Source: Nitrospirales bacterium (GTDB taxonomy: Bacteria; Nitrospirota; Nitrospiria; Nitrospirales; UBA8639). Taken from it: DNA of 64,000 nt. The notes beneath the pieces were generated by a model. It was not told where the DNA came from. It did no database searches and was given only the letters and a program-made list of their open reading frames with translations. The position numbers and the translations under genes were made by a program. Positions 1 to 64,000 of the stretch are shown piece by piece; within the stretch, counting starts at the first letter, position 1, and every line of letters begins with the position of its first letter. Location of the stretch: positions 3,008,001 to 3,072,000 of the forward strand of contig OY820905.2 of the NCBI GenBank assembly GCA_963555755.3. Reading direction: 5' to 3'.

Positions 1-2
1 TG

Positions 3-230
3 ATTTTAAACCCCGAACAACAATCCGCCCTCGATGGGTTTCGGCAACAGTTAGTGGCGACCAGAAAAGAGCTGCGGGGCGTGCAACATGAGTTGCAGAA
101 AAATATTGAAAGTCTCGAAGGCATCGTGAAGTTTTTGAATATCGGTTTTATGCCCCTGGTGATCGTCGTAGGCGGTGTGGTGATCAGTGCCTACAAAATG
201 CGCCGCCGCCGAAATACTAAAGTTAAATAA
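3..230 (+). CDS. 3' end of Gldg-family/ABC-transporter auxiliary protein (partial)
   Basis: Frame 3 reads ...LVATRKELRGVQHELQKNIESLEGIVKFLNIGFMPLVIVVGGVVISAYKMRRRRNTKVK*: coiled coil, C-terminal TM helix and basic tail, directly upstream of a DUF4340 gene. Confidence 0.7.
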   Translation: MLNPEQQSALDGFRQQLVATRKELRGVQHELQKNIESLEGIVKFLNIGFMPLVIVVGGVVISAYKMRRRRNTKVK

Positions 231-241
231 CTCCCAAAGAA

Positions 242-276
242 CCCTCGCCCCTGAGGGGAGAGGGAAGGGTGAGGGG
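242..276. repeat. GC-rich palindromic intergenic repeat (CCCTCGCCCC...GGGAGAGGG...GGGTGAGGGG)
   Basis: Near-identical copy at about 31861-31900; related palindrome at about 3436-3470. Confidence 0.6.
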
Positions 277-1079
277 TTAACCCAAATCAGTGTAGTGCCA
301 TTTGAGGCCTCATGCCGACCCAACTGTTCCAAATATGAACACCAAAACGTTGACCATCATGGGTATCATCACCGTCGTCCTGATCGGTACGGCAGTGCTG
401 GTGTTCCAACAAAAGGAAACCGCGCCACCCCAAACGGGGCAACCAGTCTTCCCGGGTTTGATGTCCAAAATCAATGAGGTGTCAGAACTTGTTGTGAACG
501 CTCAAAGCAAAACCATGACGATTGTCCGAGATGGAGAATCGTGGAGCGTCAAAGAAAAACACCACTACCCCGCCAATATGGGAAAAATTCGGGAAGCGCT
601 CATCGGCCTAGGAGAATTAAACTTTCTAGAAGCCAAAACCAAAAATCCAGAATTGTATGAAAAACTTGGTTTGGAAGATGTGGATGCTGAAGGATCGATA
701 TCCATGAGGGTGACACTCAAGGATTCCGCAGGAACCTCCTTGGCCGAAGTCATTGTGGGGAAACAACATCCGTCCAAAGGAAACCCAAGTCAAGATGAAG
801 TGTATGTCCGCAAACCTGGAAATCCACAAACCTGGCTGACCATTGGCAAACTCTCTATTGAGAAAATTCCCAGCGAGTGGTTGGACAAGGATTTCTTGGA
901 GGTCGAGCCAATGCGCGTGCGGCGGGTCCACATCACCCATCCTGACAACACCATATTAGTGTTGGAAAAAGAAAACCCGGATGATCTGGATTTCAATGTA
1001 ACGAATCTTCCGGAAGGAGAAGAAATTCAATCACAATTTGCCGTGAACAATATTGTGTCAACGGTCACATCCCTGTCGC

Positions 1080-2983
1080 CAGGGCCATTTCATTCTTTTT
1101 ATAAGCAAGGGATTCCATGAGGTTTTTTGTGCCCTCTTTTTCAGGGCAGGGCCATGCGGATGGCTAAATGGGGCTTGCCCCAGAGCAGTCTACACGCCTG
1201 CGCGATATTGGTGTAGCCTTTCAGGCGTAAGAGACTGATGGCATAGCGTCTCAGACAGGTCATGACCATTGGGCCATTGAGACTTCGTATCTGACTCCTG
1301 TCTTCATCAAAGGTGACGTCCAACACATAATGCTGCTTATTCTCCACACTCCAATGCTTTCGGTTTTGCGAGAGGATGGTCTTCGGCCCCGCCTTGTCTT
1401 TGGACTGACTCGTGACACCGCAGACCGCTTCGACGGTCGTGAGGCCCTGCTTGAGATGCGTCACTTCCCTCTCAATGCAGAAGACTTGCTGGACATGAGG
1501 AAAGTTGACATAGGCATTCAGGGAGTCATCGCACCAGATCCTGCGGGTCGTGATCTGCCCATGGCCTTTCTCGGTGGTGGCATAATCGCACCGGCGTGCT
1601 CGCAACGCTAAGGCCTCAATGTCGTGCTTCAAGGTGGGCTGGTTTCCCTTGACGGTGAAGACGAAGTCGGCGCCGCGTTCGTGCACCAGGTACTCGGCAA
1701 TCTCTTTCTGGGTGAGGAGCGCATCCGCCGTGATCACCTTCCCTGCGATCTCGAGCGCATCTAACAGGGGCCGCACGCAGGGGATCTCATTGGTCTTGGA
1801 GTGAACTTTTTTTGGGTGAGGTGGCGCCCGGCTTGATGGGTGACGGCGCTGAGGACGTGGGTCTGTTCGCTTGGGACCTTCGACGTCCCCCGCATGGTCT
1901 TCCCATCAATGGCAATGCCCTGATCCTCCCCGCCGAAGGTGTCCAGCCACCGGCCGAGCAGGGTATCGACTTCACAGGGGTCGACGGCCGTGATAAAGCG
2001 GTAAAGAGTGCTGCGGCTCGGGACGAGGTAGCGCCCCCCTCGCTGAGTACAGCCTAGCCGCTTGCGCATCGGCTGCGATAACTGCTGGGCCCAGTCCGAG
2101 ATCGCTTCATAGCCGCGCGCGCCGCACAAGGTGGCACAGCACATGATCGCCGTGAGGGCGCGTCGGGTGTGCCGTTGCCCTTGCAAATGGCGGGGATCGG
2201 TCAGCTGCACCACATACGTAAAGAGGGAGTCCGTCTGTTTTGTATTCAATCTCATCTGAGGCGCTTCTCCTTTCTGATAGGGCTGATCAAGCATCGGGCG
2301 TGCAAGGATCTCTCGGGCTTGGGGATGCAGCCGCACGACTAGGATGCGCTTCGGTCTCTCATGCTGAACATAACACGTGTTCGACTTGCGAAACCCTCGT
2401 GTCAGACCGAGCTCGTGCCACCCGGCGGCCCGATAGCAGGTCCCGGTGAAGCGGGCAGGATCGACGAAGGTCTCTAAGAGGAGCAAGGGGTAGCCGTGGT
2501 ACAGTTGCCAATCGGACGAGATCCGTTTCGCGCAGAGCGACAGGACTTTCGAGGCGAGGTTCTTTTGCGAACAGCCCGGCAGCATGAGAAACCGGGTGTT
2601 GTTGGCCAGTAAATGGAGTCGTTGCCATTGAAAACAGGGGGGCCAGCCGATCCAGTGGTCTCGCGGTCTCGATTTGAGGGCCGCCGCCGCAAACACCAGC
2701 AAGGCCAGCCAGCGATCCTGCACACAGGCGAGATATTGTATCGATTGGCCAATCAGCGGGGCATGACCGAGGTAGTGGTGTCTGTCGAGAAGGGTCTTGA
2801 AGGCGTCCTTTTCGTCTCGGACAATTGGGCGAACCACGACTTGCCTCAGATCAATGTCCGGCTGTCCGCTTGGCGATTCGTCTGGCATGCAAAAGAGTAT
2901 GCCGTAAACGAAAAGAAAAAACCAGCCTAAATCGATTATTCCTTATTATCTATAAAGTTACACTTTAATATGAAATAGCCCTG
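1080..2983 (-). mobile_element. ISAs1-family insertion sequence
   Basis: TIRs CAGGGCCATTTCAT / ATGAAATAGCCCTG; 10-bp TSD TCCCTGTCGC at 1070-1079 and 2984-2993. Confidence 0.92.
1141..2888 (-). CDS. DUF4338-ISAs1 transposase fusion, two ORFs joined by a -1 frameshift
   Basis: ORF 2888-1761 has a DUF4338-like region (HHYLG, NNTRFL, LLETFVDP, GTCYRAAGW) then DPR...IAIDGKT. ORF 1776-1141 has ITADALLTQ, VKGNQPTL, RKHWSVENKQHYVLDVTFDED. A AAA AAG at 1806-1813 restores KTNEIP in the -1 frame. Confidence 0.85.
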
Positions 2984-3471
2984 TCCCTGTCGCTAGATGA
3001 TGTTCAACCAAGCAGCGAAATCTCCTTTGAAGATGAATCCGTGGTTACGGCAAACTTTGAGACATTTGATGGTCTCAAAGGCACAGTGAAATTGCTTCGA
3101 AAAGACGAGAAGAATTACGTGAAAATATCGGCAGCCTTCAATGCTGCTCTAATCTGGAAACCCGAACCCGAAGAAATTTCGGAAACCGAAAAACCAGTTG
3201 AAGGAGAAAATGCTCAGGATAAAGACGATAACGAGATAGTAGAAGCTCCCAAACCTGAGAAACCCAAGGTAAAAATAGAGGCCGAAGTCAAAGCCGAAAT
3301 TGAAGCTCTAAATAAAAAAGTCAGTGAATGGATTTACATCATCCCCAAATTCCGCGCCGATACCATCCTCAAAAAACCTGAAGATCTTATTAAGAAATCT
3401 TAGAAACTACCTCTCAAAAAAATGGCCCTTTTCAGTCCCCCTCCTTTGTAAGGAGGGGTAAGGGGGGGGAT

Positions 3472-4143
3472 TTATTCGGTCGTAATTTCTTGAGAGGAAC
3501 CAGAAGTTTTCTTACTCTTTTTCACCAACACGTCTTGGAGTTCCTGATACACCTGCATCAATCGGGAATCTTCGAGGCGATATGCCAGGGAAATCATCAT
3601 TAAGCCGAAGAGCAAAACGAGCACGCCTAATCCCGCCACGCCCAAGGCCATCAACAAGCCACCTGCAGAACTAAAACCACCATCAATCCCAAACATGATT
3701 AGAAATGCCGCTGTTCCAATCGTCACCAATCCTAACCAGGCCATCGTGATAATGCTCGAAGACCAGGGCGTCCGTTTGGTCAACTGTAATTCCACCCCTG
3801 CCTCTGTCGCGCGGAGTTCGATGGTCCCCTTCAGTGGCCATGCGGTTCGAAAGCGCATCGTAAATAACTGGTAATAAGGACGTAGGGTAATGACCCCTTG
3901 GTCTTCGAACCACCGGGCAAACCCATGTGGCAATTCAATAGTGTTTTGTTGGTTAAATCGTTTGAGAAGAGTTTGAGGGGTGAGGTCGTCGAGGTGGTCG
4001 CGGCGTCTGGCAATGCCGAAACCATATTGCGCGGAAATAGGTCGCAGATTGGTAAAATGATACCAATCTCCAATCAGAAGTAGTAGAAAAAGTATGCCTC
4101 CAAAAAGCCCCGCAAGAATCATAGCTGCTGCAACATAGCACAA
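3472..4143 (-). CDS. hypothetical membrane protein
   Basis: About 220-aa ORF with three hydrophobic segments; start uncertain. Confidence 0.7.
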   Translation of the reverse strand: MCYVAAAMILAGLFGGILFLLLLIGDWYHFTNLRPISAQYGFGIARRRDHLDDLTPQTLLKRFNQQNTIELPHGFARWFEDQGVITLRPYYQLFTMRFRTAWPLKGTIELRATEAGVELQLTKRTPWSSSIITMAWLGLVTIGTAAFLIMFGIDGGFSSAGGLLMALGVAGLGVLVLLFGLMMISLAYRLEDSRLMQVYQELQDVLVKKSKKTSGSSQEITTE

Positions 4144-4222
4144 CAGAACCCAATTCTGTGAAGACGTACTTTCACTTAGTGAGTGATTTGACTTACCTCA
4201 TATCGCTTAGCTACTATCTCTC

Positions 4223-5509
<1,287 letters not shown>

Positions 5510-5640
5510 GCGTGGTTTCCTCCTTTTTATTAAGTTCCCGCTCTAACAACGCTCGAATGTAGCCGGACGCAGTGTAGCCTTGGGTTCGCAAGGCATCGAG
5601 CTTGGCCTTGAGTGGTTTGGGTAATTGCGATTGATCCGTT

Positions 5641-6623
5641 ATTTGCTGCGCTATCAATGCTGCTTATGCCCTGCCAGTGACAGTAATGCTACGATCAGCA
5701 CTGACACACCTTAGTGGAAAACAATCCGTGGATGTCTATGTGGTTGATGATAACATCCTGCCTAGTGACAAAGGGAAAGTGGTGAACTCGCTCCCACAGA
5801 CGAGGTTCACGTGTATTGGCTGCGTCCCCAGCGTTCGGATTTTTCTGGACTGCCTATATGGGGGCGGATGCCACTGGTTACGTATGATCGACTCATGATT
5901 GCCCGACTCCTACCTGCTAGCATCAGTAAGGCAATTTGGCTGGATGCTGATTTGCTTGTATTTGGTGATATTTCTGAACTCTGGAACTTAGACGTTTCGG
6001 GGAGCCATGTCCTTGCAGTGAGAGATTGGCTAATCCCTCAACTCGGTTCACGCTTTGGTGTCGCTGGTTGTAAAAAACTTGGCCGAGACCCAGAGGCTGG
6101 GTACTTTAATGCTGGGGTCATGGTCATTAACCTTGAATTGTGGCGACGGGATGACATTGCGGCTCGTGCCCTAGCGTATTTAAAGCGTTACCGCGACCGT
6201 GTCTTTTTTTTGGACCAAGAGGGGTTGAACGCGGTGCTTGCTGGTAAATGGCGTCAGATAGACAGGCTATGGAATTGGAGTTTATTTGCTGAACGACAGG
6301 AACTCTCGTATCAGAACCGTAAGGGCATAACGATAGACAATAATTCGCGTCAAGATCCGCATATTCTACATTTCACGGGCAACTTGAAACCCTGGAACTA
6401 TAATGGTTCGACCGTCTATGATGAAATCTATTACCAGTATTTGGATATGACCGTTTGGGCTAACTGGAGACCCAGTAGAGGTTGGAAGCGAACGCTTCTA
6501 CATAAATATGCGTCATCAAATTTTCGGCAGTTATACTATGGGCCTGAACAGTGGTTGATGTATCTACAGCGGATGTTTAGTCGCCGCTACATCTCGGTGG
6601 ACGAAATAGCCGGAGGCCAATGA
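5641..6623 (+). pseudogene. glycosyltransferase family 8, frameshifted
   Basis: N-part (CAINAAYALPVTVMLRS...) and C-part (WLDADLLV, YFNAGVMVINL, DQEGLN, ILHFTG..KPW) lie in different frames near 5810. Confidence 0.8.
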
Positions 6624-6727
6624 AATCCCAACAGTTCAACATCTGCCAAAGTCATTTCGCTGAGATGGCCCTTGAGAATTTCACCAAGCATTTTCGCAAG
6701 CCCAACTTGATCCGCATGAGACTGGGG

Positions 6728-6860
6728 TGGTCTATCCCCGAAATGGTGGACACCTCTGAAACGCGCGACAATGCGCATTGAGGGATGTCATGCCGAAGCA
6801 GTGAGGCTATACCTAACCATTCAAAGGAAAAGCCCCACCGCCGAAACGATGAGGCTCTCA
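6728..6860. repeat. IS3-like terminal remnant fused to terminator hairpin, copy A
   Basis: Begins TGGTCTATCCCCGAAATGGTGGACAC; aligns end to end with 12720-12850. Confidence 0.65.
6828..6858 (-). terminator. intrinsic terminator (repeat family, 4 copies)
   Basis: Minus strand AGCCTCATCGT-TTCG-GCGGTGGGGCT-TTT; copies at 7674, 10390 and 12822. Confidence 0.75.
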
Positions 6861-7093
6861 TGGGTGACGCTGGTATCGATGGTTCGATTAGGCCAACACC
6901 CAGAGCCAGAACACCACCGTATTTTCTTCAGCTCTGTGTCCAAATTGTTCTAACGACATACACTTCACGTTGATCAAAGCATATTTAATCGCTTCCCACC
7001 CTCGCTCCCTTCCGGGTTACGTCAATAGTAAGCAGTCCCCGATATCGGGTATAGGATAGCGCCGAGAAGATCTTCATTGGCATTCATTCTGGC

Positions 7094-7564
7094 TCAGAAT
7101 GGAATGCTCGGCTCGCGCAATGCTCTGCTGGTATTGGGGCGCGCTCGATCCAAGGCTGCCGCCACATCCTGCCAGCCTTCGCAGCGGGTGAGGCCCGGGC
7201 GACGGCGATAAATGTTTAATAAGCGTTTGCACCACCCATAGACATAGAAAAAACCCAACACCAAACGACGTTCAAACCGCGAGGGGGGTCGTTGCCCGCA
7301 AATCAGCTTGTCGTCATAAATACCGCGATCGGTTAACCCAACGGCACCGTAGGCAGAGACCTCTACGCAAGACCCTGCAAGGATGCGCGGGCCCAGTACC
7401 ACCGCATCCAGCAAGTCCTCGTCCCCGCCTATGAACTCATGAATAGAGCCATAGTTGAACGGGCACGGTAACGGCGAGATGAAGTCGGCTGTACCCGTTG
7501 CACCGCGCTTGACGAATCCCCAGCGCGGCACTTCGATGACTACTTTGAAGGTTCTAGAATTCAA
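7094..7564 (-). CDS. inorganic pyrophosphatase-like protein (family I, short)
   Basis: VVIEVP...PFNYGSI...GGDEDLLDAVVLG...DDKLI motifs. Confidence 0.8.
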   Translation of the reverse strand: MNSRTFKVVIEVPRWGFVKRGATGTADFISPLPCPFNYGSIHEFIGGDEDLLDAVVLGPRILAGSCVEVSAYGAVGLTDRGIYDDKLICGQRPPSRFERRLVLGFFYVYGWCKRLLNIYRRRPGLTRCEGWQDVAAALDRARPNTSRALREPSIPF

Positions 7565-7670
7565 TGGTGTCTGTTCTAACGAACTCAGGACAGCTCAGCC
7601 CCAAAATGCCTGTCGCCGAACTCCCGCATTATGGAGGAAGGATACTGTATTTAGGTGTGATTGCAAAAGA

Positions 7671-7800
7671 AAAAGCCCCACCGCCGAAACGATGAGGCTC
7701 TCTGTTCGTGTAATGCTTGAATCGCCTACTCGTTTACGTCTTATTCTTCATCCGGTAGCCAACGAGTCCGACTAAGCCAGTGCCTAACAACAACCATCGT
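7671..7800 (-). pseudogene. orphan PEP-CTERM-like tail with terminator
   Basis: Minus strand TM/LLLGTGLVGLVGYRMKNKT* followed by the repeat terminator; PEP motif and upstream gene are absent. Confidence 0.6.
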
Positions 7801-7852
7801 CACAGACCAATTATGCAACAACGCTTGCACAGGCTTGAACAATCCCAAAGGA

Positions 7853-8044
7853 TTACTCCTCAGTACTCTCTTTAATTGCCTCTCCGGCTTCCTTCATCGA
7901 ATCTCCTCCCTCTTTAAGCGCCTTGTCGATAGCCTTTCCTGCCTTTTCCGCTGTCCCTTCTTCTTTCTGCCCACACCCGGACAGACCAAATAGTAGAATA
8001 ATCGTACTGCCTGTCAACAGACTCCATTTTAAAAAGGTCCTCAT
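7853..8044 (-). CDS. small lipoprotein
   Basis: GGAGG RBS, lipobox LSGC, EKAGKAIDKA helical repeat. Confidence 0.75.
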   Translation of the reverse strand: MRTFLKWSLLTGSTIILLFGLSGCGQKEEGTAEKAGKAIDKALKEGGDSMKEAGEAIKESTEE

Positions 8045-8254
8045 GATTTTACCTCCCTGGATAGTGATAAAAATACACTCGATTGAGTGAAAAGGATGAA
8101 GGCCAACCTCAGAATTCATCTAGTGATGACAGGACTGGTTTCATCCTTTCGGTCAGAAATAACGTGTGTATGGCGAATTCCTAATCACCGCTGTCAGAAG
8201 CCCAATGAGCCGGTTGTGTCTGAGCTTTCCCCGTTATGGGTTTTTTTACCAAAC

Positions 8255-8309
8255 GGGCATCTGAAAAACTCTAGCCTTTCAATGCGGATGAATTTATAGA
8301 AGGGACAGG
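8255..8309 (+). repeat. 83-bp structured repeat, partial copy 1
   Basis: ...TGAAAAACTC...AATGCGGATGAATTTATAGAAGGGACAGG. Confidence 0.8.
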
Positions 8310-8563
8310 GAGTTTTCCTGGGTTACCCTCGGGCGTCCTTTACGTTTTGGTTTCTCTGAAACATTGATGCTTTTGATTTGCACACCTGGGGGAAACCCCT
8401 GTAATGACATCATTAATGCTTGTCGGCGGACCTCATCCATTGAAACCTCTATGTGCTTTTTGGGTTGCTTCGTGAGTCCTATCCGCGGCAAGTTGATACT
8501 CTTTCTGCCCTCGCGAAAGTTCTTTTTATGTTTGTTGTCAGGCCAATGCTTCGAGAGTTTCAT
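8294..8563 (-). CDS. hypothetical basic protein
   Basis: AAGGAG RBS; ORF ends inside the repeat. Confidence 0.45.
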   Translation of the reverse strand: MKLSKHWPDNKHKKNFREGRKSINLPRIGLTKQPKKHIEVSMDEVRRQALMMSLQGFPPGVQIKSINVSEKPKRKGRPRVTQENSLSLL

Positions 8564-8631
8564 AATATTCTCCTTTTACCTGATCGTTCCTTATTATCGG
8601 GGGTCCCAATCAGGCCTGCTCCCTCACAGAT

Positions 8632-8922
8632 TCAGTTTTTGAGAGTTGGGCCTTTCCACATCAGATACGGAGGGTTTTTGAGCTCCACTGCCGATTTAGG
8701 GAATTGATGTTGCGCAGTGCCGTAAGCGAATTCTTGGGCCTCCAGACAGGTTGAACCATAAAAGTGCCCCGATACAGCTTTAAAATTCATTTGGCCTTGG
8801 CGGTCTGGGTTGGCCATATACAGTTCACAGATAAAACCATTTTCTTTGGAATAGTTGGTACTGATTAGTAGCTGGGACCCATCGGGAAGTGTGGTGATAG
8901 GATCGGTACTGAATGGGCTCAT
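8632..8922 (-). CDS. hypothetical protein
   Basis: AAAGGA RBS, 96-aa ORF. Confidence 0.6.
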   Translation of the reverse strand: MSPFSTDPITTLPDGSQLLISTNYSKENGFICELYMANPDRQGQMNFKAVSGHFYGSTCLEAQEFAYGTAQHQFPKSAVELKNPPYLMWKGPTLKN

Positions 8923-9368
8923 TGGTGTTCCTTTCTGTCACTTTCCTTGCAGATAGATCCTGGATTGAAACAAACCTTGGCCCGATTGGGTCAAGGCATT
9001 CCGGAAAAGGGGTGGGCAGGAAAAGGCAGACAAAAATGCTAAAATTAAGTCAGCCCAACTTCCTGCATTCCCTTGAAGATGTAGGAGCAATGAGCACTAA
9101 GGAGGGGTAAACACAAATGAACTGATCGTGCGAGGGAAGGACTTACAAATGTGAAGGCGCAATAAATAGGTTAGTCATCAGAACTCGCACAACAAAAAAT
9201 TTTAACATGATCTCTATCACTCGTCAAATTGCCGAGATTGGAATAAGGTCCATTATGTGGATCTCGAATGGTATTGTTACCTTAACGCAATTGGAACGCC
9301 GTAGGGCCTGTGCAGGGCGAATTGTTAATCATGCGACCCTTGGGGTGTAAAACAATCCCTGACAATAT

Positions 9369-9451
9369 CGTATGGGCAAAAAACTAATCTAGCCTTGGGG
9401 TATCTGAAAAACTCAAGTATTTCAATGCAGATGAATTAATGGAAGGGCCTG
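9369..9451 (+). repeat. 83-bp structured repeat, copy 2 (degenerate)
   Basis: CGTATGGGCAAAAAACTAATCTAGCCTTGGGGTATCTGAAAAACTCAAG...GGAAGGG. Confidence 0.8.
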
Positions 9452-9549
9452 ACTTGTGCCGTTTGAAAATACCTTGCCTGGAGGCCGGATGAGTGTTGTG
9501 ACCAGACGACATTGGCTATCTTTTATTCCTCTGTTGCGATATATTGAGG

Positions 9550-9742
9550 AAACTTATCGCGTGGGGCTTGGCGATGAGAAATCTAATTACCAAAGCCCGC
9601 AACTGGTGTTGTTTTGCCTGAGGGATAACTCGGAAGTGTCTGACTTCTGTCGCCTGAATGCAGCGTCCGCGGACTACTCCTTCCCAATGTTTCACCCTTC
9701 TCGAGCCTAAGACAATATCATTTTTTCAAAAGGAGGAATCCC
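9550..9742 (+). ncRNA. candidate structured 5' leader of RRM gene
   Basis: ATCGC/GCGAT stem whose loop GGGCTT can pair with AAGCCC; motifs shared with the leader at 43087-43285. Confidence 0.45.
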
Positions 9743-10066
9743 ATGAGTTCAAAATTGTATGTAGGTGGACTGCCGTATTCCACGACTCAAGCAGAATTAA
9801 CCGACCTGTTTTCGGCACACGGCACCGTCCAATCAGCGAACGTCATTAGCGACAAATACACCGGCCAATCCCGTGGATTTGGATTTATCGAAATGTCGTC
9901 CGGAGAAGAAGCTCAAGCCGCAATTACAGCCTTACATTCTACGGAGTTAGGTGGCCGAACGTTGACGGTCAACGAAGCCAAACCCCAAGCCCCACGTACT
10001 GGTGGTGGGGGTGGAGGCTATGACGGTGGTGGGGATTTTGGAGGTAAACGCCGCAGCAGGTTCTAA
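9743..10066 (+). CDS. RRM RNA-binding protein with Gly-rich tail
   Basis: RNP2 KLYVGGL, RNP1 RGFGFIEM, VNEAKP; AGGAGG RBS. Confidence 0.95.
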   Translation: MSSKLYVGGLPYSTTQAELTDLFSAHGTVQSANVISDKYTGQSRGFGFIEMSSGEEAQAAITALHSTELGGRTLTVNEAKPQAPRTGGGGGGYDGGGDFGGKRRSRF

Positions 10067-10088
10067 CGATAACCCCAATACGTCTGGT

Positions 10089-10124
10089 AAAAGGGAGAGG
10101 TCAAAAAGGTCTCTCCCTTTTTTA
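10089..10124 (+). terminator. intrinsic terminator
   Basis: AAAGGGAGAG...CTCTCCCTTTTTT after the RRM gene. Confidence 0.7.
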
Positions 10125-10149
10125 TCCCGAATTCAGCAGTTGAAAAGGT

Positions 10150-10233
10150 CGTATGGTCACAAAACCCATCCAGCCTTGCGGTATCTGAAACATTCAAGTT
10201 TTTCAATGCGGACGAATGTATAGAAGGGACAGG
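10150..10233 (+). repeat. 83-bp structured repeat, copy 3
   Basis: CGTATGGTCAC...GAATGTATAGAAGGGACAGG. Confidence 0.88.
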
Positions 10234-10387
10234 GATGGTACTACGTAAATTTACCTATTTCGAAATTTGAAAAAATAGCAAGTGTGCTACAAGGCCCCCG
10301 GCCGTTGACCAAAACAATTGTGGGGATCGACTTTTCCGCAGCACATACTTCTGTGTGAAGGCCACTTGTAACAAGTGACCAACGAAC

Positions 10388-10518
10388 AAAGCCCCACCGT
10401 CGCAACGATGAGGCTCGCTGTTTGTGTAACGCTCGTATCGACTACTCGTTGACGCCTGCACCTCCCTCATCCGGTAGCCAATGAGTCCGACTAAGCTAGA
10501 GCCTAACAGCAGGATCGT
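10388..10518 (-). pseudogene. orphan PEP-CTERM-like tail with terminator
   Basis: Minus strand TILLLGSSLVGLIGYRMREVQA; the position that is a TAA stop in the 7671-7800 copy reads TCA; homologous to 7671-7800. Confidence 0.6.
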
Positions 10519-10790
10519 GATACGTTTGGTTTTCTAGAGCTGCCATGAACCTGGGCACAAGGGTCGGTCAGACCCGTCTCGCAGGGTGAATTCCTGCATG
10601 TCAGACGGCGGAGCCCGCAGATTGACCCCTCACCGCGTTCTTTGGTACGTTGCGGTCTAGTCAAAAAGGCCTTTTGAATTTCCTATTCCCAAACCAACAG
10701 ACTTGAATAAAGCAGCAATCCATGTCACCTTCACACCATGAAGCAAACCCATCAGAGGAATAACCGCACAGCAAATGCGGAGGATGCCAA

Positions 10791-12569
10791 ATGCCGTTGA
10801 AGAAAAACAGCGGTAAACGGCGCTTCCAACTCATTTTGATAAAACCGTCTCATTACGACGATGATGGATATGTGATCCGTTGGTGGCGTGTTTTAATTCC
10901 CTCTAACACGCTTGCCGCTGTGTACGCCATTGCGGCAGATTGTGCTGAACGCCAGATCTTAGGCGCAGATGTCACCATCGACATCGACGTGATTGACGAG
11001 ACCAACACCCACGTCGACACGGCCGCACTTCTCGCCAATCTTCAACGTCACGACAATTTTGGTATGGTCGCTCTTGTCGGCGTCCAGTCAAACCAGTACC
11101 CGCGTGCTCTCGATATTGCCCGGCCGTTCCGTGGGGCCGGCGTTTTGGTTGCCATAGGTGGTTTTCATGTATCGGGCTGCCTGTCGATGCTGGATGGGCG
11201 GGCGATTGATCTCGACGCTTGCCGCAAGATGGGCATTTCCATGTTTGCGGGCGAGGCCGAGGGCTCGTTTGACGAGGTGTTGCGCGACGCAGCTAAAGAT
11301 CAGCTCGCACCGATCTATGACTTCATGAAGGATCTGCCCGGCATGGAAGGCACACCCGTGCCGTTCTTGCCCAAACGTTTTGTCGAGCGCACGCTTGGCC
11401 TCTCCACCAGTTTCGACGCCGGCCGCGGCTGCCCTTATCTGTGCTCGTTTTGCACCATTATCAATGTACAGGGTCGCAAGTCGCGCTTTCGTAACGCCGA
11501 CGATATCGAGCATCTTGTCCGCCTCAACTGGGCCCAGGGCATCCACAAATTTTTCATCACCGACGATAACTTCGCCCGCAACAAGGAGTGGGAAGCGATC
11601 TTTGATCGCCTGATCGAGTTACGCGAGGAGCACGGAATTCCACTCGGCCTGATGATTCAGGTCGACACTTTGTGCCACAGAATTAAGAATTTCGTCGAGA
11701 AGGCGAAGCGTGCCGGTGTCACGCGCGTCTTTATCGGATTGGAGAATATCAATCCGGATAATCTTATGGCGGCGAAGAAGCGCCAGAACAAGATCATCGA
11801 GTACCGCAAAATGCTGCTCGCCTGGAAGGCGCAAGGCATCATCACGCTTGCCGGGTATATCCTGGGCTTTCCGGCTGATACGCCAGAGACGATCAGGCGC
11901 GATATCGCGATTATTCAGGAGGAACTGCCGCTTGATATTATGGAGTTTTTTTGCCTGACACCCCTGCCCGGTTCGGAGGATCATCAGATCTTATGGAACA
12001 AGGGCATTGCGATGGACCCTGATCTCAACATCTACGACTGTGAAAATGTCTGTACCGCTCATCCAAAGATGACAAAGCGCGAGTGGGAGGACATCTATCG
12101 CGAGGCCTGGTCGCTCTATTACACGCCCAAGCACATGAAAATACTGCTGCGCCGCGCAGCCGCCACCGGCGTACCAATTGGCAGCCTGGTCAAGCTTTTA
12201 GTGACATTCGCGACTTCGGTCCGCCTTGAGGGCGTTCATCCCTTGCAGAGCGGCCTCTTGCGTCTCAAACATCCGTCCGAACGACGCCCTGGCTTGCCGC
12301 GCGAGAACCCTTTAATTTTCTGGCCGCACTTCGTCTGGGAAACGCTCAGAAAACAAGTCATCTTTGCCGGTGCAATTATCGCGCTGCTGCCGTCGGCTTT
12401 TGCTCTTTCGCGCAACCCTGCTGCACGAAATTACATGGATCAGGCCCTCACTCCGGTGAGCGAGGAGGAATATGAAACGCTGGCCCTGTTCACCCAGAAT
12501 GACGCAGCCCAGGCAGCTGTCCCGCGTTCTAAAAAACACGCCGCATTGAAGGTTTATGCTACAGAATAA
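10791..12569 (+). CDS. B12-binding-type radical SAM protein
   Basis: RGCPYLCSFC (CxxxCxxC), FFITDDNF, FIGLE, YILGFP, TPLPGS; GC3-rich codon style. Confidence 0.9.
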   Translation: MPLKKNSGKRRFQLILIKPSHYDDDGYVIRWWRVLIPSNTLAAVYAIAADCAERQILGADVTIDIDVIDETNTHVDTAALLANLQRHDNFGMVALVGVQSNQYPRALDIARPFRGAGVLVAIGGFHVSGCLSMLDGRAIDLDACRKMGISMFAGEAEGSFDEVLRDAAKDQLAPIYDFMKDLPGMEGTPVPFLPKRFVERTLGLSTSFDAGRGCPYLCSFCTIINVQGRKSRFRNADDIEHLVRLNWAQGIHKFFITDDNFARNKEWEAIFDRLIELREEHGIPLGLMIQVDTLCHRIKNFVEKAKRAGVTRVFIGLENINPDNLMAAKKRQNKIIEYRKMLLAWKAQGIITLAGYILGFPADTPETIRRDIAIIQEELPLDIMEFFCLTPLPGSEDHQILWNKGIAMDPDLNIYDCENVCTAHPKMTKREWEDIYREAWSLYYTPKHMKILLRRAAATGVPIGSLVKLLVTFATSVRLEGVHPLQSGLLRLKHPSERRPGLPRENPLIFWPHFVWETLRKQVIFAGAIIALLPSAFALSRNPAARNYMDQALTPVSEEEYETLALFTQNDAAQAAVPRSKKHAALKVYATE

Positions 12570-12719
12570 TCAGGGGGGCAATCCGGGCTTTTGATGCGGT
12601 GCGGACCTTGGTGGATTTTCGCGCCTTTTAGATACCTTGGAAGGGGGGCAAGTCTTGACTTAATATATTAACTTCCTTTTTCGGTTTTTCCCCATTCAAG
12701 ACTGTGGTCGCATCACTAG

Positions 12720-12860
12720 TGGTCTGTCCCAGAAATTGTGGACACATCCGAAGCGCACGAGAGTGCGCAATGCGAGCTGTCCTACAAAGCAGTGCCGCTC
12801 TAGCTAACTATTCAAAGGAAAAGCCCCACCGTCGCAACGATGAGGCTCTCTGTTCGTGTG
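12720..12860. repeat. IS3-like terminal remnant fused to terminator hairpin, copy D
   Basis: TGGTCTGTCCCAGAAATTGTGGACAC...AGCCCCACCGTCGCAACGATGAGGCT. Confidence 0.65.
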
Positions 12861-13003
12861 GGGAATAGAGTTAGACGGTTGAGTGTGCCAACCTCTGTTC
12901 CATTACGGGCATCCCAACTGTGGAAGAGGTTTTAAGTCACGACGATTCACAGTCGGCTCACTTGGGAGACCTCGCACCTCAAACCCTGGTGTATCTTGGG
13001 AAA

Positions 13004-13697
13004 TCAATTCACGTCTCCCTTGCGGGCAATATGGGCGCGGAATACTTGCACCCGATTGTTCCCTTTATCAACGACGTAGAGAGTTCCTTGATCATTTGCC
13101 GCACCACTTGTCGGTTTGCGAAATTCTCCTGCTTTGTCCCCTCGGTGTCCGAAAGCGCCTAAAAATTCTCTTTGTTTGCTAAATATTTGAATCCTGTGAT
13201 TCTCATAGTCTGCAACGTAGATATGACCAAAGTGGTCTTGGGTGAGCCCGCTGGGATAGCGAAACTCACCTGCGCCTGTGCCAAAGGCGCCAAAGGTATT
13301 GATAAATTTTCCTGAGCTGTCAAAAATCTGGATACGATGATTTTTAAAATCACAGACAAAAATTTGATCGTTCTGGTCGAGAAAAATACAAATGGGGTTA
13401 TGCAATTGACCGGGGCTGCTGCCAAAACCACCAAACTGCCTCAGAAATCTGCCTTGCTGATCAAAAACCTGCACCCGGTGATTGCCCCAATCCGCCACAT
13501 AGATATTATGGTGTGAATCTAACGCTATTCCACGCGGATTTTTAAATCTGCCTGGCTTCGTACCCCTTCCCCCAAAGTGTTTGAGGGAATTTCCCTGCCT
13601 ATCAAGAATCTGTATGCGATCATTGCCTGTATCGGCAACGTATAAGTTCCCCTCCTTGTCAATGATGACTGCATCGACCCAAGCGAATTCTCCTTCC
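13004..13697 (-). pseudogene. NHL-repeat beta-propeller protein, 5' truncated
   Basis: Repeated YVADxxNxRIQIF / GxF..PxGI units; the ORF start lies inside repeat copy 4. Confidence 0.75.
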
Positions 13698-13781
13698 CGT
13701 ATGGTCAAAAAACTCATCTAGCCTTGCGGTATCTAAAAAACGCAAGTTTTTCAATACGGATGAATGTATAGAAGGGACAGG
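13698..13781 (+). repeat. 83-bp structured repeat, copy 4
   Basis: CGTATGGTCAAAAACTCATCTAGCC...GAATGTATAGAAGGGACAGG. Confidence 0.88.
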
Positions 13782-13950
13782 TAGACCAAAAGGCCTGCTT
13801 TCGGGTGTGTGGTGCTGTAAGGGAGGCCATGGAGTCTTAGGTTGCCGGGCCTCGCAAGGAAGTAGAAAAGGAATCACTCAACTAAAAGGCTTGCTCTGTC
13901 TATATCAGGCGAAGTACAATTTTGTTTCGCATTCCAAGGGAGGAGATGAT

Positions 13951-14718
13951 ATGCCACAGCTGCTTCATGCTCCATCGGAACAAGAGGCATCTTTAGACCG
14001 TGATCTCGAGCGATTGCGAGAGCAGCTTGAAACCATCAAGTCTTTCCTGGTGAGACAACCCTTAGAGGGAACCTTGATGGACTTCGACTGGGAGACGGAA
14101 GATATAATCCACCGGATGTTTGGAAGTTCTTCCCCTCTGGTGGTGATTTATGACTATGCCCAAATTGGGGAGGCAACAGGGATGGTCAATTTGCCGGAGG
14201 AGGCGCCGGAAGGTGTCACTCACGCCGCGGAGCGAGAAACCCTAAGACAACGTCAACGAGTACTAGAAATTTGTATGGGAGATCTTGAAACTCGCCGGGC
14301 AGCCTTGGCTAGGGGGGAACGCATCAAAACCGCGACTGGACCACGAGTAGCCGATTACATGTCAACAACGGTCCACTTCGTTCATGTGGACGCGACACTG
14401 AAGGAAGCGGCACTGTTCTTTCAAAAACAGAAGATCGGCTCGCTGCTGGTCAAAGGAGGGGAGCACTTTATTGGAAGCATTACCGAGACTGAATTGAGCC
14501 GAGAGGTTGTGGCAGGGGAAGTGGATCCTTTCACGACCAGGGTGATCACTTGCATGCGCGAGCCCATTATCACCATTGAAAGTAGTGATCCCATCGTCGA
14601 GGCCGTCCGACTCATGAAAGAGAAGGCCACCCGTCATTTGGCAGTGGAGGAACGTGAAACGATTGTGGGTGTCATCTCGGCCTCTGATATTTTGCGTTAT
14701 TATTCTGGGGTTACGTAA
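13951..14718 (+). CDS. CBS-pair protein with N-terminal helical domain
   Basis: GGAGG RBS; C-terminal CBS pair; paralog of 54101-54865. Confidence 0.85.
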   Translation: MPQLLHAPSEQEASLDRDLERLREQLETIKSFLVRQPLEGTLMDFDWETEDIIHRMFGSSSPLVVIYDYAQIGEATGMVNLPEEAPEGVTHAAERETLRQRQRVLEICMGDLETRRAALARGERIKTATGPRVADYMSTTVHFVHVDATLKEAALFFQKQKIGSLLVKGGEHFIGSITETELSREVVAGEVDPFTTRVITCMREPIITIESSDPIVEAVRLMKEKATRHLAVEERETIVGVISASDILRYYSGVT

Positions 14719-14941
14719 ACCTTCTTTTTTGTGTCCTGCCCCTAAAATCGCGCCAGGTTTTGTGGGAGCATTCCGTCCGTACGCTCTCCCGTCATGTAGA
14801 ATTTTTCTCATCGTGTACAGGGCTGTCCCAACTCCCATTGGCCTGACAATACACCCAAAAGATTTCAAAAAGTCATTCCTTGATGTGAGGGCTTTTTGAT
14901 CGCTCCCATTCTGGTGTAGACTCAACTCTCTTTTTCTCATT

Positions 14942-15064
14942 GGGGGGTGTTGAAAAAGTCCGCCAGCGACGTTCTCGGCCCTTTGTCGTGCTCACGTACT
15001 CCAGTATGCTCCGCGCGCCAAAGGTCCTGCGGCCTTGCTGGACGAATCTTTTTGAACACCCCCC
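14942..15064. repeat. palindromic MITE/REP-like element (GTTGAAAAA family)
   Basis: TIR GGGGGGTGTTGAAAAAG / CTTTTTGAACACCCCCC; copies at 45663, 46180 and 59703. Confidence 0.8.
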
Positions 15065-15166
15065 TTGCTCTTGAGATTGCATTGGCTGCCTCGGATGTTC
15101 ATAACCACTGAAAATTTTCAATTTTTCAACAGGCCCTCATAAGGATTAACACGGTGGCCTTCATTT

Positions 15167-15724
15167 ATGCCTTTTTTACCTGATGATCTCCAAGCCGAGC
15201 AGGCCAAGTGGCGAAAGGTTCCTCGACAGCGCCCGGCCGACATGGTCAACCCTGGTCCCGGACAGGAGTCTGTATGGGATTACCCGCGGCCCCCACGAGT
15301 TGAGTCTGTTGCGAAACGGCTCCGCGTGGAGTTCGGAGGCATGGTGTTGGCAGATACGTCTAAAGGGTTGCGGGTGATTGAGACGTCTAGCCCCCCGGTG
15401 TATTACTTTCCACTTGAAGATGTTGTGTTGACGTACTTGGAACAGACTAGACAATCCACCTTTTGTGAATGGAAAGGTGTGGCTTACTATTGGTCCATTC
15501 GGGTTCAGGGTCGAGTGGCCACACATGGAGCATGGAGTTATCCCGATCCAACTTCTGGGTATGAGATAATTGGGAATTATGTCGCCTTCTATCCGAGCCT
15601 GATGGACGCATGCTATGTGGGTGTTGAATTAGCAAGCCCCCAAGCCGGTGATTTTTACGGTGGGTGGATTACGCCAGAGATTACTGGCCCCTTCAAAGGT
15701 GAGCCCGGGACAGAGGGCTGGTAA
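15167..15724 (+). CDS. DUF427-domain protein
   Basis: ESVWDYPRPP, ETSSPPVYYFP, CEWKGVAYYW, FYGGWIT. Confidence 0.9.
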   Translation: MPFLPDDLQAEQAKWRKVPRQRPADMVNPGPGQESVWDYPRPPRVESVAKRLRVEFGGMVLADTSKGLRVIETSSPPVYYFPLEDVVLTYLEQTRQSTFCEWKGVAYYWSIRVQGRVATHGAWSYPDPTSGYEIIGNYVAFYPSLMDACYVGVELASPQAGDFYGGWITPEITGPFKGEPGTEGW

Positions 15725-15880
15725 GTGTGTCATCGCTGATTGCTTTCCACTGACTACGATCATTCTACCCTCCACGAAACTTCGTTCTTCCCCGATATCT
15801 CGCGGCTTCTTTGGCATCTCGACGGACAAACAAAAAATTAAATTTTTCATACTATCAATAACTTATGCCATCCACGAACT

Positions 15881-15896
15881 TGGCATGGGACATGCT
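15881..15896 (+). promoter_or_regulatory. sigma-54 (-24/-12) promoter
   Basis: TGGCATGGGACATGCT, GG-N10-GC spacing. Confidence 0.5.
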
Positions 15897-15922
15897 ATCT
15901 ATACATGTGAGAAAGATCATAA

Positions 15923-16462
15923 TTGGAAAACGACAGCAGCAACCAAAAGGAGGTGTGTACGATGTTCAGCGTGGAAGAACAAACCGGAACCAGAAATCGC
16001 CCCATTCAAAAGCAAGCGAATACTCAAGTGGAGCATAGTCCTTCGGACTCCTCAGAATTCGAGACCTCCCAACACTGGATGGCCACACTTCAAGGGATTT
16101 ACGGCGAAGCGGTGATTCGGTACGAACAAGGCGCTCGTGGTGCCGACGACGTGATTCCTGAAAATGGTCTGGCATTTTTGGCTTCTATTGAAACGACCGC
16201 TCAGGAGATGTACGACTTTGTCGAGGATTGGTCCGAAGTAGGTGAACCACCATTTGGTATCGTCGCGGCGATCACAGCAGTTCGGTGGAAATACTTTTTG
16301 ACCATGCAACATGGCCAGCCATCGGCACAAACTATTTCACCATCAACGCTTCCGCCGGGTTCTGCAGAGCTAGGCGGGTACTGGTGCCTACCGCGTATCA
16401 TTGCCAAGGCTCGCGCCAAACTTCGTGGTGAATTGTCCCCTGAGTTGATGGGCAGCAGTTAG
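15923..16462 (+). pseudogene. DUF5069-family protein, 3' truncated
   Basis: LGGYWCLPRIIAKARAKLRGELSPELM followed by an abrupt end; start uncertain. Confidence 0.65.
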
Positions 16463-16662
16463 AAGACCTTTTTGCCACGCATGATACGGTTGAGTCGGCG
16501 CGGGTGATCACAGACAAATTCAGGATCATACAGAATATATGGTTCTATCCTACCGCCATCCAATTCTGGCCACATGGAGTTTCTTGGCCATGGCTTAGGA
16601 TGGTGAGACCGATCTCCTCCATTGTACCTCGGAACTTCATATGCCTAGAACCATATATTCTG

Positions 16663-18691
16663 GTGCGACCAGGCAAGGCTGGTCTGATGGGAAAGGAGGC
16701 TGCGATGACTCTTTGAAAATCAGTTCATGGTCCAGTGGGTGCAAAACCCACCCAACCAAAGCGGAGCCCGGCAGGGTGGTAGCAAGCCTTGCGCCAGCGC
16801 GGGTAACCGTTATGGCGATGCGTAGGCATGCGAGCGTATGGGCCGCAGGAAATGCAGCCTCGAAAAGTGGAATATCCTGGATGTCTAGGGGCTCGGAATC
16901 TCTGAAGACCACGGCGTCGTCGCCGGTATGGGGCAAGGCGGCGGGGCATCCGGCGGGGTGAACGACTGGGGCACGTACGAAGAGGATGATCCAGGAACCT
17001 GGGAGGCCCTCATTTCTCCCTGGGAGATACCCGGTGCCACGGGGACCCGGTGACCACTCTCCGACGAACACGCGGACGCGGGTGCCTGCGTGACTCGGTG
17101 TAGAACAAGCACTCGCCTCAGGGTAGGCCGACGGCAAGGGGAACCGGAGCTGCGGCTGAGGGGGATGAGGGAGTCGGAGGGCGGCATAGGAGCGACAACG
17201 TCGGGGAACGGGGTGGTGCCTGGACCCGACCGAGCAAAGGCTGCCCGTGTTGATAGGAACGTCAGGAGGGAACCATGACCAAGGCATTGATGTGGGATTC
17301 CATGTCACCGGAACGTTTGACGGTAGCGGAACGAGCGAAACGGGAACCCGAAGGACGATGTCACGCCATGGCCCATCTCATCGATGTGCCAGCTCTGACA
17401 CGCGCCTACCGACGACTCCGCAGGAATGCCGCGGTAGGTGTGGATGGTATCACCAAGGAGCAGTATGGGCAGGAGCTGGAGCGGAATCTCCAGGATCTGC
17501 ATCACCGGCTGAAGACGAAGCGGTATCGTCATCAACCGATTCTCCGGGGATATGTGCCAAAGGGGCAGGGTCGGCACAGGCCGATTGGGATATCGGCGAC
17601 AGAGGACAAAGTGGTCCAAGGGGCGCTGCGGGACGTATGGGAGGCCATATACGAGACGGAGGTTACCGATAGCTCGTATGGGTTTCGACCGAAACGCGGT
17701 GCGCATGACGCGCTTCGGACTTTGAACCGAGCGGGGCATGGTGGGGAAATGAACTGGATCGTGGAGGCGGACATCGTCTCGTACTTTGACAGCGTGGATC
17801 GCACCAAGCTGAAGGAGATGATTCAGAAACGGGTCGCCGATGGGGCGCTCATGCGGCTCATTGGCAAATGCTTGAATGTGGGCGTGCTGGACGGCGAGGG
17901 GTATTCCGAGCCGGACGTGGGCACGGCCCAAGGATCGGTCCTCTCCCCGCTCCTCGGGAACATCTACCTCCATTACGTGCTCGATCTCTGGGTAGAATCC
18001 GAAGTGAAGCCACACCTCCGGGGGAAGTGCATCTTCGTCCGGTATTGTGATGACTTCATCTTTGGTTTCGAATGCCAGGACGATGCGGAGTGGGTGATGC
18101 TGCTGCTGGGAAAGCGGATGGGAACATATGGACTGACCCTGCATCCGGACAAGACTCGCCTGTTGTACTTTGGGCGACCGTTCAAGGGGCAGCAGGCAGG
18201 CAAGGGGCCGGCCAGTTTCGATTTCCTCGGGTTCACGCTGTAGTGGAAGCGGTCCCGATATGGACGCTGGATCTTGGCATTCAAGACCCGAGGTGCACGC
18301 CTCACGCGGGCCATTCGGTCTGTGTACGACCGGTGCCGACGCCATCGGCACCGGTCGGTGAAGGAGCAGCACATGGCGCTCGTGAGGCACGTGCGCGGCC
18401 ACATGAACTATTTTGGCGTGAACGGGAATATCCGTAGCCTGCATCTTCTTCTGGTGCAGGTTCAACGTGCCTGGTTCAAGTGGCTTCGGCGTCGCAGCCA
18501 ACGGACGCGCCTCACGTGGGAGAGGTATCAGGACCTGTTACGGGACTTTCCTCTTCCCCGTCCACGGATCGTCGTCCAGATCTGGGGGCGGTAACCCGCG
18601 AGCCATATCAGCGGAGGAGCCGGATGGTCGAAATGTCCTTGTCCGGTTCTGGCGAGGGCCTCGGCTGGGTGACTGGCCGGGGCTACTCTAC
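16663..18691 (+). mobile_element. group II intron (class E/F-like)
   Basis: 5' GTGCG; DV GAGCCGGATGGTCGAAATGTCCTTGTCCGGTTC; ends ...GCTACTCTAC; internal RT. Confidence 0.9.
17302..18594 (+). pseudogene. group II intron RT/maturase with premature TAG
   Basis: AVGVDG, RPIGI, SYGFRP, AQGSVLSPLLGNIYL, YCDD, FDFLGF; TAG at 18241-18243, after which the frame continues through the maturase domain. Confidence 0.9.
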
Positions 18692-18989
18692 TATGACCCG
18701 TTTCTAGGTTCAAGCACTCACGTGCGTGCCCCCAAGAACCCTCCAGGTGAAAAACCTGTTTTCCGGAGTTGGGTTAAGCGTCTGTCGAAAAAACCCCTCT
18801 CACTTTTGAATCTTTTTATCTTGTCCCTGGCATATTGATCATGGAACCGGCAAAAGTGCCAATTATGGGACCTTGACCTTACCTTGCACCACCCGTACGC
18901 TCTCCTGTCATGTAGAATTTTTCTCGTCGTGTACAGGGCTGTTTCAGCCCCCACTGGCCGTTTGAGTTTTTTAACCATATGAGAATATT

Positions 18990-19904
18990 GTGAACATCAC
19001 GGTTATCGGAGGATCAGGCTTCATCGGTCGGTCTCTCTGCCAATCTTTGGTGCAAGAAGGCCATCAGGTGACTGTCCTCTCGCGAAACCCAGAAAAAGCC
19101 CGCACCCGTCTTGGAGCTTCCATTTCCGTTTTCAAATGGAATCCCCTCCCTTTGGGAACACTGGAAAAAGTATTCGCAGATACGGATGCCATCGTTAATC
19201 TGGCTGGAGAGCCTATTGCCGATGCGCGATGGACGAAGAACCGAAAAGAAGTCCTGCGTGACAGCCGCGTTGGAACGACCCGCCTGGTCGTGAATGCTCT
19301 TTCAAATATTTCCAAGCGACCACGCGTGTTGATGAATGCGTCTGGAATTGGATTCTACGGCCCACAAGAATTGACCTCGGTGACGGAGCAAACCGGACCG
19401 GGGATCGGATTTCTGGCAGAGCTTTGCGTGGATTGGGAGCAGACAGCCGGGCGGGGGGAAGAGTATGGAGTCCGAGTGGTTCAGCTTAGAATGGGGATGG
19501 TTCTCGCACGGGATGGAGGAGCCTTGCCACGGATGCTACTGCCCTTTCGTCTCTTTATCGGTGGTCCTATCACCCCAGGCCACCAGAAGGTTTCATGGAT
19601 TCATTTGCAAGATCTTATAGCTCTCATAAAGGTCACTCTTTTAGATGAAACCATTCATGGAGCCATCAATGCCGTGTCCCCTTATCCGGTCACCATGCGT
19701 GAATTTTGCCAGACCTTAGGCCATATTTTGGGGCGACCCTCATGGCTCCCCGTCCCAGCCTTTGCTTTAAGGTTTGGACTGGGAGAACTGGCTACCCTGT
19801 TGACCACGGGCCAACATGTGGAACCTCTGGTTGCACAACGGTTAGGTTTCCAATTCGCCTACCCGACTTTAACACCGGCTTTGCAATCCATATTATTAAA
19901 GTAG
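18990..19904 (+). CDS. TIGR01777-family NAD-dependent epimerase/oxidoreductase
   Basis: GGSGFIG, VNLAGEPI, GFLAELCVDWE, SWIHLQD. Confidence 0.92.
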   Translation: MNITVIGGSGFIGRSLCQSLVQEGHQVTVLSRNPEKARTRLGASISVFKWNPLPLGTLEKVFADTDAIVNLAGEPIADARWTKNRKEVLRDSRVGTTRLVVNALSNISKRPRVLMNASGIGFYGPQELTSVTEQTGPGIGFLAELCVDWEQTAGRGEEYGVRVVQLRMGMVLARDGGALPRMLLPFRLFIGGPITPGHQKVSWIHLQDLIALIKVTLLDETIHGAINAVSPYPVTMREFCQTLGHILGRPSWLPVPAFALRFGLGELATLLTTGQHVEPLVAQRLGFQFAYPTLTPALQSILLK

Positions 19905-19947
19905 ATTGAAATCCCCTCATGTTGAGACCGCTGCTTGGCGTGATTGA

Positions 19948-20030
19948 CCTGTCCCTTCTATACACTCATCCGCATGGCAAAACTTGAGTTTTGTAGATGC
20001 CGTAAGGCTGGATGAGTTTTTGACCATACG
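19948..20030 (-). repeat. 83-bp structured repeat, copy 5 (inverted)
   Basis: CCTGTCCCTTCTATACACTCATCCGCAT...TTTTTGACCATACG. Confidence 0.88.
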
Positions 20031-20205
20031 ACGATAGCCCCCTCTTGATTGAGAATGTAGAGATACATAGAACGAGCGTGCAGATCAATGCCGCAGTACA
20101 ATCGGTGATGGTTGGTGTAGAATCGCATGAAGTTGCCTCCTTTGTAAGTGTTGGGTTCTGGGATCTCACAATGGAATTCTAAAGAAGGAGGCCTCAATAC
20201 GTATC
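20031..20205 (-). mobile_element. IS110-family 5' remnant
   Basis: MRFYTNHHRLYCGIDLHARSMYLYILNQEG (start of DEDD RuvC-like domain), cut off by repeat copy 5. Confidence 0.8.
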
Positions 20206-20293
20206 AAGCACATGCAGTTGATTGCCTTACGCTACTTTTCAGGCCACAACTGATATGGAGGGGTTATCTGCTGATAAGGAAATGGGATAGATC

Positions 20294-20803
20294 ATGGACA
20301 AGGTAGCCGTATTCGCAGACGTGCAGAACATGTATTACACGGTGAAGCAAAGGTATAATTGCCATTTTGATTACGGTGCATTTTGGGAGCACGCGACTTC
20401 TGGCAGGAGTATCGTCAAGGCTATTGCGTACGCGACAGACAAAGGGGACCAAAAGCAGATTGATTTTCAGCAGATCCTGAGGAGGATTGGGTTTGAAATA
20501 AAACTCACCCCGTTTCTCCAAAGGCGTGATGGCTCTGCCAAGGGTGACTGGGATGTCGGGATTGCTCTGGATATGGTCGAGTATGCCAAACGTGTGGACA
20601 CGATCGTCCTGGCATCAGGGGATGGTGACTACACCGTAGTCGTTGACAAGATCATACATGAGCACAATGTTTCGGTGGAAATCTACGGCGTACCGGACCT
20701 GACAGCCACTGCATTGATCGAATCGGCGACACGATTTGTGCCAATTCAAGGGAACCTGTTGTTGTCGATTCCTACAACCTGGGGGCCTATCCCAAGGAGA
20801 TAG
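20294..20803 (+). CDS. NYN-domain (LabA/DUF88) protein
   Basis: VFADVQN, KGDWDVGIALD, LASGDGDY. Confidence 0.92.
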   Translation: MDKVAVFADVQNMYYTVKQRYNCHFDYGAFWEHATSGRSIVKAIAYATDKGDQKQIDFQQILRRIGFEIKLTPFLQRRDGSAKGDWDVGIALDMVEYAKRVDTIVLASGDGDYTVVVDKIIHEHNVSVEIYGVPDLTATALIESATRFVPIQGNLLLSIPTTWGPIPRR

Positions 20804-21026
20804 GTGATACGGAAATCGAAAGGCGTATGCGTTGTGTGCCTTGAGCCATTGTCACGACACCCAACATCACTGACCAACTATGCAACAACTGAGGCTGAAA
20901 CCCGAGACTACTTTCCTACTCTTCAAGGTGTCTAAAAATCTCTTTTCGAGTCGAGTCCGAAGGTTGCCGGCTATACCTGCGCTGTCATGAGGGCCTGCGT
21001 GGCCCGTCTGGAAAGGGAGGGCATTA

Positions 21027-21754
21027 TGGATATGGGTGGAACAGGAGACCGGCGGACAGAATGGTTCGTTCCCTCCTTTGGTCCGTTAAAGCTGAGGATC
21101 TGTATCGGTTTGCTCTTTCCTCCATATACCGGGATGGTCCTCGCTTTCACGGTGATCGGGTCGATGATGGCGGAGCATATTCATTGGGATCGTGTGTGTG
21201 CCATTGTGGTGATCTACTTCCTCGCGTTGGGGATCGGCGGTCATGCGCTGGATGCTCTGGGGAGCAAGGGCCTTAAACCGTGGGGGAATGTCCTTTCCGA
21301 GAAAGGGCTTCTCGTTCTCGCCATCACTTCCATAGTCGGCGGGTATATGATCGGTATCTACTACATGGTCCTCTACACCCCCCTGCTCTGGCTTATTGCT
21401 ATCCCGGAAGGGTTTTTCCTTCTGGCCTACAATCTGGAATGGTTTCACGGGCGCTTCCACACCGATACCTGGTTCGGCTTATCGTGGGGAAGTCTTCCCG
21501 TGCTAGCGGGGTATATCATTCAGACCAACCAGGTTTCGTGGGCGGTGCTCATGGTGGCTGCCTCCATGGGCCTGTTGAGCCTCGTGGAGATCAAGGCCTC
21601 GCGCCCGTACAAGAAAATGAAGCGGGAGCTCGCTGCCAATGGCAAGACAAGTGAGACAGATCAGATCCAGTGGCTTGAATCTATTCTGAAAAGCATCAGT
21701 ATGGGTATTATTCTCCTGGGAATCGGATTTTTGACCTGGCGTTTAAACGGATAA
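21027..21754 (+). CDS. multi-pass membrane protein (UbiA-like)
   Basis: About 7 TM segments, H..DAL and FHTD motifs. Confidence 0.65.
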
Positions 21755-22007
21755 GGGAGAGGCCATTCATGTCCTCACGATCTCATGAGAAAGATTTTCA
21801 TAACTATTGGAGTTTGGTGAAGCCACAGCTCGATCAAGGATGCCGTCAGTGGATCCCGGAGCTCTCACGGAGCCTTCATGTGCCTCATCAGCGAAGCTTT
21901 GGGCGGGAAGATCGAGGACGCGATTCCAAGGGCCGTGGCTATTGAATGTATTCAGGCTGCTTTGCGAGACACCCTTAGAAGTGGTTCGAATGCAGGAGCC
22001 ATTCTTC

Positions 22008-22733
22008 CTAACACTCCCGACCAAGACTGGAAGGAGCCTGTTTCCTCGCGGTAACAATCGCGGAACCATAGGCAGTTAAATATTCCATTCGGATATCGGT
22101 GAATCCATTCACCCGCAGAGCCGCGGTCAGTTCCGGAATCCAACGACTCTCCTGAATGAGATCGGGCAAACCGTAAAAGATTTCACGCCAGGCTGGAAAG
22201 AGAAGGCTTCCCAGACGCTGTAGCACGTAGAAGTGGAGACGCCACAGCCACACAAGGTACGCTTTCGGTGGATAGGTGAAATCATGCATGAGAAGGAGGC
22301 CACCCGTCTTCAGCATCTCTTTGATAGTGCAGGTAAGGCTTTTTAGATCGGCGTATTTGGCCAAGTAGGAGGAAACCACACAGTCGAAGGGCTCGTTGGA
22401 ACGGTAATCCTCCGCTCGGCTCGAGACAAACTCCACGTTGGTGCGTCCCAATCGCTGAATCTTGTTTCGCGCGAGGTTCAGGTATTCCTCTCGGAGCTCC
22501 ACTCCCACGATCCGACAGTTTGGATAGCGTTCAGCGAGGGCGAATGTAGAAATTCCAGTGCCACAGGCCAAGTCCAGGATTCGTGTGGCATCGGGTGGAA
22601 TGAGGTCAACAATTCTGCGTTTCCAGCGACGGTCAATGCCGAAGGTCGCGGCGTTGACCATCCAATCATACGTGGCTCCTGTCCCGGAAAAGAAACGGTG
22701 AACTCTTTCTAATTTTGGGTTGCCGGTTTCCAT
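22008..22733 (-). CDS. class I SAM-dependent methyltransferase (UbiE/MenG-like)
   Basis: YDWMVNAATFGIDRRWK, ILDLACGTG. Confidence 0.88.
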   Translation of the reverse strand: METGNPKLERVHRFFSGTGATYDWMVNAATFGIDRRWKRRIVDLIPPDATRILDLACGTGISTFALAERYPNCRIVGVELREEYLNLARNKIQRLGRTNVEFVSSRAEDYRSNEPFDCVVSSYLAKYADLKSLTCTIKEMLKTGGLLLMHDFTYPPKAYLVWLWRLHFYVLQRLGSLLFPAWREIFYGLPDLIQESRWIPELTAALRVNGFTDIRMEYLTAYGSAIVTARKQAPSSLGREC

Positions 22734-22783
22734 GTGTCCCTTCTATTGATTCGTCCGTATTGAACCGAGGTTTAAATACTTAA

Positions 22784-22924
22784 GGGCACCTCTAAAAACC
22801 GTCCTTTTCCGTGATGGCGGCGTCAGCCGCGTGCTCAAATCCTCATGTATTCGCCCATACACTCCGGTTTTCCGCGCGCGGCTTCCTTGCCCTCACAAAA
22901 AATGCCTGGTTTTTAGAGGTGCCC
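22784..22924. repeat. MITE with GGGCACCTCTAAAAAC TIR, TTAA flanks
   Basis: Perfect TIR; internally deleted copy at 25235-25293. Confidence 0.85.
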
Positions 22925-23069
22925 TTAAATTTTTTGTGACAACGACGAATTCGAGACCCACAGAATGCCAGGAGGGAATTTAGGTGGGGAATTTCGTTCG
23001 TGGCACCACCTGACTATTGCTTCAGTTGAACGCTCCACCCTTCCCGTACAAAAAAGGACAATGCAAACC

Positions 23070-24470
23070 TCATGGGATATCTCGAATTTGAATCGAATCG
23101 ACCCGTTGTTGAGCCAAGACGTCTGAGATAATCACGACTTTTTCCCCTGTGTGGAAATGTTCACGTTGTTTTAAAATCCTAAATGCGGTTTGCAAGGTTT
23201 TTTCAGGGTCTGAGCTAAAACTGATCCGGAAGGGAAACACTCCTCGATTGAGGGTCATGGTCCGACGTGATTGACTCATGTTGGTAAAGGCATAAATGTT
23301 TGTGGAAAAAGGACGACAATTTGAGACGAAATCGGCCATGATGCCTCTTCTGGTAATCACGACAATCCCTTTGGCTTGTAACCCTTCTGCGAGCTTGACC
23401 GCCGCGACTGCCAATTGCTGTTTATCTGCTGTAATGTGTAAGTGTTTCGCAAATTGCAAGCCTGGAATCGCTTCGGTTTTGGTCGCAATTTTTCGCAGAT
23501 GCTCAATACATTTAAGGGGATATTTTCCCACTGTTGTTTCACCAGATAACATAATCGCATCAACTTCTTCATAGACCGCATTGGCCACGTCCGTCACCTC
23601 GGCGCGGGTGGGGATCGGATTATGAATCATGGATTCCAGGAGATGGGTCGCGACAATTACGCGTTTCCCATATTCGGCGCACAGTCGTACAATTTTGCGC
23701 TGTACATTCGGCAAATCTTCTAGGTCGATTTCTACACCTAAATCTCCGCGAGCCACCATAATGCCATCCGATTCCTGAATAATATCTTCCAGATTTCGAA
23801 CCCCTTCCTGATCCTCAATTTTCGCAATGATTTTTATTCTCCCGGCTTTGCTGCCCATGAGTTGTTTTAATTGCCGAATATCCTTTGCCTCACGAACAAA
23901 AGACAGGGCAATAAAGTCCACATCTTGGGATAAGCCAAACACGATATCTTTTTCATCCTTTTGAGTAATAGCGGGTAGGTTGACACGGATCCCTGGTAAA
24001 TTGACATGCCGTTTACTTTTCAAGACGCCCCCATCCAGGACGCGGCATTGCATGAGTCGATCTTCTTTTTCCAGGACTTCAAGATTGATCAACCCATTAT
24101 CCACGGTAATCTTATCTCCCACATTGACTGTCTGGATTAAATCGGCATAGTTGATGTGAATAGAACTTTCTTCCACATCTATTGGCCCTCGCACTGTGAT
24201 GGAAATGATCGTGCCTTGCTTTAAATCTAAATCGTTAGCCAAGTCCCCTGTCCGGATTTCAGGACCTTGCGTGTCCAAGAGAACAGGAATAGGAAATTCG
24301 ACTTTTTTATTCAGCGTCTTGATGTGTTTGATCACTTTGGCGTGAGATTCGTGGTCTCCATGGGACATGTTCAAACGCACAATGTTCATGCCGGTGTCAT
24401 ACATTTTTTTCAACATCTCGTAGGATTCTGTAGCCGGTCCGATCGTATAGATAATTCTTGTCTTTTGCAT
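23070..24470 (-). CDS. pyk: pyruvate kinase
   Basis: TIGPAT, RLNMSHG, DTQGPEIRTG, IAKIE, MVARGDLGVE, PTRAEVTDVANA, MLSGET. Confidence 0.97.
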   Translation of the reverse strand: MQKTRIIYTIGPATESYEMLKKMYDTGMNIVRLNMSHGDHESHAKVIKHIKTLNKKVEFPIPVLLDTQGPEIRTGDLANDLDLKQGTIISITVRGPIDVEESSIHINYADLIQTVNVGDKITVDNGLINLEVLEKEDRLMQCRVLDGGVLKSKRHVNLPGIRVNLPAITQKDEKDIVFGLSQDVDFIALSFVREAKDIRQLKQLMGSKAGRIKIIAKIEDQEGVRNLEDIIQESDGIMVARGDLGVEIDLEDLPNVQRKIVRLCAEYGKRVIVATHLLESMIHNPIPTRAEVTDVANAVYEEVDAIMLSGETTVGKYPLKCIEHLRKIATKTEAIPGLQFAKHLHITADKQQLAVAAVKLAEGLQAKGIVVITRRGIMADFVSNCRPFSTNIYAFTNMSQSRRTMTLNRGVFPFRISFSSDPEKTLQTAFRILKQREHFHTGEKVVIISDVLAQQRVDSIQIRDIP

Positions 24471-24640
24471 AATTCTGTCCCTGGAATGTGAATGACCCTC
24501 AATTGTGCAATAACCCCTCAGATTCAGCAATGCGGGCGGTATGAGTGGGCGGCTTGACTAGTCGAGGCCCCGCCCCCGAACAAGGCCGATCTTCAACCTA
24601 GAAATGGCAGCTGGATCACAAAAGTCCGCGCAAGCTCTTA

Positions 24641-24903
24641 GGGTCCTTTACGAAATAACCGGTGGAATTGGCCGAGACGATTTTGGAGCGAGCCAAGGAG
24701 CGAAGAGCGCGCATACCGGGAGTATGGAAGCGATGAGCGACGCCGGCGTAGCCCAAAAGTGTCCGGCCCTTCGGGGAGGCCCATCTTTGGCCCGGGGCGG
24801 CGTTGCTCCTCGGTCACAGAGCCCCGCTAGGCTCCCTCGTCGCGCCTTGCCCCGATCACAAATTTGGGCCTCCCAATTGTCCCGGTTATTTCGTGACGGA
24901 CCC
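24641..24903. repeat. MITE with GGGTCC..ACGAAATAA TIR, TTA TSD
   Basis: TIRs and TTA on both sides. Confidence 0.8.
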
Positions 24904-25234
24904 TTAGCGCACCTGGCAAAACAAAAAAATGTCTCATCACCACTAAGGTGACCACGACTTTTTTTATTTCACCATGCACACCAATAGCTTACACGGCTTT
25001 TTTGTGCCCAACTGCCGTTTCTAGGTTCATGCGACGGGAGACCCCATCAGGATTTCCTCGTCAGGCAATCTGTTTACGACATAGCGGAAAACCATTACTA
25101 TAGCTCATGACTTCCGTAGGTATTGTCAACTTAACGAAAATTCCACCCCGAACACACAATTCGCCTCGAGATAATCCATTGATTTATCAGGACGCTGTGT
25201 GCTCTACACGTTCAATCAGCCAAATCTAGCTTAA

Positions 25235-25293
25235 GGGCACCTCTAAAAACCGTCCTTGCCCTCACAAAAAATGCCTGGTTTTTAGAGGTGCCC
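25235..25293. repeat. deleted copy of the GGGCACCTCTAAAAAC MITE
   Basis: Same TIRs and TTAA flanks. Confidence 0.85.
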
Positions 25294-25384
25294 TTAAGTT
25301 GACAATACCTTGACAGGGATTGTTTTACACCCCAATGGCGGCATGATTAGCAATGCGCCATGCAGACCCGGAAGAAGGTAGTAC

Positions 25385-25714
25385 GTGGCAGATCACCGAG
25401 CAGAACAACATAAAATAGAACAACTCAAGACACTTTTGGATCGTGACCCGAATGATGAGGTCGCGTTGTTTGGTCTGGGTAAAGCCAATCTTAAGGTCAA
25501 GAACTATGAAGAGGCTATCAGAGCATTAGAACGGTGTATTCAGGTCAACCCTGACTACTCTGCCGCGTATCAGGCTCTAACGGTGGCCTTGTATAAAGCT
25601 GGACAGAGCGACCGGAGTACCGAAGTCGGCCGCAAGGGCATTGAAATTTCCCAAGCAAAGGGAGACGTAATGGTGACCAAGCAACTCCAATACTTCCTAG
25701 GGCAAATAGAATAA
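25385..25714 (+). CDS. TPR protein
   Basis: TPR pattern; PDYSAAY; GDVM. Confidence 0.85.
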   Translation: MADHRAEQHKIEQLKTLLDRDPNDEVALFGLGKANLKVKNYEEAIRALERCIQVNPDYSAAYQALTVALYKAGQSDRSTEVGRKGIEISQAKGDVMVTKQLQYFLGQIE

Positions 25715-25886
25715 AACCGAAACAAACAGAAATGGGGACAGATTTATTTTTCATCTCCTATATTCTGAGAAGCTTTTCTAAGGTACAATCCGTCTTCAAA
25801 TCTAAGATAGATAGAGCGCGCGGATCTTGACCCGCAGGGTGGGTTTTCAATTTTTTCACTATAAGAAACATAAGGAGATAGGACTT

Positions 25887-26324
25887 ATGGACACACCACA
25901 ATATCCTCGGAGTCCGAAAATTCAAATTGGCGGCTTGGCCCATTTGGGTCGATTGTTTGACAAAATCCGGATGCGAAATGCCGGCCAGATTCCGGATTAC
26001 AATTACCTGACCGTGGGATTTGATAAGTATCTGCTCGATCTGTTGGAAATGACGGGTGAGGATTTGGAAACACGTGTTGTGCAAGGCGGGACCGATGAGG
26101 AAGTAGTGGCGTGGGTCCAAGAGCATGGCAAAACCCTGACGGACGAGGAGCGGACGCAATGGAATGACAGGATTTTAAACGGTGGCCCGCAAAATGAAGC
26201 AGCGCAGCAACGCTTTCAATCACGGCTCGCCGAGGTAGCGGCTAAACGCGGGCTTTCGGTGGAACAGCTTTCTTCTTTGACCCGGTGGGTCGATATCATT
26301 GAGCTGGATGAGGGACGAATGTAA
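25887..26324 (+). CDS. DUF5069-family protein
   Basis: YPRSP..IGGLAHLGRLFDKIR...IELDEGR; AAGGAG RBS. Confidence 0.85.
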   Translation: MDTPQYPRSPKIQIGGLAHLGRLFDKIRMRNAGQIPDYNYLTVGFDKYLLDLLEMTGEDLETRVVQGGTDEEVVAWVQEHGKTLTDEERTQWNDRILNGGPQNEAAQQRFQSRLAEVAAKRGLSVEQLSSLTRWVDIIELDEGRM

Positions 26325-27559
26325 GGAGATGATATCGTGTTGTTCCAGGATCTGTAGAATGGCGAGAACAGACCCCATACCGTTCTTGACCTTATCTTTG
26401 ATAGGAGGTCACACGACGTCAAGCGATCAACAGCGCCGGCGAGTAGTGCCGGTTCAGGTAGGGGGCGACGAGGTAGCGGTATTCACGTTCGTGAGCAAAT
26501 TTGTAGAATGTTGGGAAAAGTCAATGGTCATGCCTGCCCCTAATTCTAATCAGCGGTGTCAAAATGAGGTGAAATTTGAGGGCAACAACAGCCCAACTAA
26601 CCCCTGTTCTTTTCCCTAGCTCAAGACGTGTGATGGTGAATGATGTTGGGGGAGCCTTCCCAATAATTTCATTGACAGCAGGAAATAAGAGGCATAGCAT
26701 TTCCTTGTTGGGATGAAGAATCGTACTCTGGGAATCGCAAAGGAATTGAGCGAGGAGGCGGTTCCAGAAATAACAAGAGGGGGTCACATGATGAACGACC
26801 TCAATCCACCAAACCAGTAAGGCCCGCGGCGAGCGAAGTCGTGTGGTTCTTGTTTAGGCCTGGTAAGGAGAGTTGTCGATAGGAAGCCTCTCAGAAATAC
26901 CGAACATGCCCGTAGGCATGAACAAGGTCAGGAAGACCAAACTATAATTCTGGTGGCTCCACCGAGAGGAAGAAAAGTTTAAAAGAAAAGAAGAAAAGGA
27001 TTGTAATGATTGCAAGGAGGAACAATATGGAAAGAGTCCACTCTCCGGCAATAGATCCTGTATAGAAGAAAAGAAAACAAGGCTTCGCCGCCATCGGGTC
27101 AAAGAAAAAAATGTGAAGTACTGACGGTGTATGTGTCAGGAGAACTGCGGGCTCTCTTTCTTGTGAAAGAGGGCCCGTGGTGTTTGAAACCACGTTGCGA
27201 CTCCAAAGAAACTGACAGACCGTACCCGTATGATCAAAAAACTCATTCGAGGAAAGCAAAGGCAAAACTCGCTCATTGACTCCCCGGAAGTGGCAATTAG
27301 TAGTTCGCCACGCCAGGTAGTGGAAAAATCAATATGCGTGCCTAACCTACTTCCATGCCCTGTCGAGTCGACGGCAGGGCCTGGTCATGCGTGATTACTT
27401 CACTGACATCATTAGCGCTGGATGTATCATCCTCAGTGCAATCAATGATGCCCTGACAACTTTGTCGAAGAATGGGAAAGTCGTCCCCTGGGTGGCTGAG
27501 TAATTCTTGAACTCGTTGAAAGGTCCGATCCTCGAGCGTCGGTTTTTTTAAGCGTCGGT

Positions 27560-30500
27560 TTACAATTCACTGCCAGCAGGAAGACCAGCCAGTTCAGCTT
27601 CTAAGGTGGTCTGAACCCGCGAATATTCGTGTTCTATTTCCGGCAAAACATCTTCCAACTTATGGGCTTCTCCAGCACGGCCTTTCTCTTCAAGGGTACA
27701 GCACAGTTCCCCGAGAGGTAGAGCCCCTATGTTTCGACAACTGCCCTTGAAACCATGCGCGGCTTTCATCAACGAATCCGCATGGCCATCAACCATGGCT
27801 TGCCGGATCGCGGCAACGTGGGCCGGCCCATCCTGGAGAAATTGCTGGATCACTTCGATCAGGAAAGACGGATCATCACCGCTGAGTTCCTTCAATCCGT
27901 CTAACGTGGCTGCATCGAGTGGGGGATCTTGGGTTTCGTGGCTCGGGGTTCGTGGCTCGTCGCCGGTTGCTCGTTGCTTGAATCTCGTATCTCGTGGTCT
28001 CCAACAGACGCTTCACGCTTATCGTTTCACGAGTTTCCGTCTCTCGTTTTGAGATCTATCGTTCCAACACGGCTTCTAATTCTTCAGGCTTGACGGGCTT
28101 GGAGACAAAATCATCCATTCCCGCGTTCAGACATTTCTCGCGATCACCCTGCATCGCGTTGGCCGTCATCGCAATAATCACTTGATGCTTGTCGCTACCG
28201 ACCTCGCTATTACGCAGTGCCTTAGTTGCTTCATACCCATCCATTTCCGGCATCTGACAATCCATTAGCACCGCATCATAGGGAACCCGGGACACCGCCT
28301 CCACCGCTTCTAGGCCATTGGCAACGACGTCTACCCGATACCCCAATTTCTCTAACATCCGCACCGCCACCTTTTGATTCACCATGTTATCGTCGGCGAC
28401 CAGCAGCCGGCCCTCTCTACGCCGGACCGCTTCAAGTATGGAATGCTTGGTGACAAACTGTGCATCACTCCTTGCTGAAGGATTCATCACCATGATAAGG
28501 CAGTCCCGAAGCTGATGTTGATGAATGGGCTTCGTTAAATACGCGGAAATGCCAGCCTCCTGTACCAGAGCCGCCTCGCCGCGTCGGCCCATAGAGGTGA
28601 GCATCACCATCCGCGTACCCGCCAGCACCGGATCGGCTTTGACCTTGCGAGCCAACTCCACCCCGTCCATCATGGGCATTTGCATATCCATAATGAGGAG
28701 ATCGCATGGCTGACCATGCGCCACCGCATCGATCAACAAGGCCAGAGCCGCGGGTCCATCGTTCGCACTCAGACAGTCCATCCCCCAGGCTGTGGTGTAA
28801 TGATTCAGCAGCAGACGGTTGGTGTCGTTACCATCGACGACGCAGATCTTGAGGCCTTCCAGACCGTTTCCCGCCGCCACGTCACTCTCTGTTGGTTGGG
28901 ACTGCTTCTCCAGCCGTACCGTGAACCAGAAACAACTACCTTGCCCCGGAGAACTTTCGACCCCGATTTCCCCACCCATTAATTCCACCAGCTGTTTGGA
29001 AATGGCAAGTCCTAGCCCAGTCCCCCCAAACTTCCGGGTCGTGGAATTATCGGCTTGGCTGAAGGGTTGAAATAACCGACCCTGGGCCTCCGGCGTCAAG
29101 CCAAGGCCGGTGTCTTGCACCTCAATGCGCAGGACCACCTCTTCTGGCGTTTCCTGAACCGGCACAATGTGGACCACCACTTCGCCCTGCTTGGTAAATT
29201 TGATGGCATTGCCCACGAGGTTCATCAAAATTTGACGGAATCGGCCCGGGTCGCCGCGCACAGCTGTGGGGAGGGACGCATACACGAGCCCCACTAACTC
29301 CAACCCTTTGTCCTGGGCCTTGGCCCCGAGTAAATCCATCACCTCGCCCACCGCCACTCGCAGATCAAAGTCAATAATTTCAATATCGAGTTTTCCGGAT
29401 TCAACCTTAGAAAAGTCCAGAATGTCATTGATAATCGTGAGTAAGGCATCTGCGGAATGTTTGACTGTCTCCGCGCATTCGCGCTGTTCTTGATCCAGAT
29501 TGCTTTCTAACAAAATCCCCGTCATCCCCAATATGCCATTCATCGGCGTGCGAATTTCATGGCTCATGGTAGCAAGAAAACTACCCTTGGCCTGCGTGGC
29601 CAGTTCGGCCTTTTCTTTTTCAACGATTAAATTTTCATTACTTTTTACCAGGTCCTGATTCGCTGTCTCCATAACGTAGTGGGATAACCTTATGGTGCCC
29701 GTCATATTATTAAATGACTGCGCCAGTTGGCCGATCTCATCCTGGCTATTGATGGTGATGGTCTGTGTAAAATCACCGGCAGTCACTTTGTGTGTCGCCT
29801 CAAGCAATGCCTCCAGCCTTCTCACAATGCTGGCTGAAACAAACAATGCAGCGAATAGAGCAATCAGCAGGGAGAAGAATGTGCCTACAATGATCAGGAC
29901 AATCGTGTTTGATGCAGCAGATTCAGCCTGCTGCACTCTTGTTTTCATTAAGCTTTTTTCTGCATCATTAAATTCCGCTAATTCACTTCTTCTCGCATCA
30001 ACAATTTTCTTGCCTGTTTCCCTCTCAAGCAGAATCATTACGTCAACCAAGGACTCAGGAGTTTTGTTCATTTGCCTCCGAGCGGCGATCTCTGGTTCGG
30101 CAGCTTTGTGGATCCATTCGGTGGCCAGTTGTTCCAACTGATCTATCTTACCCATGAGCTCATTCTCAAATCCCCTGTCGGATACGATCGCTCGCAGTCT
30201 AGCAAAGTATGCGGGCAGTTTAATCTGCTCGCCGGCGATATATTTTTCCAAAAACTCCTCTTTTCCGGTAATCAGAAAGCCCCGCTGACTATCTTCTCTG
30301 TCGGCCATGGATTTCTCAATGATGTCTATGGCGAATGCTCCCTCCCAGTCTCCCCGTCCAGAGAAAAAGGTCTCGACCTCATGACCCAGAGCCATAAAAT
30401 TATCTATGATGTGCTTGCCTTTGCCACGAGACAGTATTTCTTGCAAGTGGGAGGCATCAACGGTAGCCTTGCCACCCTTCCTCGCATCTCAATCTCTGGT

Positions 30501-30910
30501 GAAGCCGCATGGGTGAGCCAGTTTTTTTCAAGCTGATCGATTTTTTCCAGTCGCGTGACTTGCGCCGGGTTATCACTGACAAGTGATTTTAGATTAGCGA
30601 TCTTGGTATCCCAGATTTGTTGCGCCGCATGAAAGGATTCCAGGAAAGGTTCTTTACCGGTGATTAAAAAGCCGCGTTCACCGGTCTCCATATCGATCAT
30701 GAGTGTGTTCAGTTCCTGTCCACCGGCGATCACTTGTTGGGAATGTTGTACCCACTGCGCATCATCCACCATTTTCCCAATGCTGAAATACACGACGGTG
30801 GCAATAATGATCATCAGCAGCAAGGGCACAGAAAACCCGAGTAGGATCTTTTGTCGAGTCTGCAATTGATCAAATGCTTGCCGACAAATGTTTATGAAAT
30901 AATTAGGCAT
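27560..30910 (-). pseudogene. double-CHASE3/HAMP hybrid histidine kinase with two receivers and Hpt, disrupted
   Basis: [43 protein letters not shown]; frameshift near 30470, TAG at 28056-28058, Hpt part out of frame. Confidence 0.85.
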
Positions 30911-31424
30911 ATGATTCGAAAGGTATTGTGAAATTTTTTCAATTATTCAACAGTCCCTTTACCCGAGTGGGGTGAAGAGTGATTTTTAATGAGCCGACCA
31001 CCTTGCGAACCTCTGGATTGCTCTTTGTCTTTTTCGGAAGAAACTGGATGAACTTTATGTAAGATCGTTTCAGGAAGAGGAATTGCCTAAGGGGAATAAA
31101 GTGTGAGTTCTTATTTGGGACTATTAAAAAATGCCGCCAACGGCGTTCTTATAGTTTGTTGCTGGTCATTCGTATTTTGGGATCTGTAATTCCCTCTTTC
31201 TTTTCCAGCGACGAGCGATGAACAACAGGTCCTCTGCTAACTTTAATTCGGCCTTTCCTTCGACAGGACGGCCTTTTTTAACCTGGATTCAGCAGTAGAA
31301 AATCACTACGGTGATGTCTAAGCTTTAGATAGATTCCAAATGGTGAAGAGATTTAATGAATTTTCTTCTCCAACCTGGCTGACCTGGTGTCCACGATGCT
31401 AAGATGTCCCCTTAGGAGGGACTT

Positions 31425-31742
31425 ATGGATATAAGCGTGTTTCGTGAGATGGTAGCCAAGAAGCCTGATGGATTTTTGGGACGATACGGTCTTGGGGATA
31501 AAATCATGCAGGGCGGCGAGAATTTTGAAGAAGCAGTGGAACATCTTCGTGTCGCTGTCGAACTCGATCCCGTGCATGTTGCCGCACACTTCGCGTTGGG
31601 TCGTGCGTTGGCAACCCTGGGAAGAAACGAGGAAGCCAAACAGGTACTCACCGCCGGAATTGACGCAGCCACATCAGGTCGTTCCAACGGAGGAGGGGAT
31701 CTCGTTCCCGAGATGCGCGCGTTAATCCAGAAGTTAGGATAA
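31425..31742 (+). CDS. TPR protein
   Basis: GGAGG RBS; TPR helices. Confidence 0.85.
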   Translation: MDISVFREMVAKKPDGFLGRYGLGDKIMQGGENFEEAVEHLRVAVELDPVHVAAHFALGRALATLGRNEEAKQVLTAGIDAATSGRSNGGGDLVPEMRALIQKLG

Positions 31743-31940
31743 TCCTTAATCCCAGGTCCCACTCGGCTCTTATCGTGGAAGGCCTATTTCCCAGTTTTCC
31801 TTGATCCCTTGGTGGAAAACTTGTTGGCGCGCCTGTGTGCACAGAATCATTTCTTAAATCCCCTCGCCCCTGAAGGGGGAGAGGGCGAGGGTGAGGGGGG
31901 ATTTCGAGAACAACCCAAAGCTCTCAATTGCAAACCTGGT

Positions 31941-34094
31941 TCACAAATCCTTCACCTGCAAATACGCCTCATACCGCCGTTTAATTTCCTGAACGTATTT
32001 CACCGGTTCCGCGCCGCGGCAGTAGCCATGGCGGGCTTGGCGCGCATACTTCCGTTTGGATAGTAAGAGAATCGCCTTCTCCACATTCCCAAACCAGCGA
32101 TTCGGATTGAGCCCTAACTTTCGCGCCAACCGTCGTGCATCCCTCACATGGCCGTGTCCGGCATTGTAGGCCGCCAACGTAAACCACATCCGGTCTTCCA
32201 CGGGCAGCTCCGGGTCAAACCGATCCCGCACCCAGTTGAGGTATTTCACCCCCGCATGAATCCCGTCTTCCGGCATGCGAACATCGTGAAAGCCTATACT
32301 TTTCGCCGTCCGGGGGAGCACCTGCATCAGGCCAACCGCGCCGGCCCAGGAGCGGGCATCTGGATTAAATCGACTTTCTTGATACATTTGCGCCACCACC
32401 AATCGCCAATCAAACCCAAATTGGCCGGAATACTTTTGCACCAGGGCATCGTAAGGGGAGAGTTCACCCGTGCGACTTGCGCGAAACTCAACGTGTGTGC
32501 GGATGGTGTGCGGGTTCTTAAAATATTTTTTCAGTGTGATATTGTAAAACAACCCACGGTATTCCTTTTTCATGTATTGATTAATGGCATCCCGTAACTC
32601 CGGGTTGGAAACCCGCACGGCCCAGCCATGCGGTTTGGGATCGGACACCGGAAACGCCGCCCGAATGTCCTCCCGCCACGTCAACTCAATATCGAGGAGA
32701 TGGCTGTCCGCCACGGTCAAGTCGTATTCACCTGTGGCGACCTTCGCAATAATCTCTTCGGTTTCGAGATCCTCGGGCGCTGCTTCCAAGGTCAGCGCAA
32801 TGCCTTGGCCTTTCAGCGCCTCAAGCGTCTGCCAATAGGAGCTGCTGCGACGAACCACAAAGGTACGACCAGCAAGATCCTCCGGCCCCTTCAGTCGATC
32901 GTCCGGTTCATCAGCACGCGTTACCACAATTTCAGAGGCCTTGAAATACGGACGAGAAAACGCCACACCCTGCGCTTCTCGCTCAGAAGAAATCGTCAGT
33001 GAGGCGGCAATCACATCACCCTTCCCTTCCATTAGCCACGGGATCAGATCCTCACGACTCGGTGGTACAACCATTTCCACCCTCAGCTTGTGCTTCTTGG
33101 CAAAATGCCACGCCAGTTCATACTCAAACCCCAATAACTCCCCCCGCCACAAGAAATAGGTAGCGGGATTATTTCTGGTGAGCACCCGTAACACACCATG
33201 CTTCTTAATGCCCGCGAGATCCTCGCTCGACACCGAAGGCCGGGAATGCGCGAGCTTCGCTTCAGTCAAAAACGTATTCAACGCCGCGAGTAGGGCAGGG
33301 GAATCAGGCCGCACACCCCATGCCACTGGACGATCCTCCGTCAAATCAAACGCCGGCTTCAGATCAGAGCGATACGTGAGCACCGCGCCCATCAAATTGC
33401 TGTCGGCCACGGTCACATCAAAGTCGCCACGGGCCACGCCATCCAAAATCTGTTCCAGATCAAAATGCGCTGGCGCTTCCTGCACCTGAATGCTCGGATA
33501 TTTTTTCTGCAGGCCCAACGCTGTACCCCAAAAAGAAGACGAGCGAAGAACAACAATTGTCCGGCCCTTCAAATCGCCAGGCTTGGACAAGGTCTCGTCA
33601 GATTGGCGTGTGACCAACTGTTCCCGAACACTCGCCACCGGGACCGTAAAGCTAATGTTCGTTTTCCGCTCTGGGGTCACCGTAAAGTTGGCTGCAATTA
33701 AATCCCCCTTGCCTTCTAAAAGGAAAGGAATTAATTCATTAAGCCCATTCACCGTCACCCGAGCCAGCTTTAAATCCAACGACGAAGCCAAAGACTCCAG
33801 CAACTCCTCTTCGAGATCATGCGGAAACCCTTGTCGAGGCAAATGCTCAACAGAAGCATGCGGCGGACTCAGCACGCGAAGATACCCACGCGATTTGAGG
33901 GTGGAGAGGTCGCCTGTTTCCAGATAGGTTGGAGCTGAAGCAACAAACGCAGAAGGTTTGGACGAGTCTTGAGAACCTTCCTCAGTCCCGCAGCCGCTTA
34001 CCAGGAACCCAATCATTAATGTTAGCCAAAAGTGAAGGAAGGCGATCAAGGGAGAAAAGTGGAAACCTGTTAACGGCTTAGCTATAGGATTCAT
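31941..34094 (-). CDS. mltF: MltF-like lytic transglycosylase with two SBP domains, probable lipoprotein
   Basis: Tandem substrate-binding domains; YQESRF, GLMQV, AAYNAG; VSGC lipobox; start uncertain. Confidence 0.85.
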   Translation of the reverse strand: MNPIAKPLTGFHFSPLIAFLHFWLTLMIGFLVSGCGTEEGSQDSSKPSAFVASAPTYLETGDLSTLKSRGYLRVLSPPHASVEHLPRQGFPHDLEEELLESLASSLDLKLARVTVNGLNELIPFLLEGKGDLIAANFTVTPERKTNISFTVPVASVREQLVTRQSDETLSKPGDLKGRTIVVLRSSSFWGTALGLQKKYPSIQVQEAPAHFDLEQILDGVARGDFDVTVADSNLMGAVLTYRSDLKPAFDLTEDRPVAWGVRPDSPALLAALNTFLTEAKLAHSRPSVSSEDLAGIKKHGVLRVLTRNNPATYFLWRGELLGFEYELAWHFAKKHKLRVEMVVPPSREDLIPWLMEGKGDVIAASLTISSEREAQGVAFSRPYFKASEIVVTRADEPDDRLKGPEDLAGRTFVVRRSSSYWQTLEALKGQGIALTLEAAPEDLETEEIIAKVATGEYDLTVADSHLLDIELTWREDIRAAFPVSDPKPHGWAVRVSNPELRDAINQYMKKEYRGLFYNITLKKYFKNPHTIRTHVEFRASRTGELSPYDALVQKYSGQFGFDWRLVVAQMYQESRFNPDARSWAGAVGLMQVLPRTAKSIGFHDVRMPEDGIHAGVKYLNWVRDRFDPELPVEDRMWFTLAAYNAGHGHVRDARRLARKLGLNPNRWFGNVEKAILLLSKRKYARQARHGYCRGAEPVKYVQEIKRRYEAYLQVKDL

Positions 34095-34248
34095 GTCCCA
34101 CAGTGTACAGCGAAAATGTTGAAAAAGAAAAAGTGGGTAAACCAAACGCTATCTAGCCCAATTCATTGGTCAGGCTTACAATGATTGAAACACGTGTGAA
34201 CAAGCAAAAATTGCTCCTATGCATTCCTTTGGAATGAATGTTTTCTAA

Positions 34249-34405
34249 GGGTTCGCGCAAGAATAACTCCCCATGTTTGGGCGTCGATCCATCCCGTCTG
34301 GCGGCGTTGCTCGTCCTTTCCATACGAGGAGTATGCGCAGTCCTCGCGCCTTGCCAGACAGGTGTCTCAGCACCCAAACATGGGGAGTTATTCTTGCGCG
34401 AACCC
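34249..34405. repeat. MITE with GGGTTCGCGCAAGAATAACTCCCC TIR, TAA TSD
   Basis: Long perfect TIR with TAA on both sides. Confidence 0.85.
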
Positions 34406-34582
34406 TAAGGGTGGCTCCTTTTTCCTTCTGAATAAATAAGTCAATACTCATGCCTGACACCAAGCCTGACACCAAGCCTGACACCAAGCCCAAGCCACCT
34501 CAACTCGACACAAATCAGTCCCCCTTGTTAATCTCTTATCTATTCTATGCGACAATGAGTTCAACAATTCTGGATATGAAAG

Positions 34583-35614
34583 TTGAATGCGTGGATGCGA
34601 TCGCCCAACCTGCCCAAACTGATGGCACTCGGTGGTTTAGTGGTGGTTGCCTCCGCTGCCGCATGTACAATCATGATACGGATGCCAGGAGAAAGCTACC
34701 AAGGTCCGCTGCCCCCCGCAACGGATGAACTCCGTGCGCTCGAGCAAGAACTGCATTCCTATGTCCAAACCCTGGCTGGCGATATTGGGGAACGGAATCT
34801 GTTTCACTACGACAAACTCCTTACCGCGGCAGAGTATATCCGGTCCACTCTCGCGGACGTCGGGTATGAGGTGCAACGCCAAACCTATGAGGTGGAAGGG
34901 AAGGTCTGTGAAAACATTGAAGCCGAAGTTCTCGGAACAGACCGACCGGATGAAATCCTTCTCATCGGGGCTCACTACGATTCGGTCAAAGGAAGTCCTG
35001 GTGCCAATGACAATGGCACCGGTGTCGCGGCCATGCTGGCCTTGGCCCGTGCGTTTGCTCAGACCCCGTTAAACCGCACGTTACGGTTTGTGGCGTTTGC
35101 CAACGAAGAGCCACCATTCTTTCAAACCGACGACATGGGGAGCCGCCATTACGCCCAACGGAGCAAACAGCGGGGCGAGTCCATTGTTCTCATGTTCAGC
35201 TTGGAGACGATGGGGTATTATTCTGATAACCCCGGAAGTCAAAGCTATCCCCCGCCGTTGAATTTCGTCTACCCATCCACGGGAAATTTCATTGCCTTCG
35301 TCAGCAACACGGAAAATGGGAGGTGGGTGCGAACGGTCATTGACGGCTTTCGACAGCAGGTGCTGTTTCCTTCAGAAGGCGCGGTACTCTGGGGATGGAT
35401 TCCCGGCGTCGGGTGGTCAGATCATTGGGCGTTTTGGAAGGAAGGGTTTCCCGCCGTTATGGTGACGGATACAGCCTTGTTTCGCTATCCCGCCTATCAT
35501 ACAGCCGAGGATACACCAGACAAAGTTAACTACGAGCGCCTCGCCCGCGTCGTGTCCGGCCTTCAGCGGGTGATTGCCGCAATCGCTAATCAGCGAGATT
35601 CGGCATCCCCGTAA
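34583..35614 (+). CDS. M28-family peptidase
   Basis: GAHYDS, PGANDNGTG, FANEEPP, SDHWAF. Confidence 0.9.
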   Translation: MNAWMRSPNLPKLMALGGLVVVASAAACTIMIRMPGESYQGPLPPATDELRALEQELHSYVQTLAGDIGERNLFHYDKLLTAAEYIRSTLADVGYEVQRQTYEVEGKVCENIEAEVLGTDRPDEILLIGAHYDSVKGSPGANDNGTGVAAMLALARAFAQTPLNRTLRFVAFANEEPPFFQTDDMGSRHYAQRSKQRGESIVLMFSLETMGYYSDNPGSQSYPPPLNFVYPSTGNFIAFVSNTENGRWVRTVIDGFRQQVLFPSEGAVLWGWIPGVGWSDHWAFWKEGFPAVMVTDTALFRYPAYHTAEDTPDKVNYERLARVVSGLQRVIAAIANQRDSASP

Positions 35615-35652
35615 CCCCAGACGGTCATCAACACACAGACATCGTCAAGTTA

Positions 35653-35832
35653 GGGTCCGTAAAGAAATAAGTGGTACATTTAGACGCTTAGATTTAGGTC
35701 AGATTTGGTCGATCTGAATGAGAGAAACCGGAGGAATAGTTGTGCTATTTTGAGGGTTTCTCGATTGAAGATCGGCCAAAGATGGCTTGAAGATGAGGTG
35801 TATAAATGTACCACTTATTTCTTTACGGACCC
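35653..35832. repeat. MITE with 30-bp TIR GGGTCCGTAAAGAAATAAGTGGTACATTTA, TTA TSD
   Basis: Perfect TIR and TTA flanks. Confidence 0.87.
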
Positions 35833-36058
35833 TTAGTGGGTCGACGCTGGATGCGGAAGAATTTGCGGACTATGGATGGTTCCTTTCGTGGGTGGGGTTT
35901 AGTTTGTGTTAGCATGAAGACTATCGATTTTTCACACACATTATTCAATGGCGATCCCAGCAATAATGTGGAGATCAGTAGTATACTAGAGTGTGTAGGG
36001 TTTTCTTTTTCCTAATCACGTACCCGCCTTGTTGGCGGTTTTCTGTCAGGAGGATGCC

Positions 36059-36451
36059 ATGTTCGGTCCCATTACACTCCCCTTTGGGGTAAAAATGCTC
36101 TTCAATACTGTCAAGCTCAAACCCGGCGTGAGTTTCGATCAGGTCGAGTTGGCCGTCGGAGAAATGTGCATGGTCGTGAAGGAAAGGTACGGTGGTGAGA
36201 AAGGGGGCTTTATCGCGGGGCAGGTGTTTCAGTTCTCCGGTTTCGTCTCGGATGAAGGCTCATTCACTGATTCCAAGGCCAGCGATAATCATTATGCTAT
36301 CGTGACCTATTGGCGCTCGTTTGAGGATCATGAAAAATCCCATGCCGATGATATGTTTCAACAGAAATTTGACGCGTTGTTGGCCCTGTGTTCGGAGACG
36401 AAAGAATTGGGGTATGATCTGTTGTGGCAAGGTGAAGCCAAGGCTTCATAG
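36059..36451 (+). CDS. conserved hypothetical protein (dimeric alpha+beta barrel-like)
   Basis: GGAGG RBS; TYWRSFEDHEKSH motif. Confidence 0.75.
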   Translation: MFGPITLPFGVKMLFNTVKLKPGVSFDQVELAVGEMCMVVKERYGGEKGGFIAGQVFQFSGFVSDEGSFTDSKASDNHYAIVTYWRSFEDHEKSHADDMFQQKFDALLALCSETKELGYDLLWQGEAKAS

Positions 36452-36640
36452 ATAAACCACCTTTCGGTCGTGCCATCTTCGATTCACAAGAAAAATTACA
36501 ATATTCGCCTGGTCAGACAAATCTGTGGTGAACTCTGGTTCAGGTAGTGCACCATTGGTGCAGAAACCGGCCGGCCCTAAGCAAGTCTTGTCCAGAGGGG
36601 TATCCGATAAAAATGATGCTTAATATTCCAGTGAGAGGCC

Positions 36641-36901
36641 ATGGATAAATCGTTTGTCAGTGTCAGGTGGTTGTGGGTGGCGATGGTTGGGGGCAGTTCG
36701 ATGCTAGCCGTGCCGGGCAATTCGACGATTGGGGGCATGTTGGGTGACGTAGTGGGTCACTTATTTTCTGCGGCGTTGTTGGCCGTTGTGCCTATCGCAG
36801 GCTATCGCCTAATGTACAAACAGATTGGCGAAAAGGAAATGACCTACATTTTTTTCGGTGCCTGGGTTTATTTGGTACTCTCCCAGTTTTTGGGTTTTTA
36901 A
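36641..36901 (+). CDS. small membrane protein
   Basis: Three hydrophobic segments, GAGG RBS. Confidence 0.65.
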   Translation: MDKSFVSVRWLWVAMVGGSSMLAVPGNSTIGGMLGDVVGHLFSAALLAVVPIAGYRLMYKQIGEKEMTYIFFGAWVYLVLSQFLGF

Positions 36902-37130
36902 AAAATAGAAAACATCAGGTATTGAATCTTTTTTAGAGTGCCAGCCCGCGCGGCCTTCGTTTCTCAACACGAATGACGAGCCATCTCAGTGATGTTCATT
37001 GTGATCAATGGCCAAGGCAAAGGTGACTGCAAGAGGTGGAACCATTAAGTCTGGCCGGGGATGAATACACCACTTGGTTGAGAACAGGCTAGAAGTTCAG
37101 CACACGTGGCAGGGGGCAGGTCAATTTGTG

Positions 37131-38219
37131 TCAGGCGTAGTATCGACCGAATCGATTCGCGAGGATGTCCGGGAGGGCAAAAGTTTCCTGTGTGATGAAA
37201 CCCTGGTAGCGATGAGGATCGGCGAATACGGAATCCACCACACTGCACAAAGCCGCGGCGGTTGTCACTTGAATCGCGGACCACAATCTTCCTGCGATGG
37301 TCTCTGGGTAAATCTTTTTCACGTAGTTTTCTTCCATTAATTCTCCCGCTTTCCTTCCCACGACAGATACGTAAATCAGCACCACATCCTGATAGATTTT
37401 GGGAATCGCATTCTCCAGAATATGCTTGAGATTTTCCCGTTGTGTGTTGAGTTTGAGATCATTCATGAGAAAGTGAATTTTTTCGCAATGGCCTGGGTAG
37501 CGGAGGGTTTTATAGTTCATCGTTTGGACTTTGCCTGAGTACGTATCCGCCAAGGTTCCCAGTCCTCCGGAGGTGTTAAACGCCTCGTATAATAGTCCAT
37601 CGACTTCGATGGTCTCATACCCTTCGAGCGGCATGAGCGTGGTCTTCAATCCATTTTCAATTCCATAGCACACGTTCCCGTATTCGTTAATCAGGCCGTC
37701 GGTTGACCAGGTCAGAGAGTATTTCAACACATTGCTGGGATTGATGGGCAGGGCGCCCACCCGCATCTTCACGGTTTCGAGTGTATCGAAATGGTGCATC
37801 AGTTCGTTGGCGACGATGCTGATGAATCCCGGCGCCAACCCGCATTGGGGGACAAAGGCTTTCTCGCTTCCCTGACTGATCTGTTCAATTCGTTCGGTGA
37901 CTTCAACATCTTCGGTTAAGTCGAAATAGTGAATGTTATTCTTACGGGCCACATCCGCAACCGTGGGATTGCAGTAGTAGGGAAGACTCGAAATTACGGC
38001 ATCGGGTTGATGCTCGTTCACATAGTGTTCGAGGGCTGCCCCGTTTGACGCATCGAGGACCGCATGGGTGATGGGCGCGGTTTGACTTGGAGCAGTCCTT
38101 TGCTGATTGGACTGAGTCTCGATGTCGCCAAGGTGAACCGTGTACTCTTCTGTCTCTGCCAGGAACGTTCCGATCAGCGAGCCGATTTTTCCGGCGCCTA
38201 AAATGAGGATGGTTGGCAT
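37131..38219 (-). CDS. saccharopine dehydrogenase / lysine 6-dehydrogenase family
   Basis: LGAGKIG, YFDLTED, CGLAPG, TWSTDGLINEY, YKTLRYPGH. Confidence 0.9.
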   Translation of the reverse strand: MPTILILGAGKIGSLIGTFLAETEEYTVHLGDIETQSNQQRTAPSQTAPITHAVLDASNGAALEHYVNEHQPDAVISSLPYYCNPTVADVARKNNIHYFDLTEDVEVTERIEQISQGSEKAFVPQCGLAPGFISIVANELMHHFDTLETVKMRVGALPINPSNVLKYSLTWSTDGLINEYGNVCYGIENGLKTTLMPLEGYETIEVDGLLYEAFNTSGGLGTLADTYSGKVQTMNYKTLRYPGHCEKIHFLMNDLKLNTQRENLKHILENAIPKIYQDVVLIYVSVVGRKAGELMEENYVKKIYPETIAGRLWSAIQVTTAAALCSVVDSVFADPHRYQGFITQETFALPDILANRFGRYYA

Positions 38220-38233
38220 AGGTTTCCCGCGTA

Positions 38234-38830
38234 TTAGATTTTTACAGTTGATTGCATCAGAGCATCGGCTTGAGGCGGTGAGAAGCCCTGATACCCTGCA
38301 TGACGTTCGATGAGTTCGAGGACAGAAAACGGTGCGCCCTCGACTTGTTCAGGGACACTGAAGATTTGCCGAATGACGTCCCCTTTTTCGCCTAAAATGG
38401 ATCCCGCAAAGTTGATGCCCTTGTGTTGAAGGCGGTGCATGGCGGCTTCGATGTCTTCTGCCAGAATCGCGATGTGGTGTAGGGTCTGATCCCCAAATTG
38501 ATCCACCCATCGTGGGATCACACTGGATGCCCCGCGATCATCGTCGTAGGCTTGGTCAACAAACAATGCCGGAAATCCTGGGGCTCGGTACACCTTGGCA
38601 TGCCAATCACTGTATTCCAAAGTCTCGGAGTAGGTATAGCCCAGTTCCAAAAACTCTTGGGCTCGCTGGTCGATATTGTGGGTTCGGATGGTGATATGGT
38701 CGACCACTGGCTTGACCCCAATGCCTGCCGCATCCAGGACATCCTTCGTGATTTGGGCGGCACGATTTCTGGACACATAGTCTTGAACATACGCCTCGAC
38801 ACGTTCTTCCAGTTTGGCCTTGTGGTCCAT
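38234..38830 (-). CDS. VOC-family protein
   Basis: DHITIRT, HHIAI, ELIERH..YQGF. Confidence 0.8.
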   Translation of the reverse strand: MDHKAKLEERVEAYVQDYVSRNRAAQITKDVLDAAGIGVKPVVDHITIRTHNIDQRAQEFLELGYTYSETLEYSDWHAKVYRAPGFPALFVDQAYDDDRGASSVIPRWVDQFGDQTLHHIAILAEDIEAAMHRLQHKGINFAGSILGEKGDVIRQIFSVPEQVEGAPFSVLELIERHAGYQGFSPPQADALMQSTVKI

Positions 38831-38846
38831 GGCATTCACCTTGTGA

Positions 38847-40337
38847 TCAATGGGTATCGATTTGTGCCCGCTGCAATTGCCCACTATAGTCCACGTAAAT
38901 GGATTTCCACTCACTAAAAGTATCCAAAGCCGCCTGCCCGGCTTCACGGTGCCCGTTGCCGGTGTTCTTAATTCCTCCGAACGGGAGATGCACCTCGCTG
39001 CCAATCGTTCCAGCATTGATATAGACAATCCCCGACCGCAGCTCCCGCATGGCGTGTTGGGCTCGATTAATGTCTTGAGTGTAGAGTGAACTAGACAGTC
39101 CGTATTCCACGGAGTTGTTCACCTTGATGGCTTCTTCGAAGCTGTTGACTTCGAGCACGCTCAACACCGGACCAAAAATTTCTTCCGTGGCAATGCGCAT
39201 TGTTGGGGTGACATTGTCGAATAGGGTCGGTGCAAAGAAATATCCCGCTGCATACGGTCCCTTGGTTAAGGGGTGCCCTCCCGTCCTCAATTGCGCCCCT
39301 TCCTGTACCCCAACTTGAACCAGTTCGTGCACGCGTTCGAGTTGTGTGTTATTGATCAACGGTCCAATATCAATAGAAGAATCGAGACCATCGCCAACTC
39401 GGAGCTTGGCCATTCTATCTAGCAACATCGACACCATTTGTTCTTTCACGGCGGCGTGGACAATCAGTCGGCTGCACGCGGTACAACGTTGGCCGGTTGT
39501 GCCAAAGGCACTCCAGAGAATTCCCTCAACCGCTAACTCCAGGTCAGCATCTTCCATGACAATGATGGCATTCTTGCCACCCATTTCCAGGGCGACCCGT
39601 TTGTAATGGGTGGCTGCATCAACCGCGACTTTTCCTCCAGTGGCCTTTGACCCAGTGAACGAAATAAGGGCGACGTCCGGATGTTTTACCAGGGTGGCGC
39701 CTAACTCAGGCGCACTGCCTGTGACCAAATTGATGACTCCGGGAGGCATGCCTGCTTCCTCCAGGGTCTTGACGAACAATGCAGCGGTATAGGGTGTATC
39801 TGGCGAAGGCTTCAACACGACGGTATTGCCCATCATCAATGCGGGAAAACTCTTCCACGAGGGAATGGCCATGGGGAAATTCCAAGGAGTTATCAATCCG
39901 ACGACGCCGAGAGGCTCCCGGATCGCGTACCCGGATTTATTCGGGAGCTCGGAGGGGGCAATATGTCCGAATTGCCGACGGCCTTCTCCGCCCATGTAGT
40001 ATGCCATATCGATGGCTTCTTGAATGTCGCCTCGACCCTCCATCAAGACTTTTCCCATTTCGCTTGTCAGGGCCCTGGCAAGTGTTTCCTTGTCATGAAA
40101 AAGCCGTTCAGCCACTCGAAATAACAATTCTCCGCGACGAGGGGCAGGCAAACGATGCCAGGATTCAAAGGCCTCTCGTGCGGCGGCCACTGCATCATTC
40201 ATGTCATCGGCATTGGAGTCCGCGCATTTGGCAATGAGATCCCCCGTTGCTGGATTTCGTGTTTCAAAGACCTTGCCCGATCGGGCCGGAATCCATTTCC
40301 CCGCAATAAAGTTGTGAATTGGATTTTCCATATTCAT
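38847..40337 (-). CDS. aldehyde dehydrogenase
   Basis: [28 protein letters not shown]. Confidence 0.95.
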
Positions 40338-40801
40338 TCCTCACGTGGTTAGGGAACAGGAAGCGTTGCGGGCCGTTCTTTTTTGAACCGTAAATTCTCA
40401 GTCAAGCTGTGTGGATCCAGCTACCAATCTTTCCCACACAAGACCTTTCGGTTCTTTCCCATTGGCTTCTTTAGTGAAGCTCTGGGCGTTGAAAGGATTT
40501 CAAAGCGACCAATCAACCTGTTATCGGTCCTCTCAAAAATGCGGGAGGAAATTCAACGTTTTTTGACGACACAAAACAGGGGCGGAAATTCGAATAAGGA
40601 AAAACCAAGAAAACAATGAATCTAAGGTGGGATAGGCATATTTCTCATTCCGGGAACATTGCTTTTGATTAGGAATGACGCCTTAATGATTAGGATACTC
40701 TCTCAGTCAGGCGGAGACAAGACCAATCTCGAAAGGGAATTGTATGGTGAGGGGGCTGCCAATCAGATGTCGTTGGGGAATCCTGAACTCCCTGTCTCCA
40801 A

Positions 40802-41164
40802 TTAATCACTGATGGCTTGCTGGACGGCAGAGATGATTTCTCCAAAATTGGGTGGCTTGAGTAATATGGCTCGGGCGCCTGCCTTCATCGCCATATCTTT
40901 TTCCTCCTCACTGATATCTCCGGTAAAAAAGATGACTGGAGGTTTCGGGTCGGGTTTTTGTGAATATCGTTTGAGGAATTCCACGCCATTGAGGACAGGC
41001 ATTTTGTTATCGGTAATAATCAAATCGAAGTGTTGTTGCTCAAGCAATTTCAAGGCGGCGGCTCCATGTTCCGCTTCATCACACTCATACCCTTGGGATT
41101 CTAGGACCGCACGGAGGGTACTTCTCACTGCGGCTTCATCATCGACTAATAATACTCGTTCCAT
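40802..41164 (-). CDS. single-domain response regulator
   Basis: VLLVDD, TDNKMP, KP. Confidence 0.9.
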   Translation of the reverse strand: MERVLLVDDEAAVRSTLRAVLESQGYECDEAEHGAAALKLLEQQHFDLIITDNKMPVLNGVEFLKRYSQKPDPKPPVIFFTGDISEEEKDMAMKAGARAILLKPPNFGEIISAVQQAISD

Positions 41165-41535
41165 GGTACCTATAGCACTCCAATCGTCGTAGGAAATCCT
41201 CTATCGGTGAATACCGTGGCCCATTCTCCTATGAAACCCCTAGGTACCGTCAATCACCCGAAAGAGGGGGGGGTAGTGGAAATTTATTTTGTTAGTCCCG
41301 ATTCGTCGAGGAAAATTAGGCGGTTTGAAGGAAAGGAAAAGTGATAAAAGTGTTGATTATTAAGACGTTTCGTGGGAATGGACAAACACGAGCAAGAAAG
41401 TGAAAGCAGGAATCTTAAGATGACACCAAGGTTGATGCGAAGTCCTATCTACTGAAAACGACGTAGGAGGCGGTATAAGGAAATTGTCGTAGACCAGACG
41501 AATCAGGAAAAATTGAGCGTAGTGGGAGTGTCTTG

Positions 41536-42390
41536 CTAAGAAAACCGGCGTAAAGAACTAGCTAAACCGATGCGGGAAAGTCCGTAAATGAGCCATTTCG
41601 AAGGGTCAAAATTATACAATTTGGACCCGTTACGATAATCGCTTTGATACATGTGATGATAGTTATGATAGCCTTCACCAAAGGTGATGAGCGAGACCCA
41701 CCAACTATCCCGGCTCGAATCAGAAGTTCCATGGGGTTGGTCACCCCAGAGGTGGCAGATGGAATTAATGCAAAATGTGGAATTTAAGACGAAAAACGTT
41801 CGGCCCACTCCAGCCAAAAGAAAGCAGCCGAGACCACCAACCCATCCATTGTAAAGAAAGCCGACGATAAACGGAAAAGCCAATCCGGACAGGATTATCG
41901 GGACATAGTAGCGATGTTGCCACATGACAACTCGGTCCTGCTTGAGTCGGGAAGCGTATTTATCGTCCTTATGGGGATCACGTAAAAACAACCAACCGCA
42001 ATGACTATGCCAAAATCCCCATTGGGCGTTGTAGGGGTCTTCATCCTGATCACAACGGGCATGATGTCGAATATGATCAGCTGCCCATTTATACCCTGAG
42101 TTTTGGAGCGCCCATCCCCCGCCAATCAAGAGAATCACTTTGACCCAGTCGGGACAGGCAAAACTTCTGTGAGCGAGGAGTCGGTGGTAGCCGACGGTAA
42201 TTCCCAATCCCGTGAACATATAGAGGACGGCGAACATCGTCCAATCTAACCAGGAATAATCGTAAAAATAAGCATACGTGGGGAGACCAATGGCAGCCCC
42301 AATGGCGATCAGAAGAAATAAGATTGTTGTTGTATTGTCAGCCGCCCGCGTGTGGGTGCTATCAATGGTGTGATGCGTGGTGGTGGTCAT
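41536..42390 (-). CDS. delta-9-type fatty acid desaturase
   Basis: His boxes HRLLAH, HIRHH, HNYHH. Confidence 0.93.
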   Translation of the reverse strand: MTTTTHHTIDSTHTRAADNTTTILFLLIAIGAAIGLPTYAYFYDYSWLDWTMFAVLYMFTGLGITVGYHRLLAHRSFACPDWVKVILLIGGGWALQNSGYKWAADHIRHHARCDQDEDPYNAQWGFWHSHCGWLFLRDPHKDDKYASRLKQDRVVMWQHRYYVPIILSGLAFPFIVGFLYNGWVGGLGCFLLAGVGRTFFVLNSTFCINSICHLWGDQPHGTSDSSRDSWWVSLITFGEGYHNYHHMYQSDYRNGSKLYNFDPSKWLIYGLSRIGLASSLRRFS

Positions 42391-42810
42391 GTATCTGAAT
42401 AGTTTGATGTTTTCAAGAAGGCGATACTGCTTAACCCCAAAGTCTTACTCAGAGTATCGACATATTTCCCAATTCACTAGACTTTATCGGGGTCTAACAC
42501 AGTTCGTAAACATGAGGACTCTCCAGGTTACCCTTCTTTTGATGGATTGTAAAGACCAAAAAAGCATATTTTCGCATATTTTCATGTACATGAAAGGGCT
42601 ATGGGCTTTTGTGAAACAGGAGGTATGATGCGGAAGGGGGTGGAAAGAGTGGCTATCGCCTCCCGTTTCCCGTCTTATGCCTGACGATTATTTAAGCAGA
42701 GCGAAAGGTGCGCATTCTCGAAACTCTTTCAGGTCCAAGGCCTGTCTTTCTTTAAAGACGGAAGGATGCCAGCTGTATCATCATTCGGTCTTTCATAAAC
42801 ACAAGGCCAG

Positions 42811-43086
42811 TTAATAACCACCGGAGGGTCGATTTCGTTCTTTGGGGCGCGCCTCGTTGACTACTAGATTCCGACCTTGAAAGTCCGAGTCGTGTAACGC
42901 TGTGATGGCCTGTTGGGCCTCCTCGGCGCTGCCCATTTCGACAAACCCAAATCCTCTCGATCGTCCGGAATATCGATCGGTGACCACATTGGCCGATTGC
43001 ACTGTTCCATGGGTCGCGAACAAGTCTTGAAGTTCCTGATCTGTTGTGGAATACGGCAGATTGCCCACATAAATCTTTTGATTCAC
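42811..43086 (-). CDS. RRM RNA-binding protein
   Basis: KIYVGNL, RGFGFVEM, VNEARP; GGAGG followed by GTG start. Confidence 0.93.
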   Translation of the reverse strand: MNQKIYVGNLPYSTTDQELQDLFATHGTVQSANVVTDRYSGRSRGFGFVEMGSAEEAQQAITALHDSDFQGRNLVVNEARPKERNRPSGGY

Positions 43087-43437
43087 CACTACCTCCATCG
43101 AAGAGTGATATTGTCTAGAGAGGTAGGAAAGAGAAAGAAAGGGTCGACGAGGAAGAGCGGGCAGGCTGCATAACCTCTTCTTTGGGCTCACGCTTTCCGA
43201 ACTGCGTCCTTCTCACCAGGCAACATTCGTTCTGGGCCCCTTCCCGCTTGGCTCAACATCGCAAGGCCCATTGGCGATGCATTGCCATTTCAGCCTAGCA
43301 CCAGTTGTTTCTAAGATCAACTGAGTTGCGAAGCCCAAACCGATTTCTTGGGCGTCACATTCCAACCCCTTCAAGAATCCTTTTCGAACAGGGGGAACCG
43401 GAGGTGAACGATGATTGGCTATTGAATGTGTAGGTCA

Positions 43438-45585
43438 TCAAAACGAAAAGGCCATCTGAACAGGATCGTGAGAAACTGGAATGGGCAAGGTGATGAGGAA
43501 GGTTGTCCCTTGGTCGACCTGGCTACTGACCTCAATGGTTCCGCCGTGAGCCTGAATGATTTGATGGGCGATGGCGAGACCAAGTCCTGTCCCTTCGTGT
43601 TCTTGGCTTTCGTGTTTTGTGGTAAAAAACGGATCGAAAATATGCTCGAGTTCCTTGGGCCCGATACCGTGACCTGAATCGGAAATTTCTATTTGAGCCC
43701 AGGAGCCACCGGTCGTATTGATGACGGAATAGGTGCGGACGGATACAGTTGGGATTCCGCCATCCATGGCCTCAAGCGCGTTAAAAAACATATTCAGAAA
43801 TACTTGCTGGAGTTGTTGCCGATCCAGGCGAAGCGAGGGCAGATCGGTCGCAAAATCTTTATTAATCCGGATCTGCTTGTCACCGGCTTTGACCTTAGTA
43901 GCGTAAAGGCATGCATCAATAATGCTATGGATGTCTTCTTCTAAAAATTGGGGAATCGGATGATGGGAGTAATTGAGGACTTCCTGACAGAGCCGTTCAA
44001 TACGCATCACATCATCGGTCACAATGCGGCCAAAATTCTGGATAAACTCGTGATCGCTCATGCGGTGAGGGGCGAGATGCACAAACGTTTTGATGGAGGT
44101 CAGTGGGTTTCGAATTTCGTGCGCAAATCCGCCAGCCATAATTTCCAGGGAGCGCAGTTGATTGTTCCGTTGGATCAACAGTTGGGATTGTTTCACCTCC
44201 GCATAGAGCAGGGCATTCTCCAAGGCAATGGCGGCATTTCGACCGAGCGACGATAATAATTGTAAATCTTCGGCAGAATAGCCGATGTCTGTGTGGCGCG
44301 GGCCAAGCATGCAAAATCCAATGAGTTGATGGTGCCTATTCAAAAACGGCAAACACACATCCACCTCGAGGGCTGTGAGTTGTTGCACCAATGGTCCAGG
44401 GTGGCCGTGCGTTTCCAAGTCCTCCAATTCATCCCGAACCAGAGGTTCCTGGTGTTGGCGAAGTCGAACAGCAAGGGAGTGGGTCAACCCAAATCGATGT
44501 GAGGACCCGCCCAGGTTGTTGGCGGGAGTCACGGGTCCATACAGGTTTTTCTGTTTGTCCCAAATATACAGCGTCGCATGACGAATAGACATGACCTGTC
44601 TGAGGGTTCCAGTGATTTCTTTGGTTAACGTACGGAAGTCAAGAATGCTGACCAAGGCCTTGGAAAATTCAGAAAGCGTCGTGGTCATTTCGTACCGTTC
44701 TCTAAAGAGTTTTCGCCCGATGGCTTCTTCGGCACGTGTTTTAATGGTGTAGGATCCAAGGACCAGAAAATGAAAAATCACCAACATCGTGGCAGAAAAG
44801 GGATAACTAATTGACCCAAAGTATAGGTGTTGGGCCCACAGCAAGACTCCAAAGGCGGGAACCGCCGCGACGAAGAACAGCGTGAGATAGGAAAGCCCCC
44901 TTTCCAACACGATCGACGTATCCATCAAACGGTATTTCACGATGGCGTAGGCCATGATGATGGGATATACCGGGATGACAAAGTGTCCCCAGGGGTACAC
45001 GTCGATGCCAAAGAGAGAGAGAAAATCGAGCGATCCACCGGCATATCCGATGGTGGTAGCGATGAAGAAATATTTGATCTGGGTTCGTCTGACATCGGAA
45101 CTACGTCGAAAGGCCTGCCCCAGAAGAATGTGGCTATATACGGTCAGCCCCAACCACCCAAGTGTAAAGAATGTGAACAGTAGAGGGCCTGGGACGGCGT
45201 AATAAAAAGAAGAAAACGCGAAACGGACACCTGAGAAAAAATGATTCGACGTTAGAATCAGGGGAACAGAGAGTCCACCAAGGGCATAGGAGACAATTAA
45301 AAGCCGCGGGTGTGTCGTGTCGGAAAAGACACAGGTGAAATGAAAAAATAAAATCGGAATCCAAATCACGCTGACGGCGAATGCCAGGCGCCAAGCGAGC
45401 AGGGCTTTCACGGGGTCGGTTTCCAGAGCAATCCAGATGGATCCTAGACCCCACAGGGCAACAGAGACGGTAAAGGCGAGCCAGAGTTGGTTTAAGCGAC
45501 GAGACGGGTTTCGAGAAAATACAAAAAACCCAAACACCAAAGAACTGATACTTGTGAGAAGTCCTGCAAGCGCAAAGGCATTCAT
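43438..45585 (-). CDS. 7TM (HisKA_7TM-like) GAF sensor histidine kinase
   Basis: Many N-terminal TM helices, GAF-like segment, AHEIRNPL, GTGLGL. Confidence 0.9.
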   Translation of the reverse strand: MNAFALAGLLTSISSLVFGFFVFSRNPSRRLNQLWLAFTVSVALWGLGSIWIALETDPVKALLAWRLAFAVSVIWIPILFFHFTCVFSDTTHPRLLIVSYALGGLSVPLILTSNHFFSGVRFAFSSFYYAVPGPLLFTFFTLGWLGLTVYSHILLGQAFRRSSDVRRTQIKYFFIATTIGYAGGSLDFLSLFGIDVYPWGHFVIPVYPIIMAYAIVKYRLMDTSIVLERGLSYLTLFFVAAVPAFGVLLWAQHLYFGSISYPFSATMLVIFHFLVLGSYTIKTRAEEAIGRKLFRERYEMTTTLSEFSKALVSILDFRTLTKEITGTLRQVMSIRHATLYIWDKQKNLYGPVTPANNLGGSSHRFGLTHSLAVRLRQHQEPLVRDELEDLETHGHPGPLVQQLTALEVDVCLPFLNRHHQLIGFCMLGPRHTDIGYSAEDLQLLSSLGRNAAIALENALLYAEVKQSQLLIQRNNQLRSLEIMAGGFAHEIRNPLTSIKTFVHLAPHRMSDHEFIQNFGRIVTDDVMRIERLCQEVLNYSHHPIPQFLEEDIHSIIDACLYATKVKAGDKQIRINKDFATDLPSLRLDRQQLQQVFLNMFFNALEAMDGGIPTVSVRTYSVINTTGGSWAQIEISDSGHGIGPKELEHIFDPFFTTKHESQEHEGTGLGLAIAHQIIQAHGGTIEVSSQVDQGTTFLITLPIPVSHDPVQMAFSF

Positions 45586-45662
45586 AATGGGGCTGTTGAA
45601 TAATTAGAAATTTCTATATTACCGTTCGCATATGACTGTTCAATGAAACCTCAAAAGCAACA

Positions 45663-45926
45663 GGGGATGTTCAAAAAGGTGCGCTCAGCCAGATGGTCTC
45701 CAGGCTTCCCATCTGACTTTCCCAGGGGCTCTGCCCCTAGGACGGCCCAAACAGCAGGGCCTGTGACCCCTCGAAGGGGGAACACCCCCTTCGAACATCT
45801 CCCCCCGAGTGGTACTGACTACTCGGTGTGCAAGGCCGCAGGCGCTTTGGCGCGCGGAGCGTACTCATAGTACGTGAGCACGACAAAGGGCCGAGAACGC
45901 CGCTGACGCCCTTTTTCAACATTCCC
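45663..45926. repeat. GTTGAAAAA-family MITE with internal insertion
   Basis: TIRs plus shared core CAAGGCCGCAGG...GTACGTGAGCACG. Confidence 0.75.
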
Positions 45927-46179
45927 ATAATCAGAATCCTGAGTCCATTGGATTCAGGGCAAGGGTGCCCAGTACAACCCTAACATTATGATCAAAAGCT
46001 GTTCATGACACAATTGCTTTTCTCTGATGGGGGGGATCCTGTCGAGAAAGGGGGAAGAGAAGGGAAAGGGAGGAGAAGATACACTCAGGATTGGTGGCCA
46101 ACAGTTTGGGAGGTGTGGAATCGTGAGCCCCCGAACTTTGTATAGGCTCGGGGCCTCACAGACCCTGGGCAATGACTTA

Positions 46180-46325
46180 GGGGCCTGTTCAAAAATGTCC
46201 GTCCAGCAAGGCCGCAGGCCCGTTGGCGCGCGGAACGTACGCAGAGTACGTGAGCACGGCAACGGGCCGAAAACGCCGCTGGGACCCTTCGGAAAGACTC
46301 AGGGCATGTTTTTTCAACAGGCCCC
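46180..46325. repeat. GTTGAAAAA-family MITE, TTA TSD, inserted at the stop codon of the undA-like gene
   Basis: GGGGCCTGTTCAAAAA / TTTTTCAACAGGCCCC. Confidence 0.8.
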
Positions 46326-48191
46326 TTATGCCACGTAAGCTGAACAGTGATCGACCGACAAGTCAATGGGGGAAAACTTGCGATAGCAGGCCTCCAGCGC
46401 GATATGAAAATATTCCATACTGCGTTTGGCGGCCTGGATCACTTTGGGTTGTTCGTGCTCGGAATGGGTCGTCTGAATGATGATCTCCAGGGCTTCCAAG
46501 GCATGCGTTTCATCATAGCGTGCATGATTTTTCATGGATCATGCAGAATTTAGGGTTCTGGCAGCACAATACGATCAGGTGCACATAAATTTATGGCACT
46601 CCTCGTGGGTTATGTCGCCTCTCCTTTTGAGCGAATGGCGTCGTCTTGTATTGTTAGGTAGCTGCAGCATCTCATGCTGCCTCTTCCTGGCGTCATAGCC
46701 CCTTGGTCCGTGGGAAGAGGGCACGATACGATCGTGCAGCTAGTGCGCCTGTGAAGGCGTTTGATCAGGAGGGTGCAAGTCCCTCTCAGGCGAACGTTAC
46801 CAGCCTGAAGTCGACAGTGGTCACTGCGTTTCCGTGAGGAAGGGTGGAGAGCAATCTGAGACGAACGACCAGTCCGTAACGAAAGTGAACTCGATTCGGC
46901 CAAGCCTGTCGGGGAGGCTCCTAGCGATGTCCGAACCCTTGATCGCGCGACGGCAGATCCCTTCGACCTGAGAGTCTGCCCGGGGGATAGACGCGGCAAG
47001 TCACGGCGGTGACGTAACGTGGGAAAGCGACCGTGGCGAAATGGCAAGGTGGTGGTTGGAGATGGAATGGTCGGAAGGTCAAACGAGCTAAGCAGGGAGA
47101 TCTGTCGGGTGAAGGACGTGGACGACGTGTCGTGACCATTCGCAGTGGGGGACGCTGCGTGATCAATGGCCCAGGCCCCTCGGTGCCGTATCGCGTGCCG
47201 CAGGGGAACGAACGAAGCGATGCCGATGACGTTGGATGAAGCGGCTCGACAGAAGTCAGAGCTCTCATAATAGCTGGGAAGCCGTGCAGCATAACGCGGT
47301 GGAGCAAAGGGGAGCAGGAAGGTAGATGTGAAATGACTAAACCGCCGACACGTCGAGCCTCGACCACGCGTCGAGATTACATCCCAGTCACAGTGCCGTT
47401 TTCGGCTACCCCGGCTGGGGAGCTTCCTGGGATCGACCAGTGGGCTCATCGAGCGGTTTGGACAGATCGCATGGTGGCGACACTGATGGCAGACAACGTG
47501 AGAGGAGGCAAATGGCACACGTTGATGGATAAGGTGTCTGGCAGCCTGAACCTGTCCTGCTCGGCCAAGAAGGTCCTGGGCAAGAACGGGGCTGCGGGCG
47601 TTGACCGGCAAACGTGTTCGGAGTTCGCCGAGCATGAGCGGGCGGAACTCGATCGGTTGCAAGCCGAACTGGGTGACGGAACCTATCGTCCGGCAGCGGT
47701 GCGGCGGCGGTGGATTCCCAAACCCGACAGGTCGGCGAAGCGCCCGTTGGGAATTCCGACCGTGCGGGATCGCGTCGTGCAAACGGCAGTGGTCCACGTG
47801 CTTGAGCCGATTATGGACGCCATGTTCCATGCGCGAAGCTGCGGCTGTCGCCACGGACGCGGGTGCCATGATGCCCTGCGGTGCGTCGAGGAATGGCTCG
47901 ACGCCGGGTATGTGTATGTTGTCGACGCGGATGTGCAGGAGTACTACGAGACGATTCCGAAAGATCGACTGGTGGCCAGAGTGCAACAGAAGATCTCGGA
48001 TCGCCGTGTGGTGGGCCTGGTGAAGAAGTGTCTGAACCAGGGGATTCTGGAAGAACTGCGGGAGTGGACGCCGGAAGCCGGTGGGCCGCAAGGCGCGGTG
48101 CTGTCTCCCATGCTGTCGAATGTCTATCTCAACCCCCTGGACCATCGGATGTCCGATCTCGGATTTCAGATGGTGCGCTACGCGGATGACT

Positions 48192-50060
48192 GTGCGCCAC
48201 GAAGGCGCACAAAAGGACGTCAGTCCTTTGTGCAGCCATGCTGCACAAGAGATGAGGGGAGGCCCCTCGAAGTCGCTGTACAGGCGGAGGCTTCAAACCA
48301 CCCATGGCTGCTGCCTTTAAGAGAGGTGGTGGTGAGCGCAATGGGAAAAGGCAGGGCAAGACCCTGTCAGGTATGGACCGTCGAGTCGAACGTGAGTGAA
48401 CCGCTGAGGACGTGTCGAAAGCGTAGGGATGACGTCAAAACCGGGGGGGGATCGTTACTCCGGGAGGAATCTGGCGGGCACCTGGTTACTGGCCAGATGG
48501 CGTCCGGCATGAAGGCGGCGAGAAGGCGGTCCAGGCTCTTGTGGAGAACGTGGGAACCTGTCACCCCGATGCGAAGGGAGAAACGCAAGTGGAGGTCCCA
48601 CAAGCGTGAGAGTACCGAGGCGGGGTACAGGGGCGGAGCAACTCGTAGTAGTGAAGAAGGTTCTGTAATGGAGCTGGAGCGAAGGGGTTGCCTTATCGGG
48701 CTTGAGGGAAGAGAGCAACCAGCGATGGGAGGACTTTCGTGACTCAGGCCAAGCCATTTCCCATTACCCAACGTCAGGTGTGGGAAGCCTACAAACGAGT
48801 GAAAGCCAATCAGGGTGGGGCTGGGGTGGATGGCCAGACGGTGGCGGACTTTGAGCAGAGGTTGGACAACAACCTCTATAAGCTCTGGAACCGGATGGCC
48901 TCTGGGAGTTATCGGCCCCTGCCGGTCAAGCGGGTGGAGATTCCCAAGGCAGGCGGCGGCAGCCGTCCGTTGGGGATCCCGACCGTGGCAGACCGGATTG
49001 CGCAAACAGTGGTCAAACAGGCCCTGGAACCGGAAGTGGAAGCCCACTTTCACCCGGATTCCTATGGCTACCGACCGGGGAAATCAGCGCATCAAGCGAT
49101 TGGGCAGGCGCGCAGGCGGTGTTGGCGCTATGACTGGGTGGTGGACCTTGACATCAAAGGGTTCTTCGACACCATCGACCATGACCGGCTGCTGGCCATG
49201 GTGCGTCGGCATACCCAAGCTACGTGGGTGCTGCTCTATATCGAGCGATGGTTGAAAGCTCCGGAGCAAGTGTTGGACGGGACGGTGCGGGAGCGGACCC
49301 GAGGCACGCCGCAAGGGGGTGTCGTCAGTCCGTTGCTGGCGAACCTGTTTCTGCATTATGTCTTCGATGCGTGGATGAGGCGGTACTATCCGCACATCCC
49401 GTTTGAGCGGTATGCCGACGATGGGGTGTGTCACTGTCGCACCCGGAAACAGGCCGAACATCTGAAAGGGGCGTTAGCGCGGCGCTTTGCGGATTGGGGG
49501 CTTGAACTCCATTCGGAGAAGACCCAGATTGTATACTGCAAAGATGCCGATCGGCGTCTGGGGTATCCAATCACCGCCTTCGACTTCTTGGGCTACACGT
49601 TTCGCCCACGGCGGTCGAAGAACCGGTGGGGGAAATACTTCATCAACTTCAGTCCGGCCATCAGTAATAAGGCGGGGAAGGCGATCCGCCAGGTCGTGCG
49701 GAGCTGGCAGCTCCATCTGCGGAGCGATAAAGCGCTCGACGATCTGGCGCGGATGTTCAATGCGAAGATACGCGGGTGGGTGACCTATTACAGTGCCTTC
49801 TACCAATCGGCGTTGTACCGGTCCCTCCGGCACATCGATCGCAAACTTGTGCTGTGGGCCACTCGCAAGTTCAAGCGGCTGCGAGGCCACAAACGGCGAG
49901 CCGATCAGTGGTTGCGACGCATTGCGTGTCGGCAGCCCAATCTGTTTGCTCACTGGCGGTTGGTGTATGGACAGGCTAGATAAGAAGAGCCGGATGAGCG
50001 GAGACGTTCACGTCCGGTTCTGTGAGCGCCTCGAGGGGTGGTTCCTCGGGGCGACTCGAC
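48192..50060 (+). mobile_element. group II intron class D (inner, twintron)
   Basis: 5' GTGCGCC; DV GAGCCGGATGAGCGGAGACGTTCACGTCCGGTTC; ends GCGACTCGAC. Confidence 0.92.
48739..49983 (+). CDS. ltrA: group II intron RT/maturase, RmInt1-like, no endonuclease domain
   Basis: KPFPI..VWEAYKRVKAN.GGAGVDG, TPQGGVVSPLLAN, ERYADD; ORF intact. Confidence 0.93.
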   Translation: MTQAKPFPITQRQVWEAYKRVKANQGGAGVDGQTVADFEQRLDNNLYKLWNRMASGSYRPLPVKRVEIPKAGGGSRPLGIPTVADRIAQTVVKQALEPEVEAHFHPDSYGYRPGKSAHQAIGQARRRCWRYDWVVDLDIKGFFDTIDHDRLLAMVRRHTQATWVLLYIERWLKAPEQVLDGTVRERTRGTPQGGVVSPLLANLFLHYVFDAWMRRYYPHIPFERYADDGVCHCRTRKQAEHLKGALARRFADWGLELHSEKTQIVYCKDADRRLGYPITAFDFLGYTFRPRRSKNRWGKYFINFSPAISNKAGKAIRQVVRSWQLHLRSDKALDDLARMFNAKIRGWVTYYSAFYQSALYRSLRHIDRKLVLWATRKFKRLRGHKRRADQWLRRIACRQPNLFAHWRLVYGQAR

Positions 50061-50589
50061 TTGTCATCCTGTGTCGCACGCTGGAAGAAGCCGAAGCGGC
50101 GCTGGCCGAGGTGCGCCGGTGGGTGGAGGCCAATGGGCTGACACTGCATCCCGAGAAAACACACATCGTGGACTCGCGGGAGAAGAGCTTTTCGTTTCTG
50201 GGCTATTCGTTCCGAGGCCGGCTGCGGTTTCCACGAGCGAAGAGCCACCGAAAGTTCATCGCCCGCATCCGCGAGCTGACGCCGCAGAAATCGGGCGACT
50301 CGCTGGCGGTAATTCTCCACCGGCTCACTCGCTCGACGCAAGGGTGGTTCAACTACTTTCGGCACTGTTTTTGGAACATCTTCAAGGCCTACGATGGAAT
50401 GATCCGTCGGCGGTTGCGCCGGATGCTTCTGAAAAGGAACCGAAGGAATCGACAACGCCTCGCACGCAATCAACGGTGGCCGAACGCCTTCTTTGCGGAT
50501 CATGGGTTCACGAGCCTGAATGATGCCCATATTCGTTTCGTCCACTCCATAGGAACCTACTGACTGGAGAGCCGTATGCGGGAGAACTG

Positions 50590-52450
50590 CAAGCCGTTCA
50601 CTTAATCTGTTGACACAAACCAGCAAACAGACATAAACAGCGCTTGTTTGCTGGCTTTCTTGTTTTGGATCATGCAGAAAAAATCTTCCGCAACTTCTAC
50701 GCTGAAGCACCCTCGGATACCGCTCGAGTACGGTGGCTTCCAGATCAACCACTGCAAGTCTCCGGTCTGCTCGAACTACGGCGTTCCGCCAGAACAAACA
50801 TCGGTGCGTGGAAAAAATAGCTACACTCTGGATTCACGCAACCAAGGCATTTCATCCTGTATCTGCACGTCCTGCGGCGAAGGATTCCCTCTCAAGAGCA
50901 ACCTCGGCATCGCAGAAGAAGTCGAGCGCATGTCGGCCTACCTGTCGCCTCGTGAGATGGCGTTCTGCCGTAACGATGCCTGTACCAACCATACCGGTCA
51001 GGTGCCCGTAGGTACCGCTGGGGCATATGCCTCGTTCGGCAAGACCGCGATTGGCAGCCCCCGCTGGCGCGGTAGCGTCTGCGGTACGACGTTCTCACAG
51101 AACACCAAGGCCACCGCCCGGCAGCGGGAACATCACAAGAACAAGACCATTTTCAAACTGCTGGTCAACAAGCTGCCCGTGCGCCGAATCATCGAAGTCG
51201 CCGACATCCACCCCAAGACCTTCTACCACCGCCTCGACTTCCTCCATCGCCAGTGCCAATCATTTGCCGCCCACCGCGAGCACGCCCTATCCACCCTCCC
51301 CATTCGGCGACTGTACCTCGGCGTGGACCGGCAGGACGACCTTGTGAACTGGATGGTTCGCAAGGACAAGCGCAACATTCAGCTATCGGCCATTGCATCA
51401 GTGGACAACGAACACGGTTACGGCTTCGGTGTCCACCTTCACTTCGACCCTTCTCTGGACAGCGAAGCTGTCCAAGCCGAAGTCGAGAAGAGCGGCGACC
51501 TTGGCATGCCCTATCCGCATCGTCGCGTTGCACGTCTGTGGCTCAATGCAGACCATGAGCGAGCCAGTGCCAAATCCCTACGCACTTCGCGGCGCAAACC
51601 CGGACTGCCAACGCAGATCGATGAAGCCTATGCCGCAGCATTGATGCGTGACGATATCGAAAGCCCCGATGCGCCGTCGCCCGTAGAACGACTTCCTGAA
51701 TACGGGATGCCAACCCATGGCGAGTACACCATGTCTGGGCATTTTTTCTTCCTCAAACGCCTGCTGGGCAATGTCCAAAAGTGGCGCTTCTTTATCGACC
51801 AAGACCCTGGACTGCGAGCCGCGTGCCTATCGGCGTTCCACGACGAGATCCGAGGCCGCACGGCGGAGGCCTTCTCTGTTCGCATCACCAAAGATCTGAC
51901 GGTGGACGAAACGCGTCAAAAATACAACGAAGCGACGATGCTGTTCGTGCACGCAGAGCTCGCGCACCCAAAGATGAAGCCGCAGGAGGTCAAGTTGCTG
52001 CTGATCAAAGAGCGTCTGGCCTGTATGACGCCGCACGGGAAGTGGCAGGATCGGTGGCTTGACCATCCTTTCCCGACCATGAGCGAGCCAGAGAAGACAG
52101 TGGCCTCCCTCACCAATCTGGGCGACTACGACGAAGACCACAAAGCTTGGCTCTACAACAAAGCGAGCGTGCATGGTGTCGATTCGTTCTTCAACCAAGT
52201 GCGTCGACGGCTCTCCCTGCTGGAGCGTCCGATCCATTCCAAATCCAACAATGGTCGGATATGGAACGGATATTCTCCATATAACCCGGGTAATGTTGCA
52301 AAAGTACTCGACATCATGCGCACGGTGCATAACTACATCCTGACCGGCAAGGATGGCAAGACGCCAGCTGTGCGACTTGGATTGGCCCAAGCGCCGCTGG
52401 ACTACGAAGCCATTATTTATTTTGCATCAACAGATTAAGTGAACGGCTTG
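50590..52450 (+). mobile_element. unclassified insertion sequence
   Basis: 24-bp perfect TIR CAAGCCGTTCACTTAATCTGTTGA; 9-bp TSD GGAGAACTG at 50581-50589 and 52451-52459. Confidence 0.92.
50672..52438 (+). CDS. putative transposase (Cys-rich N-terminus, HTH, acidic core; IS1/IS1595-like)
   Basis: Only long sense ORF in the element; CxxxxC/CxxC clusters, C-terminal HNY...KTPAVRLGL; stop codon lies in the right TIR. Confidence 0.75.
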   Translation: MQKKSSATSTLKHPRIPLEYGGFQINHCKSPVCSNYGVPPEQTSVRGKNSYTLDSRNQGISSCICTSCGEGFPLKSNLGIAEEVERMSAYLSPREMAFCRNDACTNHTGQVPVGTAGAYASFGKTAIGSPRWRGSVCGTTFSQNTKATARQREHHKNKTIFKLLVNKLPVRRIIEVADIHPKTFYHRLDFLHRQCQSFAAHREHALSTLPIRRLYLGVDRQDDLVNWMVRKDKRNIQLSAIASVDNEHGYGFGVHLHFDPSLDSEAVQAEVEKSGDLGMPYPHRRVARLWLNADHERASAKSLRTSRRKPGLPTQIDEAYAAALMRDDIESPDAPSPVERLPEYGMPTHGEYTMSGHFFFLKRLLGNVQKWRFFIDQDPGLRAACLSAFHDEIRGRTAEAFSVRITKDLTVDETRQKYNEATMLFVHAELAHPKMKPQEVKLLLIKERLACMTPHGKWQDRWLDHPFPTMSEPEKTVASLTNLGDYDEDHKAWLYNKASVHGVDSFFNQVRRRLSLLERPIHSKSNNGRIWNGYSPYNPGNVAKVLDIMRTVHNYILTGKDGKTPAVRLGLAQAPLDYEAIIYFASTD

Positions 52451-53517
52451 GGAGAACTGCACGTACGGTTCGGAGGGAGGGGGAGCGCAACTCAATGCGC
52501 CCTCCCTACCCCTATCACAAGAAAGAAAGCTCACAGGAAGCAACGCCATGGCCAAGAAACTCCATGTGGCCAGAATTGGATGGCGGTAGGATAGAACCAT
52601 ATATTCTGTATGATCCTTTTTCATCCAGGCGTACGCGCGCTTTGTTAAATGGATCCCGTCCCGACCGTCATATTTGGGAAATCCTTCCAATACCGCACGG
52701 GCAATTCCTTGGGTGGTGCCCTCGATGGCATAGGTCATGGCACCCATGCTTTCCGCCAGGGATCCGCGCAAATTAATGGACCACATGTAATGCGTGAGGG
52801 CCTCCACTTCGGGAAGAACCGGGAAGTCATGCAGCTCTTCACGAGTGATACCAAAGGCGTCGGTCATGTCCATCCACTGCTTCGCATGCCATTTTTCCAC
52901 CCGAACGTTGTCGATGAGAATCTCCCGGGCAAAGGCCTCCTGGGCTTTCGCAATATTCAAGGCAATCCATTGAGGAAAGGTTTCGATGAAGGGATACAGT
53001 TGCATCAACCACCCGCGCATTTGTTCAAGGGACAGGGTCCCCTGGGATGTTTCTTTCACCAGGGGGCAATTGAAGATACGTTGCTGATAGGGGTCCGTTT
53101 CATTGTTCAGATGAACAATCCATGGCGGATGTGGGGAAAATGATGGCCGTTTGCTCCCAGACACCTCGGTGAACCGGCTGGCTTGATGGGGAAAGGTCAG
53201 TAGCTGTGACATGTCATCCTCCCTGACGAACGAATTTTTTTTAATAAAGATAAGCCCCCTTCTGACAGCTTATTGACACTATCGCAAAACCGTTGCCAGG
53301 CAAATTTTACCCATCACGGGCTTGATTTTCACCCATAACGGGGACGACGACTGACAGTATTCACAATATTTTCAATTGGTTCTAGAGTGGATTAGAAGAC
53401 TACGATCAGATGGGCTGAAACGGAGATGGGTTGATCGCTGGCGTCAGAAAGTTGACAGGTGTTGAAAAGATTGACGACAGCGATCTTCCGATTGTAAGGG
53501 CCCGGGGATGTCTCACC

Positions 53518-53862
53518 TCATTCCGAAAATGACAATTCCATTTCTTTAGTTGGTTTGGCACTTTGAGGTTTTCCCCGAAATTTTTGGATTTCGGTGGTGA
53601 TGGCTTTAAATGCAGCGCGAATGGCTTCTTCAAAGGTCTTGCCTTCTTTTCTGGCCGTGAGGGTGTGACGAGGGGGAAGGGTTAAGACGATTAAGGCTTC
53701 GGCATTATCATTTCCTTTTTTGTGGTGGGGGTTTTTCGACAACGTGACCCGCCCATGGGTGATGTGTTGATGTTCAGTCTGCAATTCCTCCATGCGTGTT
53801 TCAATCTCGCTTTTCCACCGAGGCGTCATCCCTACATTCCGACTTTCGATTTTTAAATCCAT
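53518..53862 (-). CDS. HPF/RaiA-family ribosome-associated protein
   Basis: MDLKIESRNV...HHKKG...FEEAIRAAF; GAGGAGG RBS. Confidence 0.8.
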   Translation of the reverse strand: MDLKIESRNVGMTPRWKSEIETRMEELQTEHQHITHGRVTLSKNPHHKKGNDNAEALIVLTLPPRHTLTARKEGKTFEEAIRAAFKAITTEIQKFRGKPQSAKPTKEMELSFSE

Positions 53863-54100
53863 TCTGGCCTCCTCATGTACGAAATCACGTTTTTATCGAT
53901 CCAATCTCTATTGTATTCCAAAACATCTCTTGTACCAAGGGGGAAGGCACTCAAAAACTTTCGGGCGAAAATAGAGTCTGAAGATTGACATACTTCCTGA
54001 GAACATGAAATACGGGGTTTGTGTCCTTGTCCATCACGGTCTTGTTTGGCACCAGCATAATCGAGTAGTATAGAAAGCCTTATTATCCGGAGGAACACCA

Positions 54101-54865
54101 ATGGCTATGACAAAAGATCCCGCACAATCAGCTGCCGCAACGTTCGATCAGGATATCCAGCAATTTCGACAGCAGTTAGCTTCGCTCAAGGCGTTTCTGA
54201 TGAATTCGTCTACGACCTCGATTGAGGAGTTTGATCTAGCCACGGAAGAGCTTATAGCCGGAGTGTTCGGCCGGTCATCGACGAATCATGAAACCTATGA
54301 ATATGCGGAGCTGGGAGAAGCTGGCGGGCTGGTCAATTTAACGGAAGAGGCGCCGGAAGGGGCCAATTTAGATGAAAATCGCCAGAATCTACGGCAACGA
54401 CAGCGGGTGCTCGAAACCTGTATCGCGGATCTTGAAGCGCGTCGAGCCCAAGCGGCTTCTGGGAAAAAAACCAAGAAAGCCTCAGGCCCCAAAGTCACAG
54501 ACTTTATGTCCCAAACCATTCGATTGGTTTCCCAAGAGGCGACGCTAAAAGAGGCCGCCAAATTATTGCAGGAGTGGAAGGTCGGTTCGCTTTTGGTCGA
54601 TGGAGGCGATGAACTTGTCGGCAGTATCACCGAAACGGAGTTGACCCGCGAAGTCATTGCGAACGGTGTCGATGCCAATACCACCACCGTCGAGACCTGT
54701 ATGCGGGAACCGATTATTTCGCTGGAAAGCAGTGATTCCGTGGTCGAAGCCGTTCGGTTGATGAAAGAAAAAGCCACCCGACATGTGTGTGTCACCGAGA
54801 GTGGAAAAATTGTCGGGCTGATATCGGTCTCGGACATCCTCCGTTATTACTCAGGGGTCAGGTAA
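54101..54865 (+). CDS. CBS-pair protein
   Basis: Paralog of 13951-14718. Confidence 0.88.
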   Translation: MAMTKDPAQSAAATFDQDIQQFRQQLASLKAFLMNSSTTSIEEFDLATEELIAGVFGRSSTNHETYEYAELGEAGGLVNLTEEAPEGANLDENRQNLRQRQRVLETCIADLEARRAQAASGKKTKKASGPKVTDFMSQTIRLVSQEATLKEAAKLLQEWKVGSLLVDGGDELVGSITETELTREVIANGVDANTTTVETCMREPIISLESSDSVVEAVRLMKEKATRHVCVTESGKIVGLISVSDILRYYSGVR

Positions 54866-55173
54866 ACCCTCAGCAGGCCCCTACCAGGTTTTTTACCTCC
54901 TTCTTACCAAGTATACCCACCTACATATAATCACGTTGACTACCCTGGCTGACTCATCGTCAGCCAGGCCTGATTCCCGCATGAGGATTGTTCGTCCGAT
55001 GAGACGGAAATTCTCAAATATTTTGTGGGTTTGTAGATGCGAGTTTTGTATCAAGAATCCTCCAATTCGATTTAAGTTGGTCAAAAAGTAGACCGATGAT
55101 TAATGGAAATCCCCCCCTAAAACTGTGTGGGCCTGGGAGCCGGGTTGAAATTTTTAATCATGAGACCCTATTG

Positions 55174-56040
55174 ATGACTGAATCCCTTGCATTCGTTGAA
55201 CTGGAACCGCTCGAACAGATTCATGCGGCCTTGGTCGATCAGATAGCCAAGGATGATCTCAAGCTTCCGCTTCTCCCACACGTTGCCACTGAAATCCTCA
55301 ATGTAACAAGTGATCCTGATGCCGAGATGGTGCAGTTGGCCGGGTTAATCCAACAAGATCAAGCCATAGCCAGCCAGATCCTGAGAATTGCCAACTCGGC
55401 CGCCTATGCACCACGGTTCCCGATCGTCTCGATGCAACAAGCCGTATCCTGGTTAGGCATGAAGATGTTGGGCGAACTCGCGTTAACGATTTCCATTGAA
55501 AGTGGAGTCTTTCGTGTTCAGGGATATGAACCGGAAATTACCAGCCTCTGGCGGCACGCGTTGGCGTCAGGTCTCTACGCCAAGGAAATTGCGCGGGTCG
55601 GGCGACACAATGTGGAAGGCGCATTTTTGGGTGGACTGCTGCATACGATTGGCAAGCCGGTCGTTCTGAATGCTGTGTTGGAGATTCAACAGACGATGGG
55701 TCTGGCACTGGAGTGGGAGTCGTTTTCCATGTTGCTGGATGTGCATCACGTACAGGTTGGCGCGTCGGTCGTGGAAAAATGGAAACTGCCCCCTCAAGTG
55801 AAAGAGGCGATTCTGTATTATCGTGATTATACGAAGTCTCCGAATCCGAGTCCCGTGGCGATGGTGACCTGTTTGGCCGATTATTTGGCCTCTCACATCT
55901 TAAAGTTGGATTCTCTTGATGAAGCCGGTTTGCAAAGTCTTCCTGTGGTCGACGCGTTGAATCTATATCCGGACGATATGGACACGCTGTTCACCCATGG
56001 GAAAACCATTCTACAATCCGTCGATGCCATGGTGGTATGA
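55174..56040 (+). CDS. HDOD-domain protein
   Basis: LPLLP, ILRIANSA, GLLHTIGK, KWKLP; start uncertain. Confidence 0.88.
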   Translation: MTESLAFVELEPLEQIHAALVDQIAKDDLKLPLLPHVATEILNVTSDPDAEMVQLAGLIQQDQAIASQILRIANSAAYAPRFPIVSMQQAVSWLGMKMLGELALTISIESGVFRVQGYEPEITSLWRHALASGLYAKEIARVGRHNVEGAFLGGLLHTIGKPVVLNAVLEIQQTMGLALEWESFSMLLDVHHVQVGASVVEKWKLPPQVKEAILYYRDYTKSPNPSPVAMVTCLADYLASHILKLDSLDEAGLQSLPVVDALNLYPDDMDTLFTHGKTILQSVDAMVV

Positions 56041-57431
56041 GTTCCAATAATCATTTTGACATTTTAGTGATCGGCAGTGGGCCCGCTGGCCAAAAAGCCG
56101 CCATTCAGGGCGCGAAGGCCGGAAAGCGCGTGGCGCTGGTTGAGCGCGATAAGCAAGTCGGCGGGGCTTGCGTCCACCACGGTACCATCCCCAGCAAGAC
56201 CCTTCGAGAAAGTGCCCTCAACATGGTTCGGTTTCAGCGAACCTCCAATGTGTTTGACTTCCGGTTACGGGATGATCTGACCGTACCAGCTTTAATTCAA
56301 CGACTGGATGAAGTCGTCCAAGCCCACTCCGTGTTTATGGCGGCCCAACTCGATCGTAATCAGGTGACACGCATCCATGCCCGAGCCAAATTTATCTCTG
56401 AGCATGACATTGAGTGTACGACCCCGAAGCGGACGACCGATCGGTACTCAGCTGATGTGATTGTCATTGCTACCGGGTCGCGGCCCCGACGCCCGGACAA
56501 TGTTCCAGTCGATCATGAACATATACTCGATAGCGATTCGATCCTCTCCATGACGTATTTACCGAAAACCCTCATGGTCTTGGGTGGAGGGGTGATTGCC
56601 AGTGAGTACGCCTCGTTCTTCTCCATACTGGGAGTTCAAGTCGTGATGGTCGATCAAGCCGACCGTCCCCTCCGGTTTATGGATGCCGAAATTACGAATG
56701 GTTTCGTCCAGGCCTTTCAAGCATCTGGTGGACGCTACTACGGACAGCAAAAGATCGAAAGCGTGAAATGGGATGGTCTGTCCAAAGTCATGACCCTGTT
56801 GGGGAATGGGGAAGTTCTGGAAAGCGAAAAAATGTTAATGGCCCTTGGGCGCGTGGCCAATATCGAGGATCTGAATCTTCAAACCGTTGGCATTGAACCT
56901 ACGCCTCGTGGGGTGATTCCTGTTGATGAATTCTTCCGAACCACCCTTCCTCACGTGTATGCCGTCGGTGATGTGATTGGGCCTCCATCCTTAGCGTCGT
57001 ATTCCATGGAGCAAGGTCGGCGAGCGGTGTGTCATGCGCTGGCGATTGATCCTGGTCATCCAGCCGAAATGGTGCCCATGGGAATTTTCACCGTGCCGGA
57101 AATGTCGAGCGTCGGTATTAACGAAGAGGAAGCGGTGTCGCGTCATGGAGGCGCAATGGTGGGTCGAGCCAGATTTCAGGAAATTGCCCGTGGGCAGATT
57201 TCAGGGGTGACGGATGGCTTGTTAAAACTCGTTGCCGATCCTCAAGGTAAGAAATTGCTCGGAATCCATATCGTGGGCGAAGGCGCATGCGATTTGGTGC
57301 ATATTGGACAAATGGGACTCTTAGCCAAAGTCGAGATTGACAGTTTTGTCGAAAACATCTTTAACTTTCCCACCATGGCAGAAACCTACCGAGTCGCGGC
57401 TCTGGATATCGTCAAACAGCGTCCGCGGTAA
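56037..57431 (+). CDS. sthA: soluble pyridine nucleotide transhydrogenase
   Basis: GSGPAG, GGACVHHGTIPSKTLRE, FNFPTMAETYRVAA. Confidence 0.92.
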   Translation: MSSNNHFDILVIGSGPAGQKAAIQGAKAGKRVALVERDKQVGGACVHHGTIPSKTLRESALNMVRFQRTSNVFDFRLRDDLTVPALIQRLDEVVQAHSVFMAAQLDRNQVTRIHARAKFISEHDIECTTPKRTTDRYSADVIVIATGSRPRRPDNVPVDHEHILDSDSILSMTYLPKTLMVLGGGVIASEYASFFSILGVQVVMVDQADRPLRFMDAEITNGFVQAFQASGGRYYGQQKIESVKWDGLSKVMTLLGNGEVLESEKMLMALGRVANIEDLNLQTVGIEPTPRGVIPVDEFFRTTLPHVYAVGDVIGPPSLASYSMEQGRRAVCHALAIDPGHPAEMVPMGIFTVPEMSSVGINEEEAVSRHGGAMVGRARFQEIARGQISGVTDGLLKLVADPQGKKLLGIHIVGEGACDLVHIGQMGLLAKVEIDSFVENIFNFPTMAETYRVAALDIVKQRPR

Positions 57432-57433
57432 CG

Positions 57434-59041
57434 TCACCGTATCTCACGTTTCTTTTTTGGCAACCCCGATTGGTTCCGAAGAGCCTGAATGACCTTTTGA
57501 GGATCAAAGGGTTCTTCGGAATTGACGCTGAACGTCACGGTCTGCTCATCCTGTTCCAACGGTTCTTGCTGACGTTGTTGTTCCTGTAACACGGCAAGGT
57601 CAGCTTCCGATGCATCGGACCGTTGTTCTGCCCGAGTGGTAATCCGCTCCTGCATTGTCGCGAGGGATGATTGAACATCCAGAATGAGGAACGGAACGGC
57701 TTCCTCCTCCGCGAGTCGGCGAAAGAGATCTCGATAGTGGCGTTTGAGAAATGTTGCATCCACAATCACGGTATAGCCGGATGAAAGGAGTCTTTGTGCC
57801 GTGTTCCGTAAATGGTGGTACAAGGCGTCTGTGGTATCAGACCCGTAGAGTTCTGTTTTGACCTCCCGCGCTCTGCGCAGGTCTGGGGACAGGCCAAACA
57901 GTCGCTTGCGTTCGATATCGGATCGCAGGCGAATCGTCCCCATCGATTCCAAGAGGTTTTGGGAAAGCGTAGACTTTCCCGAACCGGAGAGCCCATGCAT
58001 GATAATGAGGCTCGGAGGGTCGGGGTGAGCCAACCTTTGAGCTAGGGTGATGTATCGATGACATTGGTCGGCAAGAGAGGCCGATGTGCTGTCAACTTGA
58101 GGGTTTTGGTTCAGGCGAATGCGGGCGATCTTGGCACGCACTAAGGCGCGATACACTTCATAGAATCGAATGATAGCCATCCCCTCGTAATCGCCCGTCT
58201 GTTCGAGGTAGGCGTTGAGAAATCTTGCCGCAAAATCCCGCCGTCCGTGGGCCATACAGTCCACCACGAAAAACGAGATATCGCTCATTACATCGATCCA
58301 TCGCAACCGTTCGCTGAATTCAATGCCGTCAAACGGGGTAGCAATATCATCGAGGAGCACCACGTTACCCAGATGAAGATCTCCATGACATTCTCGAATG
58401 AATCCCTGACTTTTTCGATTGGCAAAGGCCTGATCGCAATGGGCATGTTCCTGCTGCAACCACTGTTGGAGTGATCGAAGAAAATCACGGTCGTCTGAGG
58501 GTTGGGTTTCCTGAGAAAAGTGGTCAAGCACATCCATGACCGTCTTGCCCACGACTTCAGAATCCCCCAAAGAAGTAGACTCCGGGGAAGCAGGAAGGCT
58601 GGTGTGAAATCGGGCCAAGTCTTTGGCAAGCTGATCGATGTGCCGATTCTGAACCTTACCTTTTGGGAAAGCATGGTCAAGCGTGGCATCGAGTGGGAAT
58701 TGCCGCATTTTGACTGCAAATTCAAAAGGTTCAGTGTCGCCATTAAAACTTGGTGCTTGCGGTGTACCCTTGAGTGATACAACCTCGAGATAGAGAGTCG
58801 GTGCGAGCCGTCCATTGAGCCGCAATTCCTCAAGGCAGGCGTGGTGTCTTAGAGCGAGAGTGGAAAAATCCACAAATCCAAGGTTGACGGGTTTTTTGAT
58901 CTTGTACGCAAAGGGTCCCGTCAGGAGTACCCAGGAGATATGTGTTTCTTGGATTGTGATCTGGGTGACAGGATGTGGATAGACCGAAGGATTCGTAAGG
59001 GCCTGGATCAAATTCTGTGCTTGGTCGAGATTCGCGTTCAA
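57434..59041 (-). CDS. bifunctional aminoglycoside-phosphotransferase-like / AAA_33 kinase
   Basis: ETHISWV, CHGDLHLGN, GLSGSGKS, DATFLK. Confidence 0.9.
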   Translation of the reverse strand: MNANLDQAQNLIQALTNPSVYPHPVTQITIQETHISWVLLTGPFAYKIKKPVNLGFVDFSTLALRHHACLEELRLNGRLAPTLYLEVVSLKGTPQAPSFNGDTEPFEFAVKMRQFPLDATLDHAFPKGKVQNRHIDQLAKDLARFHTSLPASPESTSLGDSEVVGKTVMDVLDHFSQETQPSDDRDFLRSLQQWLQQEHAHCDQAFANRKSQGFIRECHGDLHLGNVVLLDDIATPFDGIEFSERLRWIDVMSDISFFVVDCMAHGRRDFAARFLNAYLEQTGDYEGMAIIRFYEVYRALVRAKIARIRLNQNPQVDSTSASLADQCHRYITLAQRLAHPDPPSLIIMHGLSGSGKSTLSQNLLESMGTIRLRSDIERKRLFGLSPDLRRAREVKTELYGSDTTDALYHHLRNTAQRLLSSGYTVIVDATFLKRHYRDLFRRLAEEEAVPFLILDVQSSLATMQERITTRAEQRSDASEADLAVLQEQQRQQEPLEQDEQTVTFSVNSEEPFDPQKVIQALRNQSGLPKKKREIR

Positions 59042-59188
59042 GGAACACCCTTTGGGTTTGGAGAGGTCATACGTTATTTTTTTTCAAAAGGCTAACTTAG
59101 TTTGAACCATTTCTCCAACCTCATGTAATTGCCTGTAAGGATGAAATCTGGAATTCATATTGGGGCTTTCTTACTTTTTAGAAAAATC

Positions 59189-59204
59189 AGCAAAATCCGC
59201 GCCA
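59189..59204 (-). promoter_or_regulatory. sigma-54 promoter
   Basis: Minus strand TGGCGCGGATTTTGCT. Confidence 0.55.
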
Positions 59205-59209
59205 ATTGT

Positions 59210-59500
59210 AGAAATCATTTTCCACAGAATCTGGGGATAAACTGGTGAAAACAATTTTTCCTGCCCACGTTTGGTGGTTCCTGATCTACCAAGTAAGCAA
59301 GTTGCACAATATTTGGGCATAGTAGTCAGAAAAATTCTGACACCATATATTGTGTGTTCTGAGCCATTACGTAGAAATTTTAATCTATGTGTGGAAAATC
59401 ACTTATAAAACTGTGACTTGGATTAATATTTCCTTGGCAGAGACTTTTCTAAAAAGATAGATTCCCTTTTATCCACAAGAACTGTTAACAAATTCTTGGT
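59210..59500. promoter_or_regulatory. DnaA-box cluster, candidate oriC
   Basis: TTTTCCACA at 59218, TGGGGATAA at 59232, TGTGGAAAA at 59390 and TTATCCACA at 59469, in AT-rich non-coding DNA. Confidence 0.5.
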
Positions 59501-59702
59501 GTTGGTATTGCGTTGGTGGATTTTTTGGAACGTCACTGTGTCAGATGCAATGTCATTTTTAACCTAGAAACACCAGTTGGGCGCAAAAAAGACGTGTAAG
59601 CTTAGGAGCCGGTCCGAGATTAGCGATCGTCACGAGGATGGGCTGGTTTGAGTCAGATGTTTCGATCGTTTGAGGCGAATAGTGGGACTATTCAACGAAA
59701 AC

Positions 59703-59825
59703 GGGGAAGGTTGAAAAAGGGCGTCCAGCAAGGCCGCAGGGCTTTGGGCGCGCGGAGCGTACACGCAGTACGTGAGCACGCCAAAAGCCCGAGAACGCAG
59801 CTGGCGGTCTTTTTCAACCTTCCCC
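59703..59825. repeat. GTTGAAAAA-family MITE
   Basis: GGGGAAGGTTGAAAAAG / CTTTTTCAACCTTCCCC. Confidence 0.8.
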
Positions 59826-59970
59826 GAAAAGGATCGGAAGATCTGGCCACATCCAGCACCTCCGTAGTAGATCAGTCTAATCTGGGACAGGCTCCCAAGC
59901 TTGCGCGGACTTTTGTGATCCAACTGCTGTTTCTAGGTTTAACATCCCCGAAAGGAAAACCTGAAGTAAA

Positions 59971-60342
59971 ATGATTGGTCTTTCAACCCTGGCCACGATA
60001 ATTTCGGTCTTCTCGTTTCCTCTGGTCTTTGTCGCCCTCATCTATCCGCATTTAACAAGCGCCAGGGGACGGTGGTACGGCGTATGCCTCTATGGAGGAA
60101 TATCAATTGGGATGATGCTGGTCGCGGTAGTGACTTCTCCCGATCCTCATGGAACCAACCAGGAATGGACTTGGATAGATTGGCTTGTCATAGCCTCCGG
60201 GTGCGGATTCTTTCTGGTCTTCATTGCCAGCAAGTATTCAAACCTCAAAAAACAGGTGTTGGCTAAAAGAGGGACCGAAGCAAAAAAGAAAGGCGGTCGG
60301 CAGGAAAAAAATCTACAAGGAAGAAGGAAACGTCCATCATAA
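59971..60342 (+). CDS. hypothetical membrane protein
   Basis: Three TM segments and a basic tail. Confidence 0.65.
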   Translation: MIGLSTLATIISVFSFPLVFVALIYPHLTSARGRWYGVCLYGGISIGMMLVAVVTSPDPHGTNQEWTWIDWLVIASGCGFFLVFIASKYSNLKKQVLAKRGTEAKKKGGRQEKNLQGRRKRPS

Positions 60343-60491
60343 TCATTTTCGGGTGCTCAAAAAGTGGAAAGGAAAGCGGGGGAGTGGAAAGGGAAACCGA
60401 TTGGCCTTTTTGTGATGGTCGTTGATTGACCATCTAGCATGTGGACCATCTATGTAGGGGCGTAAAAGGACAACCAGTTTCGCTTATCCAC

Positions 60492-60905
60492 TTACGAAGG
60501 CCTGTGATGGCACGAGGATAGGGGATGTCCGTTTTTGAGAGTTCGTCCAACTGTCCACAGTAGATGATCCAAATCAAAGGGTTTGGACAGGACCGCTGTG
60601 GCTCCAGCATCAAGCGCCTGAATCCGCAGGTCGTGATCCGAATGCGCCGTCATCATGACAATCTGGGGACAGGGACTCCCCGAGTCCTGATTCAATCTAC
60701 GGATAACCTCCAAGCCATTCATCACCGGCATGGAATAGTCCAGGAGAATGAGGGCAAACTCTTCGGCCTCGATTTTCTCGAGTGCTTCCAATCCATTCCT
60801 CGCCTCATCACAGTGATATCCATAGGGCTCTAGGGCGGTTCGAAGAATAAAGCGAATATCAGAATTATCATCCACTATGAGAATGCATTTCATGCGGTCT
60901 TCCAT
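60492..60905 (-). CDS. response regulator receiver protein
   Basis: ILIVDD, LLDYSMP, SKPF. Confidence 0.9.
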   Translation of the reverse strand: MEDRMKCILIVDDNSDIRFILRTALEPYGYHCDEARNGLEALEKIEAEEFALILLDYSMPVMNGLEVIRRLNQDSGSPCPQIVMMTAHSDHDLRIQALDAGATAVLSKPFDLDHLLWTVGRTLKNGHPLSSCHHRPS

Positions 60906-60924
60906 CCCTTTTTCCTCCCGGGGC

Positions 60925-61371
60925 TCAATTCAACTCGGCCTTGAATCCTTCATGCCCGTAGGTTTGTGGATTGCGCCCTAACTGTGCCCCGCATCGGTGA
61001 AGAAACACCCGGCGGCATTTTTGTTTGAACAGATGTTGCGATACAGGTTTGGTCAAATAGTCGTGTGCTCCACTTTCCAACGCTTCGAGCAACAAATCCG
61101 TCATATCCACACTTGCCAGAACAATAACGGGAATATCCGCGTACCGTTGGCGAAGTTGTGTGAGCATCGCGAGACCGTCCATCACAGGGACCTGTAGGTC
61201 AAGAATCAGGCCGTCGATTGATTGGGAGCGCAACACATACATCGCCTGCCCCCCATCACCAACAGCGGTGACGTGGTAGCCCATGTCCTGGAGCCATTGG
61301 TCAAACAACGTGGACGCAGCGTGATCTGGTTCCACAATTAACATTCGTTGGGTCATGACGGAATAATCCAT
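60925..61371 (-). CDS. response regulator receiver protein
   Basis: LIVEPD, ILDLQVP, YLTKP; start uncertain. Confidence 0.85.
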   Translation of the reverse strand: MDYSVMTQRMLIVEPDHAASTLFDQWLQDMGYHVTAVGDGGQAMYVLRSQSIDGLILDLQVPVMDGLAMLTQLRQRYADIPVIVLASVDMTDLLLEALESGAHDYLTKPVSQHLFKQKCRRVFLHRCGAQLGRNPQTYGHEGFKAELN

Positions 61372-61619
61372 GGGCCCGCTCCATTGGTTATATGTTGATT
61401 CTTGACTCATAGTTGGTGAGCAATGACGACCTGTACCCACAGCGTACGCTGTCAAGATGAGGATGAGGTTAGATGAAGATTAGAAGTTTCTCATGAACCG
61501 GACCGCAAAAAGAGAGAGGAAGATCCGAAAAACTGTATGGTCCGATACAAAAAGGAGCTTGGTGAAATTAAAGAAGCATTTCGAAAGGCCGGCAGCTATA
61601 ATACCAAGGATTCAGGCGA

Positions 61620-62435
61620 GTGAATGATCCACGCGAAGGACGTTGCCGAACACACCATCGGAAAACATGGAAAAGAATCGTGCGGGACGGATCACAACTT
61701 GGAATGTGGGTCGGGGCGTTGTTAGGATTTCATCTTGTTATGTCGATATCGAGTCATGGCATGGAACTCAAAAGCCTCGCGGATCCCCAACCTCGACAAG
61801 TTGCGCGAGATAGGATGGTGCGGGAGCAAATCATCGCACGCGGGGTGAAAGACTTCCACGTTATTCAGGCCTTGCGGAAGGTTCCTCGCCATGAGTTCGT
61901 TCCCGAATCAGAGAGAGAAGAGGCCTACGAGGATCATCCCTTGCCCATTGGGTTTGGGCAAACCATTTCCCAACCCTACATTGTTGCGTTCATGACGGAA
62001 GCGTTGACGCTTCTACCGCATGAACGCGTGCTCGAAATTGGAACTGGGTCGGGCTATCAAGCGGCCATTCTGGCTCAATTGGTGGACAAGGTCTTCAGCA
62101 TTGAAATTGTCGGGTCACTCGCCCAGAGGGCCAAAGAAACATTAACAAAATTAGGATTGATCAACGTCACGGTCCGAGCAGGGGATGGCTACCAAGGCTG
62201 GCCGGAGGAGGCGCCGTTTGATGCGATCATTCTGACCGCAGCACCGGCACACATTCCACAGCCGCTGTTGGATCAGCTCGCCATCGGAGGACGGTTGATT
62301 CTTCCGCTTGGGAAGACCGTGCAAAAACTGATGCTGATTAGAAGAACACAAGAGGGATGGCGAAAAGAAGAACTGCTTCCCGTGGCGTTTGTGCCCATGA
62401 CTGGAGAAGCAGAAAACGCCCCTTTGCCAGAATAA
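61620..62435 (+). CDS. pcm: protein-L-isoaspartate O-methyltransferase
   Basis: GQTISQPYIVA, LEIGTGSGYQAA, APFDAI, FVPM; start uncertain. Confidence 0.93.
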   Translation: MNDPREGRCRTHHRKTWKRIVRDGSQLGMWVGALLGFHLVMSISSHGMELKSLADPQPRQVARDRMVREQIIARGVKDFHVIQALRKVPRHEFVPESEREEAYEDHPLPIGFGQTISQPYIVAFMTEALTLLPHERVLEIGTGSGYQAAILAQLVDKVFSIEIVGSLAQRAKETLTKLGLINVTVRAGDGYQGWPEEAPFDAIILTAAPAHIPQPLLDQLAIGGRLILPLGKTVQKLMLIRRTQEGWRKEELLPVAFVPMTGEAENAPLPE

Positions 62436-62501
62436 CGAAAAAAGCCACGATCAGCATTGTCCTGGTTTGTGCCAACTCAGGTAAGGAAAAGGAGAGATAA
62501 A

Positions 62502-63053
62502 ATGAAAGGGAAGCAATGGACTTTCAGTTCCATGAGAGTGTTTAGAAAAATACCTGCGCTGTCGGTTGCCATTGCGCTAACAGGAACAATAAATTTTGCA
62601 GCCGCAGAAGGTTTACCAAAAGAAAGAGTCCTTCCCCTTTCGCTCGCTCAACAAGCCGCGGCTGCAGCTCTGGCGAAATGTGAGAATGGCGGATACAAGG
62701 TGAGTGTTGCAGTGGTAGACCGAGGCGGCAACCTGAAAGTTCTGTTGCGGGGCAATGGAGCTGGCCCTCACACAGTGGATAGTAGTTCGCGAAAAGCCTA
62801 TACCTCGGCGAGTCTTCGGCGTTCGACCGAGCATTTGGCCCAGCTCATGACCAAATTTCCTAGCATCCAAGGGCTACGCGATATGAATGAAAAGATTTTA
62901 ATTTTGGGTGGCGGCTTGCCAATTGAGATGCAGGGAGAGGTCGTTGGTGGAATCGGTGTTGGTGGGGCTCCAGGCGCTCATCTCGATGAAACTTGTGCTG
63001 CAGCAGGGCTCCAGAGCATTGGCTCGGCACCAAAAGGAGCACAAGCCAAATGA
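62502..63053 (+). CDS. GlcG/HbpS-family heme-binding protein, exported
   Basis: VAVVDRGG, KAYTS, GGIGVGG; signal peptide. Confidence 0.88.
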   Translation: MKGKQWTFSSMRVFRKIPALSVAIALTGTINFAAAEGLPKERVLPLSLAQQAAAAALAKCENGGYKVSVAVVDRGGNLKVLLRGNGAGPHTVDSSSRKAYTSASLRRSTEHLAQLMTKFPSIQGLRDMNEKILILGGGLPIEMQGEVVGGIGVGGAPGAHLDETCAAAGLQSIGSAPKGAQAK

Positions 63054-63505
63054 GCCAACGCGACATGCAATTGAAGAAACCAAAAACTCGCACCGAAACG
63101 ATTCAGGTCAAGGTCCTAGGGTTAGCCTGCCTTGTGGTGTTGGGAGTGAGCGGCTGTGACACGGAACCTGACTTTAATCAGGCCAGGAGGCAGGAACAAC
63201 TTGGATTGGGTATTGTACTGGGAACGCGAGGGTATATAGAAGTCCAAAAAGAATTAGCCTTGCCAGAATTCTATGCTGAAGCTGCGGAAGGACAGGTGGT
63301 CGCAATCGAAGGGGCGGCCTATATCATTCAAGACATCACGGAACATGAACGACGAATTCCCTTTGATCAAAACACGACGATCGATCGCCCGGCTCATATA
63401 GGCGATTGGATCGAAGCGTATCTCGACGACCGTGGCAGGGCGGTACATATTCGGAATATCGATGAAAAATTTATGGCAAGAGAAAAGCCGCTGGAAGAGG
63501 AGTAA
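63050..63505 (+). CDS. hypothetical lipoprotein
   Basis: VSGC lipobox; ATGA overlap with the upstream gene. Confidence 0.65.
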   Translation: MSQRDMQLKKPKTRTETIQVKVLGLACLVVLGVSGCDTEPDFNQARRQEQLGLGIVLGTRGYIEVQKELALPEFYAEAAEGQVVAIEGAAYIIQDITEHERRIPFDQNTTIDRPAHIGDWIEAYLDDRGRAVHIRNIDEKFMAREKPLEEE

Positions 63506-63511
63506 CCCCCA

Positions 63512-64000
63512 TCAATGGATGTGTAACACGCCAGCGCCGTTGATGTTACCGGCTTTTAACTCTTGAAGGGCAAGATTCGCTTCTTCCAATCGAAAGGTTT
63601 TGGTGTGAGTACGGATAGGAATTTGCGCGGCCACCTGGAGAAAATCGAGTCCATCTTGCCGAGTGTTCGCCGTCACGCTTTGTAACGTGCGTTCCTGAAA
63701 CAAATCCCGCGAATAATCCAACGCTGGAATGGCCGACATATGAATGCCGGCGAGCGCGACGGTGCCTCCCCGTTCCAAAGCCTGAAGCGCAGGAGGCACC
63801 AGGTGGCCTACCGGTGCAAAGATGATCGCGCTGTGCAACTTTTCAGGCGGCGAGTCTGTCGAGTGCCCCACCCACGCAGCTCCCAATTCCCGAGCGAGTG
63901 TTTGATGTTCATCTCGGTGGGAAAACACGTACACCGAACACCCCCAATGGCGGGCAATCTGAATCGTGATGTGCGCCGATGCGCCAAACCCATACAGCCC
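63512..64000 (-). CDS. zinc-dependent alcohol dehydrogenase family (partial)
   Basis: [10 protein letters not shown] at the window edge; [17 protein letters not shown]. Confidence 0.9.

Follow-up and report, generated by a model that had tools for sequence, protein, structure and literature searches.

The repeat that recurs in a genomic island of a Nitrospirales bacterium, within the 64,000-nucleotide stretch of DNA analysed here (the window), is by its sequence a hybrid miniature element (mini) in which the left end of an IS481/IS3-like insertion sequence (IS), type A, is joined to the right end of type B, its sister element. The ends of this hybrid have probably been rejoined to new neighbours by A and B transposases supplied in trans, with deletion or flipping of DNA. 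The analysis shows its hybrid ancestry, the lack of intact partners, the absence of target site duplications (TSDs), the reassortment of flanks, breakpoints at the element termini and a two-base target preference. A suspected recombination site is in this way replaced by a defined, testable transposon system, and the element ends, together with the hybrid mini and the absence of TSDs throughout the family, suggest that islands of environmental bacteria are remodelled by an IS26-like engine.

Hybrid origin and distribution of the repeat

Approximately 45 bp of the mini correspond to the type A left end and the rest comprises the last codons and right end of type B. In comparison with six type A left ends, positions 1-30 of the mini agree at 25-28 of 30 sites and positions 31-45 at 11-13 of 15; two decayed ends score lower. 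Positions 61-82 agree with twelve type B 3' ends at 18-22 of 22 sites and with type A right ends at only 8-14 of 22. Complete A and B elements, whose transposases are 28% identical to each other, exist in relatives, and G022 carries an intact A and an intact B within 12 kb of each other. The A element of G022 spans L334:4125-5273, and G016 has an intact B element at L331:2970-4195. In the host genome neither type is intact; what it has of type A is a decayed gene located after a half-repeat, and no type B transposase gene was found. The hybrid would stem from an internal deletion between adjacent A and B elements, and the window copies, 70-94% identical to one another and with no intact transposase found, would now be idle.

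The parent elements are 1.15-1.4 kb long, with terminal inverted repeats (TIRs) of about 24 bp and single ORFs encoding transposases of about 350 aa. The type A transposase (of the parent element, as the mini has no ORF) matches Pfam rve_3 above the cut-off, D179, D238/D240 and E273 are conserved in at least 90% of 71 transposase sequences, and the predicted structure (pLDDT 85) has IstA and retroviral integrases as its closest matches; searches of PDB sequences returned nothing informative. The type A transposase and its type B relative are DDE enzymes. For these two enzymes the NCBIfam IS481 model NF033577 gives 92 and 103 bits against a cut-off of 224 and the IS3 model NF033516 gives 84 and 77 bits against 160, and the single ORFs differ from the orfA/orfB arrangement with programmed frameshift used to define IS3. 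The features in common with IS481/IS3 are the single ORF and its size, the rve-type DDE core, the D-33/35-E spacing, the overall element length and the TIRs. Type A is also like them in its TGT...ACA termini (48 complete elements), whereas type B ends in CGT...ACG and the mini has one terminus of each kind. The accounts of IS481 in PMC10045372 and 10.1101/2022.12.17.520857 describe a DDE core in one ORF, TGT...ACA TIRs and TSDs of 2-15 bp, mostly 6; in contrast, the A and B transposases fall far below the family cut-offs and no such TSDs are seen at minis, A elements or B elements. The first-pass annotation gave, among the outcomes that would refute its recombination-site interpretation, that the repeat is the end of a known IS. 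In substance this is the case, the repeat being built from end sequences of two DDE elements, although no name could be put to the IS family.

Of the 61 mini copies collected, 48 are exactly 82 bp long, with GGGACA at the end of the unit. The length is thus corrected from about 83 to 82 bp, and the next two bases vary, being GG in only 32 of 61 copies and target-derived wherever an end-free homologue exists. The five copies first noticed in the window are all present; four are full, with nhmmer E values of 1e-23 to 1e-25 for the four seeds, and the fifth is truncated. Reading strand from A-left to B-right, full 82-bp minis lie on the minus strand at 9369..9450, where the A terminus is degenerate, and at 10150..10231 and 13698..13779, and an 81-bp copy lies in the opposite orientation at 19950..20030 (plus strand). 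The truncated mini at 8256..8307 (minus strand) retains its type A end, with terminus 8307, plus 52 bp of the interior. The window also holds additional single ends, contrary to the earlier impression that the repeat had no other occurrences there. These are a type B left end remnant at 8165..8255 (minus strand, PWM match; about 85 bp, 80% match to the other B-left remnants of the genome), whose terminus 8255 cuts into the truncated mini; a type B right end remnant at 9451..9508 (plus strand, terminus 9508), whose interior is cut by A terminus 9450; a type B left end remnant at 18930..18981 (minus strand, terminus 18981, PWM match); a type A left end remnant at 22735..22765 (plus strand); and a type B end at 27227..27290 (plus strand), 1 bp before which homology to G006 ceases. 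The copies are old and lie amid many other mobile elements.

The mini termini form imperfect TIRs, 14 of 24 positions being identical, where none had been reported, and the TCATCC/GGATGA pair formerly read as an internal fold-back is the inner portion of these TIRs. The mini is short, non-coding, TIR-bounded and multicopy and has its ends in common with autonomous insertion sequences, as is usual for MITEs. Rather than being confined to this island, the repeat occurs genome-wide as 12 full copies and about 52 ends at a PWM score of at least 17, a threshold at which the reversed genome yields 2 matches. Copies and ends lie mostly in tRNA-linked islands; the ends form 17 clusters, and the window holds the largest (14 of 52 ends). 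The suggested check of clustering near tRNA genes gave a positive answer, with 9 of 17 clusters within 10 kb of a tRNA gene against 3.0 expected (p 0.0015), or 9 of 15 when only strong matches are counted.

Target sites, flanks and module breakpoints

The absence of TSDs noted at the outset holds for all 61 minis, at 4-30 bp and up to 600 bp, and 2- and 3-bp flank matches among them are at chance level. In 48 A elements, TSDs of 4 bp and of 6 bp are absent, and the one match of 5 bp is in an element whose end-free copy has a different left side. Loci L069 and L076, where no ends were called, are outside the TSD count. No TSD was found in four distinct B elements, no long target duplication of up to 1500 bp in 49 A elements, and no cross-match of at least 10 bp among the 57 termini of the host genome. 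No colinear empty site with both flanks was found in the host genome and the compared loci; insertion as a unit, which a TSD or an empty site would document for a MITE, is accordingly not seen. Copies tend to agree in a single flank, which is the A flank alone in 14 pairs (5 groups) and the B flank alone in 1 pair, a 5-to-1 lean to B-side exchange that is too small in number for significance, and near-identical IS copies in G301 likewise show one-sided sharing. The one-ended behaviour proposed in the first-pass annotation is borne out by this sharing and by the breakpoints at termini.

The dinucleotide S-Y stands just outside 45 of 52 termini (47 scoring at least 19 plus five weak ones added by hand) against a background of 24%. 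Cross-terminus matches at 4-12 bp show no excess. At 3 bp the excess is clear in G301 (717 against 532 expected), where the outside 3-mers largely pair with their own reverse complements, marginal in the host genome (22 against 11.5, p 0.053) and absent at B right ends, of which 66 of 150 have a purine at -3 (background 49%). A stagger is not established, because the 3-bp excess is marginal here and absent for B right ends. Two apparent duplications in G301 are ambiguous. A 35-bp overlap of two termini, considered as a long TSD, has the same 35-mer at a third terminus with another neighbour. A native segment of 451 bp has a second copy next to an IS end, but it is not counted as a capture because it ends inside a different, 49-copy repeat.

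Comparison with end-free relatives supports the conclusion that cutting and rejoining of island modules took place at the ends, each side separately, and the initial observation that the repeats partition the island is upheld by the coincidence of ends and module breakpoints. At the eight window termini with end-free homologues, homology stops within 1 bp in six cases and within 9 bp in two. The lost side is missing from the genome at 10 of 11 termini, a count made without termini 2063940 and 2143133, where the matches are the repeat itself. The 3' part of an NHL-repeat gene (13004..13697, minus strand) is cut at a B terminus and receives an in-frame ATG from the mini. The gene is whole in G008 (338 aa, 95% identical), the host copy is cut exactly at 13698, and its 5' part was not found anywhere in the host genome. 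At the other gene that the CGTATGG end was said to cut, the 5' remnant at 20031..20128 (minus strand) is likewise cut at a B terminus; it is presumably IS110-like, by a familiar motif, but has no Pfam match. The 20030/20031 junction also occurs in G008 and one metagenome contig, and the 33-codon gene start beside 20030 has no continuation in the host genome. Both cuts and the failure of either gene to resume are confirmed.

Several other modules are bounded in the same manner. The RRM segment (9509..10149, plus strand; gene 9743-10066, Pfam RRM_1) lies between two B termini, to each of which its 22 end-free homologues extend, and has the opposite orientation to that at the tRNA-Met locus in G086 and G105, where the stretches read are without ends. 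The segment between termini 10231 and 13698 carries a radical SAM gene (10791..12569, plus strand) that matches G006 at 95%; the neighbour of the G006 gene has its counterpart at another place in the host genome. A CBS-domain gene (13807..14718, plus strand; Pfam) follows A terminus 13779, and its far end is delimited in G018 by an A end and in two sediment runs by a mini. The RRM and CBS assignments made earlier are confirmed by Pfam, but the DUF5069 assignment (15923-16462) has no Pfam match. An epimerase/DUF1731 gene (18990..19904, plus strand) lies between termini 18981 and 19950, and end-free homologues in G008 and G107 stop at terminus 18981. The upstream region of a methyltransferase gene (22008..22733, minus strand) is replaced at A terminus 22735; in G008 this gene is 758 bp from the NHL cut site. 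No near-identical native copy of any window module was found in the host genome, the paralogues being 69-88% identical. The modules look less like captured cassettes than like DNA already present in the neighbourhood that underwent deletion and flipping, contrary to the gene-capture array first envisaged. In the family-wide search with a 19-kb query, two candidates were scored per genome, and absences there mean little.

Rearrangement route and alternative explanations

The parental transposases, now not intact in the genome, would have acted in trans on the mini ends by replicative intramolecular transposition, by analogy with IS26. In each event a copy would keep one flank and acquire another, and repetition of this in dispensable island DNA would produce a series of ends separated by pieces the size of genes. 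The pattern associated with IS26 (TSD-free copies, flanks shared at single ends, adjacent deletions and inversions) is found here. PMC4471558 and PMC7986276 report 0 of about 70 IS26 copies with a TSD and flanks shared at single ends, and their descriptions of IS26 arrays and pseudo-compound transposons likewise include deletions and inversions beside copies and interspersed segments. In contrast to IS26, the present system has a transposase of another family and would act via 82-bp hybrids and lone ends. Neither cointegrates nor circles were found, nor any pair of split target halves that match; inspection of the two minis in inverted orientation, at 13698 and 20030, likewise revealed none. 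As a separate point, PMC2909936 describes relatives in the IS3 family as using copy-out-paste-in rather than cointegrates, which counts against the IS26-like route. A broader proposal, considered unlikely, is that this widespread, unclassified family of single-ORF IS3/IS481-like transposases almost never makes simple insertions, each end being joined separately to a new target, and that the conserved 82-bp A/B hybrid is a portable adaptor for two transposases, building as well as reshuffling gene arrays in islands; if so, an integron-like outcome would be achieved by DDE chemistry.

The same hybrid ends might instead have moved by IS911-like copy-out-paste-in with single-end transfer, in which one end attacks at or near another and circles carrying the DNA between ends re-enter beside resident ends, and this would mean genuine module capture and array building. 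OrfA has a role in targeted IS911 insertion. Such targeted insertion is mentioned in PMC7986276, and the transposases here are related to IS3/IS481 and encoded by one ORF. In many cases an end cuts into another end 22-58 bp from its terminus (8255 and 9450 in the window, 38114 and 3208872 in the genome, and L163), an A end here coincides to the base with a B end in G011, and an HU gene with a B end occurs twice in the genome at 97% and in relatives adjoins minis with different far flanks; the symmetric 3-bp target signal in G301 also suits an IS3-type stagger. However, among the 52 termini no two ends abut with 3-4 bp between them, simple insertions with 3-bp TSDs should be common but are at chance, the window modules lack near-identical native copies, and the 35-bp and 451-bp duplications in G301 are ambiguous, and this route is considered unlikely. 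An ordinary MITE with short TSDs, later scrambled by homologous recombination and unrelated deletions, is less probable again. The tight conservation of length implies that the mini multiplied as a unit, the age of the copies and their setting among many mobile elements agree with later scrambling, and recombination and adjacent deletion are given in PMC11708052 as known causes of missing TSDs. Nevertheless, every TSD would have to be erased in 61 minis and 48 full elements across many phyla, the near-identical and recent G301 copies also lack TSDs, no empty site with both flanks was found, and lone ends do not differ from whole copies in their target bias or in the exactness of their breakpoints.

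Least probable, and largely refuted, is the original proposal of an integron-like array whose recombination site is used by the neighbouring tyrosine integrase or host XerCD. The tRNA-linked clustering and the size of the window cluster would suit it, and gene-sized pieces between repeats with a tyrosine recombinase nearby are common to attC arrays and pdif modules. The enzyme in question is a phage-type tyrosine integrase (4256..5509, minus strand) at tRNA-Met (4223-4299), relevant here as context only, which scores far below the cut-offs for IntI (51 against 265), XerC (75 against 335) and XerD (65 against 330). No link between it and the repeat was found; the related tRNA-Met integrase loci of G086 and G105 show no ends in the stretches read, and no attR of the tRNA-Met island was found in the genome, barring a 20-nt match in another tRNA. 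The repeat derives from IS ends and transposase codons, and the breakpoints are its outer termini, within genes, rather than within a core. As an attC site it fails in R boxes (0 of 122) and in a hairpin that is not conserved. The 11-6-11 dif-like parse breaks down, with 0 of 11 arm positions complementary and the spacer TGTATA in only 11 of 61 copies. Folding is not conserved across the 61 copies (median DNA folding z -0.64; 9 at or below -2 and 20 above 0), five folds of four window copies range in z from -3.1 to +1.2, and Rfam has no family at the repeat.

With reference to other non-autonomous elements, the hybrid resembles MITEs in being short, of fixed length, multicopy, TIR-bounded and ORF-less with no partner transposase in the genome, but differs in that its ends come from parents with clearly distinct transposases and in its lack of TSDs and empty sites. 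Integron mobilization units are short, fixed-length, multicopy, TIR-bounded, ORF-less IS derivatives; by this general description the mini has the same traits, but it has two different parents. No description of the transposase family or of a hybrid MITE appeared in the searched literature, and ISfinder/TnPedia may hold named members. Plasmid records annotate relatives of the transposase only as 'integrase core domain-containing protein', and such relatives occur at at least 565 places in one genome scan and in many phyla. The intact A and B elements of G022 and G016 make the mechanism directly assayable.

Hybrid ancestry of the repeat

The four full copies and one truncated copy of the repeat reported for the window by the first-pass annotation are all present, and searching the whole 4.6-Mb genome with a profile returns 31 matches. 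Copies with both ends number 12 and share 70-94% mutual identity. The repeat is a mini-element of hybrid ancestry derived from DDE insertion sequences. A half-match in G022, a genome of the same family, belongs to a complete element of 1149 bp (type A), whose left end it forms and which has TGT...ACA inverted repeats and a single 351-codon ORF, and a half-repeat in the source genome is followed by a decayed copy of the type A gene. The other end, traced through a pattern search, lies in several loci directly 3' of the stop codon that ends another transposase gene (type B), and complete type B elements of 1226-1228 bp bear this end on both sides; the 82-bp unit accounts for 34 of the 125 matches to the type B end. 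On the transposase strand, unit positions 1-45 correspond to A left ends and positions 61-82 to B 3' ends, with the switch from A to B near positions 45-60. As intact A and B elements lie at most 12 kb apart in G022, the hybrid could arise between neighbouring elements. Queries with one A and one B sequence detect no intact gene of either type in the source genome.

The A and B transposases are 28% identical. Across 71 sequences, the acidic triad is retained in 90% or more. Type A matches Pfam rve_3 above the cut-off, and the best models for A and B are those of IS481 and IS3, both far under cut-off, and a structure model (pLDDT 85) is nearest to IstA and retroviral integrases. The traits of IS481 and IS1202 used for comparison are those given in PMC10045372 and 10.1101/2022.12.17.520857. 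Searches of the openly accessible literature gave no description of the A/B transposase family or of a two-parent MITE.

Termini and breakpoints of the island

Weight matrices for both ends identify 52 termini in the genome versus two in a reversed-genome control. A set built at a stricter score cut-off, with five weak termini included by hand, also numbers 52, and 14 of these lie within 8255-27227 of the window. The termini group into 17 clusters, nine of which have a tRNA gene no more than 10 kb away (3.0 expected), an association that would most simply reflect the tolerance of islands for such damage. The repeat is present in 10 of 41 related genomes, and its CGT-type end occurs in 45 of the order's 301 genomes; the rate is 42 of 114 for members of the family and 2 of 186 for non-members.

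End-free homologues exist for eight window termini, and in six of these the homology breaks off no more than 1 bp from the terminus, in the remaining two no more than 9 bp from it. Eleven termini of this kind were compared across the genome, and at 10 of them the opposite half of the target was not found in the source genome. Only the RRM gene departs from this; its missing half is the tRNA-Met locus, which it adjoins, in opposite orientation and without ends, in the relatives G105 and G086. The methyltransferase and NHL genes, each cut at a terminus and more than 8 kb apart in the window, are divergent neighbours in G008, and the 758 bp between both cut sites in that genome are not found in the source genome. 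In G014, several of the same island genes occur inside 5 kb with no ends. The most likely reading of the island is therefore local DNA already in place, parts of which were deleted, inverted or interleaved at the ends, and not a cassette array.

The truncated NHL gene (13004-13717) gains an in-frame ATG from the mini-element, giving a predicted 237-aa ORF. An HU gene with a type B end, a candidate cargo unit, occurs twice in the source genome at 97% identity (L004:4262-4794 and L008:2538-3068), and in both G006 and G008 an HU gene adjoins a mini-element, the far flanks being different.

Target duplications, flank exchange and mechanism

Target duplications of 4-30 bp, and longer ones up to 600 bp, are absent from all 61 distinct mini-elements, and their 2- and 3-bp flank matches are at chance level. 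The 48 complete A elements, which come from many phyla, show no duplications of 4 or 6 bp and one of 5 bp, for which the end-free copy differs on the left side. Near-identical young copies in the genome G301 behave in the same way as the mini-elements and A elements. No empty site matching both flanks of a mini-element was found in the source genome or the loci compared; the A flank alone is common to 14 pairs in five groups, and the B flank alone to one pair. One sediment run contains 11 contigs with varied sequence ahead of the terminus at 13698, and two sediment runs carry the CBS gene followed by a mini-element. The two bases outside the terminus, which are target sequence and not repeat, fit the pattern S-Y at 45 of 52 termini (background 24%). 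The outside 3-mers in G301 mostly pair with their reverse complements, a hint of a 3-bp stagger; this pairing is weak in the source genome and absent for B right ends. Two candidate long staggered cuts in G301 were not borne out.

The absence of duplications, the one-sided exchange of flanks and the breakpoints at termini point to replicative intramolecular transposition as the probable route, with transposases acting in trans on the ends. The IS26 replicative route yields copies without a matching pair of duplications and with flanks shared at a single end, and produces deletions and inversions (PMC4471558, PMC7986276); an IS481 copy without a duplication at a rearrangement is likewise on record (PMC11708052). 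An end-targeted, circle-based transposition route is a serious rival, since IS3-type relatives use circles (PMC2909936), several ends in the source genome interrupt another end 22-58 bp within it, and one A/B swap falls at an identical base. An integron-like array of structured sites is disfavoured by the lack of attC boxes and of a conserved fold in the repeat, and the proposed resemblance to dif fails for want of dif symmetry. The neighbouring integrase, suggested earlier as a possible agent, is of phage type and distant from both IntI and XerC/D, and no attR was found in the genome, so that the far end of the tRNA-Met island is lost or diverged.

Other mobile elements and repeats

The integrase C-terminus overlaps the tRNA-Met (4223-5509). 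A group II intron at 16644-18699, in which a stop near 18243 interrupts the reverse transcriptase gene, has two further genome copies at 99.5-99.6% identity. A separate palindromic MITE of 143-152 bp (22779-22930) has about 130 near-identical genome matches and an empty site in two sediment runs, and two more high-copy repeat families are located at 14930-15080 (about 135 matches) and 24590-25030 (60-76 matches). Genes that join a transposase to a DruA-like domain of Druantia occur in three places among the loci read in the source genome (window 1141-2888, L001:554-2386 and L005:3760-5294). L383:2603-2719 and its matches in G301 lead to tandem arrays there, near 7.59-7.60, 7.79 and 7.98 Mb, that repeat about every 882 bp. 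The NYN-domain gene at 20294-20803 and a paralogue at another place in the genome are 87% identical.

Follow-up and report, generated by a model that had tools for sequence, protein, structure and literature searches.

An interrupted enzyme gene upstream of a sensor kinase

Within the window, the whole 64,000-nucleotide stretch of DNA analysed here, a gene for an UndA-like diiron enzyme lies in two pieces on the minus strand, followed on the same strand by genes for a sensor kinase, an RRM protein, a fatty-acid desaturase (FA_desaturase) and a receiver domain. The 5′ part (52617..53212) encodes residues 1–198, including E106, H109, E164 and W196, and the 3′ part (46326..46527) encodes residues 199–265, including the iron ligands H200, D204 and H207 as well as A242. 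Read on the minus strand, pieces 53212–52617 and 46527–46326 join in frame into 798 nt, or 265 aa with one terminal stop, and four residues separate the rejoined product from P0001, a database protein that is intact at 265 aa. An unbroken enzyme allele is present in nature, because contigs from three of the four marine-sediment runs examined connect 46527 straight to 52617. An earlier note on this DNA had described an intact 265-aa UndA-like gene, once the insertion was removed, about 740 bp before a 7TM-GAF kinase, with RRM, desaturase and receiver genes downstream on the minus strand; the coordinates bear out the former (740 bp from the enzyme stop at 46326 to the kinase start at 45585), and domain matches the latter. 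The same note held the gene to be invisible in the open reading frame track; it is indeed split, but partly visible as ORF 52427–53212, a product of 261 aa made up of 198 genuine residues and 63 read into the insert. Two copies of a ~97-nt genome-wide repeat (45830..46302) expand the enzyme–kinase gap to 740 bp. One copy is missing from the sediment contigs, and the gap measures 241–247 bp in four close relatives and 372 bp in a fifth.

The insert (46536–52616, 6081 bp) has 14-bp terminal inverted repeats and is flanked on both sides by an 8-bp target duplication, ATGAAAAA on the minus strand, at 52624–52617 and 46535–46528. It consists of a 308-bp MITE carrying two nested group II introns and one insertion sequence (IS). 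The MITE arms span 101 bp (52516..52616, next to target duplication 52617–52624) and 207 bp (46536..46742, next to 46528–46535). The MITE is likely IS1595-related, and a 1520-bp element with ends resembling those of the MITE encodes an IS1595 transposase. Within the MITE, the outer group II intron (46743..52515, plus strand; GTGCG 5′ end, RT/GIIM matches) sits antisense to the enzyme gene; the inner intron interrupts its RT and the IS its domain V. The joint without this intron, 46742>52516, was seen in sediment sequence, and its 5′ part has four genomic copies. The inner group II intron (48192..50061, plus strand; Rfam RF01999 and RF00029; TIGR04416; joint 48192>50062) interrupts the outer intron's RT immediately past its YADD codons and encodes an intact 414-aa RT/maturase (48739–49983). 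The IS (50590..52450, plus strand) has 30-bp inverted repeats, a 9-bp duplication and a 596-aa transposase with merely a weak IS1 match; every one of its four copies in the genome lies within intron domain V-like sequence. In runs X1 and X5, which may stem from the source sample, pieces extended 28–29 nt from the enzyme gene into the MITE, under the 31-letter threshold.

The sensor kinase (43438..45585, minus strand), a candidate receptor, is intact at 715 aa and comprises a HisKA_7TM domain (about 44896–45585; Pfam PF16927, 41 bits against a cut-off of 28.6), two more transmembrane helices, and GAF, HisKA and HATPase domains. The H, N, G1, F and G2 kinase boxes are visible in its sequence. 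In structural modelling, the first 7TM domain is predicted to be GPCR-like (pLDDT 89.8): a GPCR-like structural match reached a Z of 16.9, stronger than the GPCR matches returned by Foldseek, which were weak (best E 5e-4). PrsK (TIGR02916) has the same 7TM-GAF-kinase layout, but this kinase scores 143 bits against the 300-bit PrsK cut-off.

Downstream lie a small RRM (Rbp-type) protein gene (42811..43191, minus strand; likely start near 43098), which is a local neighbour only, and genes for a membrane fatty-acid desaturase of the DesA/delta-9 type (41536..42390, minus strand) and a stand-alone receiver domain (40802..41164, minus strand), a possible phospho-acceptor, both linked in the closest relatives only. 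Upstream, a predicted sigma-54-type promoter motif (GG-N10-GC; 53284..53298, minus strand) precedes the enzyme gene by 86 nt. The same motif, TGGCA-N7-TGC, was found upstream of all seven unfused orthologues examined, this locus included, with an expectation from genome frequency of about 0.003 per 150 nt, and the sigma-54 motif also precedes 16 of 24 LuxD-type genes. At a score ≥6 it was found before none of 20 PilZ-fused enzyme genes, the starts of which are uncertain, and it was found before no kinase. Among 13 paralogues at 40–51% in the genome, none stands out as the cognate sigma-54 activator, nor was a cognate response regulator identifiable, and sigma-70 promoters and terminators in 40300–46600 showed no excess over shuffles.

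Family of the interrupted enzyme

UndA decarboxylates medium-chain fatty acids to 1-alkenes. UndA chains were the best sequence matches to the enzyme (31–33% identity; E 1e-29 to 3e-34, versus 3e-11 for CADD), and a fold model of intact P0001 (pLDDT 86.8) has a heme-oxygenase-like fold nearest to that of UndA, with the top seven Foldseek matches all being UndA/3OQL (TMq 0.76–0.77). All six iron ligands (E106/H109/E164/H200/D204/H207) and W196, the Trp190 equivalent, align to the UndA chain and are invariant across 25 Nitrospirota and 52 sister-clade sequences (77 in total). The remaining UndA residue numbers are counted from the alignment. The 3-His/3-carboxylate diiron motif and W190 are described in PMC13108848. 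Judged by these matches, the broken gene codes for a diiron enzyme of the UndA family, whose likely reaction is decarboxylation of a fatty acid to a 1-alkene. The label "UndA-like" held up when set against TenA, PqqC and CADD, with UndA leading in both sequence and fold. Its substrate and reaction may differ from those of UndA, given the 31–33% identity and a changed pocket in which the UndA Gly-Gly aligns to Q71-L72 and Phe239 to A242; the Phe239 equivalent is replaced by Ala in 24 of the 25 Nitrospirota and all 52 sister-clade sequences. In UndA, Phe239 forms the pocket floor that gives the C10–C14 preference, and F239A extends UndA to C16–C18. Because Ala stands at this limiting position, the medium-chain volatile product proposed earlier is doubtful.

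Two orthologues without a 7TM neighbour (L029 and L030) have lost most ligands, and 21 of 28 Nitrospirota-clade relatives bear an N-terminal PilZ domain. A search with P0001 for fusions longer than 465 aa found none among 1033 candidates, a result weakened by locus L052 with its 536-aa ORF.

Sensor domain follows the neighbouring enzyme

A 7TM kinase adjoins the enzyme at 23 of 28 Nitrospirota-clade loci; three loci end too soon and two lack the kinase, which gives 23 of 25 assessable loci. From the receptor side, 56 metagenome loci have a 7TM domain of the enzyme type (≥320 bits, a cut-off chosen after seeing a gap between 305 and 333 bits), and the enzyme was present at 50 of them; these include kin, which are not independent (31 distinct sensors at 90%). 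The enzyme occurred at none of 24 lower-scoring 7TM loci; an HMG-CoA-reductase-like gene is present at 11 of these. The neighbourhood conservation of the enzyme with HisKA_7TM kinases, which the earlier note had listed among its checks, was therefore found from both directions, and such adjacency is expected of quorum-sensing synthase–receptor pairs. Across loci, enzyme and kinase are 30–757 bp apart, the paired enzymes span about 46–95% identity, and the pairing also occurs in divergent orientation (L057, L262 and L265–L267). Exceptions are L043 and L047, with the enzyme but without the kinase, and L261, where an enzyme-type sensor lies next to an HMG-CoA-reductase-like gene. In the sister clade, 43 of 52 loci carry an RbdA-type sensor domain and none a 7TM domain, whereas the RbdA-type domain is found at none of the 28 Nitrospirota-clade loci. 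The orthology to RbdA rests on the cytoplasmic part, because a PDB comparison of the periplasmic part gave no match.

The first 7TM domains group by adjacent enzyme, be it UndA-like, LuxD-methyltransferase, KAS III, HMG-CoA-reductase-like or acyl-ACP-reductase-like. In a tree of 99 rows, the first 7TM domains next to the enzyme, 23 in all, group as a single clade (SH-aLRT 98), whereas for the kinase cores of 16 of the 23 a clade was rejected (p-AU 6e-6). Loci L060 (UndA-like) and L169 (LuxD), for instance, share 81% in the core and 71% in the second 7TM domain, but 36% in the first. Distances correlated with those of the enzyme at 0.86 for the sensor and 0.63 for the core (15 loci; the pairs are not independent). 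Among 57 other assessable kinase loci, an acyl-chain enzyme of another type lies immediately upstream at 35, and 22 have no lipid enzyme there. Thus, a change of enzyme is mirrored in the first 7TM domain and not in the kinase core, which is the co-variation of sensor with synthase looked for in quorum-sensing systems. Since the enzyme gene abuts the kinase 5′ end, a single recombination tract can carry both. One kinase locus without an upstream enzyme (L210) was considered as a case of loss and set aside: across a repeat, the DNA upstream of it corresponds to a different region of the genome studied here, and the contig is probably chimeric.

A candidate lipid-signal cassette and its alternatives

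We propose, with a probability of roughly 0.6, that enzyme and kinase form a swappable lipid-signal synthase–receptor cassette in Nitrospirota, the product and ligand being predicted. The enzyme would act in the manner of UndA, with Ala in place of Phe239 making longer chains the probable substrates. The hydrophobic product would partition into membranes and bind the GPCR-like bundle, that is, the first seven-helix domain; the kinase would phosphorylate a receiver or a sigma-54 activator, and the sigma-54 motif would let the response feed back on enzyme synthesis. PilZ-fused relatives would instead be gated by c-di-GMP. Conserved linkage and co-swapping of sensor and enzyme favour the earlier idea of a synthase–receptor pair resembling quorum sensing; by co-variation alone, signalling between cells looks the same as sensing within one membrane.

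The strongest competitor, which we consider unlikely, is cell-internal control comparable to DesK/des-like homeostasis, in which a long-chain alkene made by the enzyme remains within the membrane, and the kinase reads this lipid or the membrane state to adjust expression of enzyme and desaturase, with no cell-to-cell signal. A242 predicts long-chain, poorly volatile products, UndA-F239A products took over from membrane hydrocarbons in a cyanobacterium (PMC6361979), and in the closest relatives the kinase gene is followed by genes for a desaturase and an Rbp-type RRM protein. However, the consistent kinase–desaturase linkage of a DesK/des system was not seen: only 4 of the 28 loci and 3 of the 56 have the desaturase beside the kinase, all of them in very close relatives; many loci lie on short contigs. 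The desaturase, RRM and receiver genes, once counted as parts of the system, are thus reduced to local synteny. Moreover, a sensor of bulk membrane properties would not have to change with the type of enzyme, whereas the first 7TM domain does.

We give a lower weight to the same pairing with other chemistry, whereby the enzyme tailors or destroys the ligand, for example by oxidising a fatty acid released by a LuxD-type thioesterase, and the kinase senses the substrate or another product. The low identity and altered pocket would fit, as would the LuxD-methyltransferase gene found immediately upstream at 5 of 28 enzyme loci and the many reactions that HDO-fold enzymes catalyse (PMC13108848); nevertheless, among solved proteins UndA is clearly closest in both sequence and fold, its Trp190 has an invariant counterpart, and the sister clade retains the RbdA neighbour of true undA genes. 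Hitch-hiking, by which enzyme and 7TM coding regions would co-travel through adjacency only while the kinase senses something unrelated, is improbable: although the two lie only 30–757 bp apart and the pairing is broken at L261, L043 and L047, it holds over enzymes of about 46–95% identity, survives inversion and repeats with five unrelated acyl-chain enzymes. Least credible of all is a CADD-type pABA synthase, TenA or PqqC without a lipid role, as suggested by a Pfam TENA_THI-4 match and by the name "PqqC" that some sources use for relatives, since CADD scored 64.5 bits against a cut-off of 200 and TenA 32 against 130, the PqqC profile gave no match at E ≤ 0.001, UndA outscores all by sequence and fold, and the neighbours scanned included no folate, thiamine or PQQ genes.

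The proposed cassette has several partial precedents. Pseudomonas UndA (PDB 4WWJ, 4WX0, 6P5Q; 3OQL) shares the HDO fold, the 3-His/3-carboxylate set and the Trp190 equivalent, and in undA-rbdA the enzyme gene likewise lies beside a membrane-sensor gene. That neighbour, however, is the c-di-GMP enzyme RbdA, as in the sister clade, rather than a HisKA_7TM-GAF kinase, and the Nitrospirota enzyme differs in its identity of 31–33%, in having Ala for Phe239 and in the PilZ domain of 21 of 28 relatives. CqsA–CqsS, LqsA–LqsS, PhcB–PhcS and RpfF–RpfC likewise place an enzyme for a fatty-acyl-derived signal beside a membrane histidine kinase. They use other enzymes (here, a predicted diiron decarboxylase) and other sensor families, whereas the Nitrospirota slot accepts at least five unrelated enzymes and its signal is predicted. 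In comQXP, the variable part is the N-terminal sensor of the receptor, with a parallel in staphylococcal agr. As here, signal-making gene and receptor vary together in Bacillus comQXP, a polymorphism described in PMC4408185; comQXP and agr, in contrast, involve peptides and divergence by mutation within one family, while the Nitrospirota cassette exchanges whole enzymes of unrelated folds along with the sensor. Synthase–kinase adjacency of this kind has been used in print to predict complete systems (PMC7567580), and PMC10614000 covers PhcB and reports 1-undecene as an airborne signal in Pseudomonas.

The mainly open-access literature searched yielded no description of the enzyme–7TM kinase pairing, nor did the available part of the Lipocone preprint. 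HisKA_7TM is a widespread sensor domain, and the accessible parts of the literature found naming PF16927 give no ligand for it; the cassette would suggest which class of molecules it may bind. It would also provide a candidate receptor for UndA-type alkenes, whose reported signalling role has no known receptor. For Nitrospirota, a phylum holding the main nitrite oxidisers, the cassette points to chemical communication by means other than AHLs. Because sequence data supply both cognate and swapped enzyme–sensor pairs, specificity is directly testable.

The enzyme of this strain is dead: the insert severs three of six iron ligands and splicing cannot remove it. The strain would thus send no signal yet be able to listen, and, if growable, this natural synthase-null with an intact receptor would be a ready reporter background. 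The knockout claimed earlier thus stands, whereas the added reading as a signal-negative cheater is weak because the genome holds 34 RT-like loci and, of 15 sites scored for the same MITE, 7 lie within a long reading frame that it interrupts. A second enzyme-null allele with an intact kinase favours that reading, and a broken kinase allele, also found, offsets it. Enzyme loss here is most likely a by-product of a mobile-element burst.

Tentatively, the data could be extended to a modular lipid "dialect" system of Nitrospirota, in which the kinase chassis stays constant while a GPCR-fold receptor domain is swapped together with one of five or more unrelated fatty-acyl enzymes. The alkene dialect would then be that of this locus, a long-chain 1-alkene would be the first HisKA_7TM ligand, and signal-negative listeners with an intact receptor would arise repeatedly in marine sediment populations. 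The enzyme classes concerned would be makers of alkenes, esters, ketones, aldehydes or alcohols. Separately, cluster members P0190, P0192, P0193 and P0201 are truncated and may be further null alleles or contig ends.

A split UndA-like gene and its nested insert

A 261-aa minus-strand ORF (53212–52427) showed TENA_THI-4 and Haem_oxygenas_2 matches within residues 1–198. An 8-bp duplication at 52624–52617 and 46535–46528 flanks an insert of 6081 bp whose ends carry 14-bp inverted repeats, and reading across it yielded a 798-nt gene of 265 aa (53212–52617 plus 46527–46326; hereafter the enzyme) that differs from an intact database orthologue, P0001, at four positions. The insert interrupts the coding sequence between K198 and N199, cutting off H200, D204 and H207. 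The unbroken allele is real, since contigs from three of four marine-sediment runs join 46527 straight to 52617 (shorter side, 198–203 letters). The stop codon lies 740 bp from the start of a HisKA_7TM–GAF sensor kinase (43438–45585), which is followed by RRM, desaturase and receiver genes. The earlier note's split UndA-like gene upstream of this kinase was thus confirmed by the duplication, in-frame rejoining, P0001 and the sediment contigs. The closest relatives are from Nitrospirota.

The insert is built of four layers. The outermost is a 308-bp MITE represented in the genome by 25 left ends; a perfect 8-bp duplication accompanies 15 of these, and an IS1595 transposase is encoded by a 1520-bp element whose ends resemble those of the MITE. 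Inside the MITE lies a plus-strand group II intron (46743–52515). An inner group II intron (48192–50061) interrupts the reverse transcriptase (RT) of this outer intron just after the YADD codons, and an 1861-bp IS (50590–52450) interrupts its domain V. Splicing, we infer, cannot restore the enzyme: both introns run antisense to its gene, and their removal would leave the MITE in place. All four genome copies of the IS (the others at 775532, 1024325 and 1251115 of contig C1 of the window's own genome, G000) occupy the same position of a domain V-like sequence, which suggests that it targets the catalytic helix of group II introns; its 596-aa transposase gave no Pfam match and a weak IS1 match. 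All three inner-intron copies (the others at C1:6424 and 801411) sit directly after the YADD codons of another RT, and the outer intron has a target context common to four copies and identical in three. Elsewhere in the window (4223–5509 and 16742–18243), a phage-type integrase follows a tRNA, and there is a further RT-bearing group II intron.

The nearest solved relatives of P0001 were 3OQL (E = 3e-34) and UndA (4WWJ/6P5Q, 1e-29), with CADD next (3e-11), and the top seven fold matches of its model (pLDDT 86.8) were UndA-group chains at 31–33% identity. The enzyme reached none of the CADD, TenA and PqqC family cut-offs, and its assignment to the UndA group rather than to these families therefore stands. 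The six iron ligands and the Trp190 equivalent, described for UndA in PMC13108848, show no variation across 25 Nitrospirota and 52 sister-clade sequences. A242 aligns to UndA Phe239 (numbering counted from the alignment), and PMC6361979 reports that F239A shifts the substrate range from C10–C14 to C16–C18. The predicted product is thus likely longer-chain, as a lead only, because other pocket positions are bulkier than in UndA. Two fast-evolving orthologues (L029:9500–10294 and L030:9534–10370), each with no adjacent 7TM kinase, have lost four and six of the six ligands, respectively. Two further HDO-fold proteins in the genome (L290:2824–3606 and L291:2958–3752) gave weak CADD/BesC matches under both cut-offs.

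Linkage of enzyme and sensor kinase

Searching 151 genomes of the order with the enzyme gave matches in 18, 11 of them at least 51% identical, the window's own genome included; in the ten others, a 7TM–GAF kinase lay directly downstream in nine and a contig edge in one. An enzyme scan of genome contigs, overlapping this set, retained the best 80 of 118 loci, among which the 28 of the Nitrospirota clade had the kinase adjacent in 23, an early contig end in three and no kinase in two (L043 and L047); 21 of the 28 enzymes were fused to PilZ, and five had a LuxD-like thioesterase-methyltransferase gene upstream. RxxxR and D/NxSxxG, which we take to be the PilZ motifs, were kept in 14 and 13 of the 21 fusions, respectively. 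The remaining 52 of these best 80 loci (36–43% identity, mostly Betaproteobacteria), the sister clade, had no 7TM domain; 43 adjoined a two-helix sensor–PAS–GGDEF–EAL gene, which in its cytoplasmic part resembles PA0861/RbdA (E = 4e-220), five more showed the tail of an RbdA-like gene at a contig edge, and three (L081, L084 and L108) carried a third sensor type, a receiver–GAF–HisKA_3 kinase, in place of RbdA. According to PMC10614000, Pseudomonas undA is always associated with rbdA, and 1-undecene is an airborne signal. Thus, UndA-family genes adjoin a sensor in several lineages, the sensor type varying. L081 also has a LuxR-type regulator.

From the receptor side, a 7TM-domain profile search returned 119 domain matches in 62 of the 151 genomes, and 59 kinase loci were hand-picked to span genera. 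Directly upstream lay LuxD-methyltransferase genes (26), HAD hydrolases (13; two scanned, two more read, the others labelled from size and place), other genes (8), contig edges (2), an IS (1), PilZ fusions to acyl-ACP-reductase-like (3), KAS III (2), HMG-CoA-reductase-like (2) and ketosynthase (1) proteins, and PilZ plus an aldehyde-dehydrogenase fragment (1). These four fusion types precede 7TM kinases at L150, L186, L154, L157, L179, L206, L207 and L195. When metagenomes were scanned with the enzyme-type sensor, 80 of 137 loci were retained and divided by a cut, chosen after the scores were seen, in the gap from 305 to 333 bits: the 56 above it comprised 50 with the enzyme (31 distinct sensors at 90% identity), four contig edges, one probable chimera and one HMG-CoA-reductase-like gene (L261), and the 24 below it had no enzyme and 11 reductase-like genes. 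The linkage of UndA-like genes with HisKA_7TM kinases, on which the earlier note staked its proposal, is therefore conserved from both sides. Some metagenome loci (L268, L272, L279, L280, L281, L283 and L288) carry four to seven 7TM domains in an array that combines different types. Immediately upstream of the genome's second 7TM–GAF kinase (L039:7850–12524, or C1:539849–544523) is a LuxD-like thioesterase-methyltransferase gene, which has a sigma-54 motif of its own; the ATPase boxes of this second kinase appear degenerate, and it may thus depend on another kinase.

The first 7TM domain follows the enzyme type

In a quick tree of 99 7TM domains (pieces <520 nt left out), all 23 first 7TM domains beside an UndA-like gene formed one exclusive clade (SH-aLRT 98), separate from LuxD-type (HAD-adjacent domains inside), KAS, reductase and acyl-ACP-reductase-type groups; second domains of tandem kinases mixed enzyme types. 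In a tree of 69 kinase cores, from which 13 truncated rows were excluded, enzyme types were likewise interleaved, and monophyly of the 16 enzyme-adjacent cores was rejected (p-AU = 6e-6). Locus pairs gave identities for core, second and first 7TM of 81%, 71% and 36% (L060/L169), 88%, 76% and 39% (L049/L155, the L049 first domain being a frameshifted piece) and 71%, 52% and 48% (L063/L154). Thus, the sensor follows the enzyme type and the kinase core does not, a co-variation like that of pherotype cassettes (comQXP polymorphism, PMC4408185). Physical adjacency would permit joint transfer of enzyme and sensor without a functional tie, but the pairing persists in divergent orientation (L057, L262 and L265–L267) and is always with acyl-chain enzymes.

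Comparative evidence argues strongly that the locus encodes a putative synthase–membrane kinase pair, with the same general layout as known systems of this kind; such adjacency has served to predict signalling systems in other families (PMC7567580). The literature searched, in partial coverage and outside supplements, held no description of the enzyme–7TM kinase pairing. The locus contributes an unfused, sigma-54-linked form, natural null alleles, Ala at the Phe239 position and an RbdA-to-7TM sensor exchange within the UndA family.

A sigma-54-type motif lies at 53298–53284; with this site counted, it precedes 7/7 unfused orthologues, and it also precedes 16/24 LuxD-type genes, the scored loci being kin. 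Sigma-54 activators occur downstream of the kinase in some relatives; in the window's own genome, no cognate activator stood out. The 7TM model (pLDDT 89.8) gave GPCR-fold chains in all 50 of the structure matches listed, the best being ADGRL3 (Z = 16.9, rmsd 3.6 over 209 residues); Foldseek matches were weak. The modelled GPCR-like fold by itself shows no function.

Null alleles and neighbouring genes

The earlier note had also taken the knocked-out synthase as the mark of a possible signal-negative cheater. A further enzyme-null allele beside a full-length kinase does exist: L211 and L213, ~98% identical to the window locus, share a one-base enzyme frameshift, and this allele has five cluster members. 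Against the cheater reading, the proteins listed also include P0217, a kinase whose C-terminus is aberrant, and short desaturases. Seven of 15 scored MITE insertions, that in the enzyme gene counted, break a reading frame of at least 150 aa (random positions, 170/300), and the genome holds 34 RT-like loci, so the lesion requires no selective story. Selection for cheating is thus an unlikely account of the loss.

The RRM, desaturase and receiver genes, once proposed as parts of the system, drop out of it: the gene order enzyme–kinase–(RRM)–desaturase–receiver is confined to the closest relatives, and the desaturase was present at 4/28 loci (best 80 of 118) and 3/56 (80 of 137), many contigs being short. 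The desaturase may supply unsaturated substrate locally and is not a constant part of the enzyme–kinase system. A ~97-nt repeat at 45830–45926, 46206–46302 and 59728–59824 has >300 BLAST matches in the genome. At 37131–40337, aldehyde dehydrogenase, glyoxalase-like and saccharopine-dehydrogenase-like genes stand in series, possibly a lysine catabolic cluster.

Follow-up and report, generated by a model that had tools for sequence, protein, structure and literature searches.

The window is a 64,000-nucleotide stretch of DNA from a Nitrospirales bacterium. Between positions 46326 and 53212 it holds a gene that has been split by a stack of mobile elements, the features of which are as follows.

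46326..46527, minus strand: host gene, 3' part to the stop codon (265-residue reading frame once the stack is removed; 92% identical to relative L112)
46528..46535, no strand: 8-bp target duplication TTTTTCAT, left copy (by sequence)
46536..46742, plus strand: MITE, bases 1-207 of 308 (17 full-length matches elsewhere in the genome)
46721..46737, plus strand: 7-bp hairpin, 5 nt ahead of the outer intron (by sequence)
46743..52515, plus strand: outer group II intron, IIE/IIF-like, with its own parts at 46743-48191, 50061-50589 and 52460-52515 (three more copies at 98-99%)
47333..48191, plus strand: outer RT reading frame, first part, ending at RYADD (RVT_1)
48192..50060, plus strand: inner group II intron, class D-like, RYADD-homing, 1869 nt (Rfam RF01999 and RF00029)
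48421..48426, plus strand: predicted EBS2 (GCGTAG), pairing with exon positions -14 to -9 (R-Y-A codons)
48450..48456, plus strand: predicted EBS1 (GATCGTT) in a hairpin loop, pairing with exon positions -7 to -1 (D-D codons)
48739..49983, plus strand: inner RT/maturase reading frame, 414 residues, without an endonuclease domain (domain searches)
50061..50563, plus strand: outer RT reading frame, second part (end of RVT_1, and GIIM; frame open across the junction)
50569..50589, plus strand: 5' strand of the outer domain V (DV) with its AGC triad and the first copy of the 9-bp duplication, 50581-50589 (by sequence)
50590..52450, plus strand: insertion sequence, 1861 bp, with 30-nt inverted ends at 50590-50619 and 52421-52450 (three more copies at 99%)
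50672..52438, plus strand: transposase, 588 residues, with zinc ribbons, HTH and RNase H fold (predicted catalytic D219, D376 and D504)
52451..52515, plus strand: second copy of the 9-bp duplication (52451-52459), 3' strand of DV (52460-52471) and DVI (by sequence)
52516..52616, plus strand: MITE, bases 208-308 (by copy comparison)
52617..52624, no strand: 8-bp target duplication TTTTTCAT, right copy (by sequence)
52617..53212, minus strand: codons 1-199 of the host gene, its 5' portion, encoding a TenA/CADD-like iron redox enzyme (Pfam TENA_THI-4 and Haem_oxygenas_2)

The first-pass annotation had described four nested layers, namely the gene, a MITE, an outer intron, and within the latter an inner intron together with an insertion sequence. 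The nesting is borne out with coordinates exact to the base, and each layer is also present elsewhere in the genome with identical ends, as revealed by copy comparison. The NCBIfam CADD-like match to the host gene lies below its cut-off. Empty alleles do exist, the gene being whole in the four relatives shown (L112-L115). The 8-bp duplication bounds a 308-bp MITE as proposed, given that positions 46536-46742 and 52516-52616 together make up 308 bp with inverted ends. This element is short and present in many copies, and an exact 8-bp duplication surrounds 12 of the 17 other full-length copies in the genome. A frameshifted ISAon1/ISL3 transposase is located between MITE-like ends at C1 3186452-3187876. 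Splitting of the host gene by the MITE is the first step in the assembly of the stack, and the element would have been mobilized by an ISL3/ISAon1-type transposase with similar ends.

The outer intron had been called a group IIC intron that follows a hairpin. The position behind the hairpin was correct; the class was not. A hairpin and the sequence AGC(T/G)A precede this intron type at all four sites in the genome studied (G000) and at all four in G007, such that the stem-loop just before the insertion site, a IIC trait, is present at 8/8 sites and confounded with the constant AGC(T/G)A sequence. The IIC label is ruled out by the DV (AGC triad, 33 nt, 5-nt loop), the long DVI, and the size, with 590 + 82 = ~670 nt lying outside of the reading frame. 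The DV stem of IIC introns is shortened. According to the excerpted sources, these introns have about 410 nt outside of the reading frame (PMC3753933) and a CGC triad in DV (PMC7923331). A scan for the absence of EBS2 and the short EBS1 expected of a IIC intron yielded no unique EBS. The Rfam D1-D4-4 match is weak, and Rfam RF00029 scores 56.9 bits on the DV of a sister copy that is not interrupted. Group IIE/IIF introns, as portrayed in excerpts of PMC3753933 and PMC3552965, display a 5-nt DV loop, 450-700 nt without the reading frame, a long DVI (IIF) and no endonuclease. The outer intron is alike in all of these features and fits a putative IIE/IIF-like assignment, but it differs in sitting behind a hairpin at 8/8 sites, a habit described for IIC. 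Further traits of IIE/IIF introns are an RT that falls with class E, F or g1-g4 and an alpha' located in a terminal loop. The best identity of its RT to plasmid records is only 50%. In the second step, a IIE/IIF-like intron would have entered behind the MITE hairpin, and either the hairpin or AGC(T/G)A may be the recognized feature.

The second intron was accurately placed at GAT GAC T|TT, immediately after the catalytic YADD codons (48192-50060 exactly), and was probably rightly called class D-like. Class D introns have an RT that groups with RmInt1 and no endonuclease domain, and such a domain is absent here as well. The three copies in the genome are 100% identical, and each occupies the position one base past RYADD in a different RT gene, with EBS1/EBS2 pairing in 3/3 copies. 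EBS1, the best of 560 positions, forms 6, 7 and 6 of 7 pairs with the three exons, and the EBS2 pairing, as read by eye, is 6/6, 6/6 and 5/6. Insertion at RYADD was observed in five relatives, which represent 5/12 of the related loci examined, namely all those beginning with GTGCGCC. Among the 452 records that match the inner RT at E < 1e-100, 76 are Sinorhizobium plasmids. The site and the matching EBS1 and EBS2 point to arrival by retrohoming as the fourth step.

The intron junctions are supported by short-read contigs. Contigs from X2 cross the left junction of the inner intron (48165-48221, depth 232) and the right junction (50032-50112, depth 211); the depth at unique flanks is 212-242, and thus both are at single-copy depth. 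A piece from RNA run X8 covers 49985-50394, across the right junction, and is the only one with at least 31 letters on each side. The pieces at the gene/MITE junctions extend 28-29 nt into the MITE, and of the pieces at the IS junctions, one listed is confined to the 24 nt common to both IS ends. None of the short-read pieces listed spans the whole stack, the lack of which carries no weight. Misassembly, raised earlier as a concern, is not supported, though it may still have occurred.

Both late insertions do lie in the most conserved parts of the outer intron, and since the insertion sites of both elements recur, this reflects targeting rather than chance. The order of events was said to be readable, but the junctions give no order for the two inner insertions; copy divergence weakly suggests that the IS is older than the inner intron. 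The outer intron is predicted to be unable to splice or move, the host gene to be dead and the inner intron to be still active. Nor is the stack the unusual accident that it was taken to be. The elements land at set targets (the MITE hairpin, the RYADD codons and the DV loop), and stacks are therefore expected; a second, rearranged one is located at C1 1.007-1.029 Mb. The four-layer stack is the expected by-product of four target-specific elements and of modest interest; nests of up to five introns have already been published (PMC4424553, in excerpt).

The novelty, which the first-pass annotation overlooked, lies in the IS, whose lineage prefers DV. The annotation's description of an IS that splits DV with a 9-bp duplication was accurate, with GGAGAACTG at 50581-50589 and 52451-52459, inside DV. 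The element has terminal inverted repeats, a target duplication and several copies, as expected for a DDE insertion sequence, and its transposase shows an RNase H fold with three acidic residues in a predicted model (pLDDT 86.8). In that model, D219, D376 and D504 are positioned on a strand, at a strand end and on a helix, respectively. In an alignment of 72 rows, D219 and D376 are invariant and D504 is present in at least 90%. The top rows of a fold search are transposases and integrases, the best match being ISCth4 (IS256 family; PDB 6xg8) with Z 12.1 and an rmsd of 3.9 over 238 aligned residues. IS256/Mutator-like elements are characterized by a fold with a helical insertion, an 8-9-bp duplication and a family profile; here the fold match and the 9-bp duplication agree and a Pfam match is absent. 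No Pfam family was found for the transposase, and a PDB sequence search and Foldseek likewise gave none, although a family may nonetheless exist. Membership in the IS1 family was rejected: the match is 25.5 bits against a cut-off of 100 and covers only residues 123-196, that is, the zinc ribbon and HTH, and DDE_Tnp_IS1 is absent among the 25 families shown for 72 members. The nearest named Atlas cluster is DDE_Tnp_IS1 at 0.88. The protein resembles ISCth4 and the IS1-family transposases in these respects, whereas the 12% identity, the weak IS1 score, the Asp at the third catalytic position and the length of 588 residues set the protein apart. The copy in the stack has a Cys-to-Gly change in a zinc finger and may be dead. 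There are 644 matches to the transposase, a many-member group of "hypothetical" proteins; across 400 genomes of the phylum only distant relatives were observed (4 genomes, 47-49%), and viral contigs contained one distant locus and no end-pattern matches. A 170-bp miniature of the IS in G002 has neither a DV flank nor a clear duplication.

In G000, 4/4 copies of the IS lie in the DV loop with the same 9-bp duplication, in both orientations and in at least two intron families. One register is hit 4/4 times amid ~35 DVs (34 RT loci) in 4.6 Mb, and by arithmetic a chance hit on DV is negligible. This insertion at one fixed register is the third step, and it likely kills splicing of the intron. A fixed-register match to the Rfam DV consensus (at least 8/12) was found at 56/87 distinct junctions versus 0.9% at random positions, and at 49/79 without G000. 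The 9-nt spacing of a 33-nt DV occurs in 53/56 of the DV-like junctions, and 3/56 have a 34-nt DV. Outside G000, a context check by rule and by eye, in which the DV and terminator labels were set partly by eye, assigned 38/76 distinct junctions to DV, with 4 unsure and 34 not. DVI lies behind 24/28 of the 3' halves and an RT ahead of 11/27 of the 5' halves, many flanks being too short. Counted by element, 34/54 outside G000 are in DV, in many different introns. Four junctions found later comprise one in DV and three that are not, two having variant ends. An initial DV descriptor was abandoned; its matches were limited to 34-nt DVs and false sites. Overall, the IS copies sit in DV about half the time, here and in many other bacteria.

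Alternatively, the DV cases might go back to a small number of ancient insertions carried along by their host introns or plasmids, or might be assembly chimeras of repeats. Mismatched flanks are common, particularly in many metagenome elements, and of all scored elements 20 showed a duplication of 8 or 9 of 9, so that collapsed repeats or recombination make the counts by element imprecise. Moreover, the region at C1 1.007-1.029 Mb is rearranged, and no read spans the stack of the window. There are, however, 17 distinct 5' halves and 20 distinct 3' halves of DV (37 in all), in orientations that number 22 same and 24 opposite, and therefore the cases do not derive from one inherited event. In addition, transposases 70-90% identical are distributed over the whole DV clade, each of seven elements outside G000 lies between the two halves of a DV with an exact 9-bp duplication (L003/L011, L008, L009, L022, L025, L037 and L040), and an intron with a split DV is not expected to retrohome. 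This explanation is largely refuted and would be very surprising.

Because about half of the junctions lie outside DV, it is a preference and not an obligate target. That same half would accord with loose insertion from which only the harmless survive, the DV of dispensable introns being a safe haven, perhaps favored for silencing a parasite, and bacterial introns do lie mostly outside essential genes (PMC4424553, in excerpt). Survival, however, gives no account of a single fixed base in a 2-kb dispensable intron, other intergenic DNA is equally safe, and the surviving non-DV sites have the same consensus; we consider this account improbable.

The non-DV sites of the DV clade share CCG-N6-GGGTT.CC. 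A matrix built from these sites alone and applied to 4.6 million positions ranks the four G000 sites at 0-22 from the top; 34-nt DVs come no higher than the top 2%. When the training set was tightened to 25 half-sites, the G000 sites ranked only 4th to 1404th and one of the top 30 sites was a DV, so that a linear consensus from non-DV sites accounts only in part for site choice. At the DV sites, 8-10 of 16 positions form symmetric pairs versus 3.9 at random, and the 9-bp duplication has its midpoint at the axis of symmetry of the lower stem of DV. On the basis of these observations, it is probable that the stack arose from four target-specific elements landing on one another, with the IS clade preferring the DV loop, likely as its dimer reads a symmetric DNA target centered on the DV stem. 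The DDE transposase would make a 9-bp staggered cut upon reading half-sites like CCG-N6-GG on both sides. The inverted-repeat character of the target would aid the cut, with the 33-nt DV near-ideal and the 34-nt DV off by one base.

In a quick, midpoint-rooted tree, a clade of 48 rows (SH-aLRT 100, branch 0.44) takes in all 28 that are labeled DV and not a single terminator row; L041 carries the DV label there though it is not DV. In the other clades, an A-run lies at a fixed distance in 26/34 half-sites (intrinsic-terminator loops) and 0/34 are DV-like; the A-run occurs in 3/76 for the DV clade. At distant loci, de novo end finding with exact duplication succeeded at 3/36, and the other ends were set by motif and eye. 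The DV clade may have derived from terminator-loop-targeting relatives by a half-site change, a direction that the tree, being midpoint-rooted, does not show.

What the transposase recognizes might instead be structural, namely a hairpin or cruciform formed by the DNA at DV or at a terminator, and sequence would then only refine the choice. Every target class of the family is an inverted repeat that is cut in the middle, the DV sites fold at -8 to -13 kcal/mol versus a random mean of -3.3, and about a thousand sites that the strict sequence matrix scores as equal remain unused. Two of the six complete non-DV sites, however, barely fold (about -3) and still have CC and GG in place. Terminators, which are the best hairpins of a genome, are shunned by the DV clade, and 34-nt DVs fold equally well yet are seldom hit. 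Structure reading is accordingly judged possible, though unlikely. Recruitment by intron RNA or protein, for example at retrohoming intermediates, rather than by target DNA alone would address the unexplained excess of DVs over consensus-equal sites. It is hard to reconcile with the lack of strand bias (22 vs 24), with sister clades that need no intron, and with the shortest copies, which have no guide-sized non-coding region (82 nt on the left and 12 nt on the right in the window copy), and it merits very little credence.

Returning to the dimeric reading of a symmetric target, on balance we lean toward a DNA transposon lineage specialized on the group II intron core. Its target would have switched from terminator hairpins to DV, the most conserved ribozyme sequence in bacteria serving as a universal safe site, with the intron killed on arrival, and it would constitute an unnamed DDE family whose clades have a readable target code. 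The lineage carries no name in the literature searched; the IS family may already be named, because ISfinder and TnCentral lay outside the search. Homing of introns into insertion sequences is well documented, and other target-specific insertion sequences are found at attC, xrs or terminators. No published report of the reverse, an IS lineage that seeks out a ribozyme's catalytic hairpin, emerged from full-text searches that left aside most subscription journals, ISfinder and TnCentral. If true, it would supply a specific cause for the loss or breakage of the 3' ends of introns that has frequently been remarked upon (PMC4496777, in excerpt). Copies in DV would also serve as recombination points between unrelated introns, and one hybrid was seen, the copy at C1 775532, which joins halves of two different DVs. 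The terminator-reading and DV-reading clades, with the same 9-bp geometry, offer a natural series for mapping the part of the protein that sets the target. That part could be mapped by chimeras and would be useful for site-directed, single-protein integration. A function would likewise be named for the large group of hypothetical proteins.

RYADD homing is a published habit of M.a.I5, UA.I3, P.l.I2 and B.th.I3 (PMC2504315, in excerpt). Those introns and the inner intron are endonuclease-less, ~1.8 kb, and sit one base past RYADD in other RT genes, forming twintrons; in site and architecture there is no essential difference. The nested introns of Methanosarcina acetivorans, up to five, formed by repeated site-specific homing into other introns (PMC4424553, in excerpt), and nesting by such homing is the common trait. 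The stack here, however, is made up of a MITE, introns of two classes and a DNA transposon, and it disrupts a protein gene. In the excerpted text of PMC8544886, the dfrG element (3,276 bp) with ORFU1 is presented as a putative insertion element, and its protein as hypothetical. A protein encoded beside dfrG, within 27-bp inverted ends 3,276 bp apart, is 22% identical to the transposase (E 2e-26); it is very distant, with a different end sequence, a passenger gene and no DV target seen. As with insertion sequences that enter REP sequences (PMC1525189, in excerpt), the IS lands in a conserved, repeated palindrome, but this palindrome is a ribozyme's catalytic hairpin and the transposase family is unnamed. 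Finally, RmInt1 inserts into ISRm2011-2, an example of the usual direction, an intron into an IS (excerpt of PMC4496777), whereas at the present locus the direction is reversed, with the IS inserted into the intron.

The window corresponds to C1:3008001-3072000 of the source genome, and the layers of the nested locus are as follows.

46528-52624: complete stack, within a minus-strand host gene
46743-52515: outer group II intron
48192-50060: inner group II intron
50590-52450: insertion sequence (IS)

Re-examination of the sequence showed every junction named in the first-pass annotation to be exact to the base. The host gene, encoding a TenA/CADD-like protein, is interrupted at codon 199 by a 308-bp MITE, and the 8-bp target duplication ascribed to that element was borne out at the host-gene junctions. 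Deletion of the stack in silico leaves an open reading frame of 265 residues. Empty alleles, which the annotation had proposed seeking in relatives, do exist: 10 of the 31 genomes searched gave a match, and among the matches listed the gene is uninterrupted in four relatives. Directly past the stop codon of the host gene (45830-45913 and 46179-46330) lies a separate palindromic repeat that is dispersed through this genome (two contigs, 4.62 Mb) in well over a hundred copies. The MITE has 17 further full-length matches, 12 of which display an exact 8-bp duplication. The genome also contains a frameshifted ISAon1/ISL3 transposase flanked by ends similar to those of the MITE, and from this likeness we infer that a transposase of that type would have been its mover.

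Both target duplications are undamaged at the window locus, which argues against a chimera. In sequencing run X1, the contig depth is ∼98-109 for the unique flanks, 314 for the inner intron, 346 for the IS, and 340-370 for the outer intron, near the assembled copy numbers of these three elements (three, four, and four, respectively). Short-read contig pieces run across each of the two inner-intron junctions with the depth of a single copy, and the joint between 50060 and 50061 is also crossed by a contig from an RNA run of a separate study; this crossing pertains to the inner-intron rather than the IS junctions, and no piece extends across the full stack.

The IS is 1861 bp in length, with inverted ends of 30 nt and a single 588-residue open reading frame. 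Its position within catalytic domain V (DV) was confirmed for the window copy, and all four copies in the genome occupy a DV loop. A total of 96 loci was gathered (15 from genomes, the top 80 among 126 metagenomic ones, and one viral), of which 54 were scored, namely close relatives (at least 69%) with at least one junction carrying 21 flanking bases; the remainder are distant or miss an end. Outside of the source genome, 49 of 79 distinct junctions match the Rfam DV consensus at a fixed register in at least 8/12 positions, the value for random positions being 0.9%. Following a context check and the merging of identical flanks, 38 of 76 junctions were assigned to DV, with four unsure and 34 non-DV; by element, the same set gives DV in 34/54. 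The DV insertions include 17 distinct 5' halves and 20 distinct 3' halves, with 22 oriented with the intron and 24 opposite. Alpha-, Beta-, and Gammaproteobacteria are among the hosts in the locus records.

In a midpoint-rooted tree of 86 proteins, calculated by a quick method with rows spanning fewer than 330 residues excluded, every DV row falls into a single clade of 48 (SH-aLRT 100) that contains no terminator rows. In the other clades (44-58% identity), for which 34 ends were placed by motif and by eye, at least four adenines lie inside a fixed seven-base window at 26 ends, and none is DV-like; the corresponding A-run occurs at 3/76 junctions in the DV clade. Complete cases (L013, L078, and L085) show a 9-bp duplication inside the loop of a bidirectional terminator. 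We infer that the target switched from terminator to DV.

The 9-bp duplication comprises the identical nine bases whichever way the IS is oriented, and its centre coincides with the axis about which the lower DV stem is symmetric. A transposase dimer would cut such a symmetric site with a stagger, and the duplication geometry is as expected for that. The 34 non-DV half-sites yield the consensus CCG-N6-GGGTT.CC. A matrix built from them places the four sites in the source genome among the top 0-22 of 4.6 million positions; 34-nt DVs, the inner intron's among them, rank no higher than the top 2%. Removal of nine DV-resembling half-sites lowers the four sites to ranks 4-1404, with DV accounting for one of the top 30. 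The sequence reading is thus real but may not suffice by itself. Given the symmetry and folding of the site, extra DV bases or hairpin formation likely contribute to target choice. The IS end (50590-50601) opens with CAAGCCGT, resembling the DV 5' strand (G/A)AGCCGT (50569-50575); ends in the terminator clades read CAAGCCCC, and AAAGCCC is frequent in their targets. One part of the protein might read both IS end and target.

A Pfam search found no family for the transposase. Its structure model (pLDDT 86.8, built from 72 rows) matches the folds of ISCth4 (Z 12.1), Tn5 (10.5), TnsB, and integrases; Foldseek returned weak rows only, with ISCth4 at the top, NCBIfam matched the N-terminal part weakly to IS1, and the Atlas listing includes unnamed clusters. 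The hypothetical protein adjoining dfrG in NZ_CP118551.1 (L123) is a distant family member, and roughly a hundred plasmids of enterococci and staphylococci carry this dfrG neighbor. A 170-bp miniature with two IS ends and no reading frame is located at G002:C10:105697-105866 (L107, in another genome). The opening 13 bases of the MITE end are found again over the transposase start codon of each of the four IS copies (window 50667-50679), probably by chance.

The outer intron has three additional copies in the genome (98-99% identical), each within MITE DNA, and all copies have AGC(T/G)A and a 7-bp hairpin ahead of them. Another genome of the genus holds four sites of similar context, though their stem sequences differ. 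In the outer intron's DV, which is 33 nt long, the triad is AGC and the loop has 5 nt; DVI is long, and ∼670 nt of RNA lie beyond the reading frame. In PMC3753933, IIE/IIF introns have a 5-nt DV loop and 450-700 nt, and one IIC intron has 412 nt. Set against these values, the outer intron is not structurally IIC. The hairpin context of the original IIC call stands, and its class does not: the intron is IIC-like by target context and non-IIC by structure.

The claim of a readable order of events holds, by nesting, for gene, MITE, outer intron, and then the inner pair; it does not hold for the IS relative to the inner intron. The window copies differ from the majority by 13 (MITE), 4.0 (outer intron), 1.1 (IS), and 0 (inner intron) changes per kb, corresponding to 4, 8, 2, and 0 raw changes. 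These sequence divergences are in line with the nesting order, and the 2 versus 0 changes weakly suggest that the IS arrived before the inner intron. The outer intron may alternatively have been within the MITE prior to the MITE's jump. Copies also recombine: that at C1 1009665 bears exons from two distinct MITE sites, and at C1 775532 the IS links halves from two DVs. A>C or C>A transversions constitute 68/80 differences among 14 MITE copies and 16/22 among outer-intron copies, and most of those between IS copies; this excess would fit weak repair of oxidised guanine.

Other nests were observed in the genome. A second, rearranged stack (C1:1007580-1029102) contains MITE pieces, two outer-intron copies, a DV-homing intron, and an oppositely oriented IS in DV, itself holding a 748-bp repeat (five copies, 8-bp duplication). 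An intron family starting GTGTGTCCAGGTAA occupies at least 13 loci on C1 (e.g. 243196, 798331, 1023666, and 2161372-2165360), in most cases immediately following the 3' strand of another intron's DV, with three in tandem at one locus. A third family (start GTGCGACCAGGCAA, Rfam D1-D4-6; window about 16660-18700, C1 3544567 and 4120644) is located in the terminal inverted repeat of MITEs bearing the same GGATCAT ends.

The three inner-intron copies are mutually 100% identical and, as was noted for the window copy, follow the YADD codons, each lying one base past RYADD in a different RT gene. The predicted EBS1 and EBS2, the latter with its register set by eye, pair with the RYADD codons. Of 12 related loci examined, the five that start GTGCGCC also sit behind RY(A/S)DD. 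In PMC2504315, M.a.I5, UA.I3, P.l.I2, and B.th.I3 have the identical RYADD target, and this layer is of an already known kind. Twintrons and five-intron nests have likewise been published (PMC4424553). The stack, initially considered unusual, is the outcome expected from target-specific elements. No IS aiming at DV was found in the published full text searched; the DV-preferring clade is new among target-specific insertion sequences, and the nearest described relative of its transposase is the dfrG-element reading frame (PMC8544886), at 22% identity.
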